From assembly GCA_003427395.1 (NCBI GenBank), contig BFEA01000006.1:7805854-7852509 (forward strand): DNA of 46,656 nt, in the 5' to 3' direction. Both the position numbers and the translations under genes were made by a program. The stretch comes from Chara braunii. Taxonomy: Eukaryota; Plantae; Charophyceae. The notes below the pieces were generated by a model. The model did not search any database. It was not told the origin of the DNA and saw only the letters and a list, made by a program, of their open reading frames with translations. This document shows positions 1 through 46,656 of the stretch, one piece after another (the first letter of the stretch is position 1; every line of letters begins with the position of its first letter).

Positions 1-796
1 GCGTGGGGAGCTGCGTTGTGCCATCTNGCTCCCCCTTCTTCCTCCATCTCCATCTGTCTCTAGCGGAGCACCACACCTGGTGGGTCCGCTACACTCGCGG
101 CTCCCACTAACCTCGCCCGCGCCCCTACTCGAACCTCGCTACCCCACGGTGTCCCCTCCACCCTCCCTCTCGAATGCGACCCGCACTCTCCGGCCCTTAA
201 CTCGAGCCTTTCCTTCACCCGCCTCCCCCCCCACTTTGCTGGCCCTACTGAGATACTCCTCTTATTCTCCTCGCCGCTCCCAATCCCACCCCGACACTCT
301 CTGTTACTCCCACCCTTGACATGTCCACCTCCCTTATCCTTCCCGGTAAACCTACTCTCCCTCCCCTCCTCTCCTTCCCCTTCTATCGTCGTCACTCGTC
401 CATCGGCCCTCCTACCCGCCCCGATTACTCCCCGCCACTCCCCTCGCCACCCCACGGCACCCACACTCACTCTTGCTACTTCACCTCTCACCCCCCTTAC
501 CAATCTAATCGGACTGCACACCCTCCCCCTCTGGCATAATCGAAGCCTGAATTCGTGCCTGGCCCATCCCTTCCTCCCCATCTCTTCCCGTCACTTCTCG
601 CCATCTCTACCCAAACTCACGCCTTCCCACGGTGGCTACTCTGCCTGCGCCTTTGCGCTTCCTAGGATGCCTGCTACATCAGTACTACTATAAACTGCGA
701 CCTTACCTCTCTTGTAGTGGCGAGCGTCACGCCGCCTATCCTCCCCATCCCACGAATGCCCCGCTCTCAGTTCTTACCCGATCACCCATTCTCTCA

Positions 797-1285
797 CTTC
801 CATCAATTCATGGTTCGTCTTATTATGAGCTCCCACTTTTGCTACTATTGATGCATTATTTATCCACAGTACAACTTACGTTTATTTTAATCATTATTGA
901 GATTCTTTGGAGGTATTATTATTGTTAATTACTTGCATTACGGAGGTCGCTGCCCTACTTCACGGGCAACGTTTTACACCGTTTCATCGACGCCCTCAAT
1001 ACCCCATTGTCAATATCCTCCGTATTATCTTCCCTCCGTATTACCTTCCATCAATTCATGGTGCGTCCTGTTATGAGTGCCCATTTTTGCTAGTATTGAT
1101 ATATTATTTATCCACAGTTCAGTTTACTGTTATTTTAATCATTATTGAGATTCTTTGGAAGTATTATTATTGTTAATTACTTTGCATTGCTGAGATCGCT
1201 GCCCTACTTCACGGGCAGCGTTTTACGCCGTCTCATCGACTCCCTCAAGTCCCCATTGTCAATATCCTCCGTATCATCTTCCCTC
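797..1285. repeat. Tandem duplication of a ~248-bp AT-rich unit (797-1036, 1045-1285), probably in the LINE 5' region
   Basis: Both units start CTTCCATCAATTCATGG and end ATCTTCCCTC. A partial third copy (CTACTTCACGGGCAGCG) lies near 1817. Confidence 0.85.
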
Positions 1286-2232
1286 TTATTTCGATTAATC
1301 AAGACTGTTGTTATTACCTGGCCTTTTTGTCGGCCGGTCTTTCTACATACTCTGCTTACCCCTGTGCAGTCCCTGTCACTGCCCAGCTGACCCTCTAACC
1401 CCCCTTCCCGTCACTCCAAGTTATACCCTGACATCTCCGCTAAGTCCTCGTCACCCCTTCGCGAACCCTCCGCCTACCTCCCCTCTTACCACCCTTGCCG
1501 ACCCACTTACCCCCCTCTCCAAGCACCGCCCCCCCCGCCACTACCGCATGTATATGCGGCCCGTGCAACGTCTACCCTCCTTCCTACCTCCAACCCAACC
1601 TTCCCTTACCCACCAGGTTATTCTTCTGCTGCACTCACGAACCACTCCCTCTCTATTTATGTTGCGTTGTACTATGAGTACCCACCTTTATTAGCATCGG
1701 TATATTATTTATCCTTATTATAATTTATTGTTATTTTAATCATTATTATTATAATTATGGACATCCTCTGTAAATAATATTGTTGTCAATTAGTTGCAAC
1801 ACCAAGCTCGCTGTCCTACTTCACGGGCAGCGGTACACACCGCTTCATCACCTTCCTTACTAATCTACCTTTTCGCCACAGGCACAATTACTCATCCATA
1901 TGAGGTTTTCCCCCCCGGCATCCCCTCCATCCCCAGTCAATCTCTCTCACTGCACGCCTTAGCCTGCCATTGTGCCCCCTCTTCCCTATTATCCCTGCCA
2001 ACCCACTCAACACTCCTCTCAACCATTGCCACTCGCCTGCCGACCCTCCGACCCCCCCTCCTCACCATACCCCAACACTCATCGACAGCCCTACTCCTCC
2101 TCACCATTACTACTCGCCCATAGCCCGGCCCCTCTCACCACCCCCCGGACCACTTCGATTTCCCACCCTTCCCCCCCTAACCTCACATCCCTTGCCGTTA
2201 CAGTCAAGACTAACCCCCCCCCTAGTCCCAAA

Positions 2233-4298
2233 ATGGACACGCCGTGGATGAATCGGCCACTGTAGTGGATAGCGAGAATGCTGAACTGCAGAAACTCAAT
2301 GGCATGATGAAGGGATGGTTCCTTGACCATGTTTCCCAAGATGTATCGGCGTACGTGGAAACCAACATCAGTGAGGAGGACGACTGCATTGAAATCCGTC
2401 CAACTGAAAAATTTCAGAAAGCCCAAAATGACTTTCTCAAACAAATGACAGTTGCAGTCGTCTTTCAGGGTGAAACCAAAAACTGGTCAAATGACAAAAA
2501 AATTGATTTGATCCGGTATTTGGAGGAATCCGTGCTAACTAAGGAAGAGCTGACAACTCAGAAGGGTACCACACACATGGAAGGGAGGGGTCAGATGACA
2601 TACATTGCCACGAACCTAAAGGTGGTAGAATGGCTCATCCAAACGAAAAAGGAAATGAAGTTCAAAGAAGGAAGCAAATGGCATCTTGTCCTTTTTCGAC
2701 CCTGGCTCCCCTGAGCAGACTGAGAGAAGAAAAGAGAAGAAGATAAAAAAAATAACTACTCGGTGATGGCCATGCGCTTCCCCATTGCTGGCTCAATGTT
2801 CATCAAAACAGGGCTTGAGGCAGCAATGGGTAAGGTGCTCAAGGAATTTCCTCCCATAGGTGATAAAGAAGACCCCAAACTTGGGAATTTAAAGTACCAC
2901 CTACACCCCAGTGCGGAGGAGAGATTCAGATCGCGCATCAAGGTATGGACGGGCTTCGAGTACCTGATGGCGGATTTGGTTAACTCCAACACCACGTGGT
3001 GTTCACAGTGCAACAGACACGGTCACAAACCGGATGACTGTCCGTTCTGTGATAACTGTTATGAAAACAGACACACAACAGAGGAATGCAGGGCTGATGA
3101 ATGGAACAGACAGAAGAGGAACCCCCAACAACCACACTCCTCTCAGTTAGACCTGCTGCAGTCTGTCCAAGCAGGATATTCCGAAAGGAAGCACTCGTGA
3201 GGAGTTCTCAGACAGAGACCAGGATCCACGCCACACAGCCCGCAAGAAGAGGCAGCCCAAATGGAACCAAGGCAGCAACTCGACTCCAGAGCAGAAGGGC
3301 CCCCAACCAACTAGCCATGCTTGGGGCCCCACCAGGCAAAAGGCCAAGGATGCAGCACCACCTGCACCAAACAAATGGGGATGGCGCCCTATCAGACCAT
3401 CGCCTGCAGACATCACAATGACTGACTCAACAAAACTGGGCGATGCATGCTTTGCTGCAGGTTTCTCTTGCCCCCCTACGGGCTCAGGCACACCCTCCTC
3501 ATCGCTCACTCAAGCGGCACAGCCAAAGGGAACGAAAGAATTGGACCCTGGGAAAAGTCAGGTACTAACCCCATCAAACACAATGGATAGTACACCAGTG
3601 CCTACACAGGCACGGGCACGGACACAGATGGAGCATCAAGGCAACACACAGAATGATTCGGGGTCCCAATCTCTGCAATCCCCAATCCTCCTGGGCCCGG
3701 TGTCGCCCGAGGCTCAGCAGGATACGCCGTACGTATTAGCTCCCCTGATCTTCAAGCAATGCAATCAGGGAACGCTTATACTCCTACAACAAAACGACAA
3801 GAACGAGTTGTTTCTTCCATCCCTGACTTCCAACAATTTTCCGCACCCAAATGATTTCCTTTTCTCTGCGCGGAAATCGCTGGACAGAAAGTACTTTGTA
3901 CGTCCGATCCCATCGATGCCGTGCTCCTCTGTCTACAGGAAAGGACACACGGGCAAGACGCACCCAATTCTGAGCATGTACCAGGAAGCGGCCCAGGCCC
4001 AGGAACAGATCCAGCAATAGTGGACAAGCGGCTGCTCTGGGCACCCACAACTTGGTTCAAGCGGAACAATGTGAAGGAACGCTTTTTCCCATCACTTGGC
4101 GATGACATCACTGGGGACGTAATTGCAGACCTTGACGATCACATCCCTAAGGAGAGATCGATCTTTTCCAGGTACATCCTCGAATCGATGAAGATTCCCT
4201 GGGATGTGCGGAGCATGATTTCCACCTCCGACCAAATCGAATCCTCCTCTGTTCCAATCCATCACGGGCAGCAACTATCTGCTGCTAATGGACGATAG
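2233..4298 (+). pseudogene. LINE ORF1 (gag-like, two zinc knuckles), with stops and frameshifts
   Basis: ORF pieces 2244-2714, 2763-3200, 3418-4020, 3921-4298. Motifs CSQCNRHGHKPDDC and CDNCYENRHTTEEC. The last piece overlaps the ORF2 ATG at 4288. Confidence 0.8.
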
Positions 4299-7178
4299 GC
4301 TCTCTATAGCCTCTTGGAATGTCAGAGGACTAGTTGACAGCAACAAGAAACACAAGCGGGCCCGCCTCAAATCATGGGTCCACTCAGAGAGAAAAGCAAT
4401 CACCATGTTACAGGAGACCAAACTCTCAATCGAAAAACTCTCCTCCATGCCTGCATGGTGGAGTGGCCCACAGGTTTGGTCCCCAGCCCAAGGCTCTAGA
4501 GCGGGCACGGGTATTCTGATCCACAGAAAATTGGCCACACTAATTAAGGAATCCCAGATAGATCCTCTCGGCCACTGGTGCTGGGTCACCTTGGCAGTTA
4601 ACAGTCAGAGCTGGTGTTTTATGTCCGTGTATGTACCTGTTGAGCACGGCCTAAAGGCCCCCTTCCTCTCCTCACTCTCCGACATCATACCAGATACACA
4701 ATTTTTGGTTATAGGAGGGGATTGGAATACGGTGCCTAACCCTGGGATCGATTCCACTACCCCCTTATCCCACCCCGGAGAATTTGCTGCATTGAACGAC
4801 TTCACGACCCCTATCGCACACTCCATCCAGAGGTATCCGATTTCACATGGATTTCCTCCACCCCCCCCGAAGACGGAGTCCTCACACGAAGGAGACTGGA
4901 TATCATCCTTACTAACGACGCCGTTCTACAGTTGGCCAACAAGGCGACCATCACTACTGAACCATTGTTAGACCATGAGCCAATCACACTCCAGATCAAC
5001 ATGGGCCTCCAAGTGGCTAGGGGCAAGGGACTATTTTGCCTAAGCCTACACGTACTCGACGACCCTGGAGTGATCAAGTGGGTTTGGAAGACATGGGAGG
5101 AATGGAGAACCAACACCACACTCTTTGAGAATGACGGTCTTTGGTTGGACAAAGGACTGACCCTGCTCTCCAATCAACTCAATCTCATATCCCGGGTCAA
5201 GGCGGTAAACAGGAAATATGAAGAAATCCAATTGAAAAGGAAAGCCGACGCCCTCGAGAAAAACCCCGCGGACTCATTTTTCTCCAGGATCATGACTCAA
5301 CATAGAAGAGCCAGATTAATGCAGGAATGGCAAAACATACAGATCAAACATCATAACTTATGGGAAAGACACAGTTAAATAGACAAAATCCTACACACCG
5401 ACAGGCTAACCAACAAAACTGCAACAACAATCAGCCATACGCGCAACTCCACCCTCATCACTCTCTTAGAACACCTGGACGACCCCTCAAAACCACCTGC
5501 AAAGGAATCGGCAACCTTGTGCGAGTACGTCAAAATTTTTATGAGCAACTTCTCACCTCCGAAAAATCCCCTGGCTCCCCCATCATCCCACCACACCTAG
5601 AACACACCTTGTGGGACGCAACCTCGCGTATTCTCTCTAACATGGAATCTGCCTCGCTGGAGGGTCCAATCTTACTATCCGAACTGACAGCAGCACTGAA
5701 CAACATGGCTAAGGGTAAATGCCCTGGACCAGATGGCCTGCCAGTAGAGTTCTACCTCAAATTTTGGACCCTACTGGCACCGTATATCCTCCGGGTTCTC
5801 AATCAGATTTTGAAGGAATAGCCATTGAGCCCACACGCAGCAGAAGGAATAATAACCGTTCTCTACAAAAAAGGAAACAAAGCTGACGTTAGGAACTACA
5901 GACCAATCTCCCTATTGAATGTTCATGGTAAAATCCTTGCCAAGACATTGGCTCGCCGCATCAACCCCCTCCTAAACAGGCTTGTGCACCCCGATCAATC
6001 CGGCTTCATACCCGGCAGGCAGGTTTTGGACAATGTGATGACCATCTCTCAATCCATCGACTGGATTAAAACCCACAACTTGAACAAAACCGTTATCCTC
6101 ATAGACTTCCAAAAAGCATACGACAGGGTGAACCGGGACTTCGTTCAAGCCACACTAGAAAAGGTTGGGGTGGGACATAATTATAGGAGGTTTGTTAGAG
6201 CACTGTACGGAGCTTCGTCTGGCAAACTTGCAGAGCCCTAGTAAATGGACACCCCTCCACACCCTTCAAAGTCACACGCTCACTGCGCCAGGGCTGTCCA
6301 CTAGCCCCTTCACTGTTCGTAATCCAGCTACAAGTGCTATTGAACATGGTAAGACAACACCCAGACTACACAAGTCTCCAAATATCCCCATCATACTCGA
6401 TCAAGGTGTCAGCATTGGGCGACGATTTCTCAGCCATCTCTGATAATTCCCTCCCACCACTAACCGCGTTGGAACTTTGCCTTTCGACCAACGAAGCAGC
6501 ATCTGAGATGAGAGTAAGTTGACAGAAGTCAGTCGCCCTCACCCCATATGGTCAGCCTCTCGCCTTGGACCTGGGAATTCAAGTCAAAACTGTAGAAGAA
6601 GTCGAAAGATATCTAGGGATTCAAGTCTCCTTTGGAGACTCGGCTGAGGTAGAGAATACAATAATTGAAAACAAAATTAAAGATGCCTGTTCATTGTGGT
6701 CGAAAACCCGCTTTCTATCTCTCCTAGGAAGAGCGACTATCATTAACACATTCATAACATCCAAAATCTGGTACATCCTCTCCATCAGGTCCCCCTCCCC
6801 CAATTCCTTCTCCAATAGCAGACGCCTCCTCACACGCCTGCTGTGGAAGGGTAACTCAAAAGCAGAATCAGCCTTCAGCAAAGTTAGTTGGAGCAAAATC
6901 ACAGAAAAAAAAGCAGCAGGAGGTCTAGGCATCCTGGACCCAGAAAATCAGAACCAAACTCTCTTGGCCAAGTGGCCTGTCCGTGCCATGACTTCTACAG
7001 AAGACCAGCCTTGGATCATACTTGCCCAACACTCCCTAGCTAAGGGATGGAAGCTCTCAGACCGAAATGCATTTTGGAGCGCCCTGCTGATGCGCCCCTT
7101 CACCACCAGACCCTCTACTTCCACCTGGAATAACATTCTTAAAGCCTGGTCTAAGATGATCCCTCAAATGCTTACTGA
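4288..7178 (+). pseudogene. LINE ORF2, 5' part: apurinic endonuclease + reverse transcriptase (frameshifted)
   Basis: APE motifs SWNVRGL, LQET, GGDWN, DHEP. RT motifs PGPDGLP, NYRPISLLN, QSGFIPGR, DFQKAYDRV, RQGCPLAP, ALGDD, YLG, then GGLGI. Confidence 0.93.
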
Positions 7179-8700
7179 TGTGACGCCCAACCTCACGCCC
7201 AGCAAGACTTCCTGTTCGGAGTGTTAGTGGGTCTGGAAGTGCGAAAAGGGGTGTGCCAAGGATTTTTGGAAAGTGGGGGTGGAGTTCCAGGTCGGAACTA
7301 GAATCTCCTGTATCAAGTTTCAGGGGTAGAAGTGCAAGTGGTTCCTCTAGCTCAGAGTTGGGGTGGGCGCCGTTCCTGTGGCCGGGGCCGGGAAAGAGCC
7401 GGGTGCACGAACGGGGTGTTGCGGGCGTCGCTGTGGGAATGCTCGTACCTCTATCGTCCGACACAGAACTCAGAGTCAGAGTCTGATGAGGAGCACGAGC
7501 TGGGTTCTCGTCGTTCTCTCCGGGGAGGAGTCTGGCACGTGGCCTCCGTCTGTTCGTGCTCGTTGGGCTGCTGGCACTCTGGGCACGGTGGCCGGGGCCA
7601 GAATCAGGATATGGAGTCCCAGGGGGTAACTAGCAATCGGTGATATGGGAGGACGATGTAATGGGGAGGGAAATTAGTCGTGATAGCGACGAAGACTAGG
7701 GTGATAAAGTATTGCTGGTGTCTACTGTCGGGATACTCCGGAATTCCGGAGTCCCGGTTGATTGCCAACTGGAAATTGCCCCTACACAGTCGCTCATGTT
7801 CAGTTCGGCAGGGGTAATCAAGGTTCCGCAAGTTTTGTTGCCGTCCGATCCGTTGCTGTCGGAATTGTTGTCGTCAGATCTGTTCCCTTTCCCAATATGT
7901 CCTGCACTCAGGATCTCTCAGGCTTTCGCGGTCGGTAATCCAAAAAGGCGTTTCGATCGCCATATCCGGATCAATGAGACTCACTCACACACATCATTCC
8001 TACGTGGCGGGATCATAACTAGCCCCTGCATGCGTGCGTGTACATGGCAAATCCGTTGATGGATTGCTGTCTTCCACGCGCGTACGCACTGACCAACTAG
8101 TTAAGTCCTAAGCTGCGCGTCCCAATGGCGGAGCAATCTATTGGCACACTGGTCCGATTATGCATGCAACCCCGTTCCCAGAACAACCCCTCCCTGGCTA
8201 TACTTTTATGCATCAGAGGAAAGGGTTATCAAACATTCGACGAGTAGACATACATTCCTAGTAATTCCCGTAATCTCTTACACAGGTCGAACGCAAGTGA
8301 TTGGGCTAATCCCGTGCAGTGAGAACATCGACCAGATATGAGAGAACTCGGACTCGTAGATCAATGCATACACTGCGATCCCGAATGCCGAAAAAACGAC
8401 GAAGTTGAAACCACGCTAATCTACTGAACAAAACAAAATGGAAAAGCAAAGACAACTTGCGAGAAAGAATGCGAGATCGTTCGTCACCATACATACATAC
8501 ATGCATTCCAACAAAGAGATCTGAGAAGATTCACACAGGAAATCCGAAAAGTGCCACAACAAGATTATCTGACGTTGGAATCAAAATTAATATAGAAGGG
8601 GGGAAGGAAAAGACANNNNNNNNNNNNNNNNNNNNNNNNNNNNNNNNNNNNNNNNNNNNNNNNNNNNNNNNNNNNNNNNNNNNNNNNNNNNNNNNNNNNN

Positions 8701-8780
<80 letters not shown>

Positions 8781-9787
8781 GGGCAGTCCGTCGCCACGCA
8801 TCTCAAAGACCTCACAGAGTCGTCACCCCGCTTAGCCTGAGCGTGCAAGCCAGGTTCGCCCACGTGCCACGGTCCCTCGTGGCCACACGTCGACCCCACG
8901 CACTCAGCACCAGCTCGGAGGATCGCCCAACTCTCTACTGAGTCTCAGCGTCTTTCTGCACGTTAGCCGATCCTCTCGACCGCGCTAACTCCCAAGTAGC
9001 TTAGAGAGAAAATTAATCGCGCTTGCAAAATTTATAGCTTGCTAATCAGCGCGCAATAGTCGGGATTGCCAGAGGAATAGGAAAGAAGGGAGAAAGGAAG
9101 TGCCTACGAGTGCATGACTGGACCGCGGCGTGGGGGACGTAGCCTCACTCCACGCTTCGATCCAACCATGCAACGATTTGGCCAATGAGATAGGATGTAG
9201 AGTGCGCATGCGATGACGCGGGAAGGGAATTTCAAGAACGGGGAAAATTACAGTTACTCCTGCGTAGCGGGGAAGGAACAAGAAGATTACAGTTGAGATT
9301 AGAATCTAGGCGCGGCGGGAACAGAGCGCAGGTCCCTGTGCAGCAAAGCGTGCGCACAAGCAAGAGGCGATGTGCAGTTATGGGTAAAAATTCCGACGCA
9401 CCCAATTTCCTAGTCTAATTAAAGTCCTAATTTCAAAAAAAAAATCTGAGAGCCCGCATGGGCTCGTTCTAAATTCAAAAATTCCGAAAGAATTAGTCGT
9501 GCGATTACCGCGCCCAAAAGACGAACGCCTTATTTGAAAACAAAAGAAAAGAAAAGAAAAGAGAAAAAGGCCATAGCCGAAGTTGTCCCCCCCCCCCGCG
9601 CTTGATAAGGCGCGGGCCTACTGTCCCAAGGTCCATACCCACCACTTTCTCTCCCCCGAAGGACCAAGGAGGAAACTTCGAAAAATCAAGAAGGAGGGAC
9701 CGCCATGCAATTTATCCCCTATCCCTTTGTGTACCCCCAATCCCAGTTGCGCAGAAGATGGCGCCTTACAGAAAGTAGTTTGTCACA
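7179..9787 (-). repeat. 3' LTR (core 7190-9787 plus terminal 11-mer 7179-7189); contains (CT)n and an N gap
   Basis: Direct repeat of 18085-20683, colinear with scattered substitutions. Both copies end GTAGTTTGTCACA on +. Confidence 0.93.
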
Positions 9788-9952
9788 TATGTGACGCCCA
9801 GGGGGTTCCATCTTGTGCAAGCTCCCGCTTGCACCCACATCTCTCCCAAGCTCGGAGAAGAAAGAAGAAGGAAGGAAGAAAAAATTGCAATTCCACCAAT
9901 ATTACACGTGTGGAAGTCATCCTGTCGACACGTAATTTGAGTCGTCCTCGTC

Positions 9953-10561
9953 TCAAGGGTGGGGAAGTCGGAAGATGGCTGGGATAGGCAGGGGAGGATC
10001 ATTCGGGAGAGGCGGTAAGAAATTTGTCGTCCCCATCACCATTTTAGGGAGCTCCTGGTACCTGATGATGCGATGGATGCGGGGGATGCGATTTCCGCCT
10101 TCGGGGACGGAAGCAAGATAATCGGGATAGAGGGTTGAGAAGGTGCGAAACAACGCCGTGCGGAACTGCTCATGATCTTCACACACGGGAATAGTTCCCG
10201 TGATGATGCAGTAGACTTCAATGACGTCCTGGTCTCGCCACGTGGTGCTGAATAGAAGGACGTGGAGATAGAAGGAAGAAGAGACACATTGGGCAGCGGG
10301 GTGTGGGTATACTTCGGCGACGAGGCGGGTGGCGTAGAATTGGTGGAAGGTCGAAGAAGGAAAAGGATTAGAGGGGAAGGAGCGAGGAGTATCGATCTGT
10401 CGGAATGTGATGTAATCAAGGGGATGGCGGGATAGGGAACGGGGACGTAACCCGATGTCCTGCATTGCCACGAGCTCGAACTGAGGGACGGGGAGAAGGG
10501 GAGGGGGAGCGGGATCACTTGCGCGTCGTCGTGCCAGAAGTCTCTGCATGAGGGTGCTCAT
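9953..10561 (-). CDS. Gypsy accessory ORF-C (202 aa, unknown function)
   Basis: Uninterrupted ORF between ORF-B and the 3' LTR, same strand as pol, with globular-looking composition. The true start may be the internal MQDIG. Confidence 0.55.
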   Translation of the reverse strand: MSTLMQRLLARRRASDPAPPPLLPVPQFELVAMQDIGLRPRSLSRHPLDYITFRQIDTPRSFPSNPFPSSTFHQFYATRLVAEVYPHPAAQCVSSSFYLHVLLFSTTWRDQDVIEVYCIITGTIPVCEDHEQFRTALFRTFSTLYPDYLASVPEGGNRIPRIHRIIRYQELPKMVMGTTNFLPPLPNDPPLPIPAIFRLPHP

Positions 10562-11438
10562 CTTCCTTGGCTGGCGGCTCGGGATCCTTAGTCAGGTCGT
10601 CCGGAACAGGCAGATCAACTCCCACTGACTGCTCAAATGGCCACTTTCCTTCTGCGATGGCCGCCTTGCGCCGTTCTGCCTCTGGATCCTCTTCCTGGGC
10701 TTCCGCCTGATCCGCTTCCCCTTCTCCGGCCGCTTCTTCTTCGGCCTCCTCCCGCTCTTTTTCTTCTTCTTCTTCTTCTTCGCTCACTACCCCCGCCTCA
10801 CGCTCACTATGCTTACTATAATCCTCGTCCTCTTCGGAGGTCTCTTCCTCGTCTTCCTCGTCTTCCTCCTCCTCTTCTCCTCCGCTCACCGGGTTGAAGA
10901 GAGCGTCCGCAATGGTCCCGGGATCCAGGTATCTGTGCGATGGGTAACAAGCGTTATCATCATCGCCTTCCAGGCATGCTGACCATTGCAGATACGGTAT
11001 CAGGCTGCACGAGAGGATGTGTGGTACTGGACTCTTGTCGGAGTGCGAGATGATGTCAAGCGGAAGGTCGTCTAGCAGCTCAGTCTGGAGGATCAGCAGC
11101 TTGCTTACGATCGTCCGTCGATGGCCCTGCTCGACCGATCCGAAGGCGAATCCTAGAAAATCCTCCTGTGTGTCCGTCTTCCAAGCTTGAATGAGCAGCA
11201 GCTCGACGTCCTCACTAACTGCGGGCTGGTCACCGTCCTTCCACCACGTCAGATCGATATCGACTAAGTACAGCGACAGAGTCGCATACGTCTGCCACCA
11301 CCTTAGCCACTGCTCCGGCTTGATCCTAGGAAGCATAAGCGGGCGCACACAGAAAGAGAGGCAGGGATGGAGTGCGGATTGCCAGAAGAGAGGAAAAGAA
11401 GAGGGGAGACTGAAAGTAGAGAATCTGGAGCGGTTCAT
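10515..11438 (-). CDS. Gypsy accessory ORF-B (307 aa, long acidic C-terminal tract, unknown function)
   Basis: Open 307-aa frame whose ATG overlaps the ORF-A TGA (ATGA at 11438-11435). E/D-rich tract. The frame continues past the TGA as SRSPSPSPRP to ~10416, so that stop may be premature. Confidence 0.65.
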   Translation of the reverse strand: MNRSRFSTFSLPSSFPLFWQSALHPCLSFCVRPLMLPRIKPEQWLRWWQTYATLSLYLVDIDLTWWKDGDQPAVSEDVELLLIQAWKTDTQEDFLGFAFGSVEQGHRRTIVSKLLILQTELLDDLPLDIISHSDKSPVPHILSCSLIPYLQWSACLEGDDDNACYPSHRYLDPGTIADALFNPVSGGEEEEEDEEDEEETSEEDEDYSKHSEREAGVVSEEEEEEEKEREEAEEEAAGEGEADQAEAQEEDPEAERRKAAIAEGKWPFEQSVGVDLPVPDDLTKDPEPPAKEDEHPHAETSGTTTRK

Positions 11439-11920
11439 TGGGGGCGCGGGAAGGGGACAAGCTCCGGGATGAGCACCGCTGGTGCGTGCTGAGAGAGGTG
11501 AATGCCGTTTATGTCAATATTGTCGGTATTGACGATGTTTTCCCCCCGCTACGCAAGCATCTGACTCCACACCCTCGACAATTGCGCTCCCTAATCTCGC
11601 AACGAGTCAAGAATGGTCGTATGCGTTCTGGGGTCGAGCGGAGTAAGATCCCCGCTGAAGATGACAATTGCCAAGATGTGAGCAGTCCCTGGCGCCGAGA
11701 GCCGACCGTAAGCCGAGGCTTCGGCCAGCACGTGTGACCTGCTGTTGGGGATCGCAAATCGAAATTATGCCATCGTGTGGAATCCCGTTGTACTGAAGAA
11801 CTGGGCGAAGCGGAGAGTGTCCGGGCTGATGCGCGGATGATACACTTGCCGAATTGACGAGATATGCCCACCTGGCGCCAACATACGTTCACTGAGTACC
11901 TACTCCATGGAGAAACTCAT
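11435..11920 (-). pseudogene. Gypsy accessory ORF-A (162 codons, 4 internal stops; absent from the ORF track)
   Basis: Manual translation MSFSME*VLSERMLAPGGHISSIRQVYHPRISPDTLRFAQFFST...ELVPFPRPQ*. It starts at ATGA overlapping the integrase stop and ends at ATGA overlapping the ORF-B start. Confidence 0.6.
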
Positions 11921-13278
11921 GGCGAAGAGGACGAAGAAGATGAACGAGCAGAAGAAAGAGAATGAGGCTCGTCACTGTCCCACTCAGACTTTGAAATCGA
12001 CCCAGCTGAAGAAGGAGGGGAAGAAGTTGAGAGATGGCGGAGGTAGGACACGTGGCGGACGATAGGCCTAGCCGATCGGCTGCCTGGCACCTCAGGAGCA
12101 AGCCGCACCGTGTTCATGCCGTTAGAACCGAGCTCGATCACTCTGAAGCATCCGTAGAATCGTGGCGCTAGCTTACCTTGGCGAGAACATTTCCTCACCT
12201 GCACCAAGTCCCCCAATTTATACTGGGACCAAGGGCCTGCATTCCCATTTCCGGCCTCATAACTTCGGACCTGGCGTCCGTGGGCCAATTCAGTCATACG
12301 CTGTCTTTTCCGGGCCAATCTCGAAAGGGCTCGTTCCATAAGGTCCAGATGGTGCTTGGCCTCGTCCTTGGCTGTCGCCCGTGTGGGACGTTTGTCCAGC
12401 GCCGTTTCGTCATTTAGATTCGGTATTGAGACACAAGATAGGTTGTTGGTACGTAGCTGGAAAGGTGAAAGTCCGGTAGATTCATGCGGGGTCCCTCGGT
12501 ATATAGCTAAGATGTGATCTATGATATCGGGCCACTGCCGCGTGTCCTTAGCTGCAACATTCCGTCGAAGTGTCGTCTTAATTACCCGGTTGGCATTTTC
12601 CACGATGTCGTTCGATTGAGACATATGGGGAGCCGTATTACGAATAGACACCCCGTGTACGACCAGGTTCCTCATGACTTCTCCCCTGAATTCCGCTCTG
12701 TTGTCGGTAAGGATTTCCTCGGTGTCCTGATGCATCCCGAGGAAACGGTTGACATACCGCGCTATTTCCGCCGTCTGTCTTGTCCGACATGGGTAGGCCT
12801 CGATCCACTTTGAGAAGTGGTCGACAAACACCAAGAGAATTGAATATTCACAACTATTCGGTCCAGGGGGGACGATAATATCCGTCGTGTCCATGGTAAC
12901 CCTATGAAATGGCCGTTGGACTACGATGGGCACTATCGACCTAGGTGGCTGAATCGGTGCCTTGTCGGCTGCACAGACAGGACATTTTTCAGCAATATAT
13001 TTAACGTCGTCCCTAATGTTGGACCAATACCATTCATTCTTGTCGATGGCGGACTTGGTGATCCTGACCGCGAAATGGGCTGTTGTCTCTTCGTGGGCTG
13101 CTTTAACCCCGTCATACCTCATAAACGGGTGCGGAACTGCCATCCATATTCCGCTGCCGTCTGTTTTTCGCTTTTCTAACCGTCCCTCATTCCACCTATA
13201 ATCCCGCGCCCTTTCATTGGCCCGTCTCCGATCGTCCTCGGAGAATTCTCGAAGAGGGTTCCCTACGACGGTCGCTAT
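11917..13278 (-). pseudogene. Gypsy integrase (HHCC, DDE, GPY/F-like)
   Basis: HEETTAH...CPVC; RVTMDT, FVDHFSKWIEAYP, ILTDNRAEF, SQSNDIVENANRVIK; GDLVQVRK...KLAPRFYGCFRV. No chromodomain seen. Confidence 0.93.
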
Positions 13279-13386
13279 CTAAACGACATCTGTCCACACC
13301 TCTGCCCGTCTATACTGTAAGATCTTTTCCAACCCTTCCGACGTCGCTTCCACGAATCGAGCCTCCGTCGCAATCTCATTAGTACG

Positions 13387-13548
13387 GCACAAATGACAGA
13401 TTCACCGTTTCTGCGGATTCCTATATTGGATGCATGATCCATGGGCCTTGACTACGCATGTGGCACACTCTACCCACTCGACGTACCCTTCATTTTTCGG
13501 CTTAACCAAAACGGAGTGGATGCGCGAGATAGACTCACACAGAAAACA
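13387..13548 (-). pseudogene. PHD-finger (C4HC3) domain in pol between RNase H and integrase
   Basis: Integrase frame reads CFLC-x20-WVECATCVVKAHGSCIQYRNPQKR*ICHLC. The stop (TGA, 13404-13402) sits at the conserved Trp position. Confidence 0.8.
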
Positions 13549-13620
13549 AAAGCGATCGGGGAGGGATAATAGAGAAGCGGAAGAAGGAGAGAGAGGGCCC
13601 TCAGCGTTTTCTTCTCTCTA

Positions 13621-15061
13621 GGCCGCCATAAGGACACGTGACACTTCTTCGCCTGCCGAGGGAGAACCTTCACCTGGCCGTACCCGGGTCCCTTGGGCTG
13701 TTCCGGATCCTTCCACGGAGTGATCTCTTCCTTGCCTGGCCAGTGCAGACGTGTCAATCCGTCGGCGTTCCCGTGCCTTTCCGTTTTTCTGTGGACGATA
13801 TCGAAGTTATACTCCTGCAGCCTCACCGCCCATCGCCCAATCATTCCCGTGTAGTTCGTCAGCTTCTTGAGGGCCAGCAATGGCTCGTGATCCATAACGA
13901 GGAGGAACTTCTACCCGTAGAGATACGGGTGGAAGCGTTGGATTCCCAAGACGACAGCATAGCATTCTCCTTGTGGCGCCGAGTCATTCTTCCTTTCGTC
14001 CAGCACCGTCCTCGAAGCATATTTGACCACGTGTTCCCGCCCGTCTTTCCCCTTCTGAGCTACGATAGCGGAGATAGCCTCCGGCTGCCTGTCAGTAATG
14101 AGTAGGAACTGGCGCTCGAGATCGGGCCGGATTAGAATAGGGGCCGAGGCCAGGGCCTCCTTCAAAGTGCAAAAGGCCTGCTCACACTCCACGTCCCAAT
14201 TCAGCGGCTGGTCCTTCCACAAGAGGTTCGTTAGGGGCCGAGCGATTGCCGTAAAGCCCTTGATAAACCGTTTGTAGTACGAGGCCAGTCCCAGGAAGGC
14301 TCGAACCTGCATCAATGGCGTGGGCGTGGGAGCTTCTCGAACAGCCTCGACCTTTCTCGAATCCGGTCTCAAGCCTCCTCGGGTTACCACGTAGCCCACG
14401 AACGAGATCTCGGACAAGAAGAATTCACTTTTCTCCAACGCAATCTTGAAACCGGCGTCCCGCAGCGCGCCAAGTGTCCATTCAATATGCTGCACGTGTC
14501 CATGGAATGATTCAAAATACACCAAAATATCATCCATGTACACGATAACGCAAAAATTGATCATGCCCTGAGTTAACCTGGTCTTGTTTACAAAGTTCAG
14601 GAAAGTGACATTCATTGTCCGTTGAAAAGTTGCCGGCTCATTGCATATACCCATGGGGCGTCGAACCCACTGCCACGTGCCCTCAAACAAGACAAACGCC
14701 GTCTTCGGCCGATCCTCTTCCCTCACAAGGATATGGTGGAACCCGTGCCGAATATCAAATTTACTAAAATAATTTGCACAGCCAATCGCATCCAGCAGAT
14801 CATCAATCCGAGGGAGGGGGTACACATCCTTGATCGTGATGTCATTCAATTTCCGATAATCAATGCAAATGCGGATCGATCCGTTCTTTTTCGGAACCAA
14901 AACTACCGGAAAGGACCAAGGACCCGTAGCGGGCTCTATCCAACCGTTAGCTTCGAATTCTCGGATTCACTCGAGTGCTGCCTTTCGTTCTGCCAATGAG
15001 TATCGATAAGGTTTGCAATGAATCGACGGGTGAGTACCGGTCTGAATCTGGTGCTGGATTA
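13621..15061 (-). pseudogene. Gypsy reverse transcriptase + RNase H
   Basis: VPKKNGSIRICIDYRKLN, YPLPRIDDLLD, YMDD, RAFLGLASYY, ECYAVV, DHEPL, RWAVRLQEYNFDIVHR, NADGLTR. Internal stops present. Confidence 0.95.
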
Positions 15062-17917
15062 TTAAAGATAACCCGATGTCCGCGTCATCAATGCTGATAG
15101 CACCCCGATATCCGCTAAGATCTCTGCAATAAGTTGGTGGGTTCCGTCGGGCACGTACTCTGGCACATGTAGCTCGTAAGGTCGTCCGTGTATATCGACT
15201 GTAACACGTTTGGTACGTACTGCCTTAGAGTCCCGGGGCGGCGGGGAAGAGATGAAAGAGTTGTCCGACCACCACGAGAACACGGTGGCTACCATTGGGG
15301 CTTCCTCTTCTCGGATGGCCAAGTGTTCTTCGGGGGTCATCCCATCTGCAATATCCAGGGGATCTACTGATTTCTCAGCGATCCTTATCCCGACATCAAA
15401 CAGCGAGGCTTTGGGGCACCCAGGGGGTCCTGGAGCCTGTATTTCTGCTCCCAGACGCTGCAACCGTATCTCCTTGTCTTTGGTAAGAAGCGATCGGGGA
15501 GGGGGTTCCGTGACGTCGCAGAAGGATCGCTTGTCCACGTATCGAGGGAGCAAGGGAGTAGTGCCCTCATACAGGGTCCGAGGGGGTTCCGAAGAGTCGG
15601 GCAGCCTTGACACCTGTACCAGGGGTTCTCCTATGATCAGAGCTCGAGTTCGTTGGACATTTTCTTCGGTCAACATGAACGTTTTCGTCGTTTTTTGTCG
15701 GACCGGGTAACGGATTACCCTTCGTGTCATCTCTTGAATCGCCGGGTCTGTCTCGTCCTCACTTTCCGAATCCTCGGAAAGCGGGGACGCATGTTCTTCG
15801 CTGCTAGTCTCTGAGTCCTCTAGGAGTCCGTCCCAGGTGACTGTCCGAATCAGCCCGCCTACCTCTGGGTGAGATCTACGTGGCGGGTTGGTAGTCGTGC
15901 GGAGGGTGAGGCGCATGAGGAGTGCGTACGGCTTACCCCCGTTGTTCTTGATAACCACCTCCCGTCGCTCAAAGTCTAGATTGGCCTGGGGGGCGTTTCA
16001 TGCAGGCAGTCCGATGAGTACATCGTACAAGTTCACATTAAGAACCACCACATCTCCCAAGGCGTGGACTTTTCCCAACTTAAAAGCGACGTTTGTCATT
16101 TTTCCTACCGCTCTGATCTTCTCCTTATCGGCGGAGATCAAACGGTCACCTTCGTTGAGTGGGATCAGATCCTTCCTTCTTCCTGCCCGTTCCACTACTC
16201 GCAGGGATATTGCCAACACTGCTGCCCCGGAATCAAGGATCGCGCTGTATGGGACTCCCCAGATCTCCACGTCACACTCCGCGGACTTCCACGGGATAGC
16301 TTTGATGCGCAGAAAATGGTCGCTTTTCTGGAGAAGTCCCAGGCGTACAGTCTCTGAGGGTCCATGTGTATCCGACTTTGTCTCCTTTACGGGAGTCTTC
16401 CCCTTGGCCGTTGCCAGCTTGGCGAGTGCGAATCGTTTTTGATTGGCCTTGCAATGCTGGAGCATGCGATCATTGGCCTGTTCTGATATGGACAACAGAT
16501 AGCCGATCGGAAGCGGAATGCGGTGATCTAAGGCTCGGACGATGTCCTGAACATCGATCTTCCCGGTGACGAACTCAGGACCGCCGGATTCAATCTCCCC
16601 AGGGGATGGTCGCCATTCTGAAATCTCTCGCTCATCGTTCGCGGGCAGGATTGCCCCTATCATCCCAAGACCCGGGTATCCCAAGGAGAGGAATTGATCC
16701 AGTGGGATGAGCTTTGCGGCTTCCTCGATTACCCCTGTGCTTGGTGCTGCCACGTCCATTTCTTCTACCATGGTTCCTACCCGTCCGTGCCCGTTAGCTA
16801 AGGGAGCTGCAGTTGTCGCGGCTGTCCCTATTCTTACTTGTCGCTGGGGGCAATCTCGGGCCATGTGGCCGGGTTGATGGCGGGCGTAACACGTGTCAGT
16901 ACTAGGGGTCGTGCCTGCGCCAGCTCCCGCGACTGCGGGAGCAAATGCTTGGGTGGCAAAAGGGGCAGCGCGAACGTTAATGGAATGCATGGAACGCATC
17001 AGTGACTCCATGCGGGCATTGTTCTCGCGCTGTTCTTTTTTGCTTTCTTGCATGAGGCTAACCAGCGTACGTGTAAGGTCCAACACTGCGTTCGACTCCT
17101 CTATCTTCCCCTTCAGAGTGGGTGTCTGTGCAGCCGCCTTGGGCGTCGATGGTCCTGCTCCCTGATCGGGAGGGCGCCGTAGGGCTGCCACCTGTTCCAG
17201 GTAGGTGACAGGGCCGGACACGAAGCCCATATTTTCGAACTTGTGTTGCAGGGCAGCTAATTCCATCCTTGCGCATGTCAATTCCGTAGAGTCAACTTCT
17301 TTAGCGTGATCTTCTCCCTCGAGGAAGCCGGCAGCGAACTTTCGCTCCATCTCCTCTGCTGCATCCATGATTTGCGTCAGGGTGAAGGTGATGGGGGAGA
17401 ACCGTTTTCGTATCTTAGCCCGTATAGCTCTACTTCGAAGTCCATCTATGAAGAACTCTCTTCCTACCTTCTCGTCTCTCTAAGATTTTACGAACAGTCG
17501 ATAGAACCGACTACGGTATTCCGCAATAGACTCGAGGGGCTTCTGCACTCGGTCATTGATCATAAAGAACACTTGCTCTGAATGTGTGTAATAAAATCGG
17601 TGTAGGAAGTCCCTCTCGAAGGTAGGAAGGTCAGTCCATACGTAGGTGCTGAACCTGTGATGGGCGTCGCCTCCTAGTTGGGCTGGGATGTTAATCCTAG
17701 CTTCAGCATTATCGTACTGCTGCGCTCGGAGCGTGGCAAGCCATGCTCCTGCCAGGTGGTGCGTTGTATCAAATAAATATAGATCTGGCAGGGCTGCTGG
17801 AGCGCGGGCACGTGTAGGCTGAGGCACGGGCTGAGGCGCCGGCCCCAGCCCGCCCCCTGCCCCGCCCTCTGCTTGATTGGCTTAGGCTTGATTGGCGTTT
17901 GCCTGATTAGCATTCAT
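15062..17917 (-). pseudogene. Gypsy gag + aspartic protease + spacer (one frame, internal stops)
   Basis: ATG at 17917 (MNANQANANQA...). Pieces 17480-17827, 15998-17368 and 15062-15958 share a frame. Degenerate knuckle CYARHQPGHMARDC and protease AILDSGA...YDVLIG. Confidence 0.88.
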
Positions 17918-18071
17918 GTTGTCTGCCGATCTGCCCGCAAACCTGCTTCTTGTCACTACAGGTTCGCCTGCCGGCGCGTTCCTTTGCGCAGACCGTACCT
18001 GTTTTGGGGTTGCTAGATCGGTTGAACTAGAGAGCCGAGCAACTCGTCAATCTCTTGTCTTGACACGTGTC

Positions 18072-18084
18072 GGCTCCGATACCA
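18072..18084 (-). promoter_or_regulatory. Primer binding site for initiator tRNA-Met
   Basis: - strand TGGTATCGGAGCC (canonical TGGTATCAGAGCC with one G:U) directly abuts the 5' LTR. Confidence 0.9.
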
Positions 18085-19527
18085 ACCTCACGCCTAGCGC
18101 GACCTCCTGTTTCAGAGTGTTAGTGGGCCTAGAAGTGCGAAAAGGGGTGTGACGAGGATTTTTTGAAATTGGGGGTGGAGTTCCAGGTCGGAACTGGAAT
18201 CTGCTGTGTCAAGTTTCAGGGGTAGAAGTGCAAGTGCTTCCTCTATCTCAGAGTTGGGGTGGGCGTCGTTCCTGCGGCCGGGGCCGGGAAAGAGCCGGGT
18301 GCACGAACGTGGTGTTGTGGGCGTCGCTGTGGGAATGCTCGTACCTCTGTCGTGCGACGCAGAACTCAAAGTTAGAGTCTGATGATGAGGACGAGCTGGG
18401 TTCTCGTCGCTCTCTCCGGGGAGGAGTCTGATGCGTGGCCTCCGTCTGTTCGTGCTCGTTGGGCTGCTGGCACTCTGGGCACGGAGGCCGGGGCCAGAAT
18501 CAGGATATGGAGTCCCAGGGGGTAACTAGCAATCGGTGATATGGGAGGACGATGTAATGGGGACGGAAATTAGTCGTGATAGCGACGAAGCCAAGGGTGA
18601 TAAAGTATTGCTGGTGTCTACTGTCGGGATACTCCGGAATTCCGGAGTTCCGGTTGATTGCCAACTGGAAATTGCCCCTACACAGTCGCTCGTGTTCAGT
18701 TCGGCAGGGGTAATCAAGGTTCCTTAAGTTTTGTTGTCGTCCGATCCGTTGCTGTCGGACTTGCTGTCGTCGGATCTGTTCCCTTTCCCAATATGTCCTG
18801 CACTCAGGATCTCTCAGGCTTTCGCGGTTGGTAATCCAAAAAGAAGTTTCGATCGCCATATTCGGATCAACGGGACTCACTCACACTCACACACATCATT
18901 CCTACATGGCGGGATTGTAACTAGCCCCTGCATGTGTGCGTGCAGATGGCAAATCCGTTGATGGATTGCTGTCTTCCACGCGCGTACGCACTGGCCAACT
19001 AGTTCAGTCCTAAGTTGTGCATCCCAATGGCGGAGCAATCTATTGGCACACTGGTTCGATCAACCCGTTCCCAGAACAACCCCTCCCTGGCTATACTTTT
19101 ATGCATCAGAGGAAAGGGTTATCAAACATTTGACGAGTAGACATACATTCCTAGTAATTCCCGTAATCTCTTACACAGGTCGAACGCAAGTGATTGGGCT
19201 AATCCCGTGCAGTGAGAACATCAACCAGATCTGAGAGAACTCGGACTCGTAGATCAATACATACACTGCAATCCCGAATGCCGAAAAAACGACGAAGTTG
19301 AAACCACGCTAATCTACTGAACAAAACAAAATGGAAAAGCAAAGACAACTTGCGAGAAAGAATGCGAGATCGTTCGTCACCATACATACAAACATGCATT
19401 CAAACAAAGAGATCCGAGAAGATTCACACAGGAAATCCAAAAAGTGCCGCAACAAGATTGGCCAACGTTGGAATCAAAATTTATATAGAAGGGGGGAAGG
19501 AAAAGACACTGTTCCACCATATCCCTC

Positions 19528-19592
<65 letters not shown>

Positions 19593-19602
19593 NNNNNNNN
19601 NN

Positions 19603-19674
<72 letters not shown>

Positions 19675-20683
19675 GGGCAGTCCGTCGCCGCGCATCCCAA
19701 AGACCTCACATAGTCGTCACCCCGCTTAGCCTGAGCGTGCAAGCCAGGTTCGCCCACGTGCCACGGTCCCTCGCGGCCACGCGTCAACCCCGCGCACTCA
19801 GCACCAGCTCGTCCGATCGCCCAACTCTCTACTGAGTCTCACCGTCTTTCTGCACATTAGGCGATCCTCTCGACCACGCTAACTCCCAAGTAGCTTCGAG
19901 AGAAAATTAATCGCGCTTGCAGAATTTATAGCTTGCTAATCAGCGCGCAATAGTCGGGATTGCCAGAGGAACATGAAAGAAGGGAGAAAGGAAGTGCCTA
20001 CGAGTGCATGACTGGGCCGCGGCGTGGGGGATGTAGCCTCACTCCATGCTTCGATCCAACCATGCAACAATCCGGCCAATGAGAAAGGATGTAGAGTGCG
20101 CATGCGGTGACGCGGGAAGGGAATTTCAAGAACGGGGAAGATTACAGTTAGTCCTGCGTAGCGGGGAAGGAACACGAAGAGTTTACAGTTGAGATTAGAA
20201 TTTAGGCGCGGCGGGAACAGAGCGCAGGTCCCTGTACTGCAAAGCGCGCGCGCAAGCAAGAGGCGATGTGCAGTTACAGGCAAAAATTCCGACGCATCCA
20301 ATTTCCTAGTCTAATTAAAGTCCTAATTACAAAAAGAAATTCTGAGAGCCCGCATGGGCTCGTTCTAAATTCAAAAATTCCGAAAGAATTACCCGCGCAA
20401 TTATCGAGCCAAAAAGACGGACGCCTTATTTGAAAACAAAAGAAAATAAAAGAAAAGAGAAAAAGGTCATAGCCGAAGTTGTTCCCCCCCCCCGCGCTTG
20501 ATAAGGCGTGGGCCTATTGTCCCAAGGTCCATACCCGCCACTTTCTCTCCCCCGAAGGACCAAGGAGGAAACTTCGAAAAATCAAGAAGGAGGGACCGCC
20601 ATGCAATTTATCCCTGATCCCTCTGTGTACCCCCAATCCCGGTTGTGCAGAAGATGGCGCCTTACAGAATGTAGTTTGTCACA
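18085..20683 (-). repeat. 5' LTR; begins TGTGACA and ends ...GTGAGGT (no terminal CA)
   Basis: Direct repeat of 7190-9787, followed by the PBS on the - strand. Confidence 0.93.
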
Positions 20684-20687
20684 CTGA

Positions 20688-22078
20688 CCCCTCCACTCGA
20701 GACGAGATCCTGAACACCTGTCTGTTCGAGAATCCCTCAATCCGTAACAGGGCGGGGCTTCCCTTCTCGGTCGCCAAAGCAACAGGAAATTTCGGACTCA
20801 AATGGATGCAGAGAGGCATATGGTTGATTCGCCACATCTGGGACGAAGACTCTAAGAACTGGAAGACTGCAAGAGACCTTCACCTTCAGCTCACCGGACT
20901 ACAACACCAAACAGGCCACTTGAGAGAAATAACGGAGGCCATCCCTCATACATGGATAGATACCCTTCGTCAGACAGACAATGTATTCAAGGAAGACCAA
21001 TGGTTTAAAGACTCTTCATCTACGGACAAATTCCTCAGAATTGATAAAGTCAATGAAGACGGCACAGTAGAAGCCTCAGAATGGTCCCCGGCCGGTGACA
21101 GGCTAAGCCAGATCCGGGAAACAGCTAACTACTCTGTTGGGCGTGGAGGAGGTAAGAGTCCACTATTCCAAGGATACACAGGGACACCCTGTTTTTCGAG
21201 TCACCATGGCAGCTATTCCTATTAAGGATTGGAAGACTGATGTTTGTCGGTACGGGTGGAAAGTCTCACAGGCCGAAGATTCCCTGGGCAATGTGCCCAT
21301 CAGGGATTACTCTGCCCAGATTGGTTACTCCCTCTTCTCTGAAGCCCACTCTTTACAAACAGGTCTCACTCTAAATTGGCAGCGCAGACTTTCTGCCCTT
21401 AACCTCCAACTGCTGTCCTCCAAATGGTTACGGTTCGTTATCCACATTATTATCTCTTCTCTTGAGACCAAAGTAGGGGGCCTTCAATGGATGCACCTTC
21501 ACTCATGTGTCCCGACCTGACTGTGGTGTTCAGAGAAAGGGATGGACATCTCCACGCTATGTGACGCATGCCTGCACCCCTGCCTAGAGGACTGGCTACA
21601 CCTGTGGTGGGAATGCGTTATTGCTAGAGGTTTCTGGGACAACCTGAACCTGCTGTGGGCAGAGGCATATGGTTCTGCAGGCTTTTGGAACCAGGACTTT
21701 GTTATTACAGGCAGATTGAGCCCTCACATCAGCAAGCATCAGATTGGTACTGTTGCTCAGTCATTCAGATTAAGGGCATTTTGGTGTATCTGGCTCGCCA
21801 GAAGAGATAGGTGCTTCCTAAATTCCAACTCCTCTGTTACCTCTCTACTTTCGCAGTTCAAGCATTCAATCAGATTAGACATTATGTCAGAATGGATTAA
21901 ATTTAAACGGCAAGCTACTTCTATCCAGTTAGCCAGAGAACAGTTTCGAAGGAAATGGTTTACCCCCTTTCGGTGGGCCGGCTTCACAGAGAGGAATAGC
22001 CTCTTCTACTCAGAACTTCTGTGGGACTACCCTTCCAGGCCTAGCTTACTAGCTTCCCATCAGGCAGTACTTCACTGA
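20688..22078 (+). pseudogene. LINE ORF2, 3' part including C-terminal CCHC (zf-RVT-like)
   Basis: Continues QMLTD|PSTRDEILNTCLFENP across the insertion. CDACLHPCLEDWLHLWWEC and WCIWLARRDRCF are typical of L1-clade C-termini. Confidence 0.88.
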
Positions 22079-22301
22079 GAGGGCCAGGTATCCCCTCCAT
22101 TTCTGGTTATGCTACCTTAACTATCGTTCTCCTCTCAAGAACAAAAGAGAATTGCTGGTCTGTTTTTCCTTCCAAGTTACACTGGGTAGACTGTGGGGAC
22201 CCCGGCCCCAAGGTTCTACTGAGAGTGTTTTATAAGGGACGCTGGGCCCGGTTCCCAGCAGGTGCTGCTCCCCACAAATAGAATGGAGCCAAATGTCTGT
22301 T

Positions 22302-22341
22302 AAAAAAAAAAAAAAAACAAAAAAAAAAAGAAAAAAAAAAA
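22302..22341 (+). other. LINE poly(A) tail
   Basis: A-rich run ~220 bp after the ORF2 stop. Confidence 0.8.
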
Positions 22342-22678
22342 GACAAAACACATGGCGGCGGCTCCATGTTCTAGCAGAAGATTCATTCTAGTTTTGCACA
22401 TTTAATGAGTAGTGGAGGGAAGCCCTGAAAAGCACGTGCTGAGTTGGCCTGCTACTGCCCACAAACTCGCGTGCTCAGTGGTCCCAAACCACGTGCTGTA
22501 ACTGCTGAAACACGGACCTTAATGTGAATCAACAGCATATATACTTGGCGTGCCATCACCTTAGCATGGCTATGAGCACGACATCGTTCATGGTGAGGAG
22601 GCCTTTGCTAATTATGTGCAGGAGTCTCTCGGATAACCCTCAGGGGTTTTCAAATAAATGCTAAGGAGCTATTCGTTT

Positions 22679-22736
<58 letters not shown>

Positions 22737-22905
22737 GTGTTCTCACACATAACAGCCGCTTCTTTCTTTTCTTCTTTTTTTGTTTTTTTCTTTTTATTCG
22801 CGCATCGGTGACCAGCACACTTGCGCCGCAGGTATGCTCCAACCCCAACCCCCCCATAACCGCCCCCATCACCGAAAGTTTCTCAGCGGATTTGGGCTGT
22901 ACTCA

Positions 22906-23046
22906 GCAAGCGCAGTACAGCCCCCAACTAAGATTCGAAAAAAAATCAGTGGATGGTTGTTTTCCGACTGGTCGGCAAGTGCAGTACAGCCCCCAACTCA
23001 GATTCGAAAAAAAATCAGTGGATGGTTGTTTTCTGACTGGTCGGCA
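22906..23046. repeat. 69-bp tandem duplication
   Basis: GCAGTACAGCCCCCAACT.AGATTCGAAAAAAAATCAGTGGATGG... at 22912 and 22981. Confidence 0.9.
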
Positions 23047-23399
23047 GACCGCCGACCGGTCGGCCCTACTGGTCGGCTGGCTGCAATAGGGTCGGCGGTT
23101 GGGGGGGTCCGCGGTGGGCACGGGTGCAACCCTGGTTGTGCTTGTGCTTGTGCTTGTGCATACAAATAAGCTACCCCCTATATATATATATATATATTTG
23201 TTTTTTTAATTTTTAATCCTAATTTACTATTTTCTAAAAATCAATAACTAAACAGAAACAAAAATGTGCACCATCCGTGCACTTGTCAGCATTCATAATG
23301 AATGTGGCCCATTATCTGGGCCATATTCGGGATGTATCTGGACTGCACTCCAGTCCAGATATTACATTCAAAGCGCTGTTCAGGTCAGTGATGTCCTTG

Positions 23400-23486
<87 letters not shown>

Positions 23487-23560
23487 TGTGAACCTGTAAT
23501 CCATTGATTGGCTTTTTTATTACTTGATTGATTTTTTGATTGCTTGAGTGATTGATTGAC

Positions 23561-23616
<56 letters not shown>

Positions 23617-23695
23617 GATTGATGAATTGCTTGATGACAGATTGATTGATTAGTTGATTGATTGAGTCATAGATTGATTGATTGGTTGATTGGTT
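23400..23695. repeat. (CT)n and (GATT)n microsatellites
   Basis: Visible simple repeats. Similar (CT)n, (GT)n and (GATT)n tracts recur at ~22.7, 24.8, 34.0-35.9 and 39.0-40.4 kb. Confidence 0.95.
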
Positions 23696-24778
23696 TTCGC
23701 ATTTTCTTTTCAAGGGGTTTTTTATGGACTCCCATCTTTTATTTTTGCAATGTGGGGGGGGAGCAGAGGAGGCGGTACCACCTCCGCCTTCCATGGTGCT
23801 GCGGGACCCCCAGAAAGCCCTCAAAAACCTGTGAACGGCATTTGCGCGGTGCGAGGGTATGAACGCGTGTTCGCCTGCTCATTCACCTTTCACGGGTAGG
23901 CACGGGCTACCTATGAGCAGGGTTGTATGCATCTGACGGACAAGGTCAGATACAGTCACTCGCGGCCAAGGGCACTAGCTGCTCTTGAATGTACACATCT
24001 GATGGACAAGGTCAGATCATGACTCAGATGTGCTCACTGACGATGAGCGCTACTTCGAAGCTCGAGCTTTCTTCCTTCATTTTTGCCTGCAATTGACATG
24101 CCAGTAATTTTGTTGGGAGTTTATGTTGGGCATGCTCAATGCCAGCGGTAGTGGCAATTGTTGTGCTGAGAAGGCTCAGCTAGGTCTTCCAAGTGCCCAT
24201 CCACACATCCTTGTAATGTGTGTCCTCTCTGTCCCCAAGGGCAGACTCATTCTTGAGGCTTCTCTTATCCTTACTCCTTTTCCGTTCTTTGTTTCTCTTC
24301 TCTTCATCTCTCTTCCTTGTGTTTATCACCTCCCCCTTTACTCTGGCCCTTTTTGGCCGTTATGGCACAGGTGGATGCGGGCAGCTCACCCTCAACTTCA
24401 TCAACGTGGCAAGCCTTGTACGTTAGAGGCAGGGTGAAGGAGGAGTCAAAAGAAGAATGAGAAAAATGACTAGTTGTTTGTTTGTTTGTTTTTTCAATCT
24501 TCACCGTTGTTTCGCAAAGTGCGCTCTTTCAGTTCATAGTTATATGAAAATAATAAAATATATATGGGACGGACAAGGTCAGATACATTTACTCACTCAC
24601 TTTTTTTTTCACTTTTTTTTTCCCAAAAAACACCCCCTGCAGTGCTAGTGGTACTACCGTACTGGTAAAAGCAGGTACCACTACTGTTCTTGAATGTATA
24701 CATCTGACGGGCAACGTTAGATGAACTCGCGCACGATAAGGCTACCGCTGAGCTCATGCACGCCCTCTCTCTCTCACG

Positions 24779-24861
<83 letters not shown>

Positions 24862-26854
24862 GCGCGCGTGGGCCTGAGGCACCCCCTTGGCGTACAAGGA
24901 CTCCTCTCTATGCAGGCCCTGTACAAGAACCTTCGGCAGCTTGAATGTTCTGCTGCAATGATGTCTTCCACCGCTGTTGGAAGTGACTCGACCTTGTCTG
25001 TGGCTGAGGAGTCGTCAAGGAGGACCACGGCCGAGGGAGCATTTCAAATTTTCCTCGAACGGGTCGTCTATTCCTTCTCCAATGTGCTCTTCAGTGGTAG
25101 GAAAATCATGGAAACAATGGGCGTTGGACGGTTTGGACCCATATGATCCATTTCTTTGTCGGTCTACTTCTCCATGTCTGGCTGATAGCATCCTTCTTTT
25201 GCAACTCCTTCTGAATCAGCGTTGGAGACCAACTTGAAAGGGACTCATCATCGGTGGACAACCTGTCGACCGCTGTTATGCTTCCTCTCCAATTTGCGCC
25301 TGTGATGCCAGCAGATCCGGAGTGCGTAGTCGGTGCCGCCGTTTTCCTCCTTTGCCTTGCACATAGCATGCTTCCGTCCAGAAGCCTTGACCTCCCATTA
25401 GGTTTACATGGGGATACAGCTGCTCAACCAAGCTGCTCAGCCAAAGTCAAGACAACCGGACTATCCCTGAGGTTCATGTCTTCGCATCCCTGCTCTCCAT
25501 CTGGTCCATCAAACCCCTCCCTCCTGGCCGCTGCTTTTTCATACTCGGTGACAGTCCACTGGTAGAGTTCTCCCACTGCTCGTTGGATGTGTTGTCGCTA
25601 GAAGCTTCACCTTTTGAGTGGTCGACCATATGCTCACCAACGGGGTTGATGTCTGTGTCTTCTTCCAGACCCATGGTGGGTGAAAGATTGAATGCCGGTC
25701 CGGTTCGCTGTTGAGAGGCACACACATGTCCAAAGGGGGTGCAATTGCTTTCGCTGTCGGTCTGGTGCTCATTTCTTGCGCATGTCCTGCACTCCTATGT
25801 TCGACATGTCTGACTGGGCATTCAGGCTGTTTGGAAGTTGTTTTGGATCAGGTGTGCCCGCTTTCAACCACTGCCAGGGAAGATTGAACATGTTAATGGA
25901 AGTTGAAGTCCATGCTGGCCCCTGCCTACTCCGCAGTCAATGCCTGCCAGTGAAATCGAATGCTCCTCCTTCGATCCCTCGATTAGACTTCCAATTACTT
26001 GTGTGCAGTCCTCCTCTCACAAACCCCCGACCTTCCTGAAGCAGGATGACCCGCTTTCACTCATCACACCACACGCGAAGCAAAACACAGGGCAGCAAAA
26101 ACGCTCGTGCCCAAAATTTGACAAACAGCATGTTTTGGGTTTGAATCAACTGCGGCCGTGGGGTGTTTCAATTCCGGAAAGGCAAAAAACACACTGAACA
26201 GCACTTTTGTCGCGGCACAGTTTGGAATGTGCAAAAGAGTAAAAGTAGACCTTGGGTTCTTTTTGCAGTTCGTGAACTCAGGCCCTCTACAGACCATGGC
26301 CTGGCCTTTAAGGCTTTACCTTAGTAGAACTCGTTACAAAGAACCGCGCCTCGACATGCTGCTATTTGTTTTTTTCTGCCTATTCCAACTCCTTTCTTCC
26401 GAGACGCGGTTGGCTCTTTTCTTTTCTACCAAGCATAGTTAGCCCCAAGCCCAATGCATCACCTGCGGTCATGACCGCGGGGGCGCTGACCGCATGTGGT
26501 CGGGATCATGACCGCCGGGGCCGACCGTGTGCGGTCGAGTGCGACCGCAAACCCCAGATATTTTCAATTCCTAGGAGAATAGGCCGAAAAAAAAAAAAAA
26601 GAAATAACTGCGCGGGTGACCGCTGCACAGTTCCGAATTCGCAGGAAGGAATAACAATAACAGGGCACTGCGGTTCTGGGCCAAGGGAGGGCTGTTAGAA
26701 ACTGCAAATTTAAAATAGAACTGTTACAGCTTTGTGAACTTCTAGCCGTTGGAAGAGTTCGGAAGTGGCAAAATCAGGCGGCCACTCGTGTTTTTTTTTT
26801 TTTTTTTTTTCCGCGCCTGCTCATGCCACGGCCGAGCTGTCTAGGCCACACCCG

Positions 26855-27325
26855 TGGTAGGGTCGCCCGTTAATGGAAGGACTGTTTTTTTCTGAGGGGA
26901 ACCGGCTGGGTCTGTGTCTGCGGTAGTCCGTGTGTGAAGTCTCCTTGAAGTTTCGGACCGGGTTTCCCATGTGTTACTGTCTTTTCGATAGTCGGTGGTC
27001 TGTTTCGATAGTCGGTGGTCTATTTTTTGGTGGATTCCCTTTGTTCTTTCATTGGTGTCTCGGTAGGTATTTAGTTGAGCCTAGACCACCAAGAGTCTTT
27101 GAGCCAGCAAAGACTCCTGAATAGGCCCGGTGGCGACCGGCCGAAACGGAACCGTCGAGTCACACCGATCACTGCGGCGGCAGTGTCGAGGGTGGAACGT
27201 CCACGATTATTCTTGTTATCCTCGTTTGCGCTCGGGAGAATCGATGAATTTTTTTTCTGACTCGAGTGTGGTCTTAGGTGTCTTCTTTCCTCCCTTCTCT
27301 CCCCCCCCCCCCCCCCCCCCNCCCC

Positions 27326-27380
<55 letters not shown>

Positions 27381-27474
27381 TCTCTCTCTTTTCTTTCCGC
27401 TCTTATCCCTCCCCTTCCTCTTCTCGTCGGTGTGGTTTTCCAAATCGGCATCCATGTGTGCATGTGTATTATCC
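26855..27474 (+). repeat. PLE pseudo-LTR, upstream copy
   Basis: TGGTAGGGTCGCCCGTTAATGG...ATGTGTATTATCC, repeated at 32162-32763. Confidence 0.9.
27112..27161 (+). ncRNA. Minimal type I hammerhead ribozyme (core variant CUGAAUA)
   Basis: GACTC-CTGAATA-GGCCCGGTggcgACCGGCC-GAAAC-GGaaCC-GTC-GAGTC: stems I, II and a short III around the hammerhead core. Confidence 0.75.
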
Positions 27475-27675
27475 ATATACTTGCACGGTAACCGCTGTAG
27501 TAATTGCACTATAGTTGTGTGGCTGTGAGATTTTATTGTGATAGTTATTGACGAGCGGATGCTACTTTCTCTGGTTCTCTATCGCTTGCTCAGAGTGCTC
27601 TTGCTGGTTCTTTGCTGTGCTCTACTACCTGTCGCTGGTAGACGGGTTCTTTTCTTTTATCTTTTTTCTCCTGCC

Positions 27676-28965
27676 ATGGCTGATCATCACTCTAATCCTA
27701 ATTTCATCCCGGTTCGACGTTGCTTCACGTGCAATGAACCGGATCACTTTTCTAGGGAATGCCCGAGGAACTTTGGTGCGAATGGAGTTATTCTCAGGTC
27801 ACGCAGAATGGTGCTTCTTCATCTGGCCAGACTAATGCCATTGTACCCGCACAGGAGGCGGGATTGCTGGTGCTGCCTGCTCCTTCGTCCTCGACGCATC
27901 AGGAACTCCCGACCGGCAGCGAGGTTGTGCCGGCTGTTCCACGACAAGGATGGTGGAGGAGTAACCAAGGTAGATTTAACGAGATGTACTGGTGGAGTGC
28001 TGAGAAGGAGGCGCGTGAGGTGGCGCAGAGGGAGAAGGAGCGATTGAAGGTCGAAGAGGAGGAGAAGGTTAGGAAGGAGCGTGAGGCTGAGAATAGACGT
28101 AAAGAAAGGCGTGAGTTCCATCAGGAGATGAGTGAGGTATTAAGCCCCCAGCTGAAGGAGATTTGTGCAACGATTGTTGGCCCCTGTAAGATTGGGGAGG
28201 CTACAAAGGAGGATGAGGCTGCTCGTTTACGACGAGAAAACGAGGAATTCAGAAAGAGTATGGAATCGAGATTGGAGAAACCAACTTTGGAGAACGAGGT
28301 GCTGAAGATGAAGGTTCACGACAGCAACCAGGAATCGCAGAGATCTGGATCCAAACGGAGAGTCGTGGATCGGAGAGGATCAACCTACGCTGGTGAGGTT
28401 GCATCAGGCCGTGGAGCCCGTGAGTGAGGTACAAAGATTAAGGTCAGCCTACAAGAGGATTTCGGAGGACAATGAGGCTATGAAAGCGGAGATACGGCTG
28501 CTTAAGGAGATGAAGATACACGCGCAGGTTGAATCGGTCGAGCTGCGGAAGAAATTGACGGGAAAAACGCCGTGCCCTGCTCGATCTGATCTTAGGGTCT
28601 CTTTTGAGGAAGCGGCCGATTCGGATGATGAGGATGGCGTTGAAGCGCATCTGACTAGAAACTCGAAGGAAGCCTCGGTCAAAGGACAAGCCTTGAGGAT
28701 GGTGGTGTTTGAGAAGAAGGTTAGGCGCGAGCTTCGTGGGTTGCGTAAGAATCAGGCGCAGACGATTTGTGACGAGGAAGTAGTTGAGTTCGTGACTATC
28801 AAGCAGGCGATCGACTCCATCGTTGAGAAACGGCTTGATAAGGAGTTCGGATCTGGTGAAGGTGAGGTTGACCCGAAGAGTGGGGATTTGCCGAAGGAAG
28901 GCACTGAAGGTAAGGATGGGGAGAACCTTGAGGGTGACTATATCCAGGAGGTTTCTGATACATAG
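27676..28965 (+). pseudogene. PLE upstream ORF: CCHC zinc knuckle + coiled-coil (gag-like), frameshifted
   Basis: ATG 27676 MADHHSNPNFIPVRRCFTCNEPDHFSREC, then E/K/R-rich helical segments in ORFs 27759-28427 and 28393-28965. Confidence 0.7.
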
Positions 28966-29073
28966 GGTTCCCTCCCGAGTGCAAGCACCGCCTGGTTATC
29001 CTTAGCGAGATGTTCTTTCGTTAGATCGTCTTCTATCTTTCTTCGCGATTCTCATATCGATTGCCTCTTTCGT

Positions 29074-32000
29074 TTGCTTGTCTTGTCTTTAATCTGTTCT
29101 GACTCTATCCCTTGGTTAGTCAAATTCCGTGGGTACATTGAGGATTTGTGTTCGAGGGGGTTTGACTTCTTATCATGTCCCGGACCTTTGGTATATGCGG
29201 TTGTCTCTCCACGGTGTAAGCACATCTATATTGGCTCTACAACTAGGGATCTTCCGACCAGATGGCGAGAGCACGTCTACCGAAGTAGGGCAGGAGGGAA
29301 CATGGAGAGAAACCACAAACTGCATCGTTGGATTCGACGTTTTGATGTGGGAAATTTCGTGGCTATCCCTCTGTGTGTTTGTAGCAAGGATAATGTTTTG
29401 TTGATAGAGAGCACTCTGATTAGGATTCTCTCTCCACATCTTAACTCTAAGGGCAGGAAGAGAGCTTCTAAACGCAAGAGGAAGGGTAAACGGGAGAGGG
29501 AGAGGTTGAGGAAACGAACTACTGGGGATGGTGGTGTGAGGACGTTTGGTCTGGCGAAGAGGATTATGACCTTCATGTCGTCTGATGGACAGCAATCTGC
29601 CAGTATTATTTCTATTCTCAAATCCTGCTTTGAGAAGGGGGTCCATGATGCGGTGATCGTATGTGAGGGTGGCGATGTTTTTTGCGACGGTTGGAAACTT
29701 GTGAAGCGTTGTTTTGGTACGTCGGTCATTTCGATTGGTTCGGACAAGCTGGAGTTGAAAAAGGCGAGAGAGCGTTTTCGTGGTGGCTGTAGCATTCGTT
29801 TTCTCAGCATTAATCTTTTCTGTTCCTCCCTGGTTCATCTCAAACAACCCCTGGTGCAGCTTCTATCCCACCCTGCTAGACGCAAGGATCTCTATTCCTG
29901 GTCGTTCGAGGATTTGGTTTTGGGTTTCGGTGCGATACGGTGTTTTTCTGACAAGCGGTCCCGATTCTCGTTGTGTGTTATTCTGTCTAACGCTATCCTT
30001 AGGTGTTTTGGGATTTCTGTACGGCAAAGGATTGTTGTGCGGGTCGTTTTTATGGAATCTATCTCCAAAGCGGCGGTGCATGTTGCGGAGATTGATATCA
30101 TTCGGTCGTTAAGGATTCGGGTTGTCTGGAAGGAGCTACTGGTGAGAAGGCTCCGGGTTGTATGGGTTAAGAACCGAAATCTGGGTGAATTGATTCATAA
30201 TTATCGGCAAGCTGCCAGATAGGCTACTCCAACATGCTGCTGTGAGGCCTTTAGAGGATGTTTTCCTAATGTGGATGGGCACGTCTCCTTTCGCATCAGC
30301 CAGGTTGATCTCTTTCCTGATTGGTTGGCTAATACGAGGAATATTCCTCATCCGACAATGCTGGATGCCATTCGATGTGTGAGGGTATCGTTGGCTGACG
30401 CTTTTTCCGCCTTCCAACCCTACTTGTCTCACGATGTTGTTATGATACCTGAACATAGGATTGCTGCTTGTGTTAAGAAAGATCCTGGTCTTCTGTGCTC
30501 TGGGTTAACCTTGCCATCTTCTTTTTCGAATCGCCTTCTCACTTGCCTCGACCCTGTCTTTTCTTCCTTTTCTGCTTCTTCTTCTTCTTCTTCTTCTTCT
30601 TCTTCTTCTTCTTCTTCTTCTTCTTCTTCTTCTTCTTCTCATTCTTCTTCTTCTTCTTCTTCTTCTTCTTCTTCCTCCTCCTCCTCTTCTTACGCTTCGG
30701 TGTCTTCTACTCGGGATCAATCTGCCTCATTTATACCGGATTTTAGATCTCTGCCTTGTGATGTTGAGTCTGTCCGCAGGATTCGATCTTTTCTGGCCGG
30801 TCTCGTCTGTTGTACAATTGATCGTAACCCCGTTGATTCTCTGGTATGTTGTCCCATGGTCTACTATGCAGGATTAAGCAAGTTGTTTTTAGAGAACCCG
30901 GGGTTCATCCCCACTGGCTGTGATGAGGGGACCTTGTTGGCGAGCTGTCGGGGTGAATTTGTGCAAAGTGGCTTTGGGCGTTTGGGTAGATGGAAGAGGT
31001 CGGGACGTTTTGGGAGGGCTTATGGCATCCCGAAGCACAAGGATGTTCAGAAGGGAGACCGATATGCCCTTCATATTCTGAACCGGCCAATGCTGTTTGT
31101 AAGAAGATTGCCAGTTGTATCAATGAATTGTTGTGGAGGCCACCGCTCGGATCGCGCTTTAACCTTCAGAGTACGCGGGATTTGGTTGGTCGTTTGTCGA
31201 GGGTCAACAGATCGGCGAAGAGCAATGACTGTGTGTTGGGAGGCTCCTTCGATGTGAAGGAGATGTTTTGCAGTTTGCCGCACGAATCCATTTTGCAAGC
31301 AGTGAGGTGGGTGACTGAGTTTTGGGATGAAAGGATGTGTACGGGTGTGATGGTCAAACGAGGGGTAAAGGGGCTAAGCTTAGATTTGGACGCACCATTG
31401 AAGGATATTTACGTATTTCATTCAATGAAATCCTTGATTTAGTGCAGTATGATTTGGCTCATACGTTTATTGAGGTCGGTGGGGTGTACCTGAGGCAAGT
31501 GATCGGCATTCCCATGGGGAAAGCATCCAGTCCAGCGCTGGCATGCTTGCTATATTCTTTCTATGAATTCCACTTTCTGAGGTCTCTTGGCAATGACCGT
31601 AAGTTTTTCTACGGGATCCGATTGGTAGATGACATTTTTGTCTTTGTTAGATTTAGGAAAGGTGATTTACAGTCCAGATGCAGGGCGGAGGGCCTGATCG
31701 AAAGTTTCAAACAATGCTATGATCCAAGGATGATTTTGGAATCCACAAGTGATGGCGATTCCTGGGATTTTTTGGGCTGTGTTGTCTGCTTGTTGGATGG
31801 TCGGTCTGTGGGATGTGTGGCCATGCATCGTAACCGACGGGCCATTTTTCAGCAAGGGATCGTGTTTCAGGCCATTCAGGATTTCTGCTCGTATTCGTCC
31901 AGACAGCAGAAGATGGCTGTCATCTACTCTTTTCTTCATCGCTGTAGAAGTCTGACGAGTTTGGAGGGGGCTGAAGCTGGTTTCTTGTTTTCTCTGAAGG

Positions 32001-32134
32001 TTGAGTTGTGGTACAGAGGGTACCCAGATGAGTTGTTTGATAAGGCTTTGGAGTGTTTCTCCCGGCGTTTTGGAGGTATTTGGAGTAAGTGGGTGCAAAT
32101 GTTTACGCATTGGGGGAGATTTTTTCCCTGTTAA
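29074..32134 (+). pseudogene. PLE GIY-YIG endonuclease + reverse transcriptase (one stop, two frameshifts)
   Basis: LVYAVV...IYIGST...RWREH...ESTLI...PHLN; basic KRKRKGKRER patch; CCC...DGHV; YGIPKHKD, RPICPS, FDVKEMF, QVIGIPMGKASSPALA, RLVDD, WDFLG. Confidence 0.9.
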
Positions 32135-32161
32135 GTGTTGCGGAGTATACTGGGGGCCCAT

Positions 32162-32547
32162 TGGTAGGGTCGCCCGTTAATGGAAGGACTGTTTTTTTTC
32201 TGAGGGGAACCGGCTGGGTCTGTGTCTGCGGTAGTCCGTGTGTGAAGTCTCCTTGAAGTTTCGGACCGGGTTTCCCATGTGTTCCTGTCTTTTCGATAGT
32301 CAGTGGTCTATTTTTTGGTGGATTCCCTTTGTTCTCTCATTGGTGTCTCGGTAGGTACTTAGTTGACCCTAGACCACCAAGAGTCTTTGAGCCAGCAAAG
32401 ACTCCTGAAGAGGCCCGGTGGCGACCGGCCGAAACGGAACCGTTGAGTCACGCCGAACACTGCAGCGGCAGTGTCGAGGCTTGAACGTCCATGATTATTC
32501 TTGTTATCCTCGTTTGCGCTCGTCATGTCTTCTTTCCTCCCTTCTCT

Positions 32548-32610
<63 letters not shown>

Positions 32611-32614
32611 TCAT

Positions 32615-32697
<83 letters not shown>

Positions 32698-32765
32698 CAC
32701 CCCTTCCCCCTATCGTCGGTGTGGTTTTCCAATTCGGCATCCATATGTGCATGTGTATTATCCCT
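32162..32765 (+). repeat. PLE pseudo-LTR, downstream copy
   Basis: Direct repeat of 26855-27474, starting 28 bp after the RT stop. Confidence 0.9.
32400..32449 (+). ncRNA. Minimal type I hammerhead ribozyme (canonical CUGAAGA core, GUU cleavage triplet)
   Basis: GACTC-CTGAAGA-GGCCCGGTggcgACCGGCC-GAAAC-GGaaCC-GTT-GAGTC. Confidence 0.82.
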
Positions 32766-32770
32766 ATTAT

Positions 32771-32930
32771 CCACACCCGTGCCCGGGCCATGGCCGAGAT
32801 GTCTTGGCCACGCCCGTGGCTTTGCCACGGTCGAGATGTCTAGGCCATGCCCGTGCCTGGGCCACGGCCGAGATGTCTAGGCTACGGCCAAGATGTCTAG
32901 GCCACGGCCGAGATGCCTAGGCCACACCCC
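32771..32930. repeat. GC-rich minisatellite (GCCACGGCCGAGATGTCTAG-like units), continuing 26825-26856 across the PLE insertion
   Basis: About 5 degenerate units, and the same unit lies immediately left of the PLE. Confidence 0.75.
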
Positions 32931-33234
32931 TGGGGAAACGAGCCAAAAACGGGAAGGCCTGCTACCAGTAACTGCTCCCAGGCCAGGGCACGGGGAAAAG
33001 AGCACCTCCACCTCCCGTTTTTGCCAATTATTGAACAGGCAGGCCATCGAACGCATGATTTACTGTTTTTCTTGCAGTTTCTAACTGGTCTTTGCCCAAG
33101 CTTGCAGTCGACTGTCATTTCTGCAAATTCTGAACAGTGCAGTGGTCACAGGTGCAGTTGTCTCAAATAAAAAATATGGGGTTGTAGGGTTTGAAAATCC
33201 CTGCATCCCCATATTTGCTTTTTTGGATTTTGAC

Positions 33235-33733
33235 CAGTGCCGGACCCGTGAACGTGACCGGCCGTTCATTTGGTGTTTTTTTTTGTGAATGGCCGTTCCC
33301 GGTGAACAGGCCGACCACGAAAGAGTGGTGTTATTTTTTATTTTATTTTATTATTATTATTTTTTGGGGGGCTCACTCAGCTACAGTTGCCTCAAGCCCC
33401 ACAGCATGATGACATTGAAAAAATAAGAAAAAATCGAAATAACCCACAAAATAACAAACAAAAATCCTTATTTTGGCTGGTTGCATTTTTTTTTCGTTTT
33501 TAATTAAAAACATATTATTCGTGAAAAAAACAAATTGAAAAAATTATGGGAGTTACCCTCGGATGTCCCCCACCCTCATACAAAACAACAACACCCCCCC
33601 CCCCCCCCCCCCGCCAAAAAAAAAAAAAAAACTGATCCCGCTCTCCGTGAACTCCATGAACTCGTACACCGTGTACTCCATGACCGGTTTCCGTCCACAG
33701 ACCCCGTAACTGGTGAACGGGGGTACAACACTG
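33235..33733. mobile_element. Non-autonomous hAT-like MITE (499 bp)
   Basis: 8-bp TSD ATTTTGAC (33227-33234, 33734-33741). Imperfect TIR CAGTGCCGGACCC versus CAGTGTTGTACCC (10/13). Confidence 0.7.
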
Positions 33734-34569
33734 ATTTTGACGTTTTCTGTTTTTTTTAAAAGAAAATAGAAAACAAAAAAACAAGTATTGTAATAAAAAG
33801 AAACATAAAATAAAGGATATTTTTCATTTTTCTCTGATTGCTAGTGGGATAAACATGGTGCACATGTTTCTTTGATTCTTTTTTTCATTAACATATGCAA
33901 ATATAAAAGGAAAAAAACTTAAAAAAAGATAATAATGAAAAAAAAAACAAAGCCGTTCTCCTTTTTTCTTCTTCTTGTTTTTCGTTTTTTACAGACACAC
34001 ATACTGAGTGATTGATTGATTGATTGATTGATTCGCTGTGATTGGTTGGTTGATTGATTTATTGATCTATTGATTGATTAATTGATTGATTGATTAAAAT
34101 TAAAAAAAACGAATGTGCGTGTTTGTGTGTGTGTTTGTGTGTATGTTTGTGTGTGTGTGTGTGTGTCAGTGTGTGTGTGTGTGTGTATGTGTGTGTGTCT
34201 GTGTGTGTGGGGGGGGGGGAGGAAGGGGGGGAGGGAGGACCCCCTCCCCCACCAACCAATCAATCAATAAATCAATCAATAAACAATTTTTAATTTTTTT
34301 TTTTGATTTTGTTTTTCACACACCGACCACCACCCCCCCGAAATTTTTTTCTTCTTACTTGTTTTTCATCTACGGGGTAGGGTCTGGGTTCCGGAATCCC
34401 AATCCGCAACCCCCACCTTCAACCCCCTCCCCCTCTGGCCACCACGCGACTGCGGTCATGACAGCAGGTACGTGGCCATGACTGCCGGCCGCGGTCAGTG
34501 ACCGTGGCCGGTGGGGATTTGTAGCCCAAGACTAGCTTCCCCTCTGGGGCCTCACCCCACTATACAAAG

Positions 34570-34663
34570 TTTCGCATGTATCTGGACAGCATACCAATCC
34601 AACATTTTGAGTGCATCTGGGCGACCTTTACAGTCCAGATACAACTACGGTGTCATGTAGTGG

Positions 34664-34757
<94 letters not shown>

Positions 34758-35043
34758 GCACAATGGGAAGACCCTCTGCGCCTCCCTCCACTTCACGACA
34801 TTGTACACGTATCCCTGGACTACTCAACATCTTACACGTATCCGGACCATATTGTCCCCAAGAAACATTCAGATTTATCAGCATTTTGATTGTTTATGGA
34901 TGATACATGTGGAATGTGGACACTCTGGACTATACAACATTCTGCATGTATCTGGACCATTATCATTTCCTAGACCACATTCGGATTGATCCAGTATTTT
35001 GAAGGTATGTCGGGGCTGCATGTAGAATACAGTGAAGCGAAGC

Positions 35044-35115
<72 letters not shown>

Positions 35116-35268
35116 ATCCCCCCCTCCCTACACAATGGAAGGACCTCCGGGCCTCCCTCGACTACACAACATTCTACATGTATCTGGACCACACCGTACT
35201 GAAGATACAATTTGATTCATCCAGCATTTTGAATGTGTCTGGGTGTACATACAGAATATAGAGTCTTT

Positions 35269-35308
<40 letters not shown>

Positions 35309-35620
35309 AGTATTCCCTCTTCCCTACGCAAACATCCTCTCGGCCTCCCTTTACTACTAAACATCCTACATGTATCTAGACCATGTCACCTCCCAGATAC
35401 ATTCTGATAGATCCAACATTTTGAACGTCCTACGGAATGAATGCAGAATACAGTGTAGCGAAGTGACTCTCTCTCATCTCTCTCTCTCCACCCACAATCA
35501 GAGGACCTTGCTGGCCTCGCTCTACTACTAAACATTCTACATGTATCTGGACGATTTCATATCTCAGATACATTCGGATTGATCCAGAGTAATTTTGAAA
35601 GTATCAAATAGCATCAGAAC
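34570..35620. repeat. Degenerate tandem repeat of ~200-250-bp units interleaved with (CT)n
   Basis: Recurrent ACATTCTACATGTATCTGGACC...CAGATACATTCGGATTGATCCAG motifs; a related copy lies at ~23330. Confidence 0.65.
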
Positions 35621-35696
<76 letters not shown>

Positions 35697-35843
35697 CTCT
35701 CTCTCTNNNNNNNNNNNNNNNNNNNNNNNNNNNNNNNNNNNNNNNNNNNNNNNNNNNNNNNNNNNNNNNNNNNNNNNNNNNNNNNNNNNNNNNNNNNNNN
35801 NNNNNNNNNNNNNNNNNNNNNNNNNNNNNNNNNNNNNNNNNNN

Positions 35844-35903
<60 letters not shown>

Positions 35904-36991
35904 TGTGTGTCTTGTGGCGCAGACTGCCGACCTTTCCCCTTCTCGGTCTTGAGTCTTGACCACGGTCCCCAAGCTGGTGCTTGCGCGTGGTGTGGCCCTG
36001 CAACAGGCCACTGTGGCATTTCTGCTTATCTGTCAGACTGTCACCCCCACGGAATAGAAAGGGGCCACTTGGGCGGGAAGTCTGTGACCAGCAGTGCCAG
36101 CACTACCTTTCACAGGCAAAAGCACAAAGTTGCAAGTTGAGCCTCATCCGAAAAATCGGGGGCGTGGGGCAGCTTGGCGTCCGATGCATGAAAACAAAGA
36201 AAATGAATGTAAAAAGAAAGAAAGAAGGAAAGAACTGCCTCCCAATCAAAGATGTAGGGGTACTTCACAGAATGTTATCTTACCAATATTAGGGTCTCCT
36301 TTGACACTCCTAAAAGTGCCAGTTTTTAGGATTGCATCTTCTTTGCACACAGTCCTAAAACGAAATCGGAGATCGAAATTGTGAAAACGGCGTTAGGACG
36401 AGTCCTAAAAGATTTAGGATTCCCCAGGCAAAATCGTCCTTAATTTTTCAGTAGCCCCCGACCTACTGAAAAATTTGGGATTCCCGCGTTTCACGCACTC
36501 GTCGCGTCGCGTGCATGGCACCGTCCACATGGGGTTGCTGGTCCAGGAGCGGTCCGTCGGGTCCTTGGTCGGACATCGGAGGTTTTGCGCGGGTCGACGG
36601 CGGCAACGGCCGGGAACGGTAGCCGTTGGCCGACGGGGTGGAGCGCGGAGGGCCGAGCGTGGGCCGGTGGGCGCCTGTAGTGGACCGTTGGGTCGCTTGC
36701 GAGATGCGGAGTGGGACGTCGACGTGCGCAGGACGACAGACGGAGTCGCTTCGGGCAGTGCGGGCGGCAACGGTCGATTTTCAAAAGGAAGGCAAGCATG
36801 TTTGTCGTCTTCTGTGCTGGTTGTCGGCATATGAAGGTCGAGCGCCCCTGTCCCAGGCATGTCGGAACACACATCTGCAGTGGTCACGTGCGAGTGCGGC
36901 TGCAGAGGTGAAATTTCATGGCTAACGTGCAGAGGAGATTGCCTCGCTGATACTCGCTGTCGTCGTCTTCCTGATTATCATCTTCCTCCAC

Positions 36992-38865
36992 GTGTGTTTG
37001 TCGTGGCGGCCGTGGAAACAACAACGCAAGAGGAGGGCTTCGACAAGACGGGCGGCAGGGGAACGTCTAATGGCGGGCATGCAGGCACGAGCAGCAACTG
37101 CTGCAGGTCAGGGAGGAGTTCGAACTTCGGCGGCGGAGCCTCCAAGGCGGTACGACCCATCCATGTACACCCATCTAGAGTCGTGGGAGACGCCATTGCC
37201 CCCGTCGGACGAGGAGCCGGAGAAGGAAGAACTTTCAATGTTGCCTCTCGCCAGCGGCTCGACTGAGTTGTGGTCGCAGACGGTGCGAGCAGGCGGGTCG
37301 GCTGCCGACGAAGGGGGCGAGTTCACGTCACTAATGCATCAAGGCCTGCGGGACGACGACGGCGGATGAGTTGATCTGAGGTTCGGGTTGTGTTCTGGCG
37401 GAGGCAGGGAGGCGAGCCGTATGTTCATCATCAACGGAGATCGTTCGGCACGTGGCCTTGAACATGGTGGAAGTCTGCATACGGAGCAGTCCACACTTCG
37501 TCGCGCTGCACCCGTGACTGGCGCGGTCACGCCATCGCTAGCAGGACGACAGCATGGATCGACTGCTCCGTCCGTCGAGCGATTGACACCGACCTGGCCC
37601 ACACGCACTGGGGTCGCATCAGGGCCCCTGCGCATGGGCGGTGCACGTTCGCCGATGCCTGCGTGCACAACACCGATCGAATCCGAATTGAGGGACGAGA
37701 GAACGTGCAGAGCGCCGGTACGTTCACGACCCACTGTGGAGAACATAACCCGTGGAGTGTCCAACATGCGGGCGCACAGCGATGGCGGCGAAGACGACGG
37801 TGGATTCGGTGACGATGCAGACGAAGGGATGAGGGAGGACGTGGAGGCGGGGGACGACGACGACAACGTTCCTATTCGGCCTTTGGGGAAGATGGGTGGG
37901 AGGGGGAAAGGACGCGGCAGAGGTGGTGTCCGTGGTCGATCCGTTGCTTGTGGAAGCAGAGGTGGCGTGAGCGACGACGCCGGGAAGTCTTCGACGTACT
38001 GGTCTGCAGAAGACCAAATGCTCCTGGTGCGATGCAAGCGGGAGCAAGATATGCACCTCGCCGGCTTGTCTCACAATTACGGGCAGATGAAGACGAAAGA
38101 GTGGAAGTGGGACGACATGTCGAAGCGGATGGCGAATGCGGGGAGGCCGCAGGACGTTGACGACTGCATGAAGAAGTGGGACAATCTGTTCCAGAACTAC
38201 AAGAAAGTTCAGAGGTTTCAGAATGCCAGCGGCCAAGCAGATTTTTTCAGGCTGACGAACGAAGAGAGGAAGGAGCACAACTTCAAGTTCCGGATGGACA
38301 GGGCGCTGTACAGCGAGATCCACGCAGGCATGGTGGGGAACCACATGATTTTCCCTCCCAACGTTGCCGACACCGGCAGTCCGGAGGGGGTGCAGCTGCA
38401 CAGGCGAGGAGCGGGTGGCCGGGAGTCTGTTTGTAGTGAGGCGGCAGGTGAAGGCTGCCCTGGAGAACGTTCATCTGCAAGGGAGTCCGACAACAACGCA
38501 GTCAGCGGGGCGGGAGGCGGGAGGCGGGAGGCGGGAAGTGGAAGAACGCGCGTCAGCAGGCATTGGATTCCATGGCTGATGTCATGGACCGCCATGGCGC
38601 ACTGATGTCGTCGACGATCGAATCGTCTAGCAAGCGGCAATGCAGCATCTTCACGAGGCAATGCGACATATTGGAGCTGGAAGTTGCCGTCCAAAAAGCG
38701 CACTATGCGGCGTCCGATGAGACGCAGAGGATGATGTGCCACACGCTGTTGGAGATCGCTGCCGCCATCCGTGGTCGGTCGTCCATGGAGGCCGTTAGGT
38801 GCTGTGTTGATCAAAGTTGGTTCTTTGCCGTCGTAATTGAGTGGGTTTTTTTTTTTTGGTTGTGA
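36992..38865 (+). pseudogene. Harbinger Myb/SANT (trihelix-like) DNA-binding protein with C-terminal helical region
   Basis: WSAEDQMLLV...KWDDMSKRM...CMKKWDNLFQNYKK. One in-frame stop at 37367-37369 and a frameshift near 38530. Start and end are approximate. Confidence 0.87.
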
Positions 38866-39022
38866 ATTTCATGATGTTGCCATTGCCGGTATTCATGGAC
38901 GGCTGCCGCGGAAGCGATGCCATGTAGTCGACGGAGAATTGGGGGCGGCGAGCGGGTGAGGTTCCGTGGGGAGTTGGCGGGAAAGGGTGGTCGGAACCTG
39001 CAGGGATGACGAGAGGGGGGAG

Positions 39023-39109
<87 letters not shown>

Positions 39110-39659
39110 GTTTGTTTTTTTGGGGGTAGTCAGCGTTTTCGACGACCACGCATCGTCTACGTTTTGGTTGGTCAACAAACACACAGCCACTGCTGAAAGG
39201 GGGTGTGTTGTATGGGGATTGTGGACAGCGTGGTCTGCAGTGGAACCGGGTTGTGGGGGGGGGGGAATGTTGTGGGGGGGCCAGGGGAAGGGCATAGAGA
39301 AAGGGGGTATGGGGGTTGTGGAGAGGTCATTGGCTGCGAGGGGTACGCGCGATGGGGTGTCCACAGGTGAAGGCGGGCCGCCTTTGTTTTGGTCCTTCGG
39401 GAGTGCATTCACGCGCGTCGAGCGAACGTGGAAGGGCCTTTTCGCGACTTGGGGAGATTCATAACGACACGCCAGGACAGGCATGGCGGTCGCACGTGTC
39501 GCCGTCGTCGTTCCATTTTCCCTCCACACGGATGCGACGTCGTGGACGGCCCATCTGCTACTTTCATCCCAGTGAAGCGCATCCGGAGCCGCATAAATGT
39601 CGTCCGCACGAGGGTGAGTCCATCACCGACGCCCGCCGCGCCAGCTGCACACTTCCCGC

Positions 39660-39944
39660 CTATGTTGCACGCTGGCCGCGGCCGGCCCAGGCCGCGGCCG
39701 GCGGCCTAGGCTGGGACCCCCCCGGCCACGGCCGAACGCGGCCGGATATTTTGAACGACGCCGCGGCCGATCAAGGAGGGGGTTTGGGGGGGGGGGAACA
39801 GGTTTCGAGTCTCGGGGGGTCCCCCTACCTCCTCGCAAAAAAAAAAACATAAAAACTTCAAAAACGGGGGGGTGGATTTCGAAGACTATAAAAAAAAAAT
39901 TAAATAAATAGAATTATTTTTTTTTCATTGATTGACTGTTTTTT

Positions 39945-39988
<44 letters not shown>

Positions 39989-40042
39989 ATTGATTGATTG
40001 ATTGGTTAGTGGGGGAGGGGATCTCCCTCCACTCCACGGGGC

Positions 40043-40105
<63 letters not shown>

Positions 40106-40658
40106 NNNNNNNNNNNNNNNNNNNNNNNNNNNNNNNNNNNNNNNNNNNNNNNNNNNNNNNNNNNNNNNNNNNNNNNNNNNNNNNNNNNNNNNNNNNNNNN
40201 NNNNNNNNNNNNNNNNNNNNNNNNNNNNNNNNNNNNNNNNNNNNNNNNNNNNNNNNNNNNNNNNNNNNNNNNNNNNNNNNNNNNNNNNNNNNNNNNNNNN
40301 NNNNNNNNNNNATTGATTGATTGATTTATTGATTGCTGGGGGAGGGGTCGCCCCCCCTACCCCCGCCCGATCACACACACACACACACACACACACATAC
40401 TTGCACAAGGGTTTCAAAGCGGTTTTTTTTTTTGTTTTTTTTTTCCGTTTTTATTTTTTGTTGCGCAATAGAAAACAACAATGCCCCCCAAAAAAATATG
40501 GGTGTGTAGGTTTTTTTGAGCCCTACACACCCTTTTTTTTTTTTTTCATGGGTTAAAAAAAAAAAAAAAAATCCTGCACCAAAATTGGCAGGTCCGCCGA
40601 GGCCGAACCTGGCCGATTTAGGCCGTCGACCGAGGCCGCAGCCGGGCGTGCAACATAG
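39660..40658. mobile_element. Non-autonomous hAT-like MITE nested in the Harbinger (contains an N gap)
   Basis: Perfect 13-bp TIR CTATGTTGCACGC / GCGTGCAACATAG and perfect 8-bp TSD CTTCCCGC (39652-39659, 40659-40666). Confidence 0.88.
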
Positions 40659-41191
40659 CTTCCCGCCACGCATCTGCAGTAGCACAACGCTTCTCGCCGG
40701 GGATAATTGTGGCCTCCTCCACGCTTCCATGTCCAAAGCCTTCGAGGACCACCGTCGTCACCATTGCAGACATCTCGTGACGTGGACTTCGGCCGTCACA
40801 ACGCAGGCAGCGGGCCGCTCTCACTGTCATCGGTTCCGCTCTTCTCGCAGTCAATCTTCTCGCCGCGGCGCGCTTCCAGGTTCATGGTTGTTCTTCTGTC
40901 GCACTCGTCGCCGTCAGACGTCATTCTTCTCGCCATGGAGCGCTCCCGCCATCGCTGTTCTGATTTGCTCGCCGTCGTGGTTCCCGCCAAGGAGAGGTGT
41001 CGCCGGGGTCGTCATCCTTCCGTGGTGCGCTTGCGCGTCGTCGTCTTGCTGTAGCGGAGGACACATCTTGAGCGTTGTCAGGGTAGTAGTTCTCGCCAAG
41101 CTGGGAAGAGACGGGTGACATCTTTATCGACGAAACTGTACACGTCAGCCGACCGCTCCGCCGAGATCGCCTGTAGAGGTCCCCAGCAAGC

Positions 41192-42943
41192 ATATCTGCG
41201 CGATTGAACGTCCGTGGCAAGAAGCGNGACGTCGCGGTTGACGAAAGCCAAGCCCAGGGAAAAGGTCGGCGGCACGTCCCAAAGGCGAAGAGGCTTCGTT
41301 TGGATGATGCGTCAGCAAGCGTGCCACGTCGTGGGGCGCAAGGTTGGGCGCAGGCCGCGGAAGAGGACAACGCCGACGATTTCACGATGGAGGACGAGCA
41401 AGGCAAGGCGACAGCGTCCGCAGCATGGGAGAGTGTTAGGCAGCGTTCTTCAGATCAGAGCACTTCGAAGAGGATGTTTACCCCTCCGCCGGAGGCGCCG
41501 GAGGCGCCGGAGGCGCAGCAGCTGCGTGGTTGTGAAACGTTGAAAAAGAAGGGTGATGTGGTGGACGTTGGCAGCGATGACGACGAACCTTTGGAAAAAT
41601 GTCGCCTGCGCACTGCAACACAATCGACCGCAGCGGTGGTGTCAACGGCTCGTGCTGCGGCGGACAAAAGGCCGACCCCAGGTACACTGCCCAGCACGCC
41701 GTCTCAGCCACGTCAGCGCAATGACGGTGCGTCTGTCCAACATGGTGGGGGGCGGGGAGTCGTGGCAGACGCGCAAGCAGGAGGGGGCGAGGCGGCAGGT
41801 GGCGTGGGTGTGGGTGTTGTAGATGTTATGGCTCCCGTTCCGGCGGCGAGAGAGGAGGCTGCAGTTCTGGCGATGGTGAGAGAGGAGGGTCATGGACATA
41901 ACAAAAACGAACGGGATGGCGGCGAGGCCGCTTCAAGCCGGGCACGCAGGGGAGTCATGACGAAAAAGCTCATCGACCGTGCCCTGCTTTGGGTGGATGA
42001 CAAAGCTTTCTGGTTGACGAGTGAAGGTCGCAGACTTTACAACATCGTCCACGAAACCAAAGAGTACTTCGTCGCCATTGCCAGCGGCCTTCCGCCACCT
42101 GACCTTCCACGGAGCGTTGTCCTCCCCAAATCCAGCACTAGGGTGGCGAGGATCTCCGACCAATCACAACTCCAGCAAGCGATCTCCCGTGCGGCGGCGG
42201 TGGAGAATATAGCTCTGCGCAGCTTGCACGACTGGGTTTTCAAGTCCGGGAACCGCCCAAGGGGGTAACACCTTGCTTTCCAGTACTCGTTGGAGACCGT
42301 AGCAACGGACATTGCGTGTGCAATGTGGTACGGCGAGGAGTGGTGCAACGTCGTCAGTGCGGCGATCTGCGCCCAGACGATAGATCTGAGTGTGGACCTT
42401 CCATTGTGGTACGCCGACACGAATATCGAGGACAGACCTGAGGACGACGACATGGCGGCGCACCAGGAGTCCATCGTCATCGCCATCGCGCATTCATTCT
42501 GCGCGACGGTGCAAATGGGCGCTCACATCGACGGCGATTTCGTCTCCTACAAGCGTCTATGTCGGGTGGCTGAATGCTTCAGGCTGTTGCTGGCGGCATC
42601 CATGTGCATTATGCGCATGGCGGGAGACGATCCTCGCAGCCATTACGAAGCATTTTACTTCGCGGATCTCGTCGCCAGGCCGACACTAGTCGCCTCCATG
42701 CATCGCTCCTTCGATCATCGACGATCCGTCGTCCGCGCCACGAACGTCGTCACGGAGAGGCTTGGGAAGGTGAAAGCCACGCTCGGAGTGTACCCCGACT
42801 ACATCCCTGATTGGGGACCATGCAGCATCGGATTTGCGCACGACGCGAGCATCAAGGGGCCGGAGGATGCGAAGAGGCTGGATTGGTTGGGTTCGGGCCC
42901 CCCCGATGATGACAACAAAGGCGAAGGAAAAGACGACGCATAA
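41192..42943 (+). pseudogene. Third Harbinger-borne gene, unknown function (~580 codons, one internal stop)
   Basis: ORFs 41204-42268 and 42290-42943 are in frame across one TAA. Low-complexity N-terminus followed by a W/H/Y-rich domain. Start codon probably ATG>ATA at 41192. Confidence 0.72.
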
Positions 42944-44101
42944 GGCGAGCGGGTGTGCGGGGGTAGAGCGGGGAGACTTCGCTTGTAAGAACGAAGGCCG
43001 CAAGGCGCATGTATGCATGGCGAGACATGACGGGCTGTCATGTGATTGGACTGTCGTGCATGGCGCACCTGCTTAGCGTGTTGGTCGCCGGGATTCGCCA
43101 GAATCCTCCTTCATCATTGTGCACAGGTTTACTGTTGCGCCCGTGGGATAAGCACGGGTTGATCGATTTCGATTGTGTAACTGTGGTGTTGGTGGTTAGC
43201 TTGTTGGTCGGAGGGATTCGCCAGAATCTTCGATGGTTGTGTAGCTGTGTAGTGTGTCGCCCATCGCGTCAGCACGGGATGAATGATTTGCACCTTTTTT
43301 TTTACTTTTTTTTTTTTTGCGTTTAGCGCACCTGGTTGTTTTATCAGTGCATGTTACTCCTCGTTGTTTCGGACGATTTAAACCGCATGGCGGTTAATGT
43401 GTGTATTTGTTTTGACGATGCGTGTCATGATTTTGTCGTATGTTGGTGTGAGGAATGTCATCATGTCTTTTGTGGGACACAACTGTCGTGCGTGTCATGT
43501 CGTGTCCTTGTTTGCGTTTCATTTGTTCTTGTTCTTCACATTGGCTTCACGACATGCAAGAGACATGCGTTGATCATGTATTCACGGAATGCATGTCAGG
43601 ATGCTACAGAATCAGGTTGCACATGTCATCCCACCACACCAGCACACGAAACCAGTCATGAAAACTGAAATGAAGATACGCACGAAAAACCAATAAACAT
43701 AAACAATAATTTCTACAGATGGACAGCGAGAAAAGACAAAAACAACCAAGCTTCCCACTGCATGAGACCATTGATTAGAAACGATTTGAAGACAGAAAAA
43801 TATATATAAAAAAACACAAGTCGTAATTACGAGGACACACACTCACAAAAAAAAAGGTTCTTCCAATCTTAAAATTTCGCACAGCTGTGCGAACCAGGTA
43901 GCCGTCAACACCATGAAAACGATAATGTGAACTCGTCGGCGACACCCATGCCGCCATTCCATCAACCCACCAAGCACGCGCACGACGACCATGGACAGGG
44001 ACCATGTCATAACTCCAGCCGCCTACCGATCGAACCACCTCATGTGCACCACCCCATGTGCTACAACCCCCCCCCCCCCCCGCCCTCCCAACCGCACGGT
44101 C

Positions 44102-45429
44102 CTACATCAAAGTTAGGCGGTCTCGCAGTGCATCCCTCAACATTTCCCCTTCCACGTTTGTGCACCGTCCCCGCCCGCGTGCGTCATTCCCCACAATGCC
44201 CAAGTCCACTCTATGCCGAACGCCGTTCGCATCCACCTTCCACAAAAGGTTCTCGTCGAAGTCAATCCCCGCGTCCAGGAGGATATTGTGGAGAGTGCAG
44301 ACAGTCACGAATTGCTGTGGCAAGGTCTCCAGGTTCGTTTTATGGGTGCGCAAGAACAGACGCCACATGCACTTGAGTCGGTTGAATGCCCTCTCCACAC
44401 ACCCCCGTGCCACCTTTTGCCGCGTGTCGAAGCACTTCTCGTCAGCACCTTGCTCGATTCCTCCGTACGGCTGCACGATCCACGGACAGGCAAGTGGATG
44501 ACCGTTGTCGCCCTACAGGTAGCCTCGCGTGACGACACCGTGCGGCAGATTCTCCGGAGTTGCGTCGAACAACTCGCCACTTTTTGCACGCCTCCACAAC
44601 TGGGAATTGTGCAGGACACAAACATCGTGCACACTTCCCGGGTATCCTACGTGGACGTCGAGGATCCGCAGATCCAAATCCACAACCACCTGCGCCTGCA
44701 CGGAGAACTTCTGTTTGCGGTCGTAGTAGTTGTCGGAAGGTGCGCCGGCGGGCTTGTCAATGTAGATGTGTGTACAATCGATAGCGCCGAAGCAGTTTGG
44801 GAAACCCTTGTTACGGAAAGCGCGCAAAATCTGCGCACATCTCCTGCCCACTGGCCACTTTATCGCGTCGGGGTACGCCTGCAACAGTGCCGAAGTGACG
44901 TCGCAGATGGCCTGCAGTCCAGTTGCCTTGGCGATGCCGAAGTCTGACGTGCCGCTCTCATACGTCTCTACGGACGCCCACCTGTATAACGTGAAAGCAA
45001 TCACCTGCTCCACTGGCAATGGCATTCGATAGTGCGTCACCTTCTTCTCCATGTACGCGGCGCACGCGGCTACGATCTGGGTGAACATGGCCGTCGACAT
45101 GCGCAGCTTCTGCCAGGAGTACTCTTTCGTCGCGTCGTCACGAAGCCGGAGGTCCTCCCATGTTCCGCCAGTCCGTCGTCTAATCCACCACCGCGGAGTC
45201 TGCCGCGGGAAAACGCCAGACGACAGTGCGGCACACAACTGGACGACTGCCTCATACGTCGCCACGCAATACGGCGCCTCGGCAACGCTCATTGGCGGAA
45301 CTGCATCAGCATGTCGTGCGAGGAGGACTCCATGTCGCCCATCGTCTTGACGACGACGACAGTCACCGCCATCACCACGGCGTCGATCTCTTCTTCGCGA
45401 AGACCGTTTCGGCAGCCGTGACTGTCCAT
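44102..45429 (-). pseudogene. PIF/Harbinger (HARBI1-like, DDE_Tnp_4) transposase
   Basis: FPNCFGAIDCTHIYI, YYDRKQKFSVQAQVVVD, GYPGSVHD, YL*GDNG, RGCVERAFNRLKCMW, CTLHNIL. One stop and one frameshift. Confidence 0.94.
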
Positions 45430-46656
45430 CTCTGGCAATCTTCGCACGGTTTGCCGCATCACGCCTGCGACAGCCGCCTTAGACACGCCCGCTGCGGAAC
45501 CCTGCCGTCGTAGACAAAGCACGCCGGAGCCGAAAATGCGAGCGCTGCCGTACGCTGGCACAGGAGACGAAGACGCGCCCGCTGCTCCGCGCTTCTAAAG
45601 GACGGTACGCACGCCGGAGGTGAACGTGCGCCTCACACGATGATGCGCCCGCTGCTCACAAGTTGCGTACACTCGGAAGATGGATTTCGCGCACCAAATG
45701 GTAGGGAGGCGCCGTCTTTTCACGTCAAACGTGTCGCCTGGCCGCCCGCCGCCCAGCCACCCTGCGTCCACGAGAATTTGAATTCGAAATTTTGAAGTTC
45801 TGGGGAACCGCGCTTTTCACCGATCCGTCGGCGCCCTCCCAAGGGCCACCGCAGTCTGTACCACGGACACCGGCCAGGAATGGACGGACATCGGCGACGC
45901 GGCTGCGTATACGCGTATGAAAACGGGCCATGGGACGTGTCCTAAAAGATGATTTTTAGGACTGCGTGTAACAACGCCGCACGAAATCCTAAAAAACCTT
46001 AAGGACTCGTCCTAAAAATTTTAGGATTCGTTTAGGAGTGTCTAACGAGACCCTTGTGTTACATATGAGGATTTTTTGGAACTACAACCTGCGTTGAGCA
46101 CAGGTTACTGCAAAATATGTTTGTTGTGGAGGGGACATTTAAAGAAAGAACTGCATAACACTTTAGGTGCAGGTGCAGGCGGGGGGGGGNGGNGGGNGGG
46201 GAAGAAAAAATCATTGGGAATGGCAATGATCTAACTGTACCCTTGCCTAGTGGGATTGCCCTAATTTATAGATAACAGTCTCATGGAATGAAGTACTGAC
46301 TCTACTGAGCCATATGACTTGGCTTCTCCGAGCAATGCATGGAAGGGGCAATGCATGTGTATTAAACCACCAGTACCTGGCCCAGATATCGAGTCCGAGC
46401 CTCGGCCGACCGATACGCCGATCCGTGCCGAGGCTCGGACTACCGGGCGCAGGCATCCCGAACGTTGGAGTAAAACGAACAAAAAAAAACGGAAAAAAAA
46501 AAACGAAAAAAAAAACGAAAAAAAAAAACGAAAAAAAGTATGGCAGTGTATAATCCCAGGCTATAGCACCAGATTCATTCGATTTTGCTCATCCTATGGA
46601 GGGCGCAGTACCAAGAGGCCAGTCGCGACGCGCGCGCGCGCGAGAGAGAGAGAGAG

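Follow-up and report, generated by a model that had tools for sequence, protein, structure and literature searches.

A decayed split-repeat gypsy retrotransposon of Chara braunii whose cDNA ends were likely joined before integration

Introduction

In retroviral reverse transcription the right end of the cDNA is copied from the bases before the primer binding site (PBS), and the plus-strand primer sets the left end. A gypsy element in the genome of Chara braunii does not conform to this logic. Its 5' LTR lacks the CA at which its right end was integrated, and the bases that complete that right end are found a second time inside the element, at the joint with the 3' LTR. How could such a copy have been made? 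We examined the element within a window of 46,656 nucleotides (the whole stretch of DNA analysed), together with related copies represented in sequencing contigs.

Results

Anatomy of the element

The Ty3/gypsy element occupies positions 20683 to 7179 of the minus strand (13,505 bp, about 13.5 kb), and in its own orientation reads L-PBS...a-TA-L-a, where L is the LTR core and a is TGGGCGTCACA. Its features are as follows.

20684..20687, minus strand: left copy of the target site duplication (TCAG), in the host LINE
18085..20683, minus strand: 5' LTR core L (repeat A1), with TG start, TATA box near 19930, GA microsatellite with N gap, and GGCGTGAGGT end without CA
18073..18084, minus strand: PBS directly on L, presumably of tRNA-iMet type, with one mismatch
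15998..17881, minus strand: gag (weak Retrotrans_gag match, zinc knuckle) and aspartic protease, interrupted by stops
13470..14966, minus strand: reverse transcriptase and RNase H, broken
11917..13278, minus strand: integrase (H2C2 zinc finger; DDE)
10515..11513, minus strand: extra sense ORF with an acidic tail, present in Chara relatives, no Pfam family
9801..9835, minus strand: hairpin (GTGCAAGC/GCTTGCAC), then spacer and TGGAACCCCC, at the position expected for a polypurine tract
9790..9800, minus strand: internal a (repeat B1), sole template for the element's right tip
9782..9795, no strand: att-att palindrome GTCACA-TA-TGTGAC
7190..9787, minus strand: 3' LTR core L (repeat A2)
7179..7189, minus strand: terminal a (repeat B2), whose last CA is the one used for integration
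7175..7178, minus strand: right copy of the target site duplication, 4 bp

The 5' LTR begins with TGTGACAAAC at 20683 and ends with GGCGTGAGGT at 18085, where the PBS (TGGTATCGGAGC, from 18084 down) adjoins it with no CA in between. The 3' LTR core has the same terminal bases, followed by a at 7189-7179. The second, identical a (9800-9790) is separated from the 3' LTR by TA at 9789-9788, and this joint makes the perfect 14-bp palindrome GTCACATATGTGAC. An earlier note on this DNA had described the layout, the CA-less end of the 5' LTR and the palindrome, and all were found on re-reading the sequence at the positions listed above. The sequence of a occurs exactly twice in the window, where 0.004 exact chance copies would be expected in the 8.3-kb internal region. 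A 14-bp palindrome by itself is nothing unusual, with 16 positions across the whole window and 6 of them within a TA run; the one at 9782-9795 is noteworthy for its position. A second perfect 14-bp palindrome is carried by both LTRs, at 7737-7750 and 18633-18646.

The two LTRs differ at 137 of 2425 aligned bases (K2P 0.059; 94% identity). Each contains an N gap within its GA microsatellite, and the sequence at both junctions is free of gaps. The CA-less end is common to both LTRs, so the right end of this copy is beyond standard reverse transcription, and the RNA template must already have had the CA-less end, barring a later loss of a from the 5' LTR. The last bases of L resemble a degenerate version of a, with T after it as a 1-base spacer; 7 of 11 bases are identical in the 5' LTR and 8 of 11 in the 3' LTR. 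This suggests an ancestor ending in CA-T-PBS, whose 2-LTR joint CA-T-A-TG was captured internally. The first three bases of both a and the PBS are TGG, an overlap with a chance of 1 in 64. The earlier claim that the terminal a was not templated by the 5' LTR therefore stands for this copy in a narrower form, in which 8 bases of the right tip need the internal a.

Integration ends

Both ends of the element, TG...CA flanked by a target site duplication, are true integration ends. The insertion interrupts a LINE with an endonuclease domain (plus strand, window 4219-7178 and 20684-22078). The frame of this LINE is regained, with 1 terminal stop, only when the element and 4 bp are removed; removal with 0, 3, 5 or 6 bp instead leaves 7-10 stops. 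The duplication is 4 bp long (TCAG), and lengths of 3, 5 and 6 bp do not fit, which bears out the previously noted clean 4-bp duplication at ends that were used for integration. Since its LTRs have diverged by about 6% and its genes carry stops, the gypsy copy is dead.

Coding content and classification

The order of domains (gag, then PR-RT-RH-IN), the DDE integrase with its H2C2 finger and the tRNA-type PBS after the 5' LTR (18084-18073) are those of Ty3/gypsy elements. The element departs from the canonical scheme of LTRs that end alike, with CA before the PBS. Integrase residues D130, D192 and E227 are invariant among 9 aligned sequences, and the best solved relatives of the enzyme are the Ty3 and prototype foamy virus (PFV) integrases. 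Chara braunii accounts for 29 of 31 integrase matches as full entries and for one more as a partial entry, and most of the 120 reverse transcriptase matches listed carry the same name. Outside this close group integrase identity is at most 35%; ten of the more distant matches, when looked up, came from pseudoscorpion (7), a nematode, Haematococcus and one metagenome protein, which gives no anchor in a named plant lineage. The Haematococcus relative (P0196) has a Pfam PHD domain. By eye, a Cys/His cluster resembling a PHD finger can be seen in the Chara element between RNase H and integrase (about 13380-13500, minus strand), without Pfam support.

Among internal ORFs of at least 75 aa no Pfam match was obtained to a chromodomain after the integrase, as chromoviruses have, or to a Dnmt3-type methyltransferase. 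A tyrosine recombinase was likewise absent from the Pfam matches of the four main ORFs and of 39 ORFs of at least 75 aa, which leaves room for a decayed or divergent gene. Scans of the window for tRNA genes and Rfam families were empty. The 3' LTR is not immediately preceded by a polypurine tract: purines make up 7 of 15 bases ahead of L and 8 of 15 ahead of a, and the best purine run sits 35-45 bases upstream of a. The hairpin found at the expected position of the tract was given no weight, because its folding z-score of -3.65 over 76 nt drops to -0.18 over 146 nt.

Further ORFs of no Pfam family could encode accessory factors. One of 311 aa lies between protease and reverse transcriptase (15062-15997, minus strand) and others lie 3' of the integrase (9953-11513, minus strand). 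A 332-aa ORF downstream of the integrase is present in many Chara relatives, and an Atlas search with the extra ORF returned only streptophyte clusters, all below 0.9.

The junction in related copies

Contigs from three DNA runs and one RNA run were mapped to 8800-19490, and 663 contigs of one DNA run (X2) were mapped finely on 9728-9847. All DNA runs derive from one sample, possibly that of the assembly itself. In X2 the summed contig depth is about 114,900 at 9784-9795 compared with 1,360 at 9760-9763 and 1,862 at 9812-9815, so that a junction core of about 30 bp is covered 60-85 times as deeply as its flanks. Summed depth cannot be read as a copy number; with overlap between contigs allowed for, our rough guess puts the junction at around a thousand copies in order of magnitude. 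The 13 variants listed at a frequency of at least 1% in X2 all fall outside the palindrome, and at 9781 most related copies have a G on the minus strand (67,578 of 70,869 depth units), which makes their palindrome 16 bp long.

The sequences attached to this core vary. Loose ends at 9766, 9769, 9771 and 9778 mark at least four other LTR starts, and 48 contigs of X2 diverge upstream of 9810, where another upstream sequence is joined to the same core. The varied LTR starts and upstream sequence on one core indicate that families with otherwise different LTRs share a conserved TGGAACCCCC-a-TA-TGTGAC. A similar hairpin is visible in the loose ends of relatives. The earlier note had named lack of conservation of the internal a-TA among the observations that would overturn its reading; in the mapped sequences the junction is conserved in many copies, with LTRs of several types, and the layout is at least partly common to relatives.

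At the PBS the mapping is also deep, about ten to forty times the neighbouring bins. Contigs with loose ends number 27, 48 and 44 in the three DNA runs at 9810, 18, 52 and 40 at 18062, and 42 at 18094 (X3 only). Together the depth and the loose ends at the PBS fit many copies in which the end of L lies directly on the PBS, as judged from mapped sequence. An 11-bp insert before the PBS is absent from the 12 indels listed out of 32. Copies with CACA-T instead of GAGG-T at this place would also have passed the 85% identity cut-off, and what is said of substitutions and loose ends at the PBS applies to those listed, beside which there are 1875 further substitution rows and 3990 further loose-end rows. 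As a statement about all members, then, the layout proposed earlier holds for the internal a-TA-L in many copies, agrees with the listed indels at the PBS, and for its right end, L-a, has been read in the present copy alone.

Beyond Chara, the junction patterns had no match in viral_contigs. They had one match in genome_contigs, in a bacterial MAG, which was taken as chance. In metagenome_contigs they matched 118 loci, none of them similar to the element by blastn, and the 1 of the 118 with a reverse transcriptase match is without the layout. By eye, about 35 of these loci are one unrelated repeat with a similar 18-base motif, from a few assemblies (L001, L004, L020, L074 and some 30 more); in L074 the two copies of the motif are inverted, as in a MITE. 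Scans of viral_contigs for reverse transcriptase and integrase gave 2 distant elements (37-40% identity), in which the split-repeat layout was not seen. Peptide translations of the junctions, compared with 323 proteins, gave 2 matches that were judged to be chance, and a homolog search with the ORF across the LTR end found nothing. From the RNA run (X5, about 6% sampled) 338 reads were obtained, mostly on low-complexity sequence, which is evidence neither way.

Other elements in the window

Two further elements were observed. At 26855-32767 (plus strand) direct repeats of about 620 bp, 84% identical, surround a zinc-knuckle ORF (27529-28047) and a GIY-YIG ORF (28966-30222), and the scanned ORFs have no Pfam match to reverse transcriptase or integrase. 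A 37-bp tandem unit occupies 32771-32929, with a single copy at 26809. This is possibly a decayed Penelope-like or other odd element. At 37370-45478 a Myb/SANT-like ORF (plus strand) accompanies a DDE_Tnp_4 ORF (minus strand), a pair that we take to be typical of PIF/Harbinger transposons; terminal inverted repeats were not established.

Discussion

The position of a in this element is of particular interest, since it completes the right end and is at the same time stored at the left end of the 3' LTR. We consider it somewhat better than an even chance that this decayed split-repeat gypsy arose by the joining of its cDNA ends, after which integrase opened the joint at CA^TA^TG and thereby moved a from the left end to the right end. 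Priming by tRNA at the PBS would give a right cDNA end in ...GAGGT without CA, and plus-strand synthesis beginning at or upstream of the internal a would give a left end a-TA-L. As no polypurine tract lies beside a or L, a blunt start at a is not assured. The minus strand would finish as the complement of a, that is in CCA, like the tRNA primer, and the plus-strand end with its primer-copied TGG could then splint the two ends into an exact joint of L with a, closed or nicked. Cutting by integrase after CA on both strands would leave 5'-TA overhangs, to be inserted with a 4-bp stagger. Such joining and cutting would yield exactly L-PBS...a-TA-L-a. The internal junction may be the fossil of an ancestral 2-LTR joint (CA-T + A-TG), the old CA before the PBS having later decayed to GG.

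The anatomy, the used ends, the DDE integrase, the lack of a recombinase detectable by Pfam and the family-wide internal junction are observed. The exact layout with its 4-bp duplication, the CA-less end of both LTRs, the deeply covered internal junction, the mapping at the PBS, the absence of a polypurine tract and of a Pfam match to tyrosine recombinase, the TGG overlap and the cutting known from PFV and HIV-1 speak for joining. Joining before integration is likely, although it is unobserved and no cDNA, circle or transcript was seen, and the circularised cDNA opened at CA^TA^TG that the earlier note proposed is supported in part. A closed circle would contain two junctions identical over a-TA-L, and since no products of cutting at the internal one were seen, integrase would have to discriminate between them. 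Cutting the internal junction of a closed circle would give tandem L-a-TA-L left ends; in X2 the depth has no step at 9800, and the 6 loose-end rows listed out of 53 include none at 9790 or 9800. The missing products would agree with joining if integrase held a nicked joint, or if it recognised bases beyond a. A fuller version of this reading, which we put forward tentatively and at a little under even confidence, describes a very abundant Chara gypsy lineage with an obligatory, self-encoded 2-LTR junction, in which the ordinary right att site and the polypurine tract have decayed, CCA and TGG form a splint that mimics the tRNA and the DDE integrase resolves the joint.

Other routes to the same structure might be imagined. 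The plus-strand end GAGGT, extended by TGG, might jump on linear DNA to a, in the internal junction or in a second cDNA, and copy a-TA, whereupon integrase would trim the right end at CA and cut the left palindrome on linear DNA. The TGG common to a and the PBS suits such a strand jump, which would also account for the missing internal-junction products, and internal cleavage of a palindrome by HIV-1 integrase has reportedly been the subject of a published study (PMC1905944). By that stage, however, the internal template would be double-stranded, and a jump guided by 3 bases would need to be exact. The new end would also lack its non-transferred strand, for which the left end is the simplest source, and this would turn the route into the nicked version of joining. 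We regard a strand jump as unlikely, though worth keeping in mind. Most of the family might instead have an ordinary right end, its 5' LTR carrying CA-T before the PBS, with the L-a of this copy an oddity of a sub-lineage or the result of a one-off deletion of a from the 5' LTR. The palindrome would then define the left end only: cut by integrase on linear cDNA, it would do the work of a precise polypurine tract. The absence of such a tract agrees with this. So does the likeness of the end of L to a (7-8 of 11 bases identical, 1-base spacer), given which the mapped contigs could conceal ordinary ends, and the loss of 11 bp between TGG repeats in one event is plausible. But the deletion version needs parents with L-a-PBS, and despite the high cover at the PBS no such insert or loose end is among those listed. 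Moreover, GAGG-T in both LTRs with a full a after the 3' one is inexplicable by ordinary ends, and we find this account quite unlikely.

It is very improbable that the structure is an assembly chimera, or a truncated element and a solo LTR side by side by chance. The N gaps in both LTRs, their difference of about 6% and the lack of a single contig covering the whole element could be cited for it; against it stand the matching 4-bp duplications that restore the host frame, the very high contig depth of the junction core and the gap-free sequence of both junctions. We retain the joining of cDNA ends as the preferred reading.

Joined ends have precedents. In the portions of these papers available to us, PFV integrase is described as cutting an LTR-LTR palindrome after CA on both strands to leave 5'-AT overhangs (PMC1180852), and HIV-1 2-LTR circles as able to be linearised and to feed integration (PMC4372172). 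The likeness lies in the cutting of CA-nn-TG on both strands to give processed ends, which in the Chara element is predicted only. In those viruses, as far as the same portions go, circles are an optional route and the LTRs of the provirus are symmetric; the Chara element encodes its junction internally and would depend on the route.

The repeats are arranged in the A-B-A-B split order of the known PAT/Ngaro type, here together with gypsy domains, and lie beyond textbook reverse transcription. PAT, TOC, Ngaro and VIPER have split direct repeats A1-B1-A2-B2, in which, according to the accessible text, the joint of B1 with A2 inside the element is the same as that of its two ends (PMC4157794, PMC6681497, PMC7192593). 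The Chara element has the same order, with L as A and, as B, the 11-bp a with its TA spacer; the repeats of VIPER and TATE as tabulated in the parts available measure 57-381 bp (PMC4157794, PMC6681497). Those elements are described there as having a tyrosine recombinase, in contrast to the DDE integrase, tRNA-type PBS, TG...CA ends and 4-bp duplication seen here, and membership of the group fails because no tyrosine recombinase was found in the element. The ICR of DIRS-1 is, in the excerpt available, required for transposition (PMC7192593), and the Chara element similarly stores its junction internally.

A closer parallel is KnitGypsy-Dnmt3 of another charophyte, Klebsormidium nitens, for which the legend to Fig. 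4c states repeats as in DIRS (A-coding-B-A-B) and domains as in gypsy (PMC5890265). Both are charophyte gypsy elements with DIRS-type repeats. From what is legible of that description, the Klebsormidium element has a Dnmt3 domain in its Pol, unlike the Chara element, in which B measures just 11 bp and creates an exact CA-TA-TG att palindrome. Klebsormidium does not occur among those reverse transcriptase and integrase matches that have names. The earlier note knew of no description of the end structure. The layout as such is not wholly new; the accessible part of the Klebsormidium description gives neither termini nor mechanism (PMC5890265), and beyond its legend we found neither in the literature covered, which is thin for subscription journals and perhaps for repeat-database reports.

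Among plant Ty3/gypsy lineages, the REXdb survey, in the part available, attributes 4-bp duplications to the non-chromovirus lineages Phygy and Selgy (PMC6317226), and the Chara element shares with them this duplication and the PR-RT-RH-IN order. As given in the same part, the moss lineage Phygy has a tRNA-Trp PBS and an NCGN target, and Selgy a tRNA-Ala primer (PMC6317226), in contrast to the Met-type PBS and TCAG target of the Chara element. The asymmetric LTR ends and the lack of a polypurine tract also set it apart from the REXdb lineages as they are described there.

For retroviruses there is a long-standing dispute over whether 2-LTR circles truly lead to integration, with evidence from in vitro cutting and drug-blocked infections. 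If the reading proposed here is true, this gypsy would be a natural case that requires the joined-end route, its right end being unattainable without joining. It would connect the gypsy group with the split-repeat plan of PAT/Ngaro and show the DIRS/PAT strategy carried out by a retroviral-type integrase. Programs that look for LTRs as two identical TG...CA repeats would probably put the ends of a large family of the Chara genome in the wrong place.
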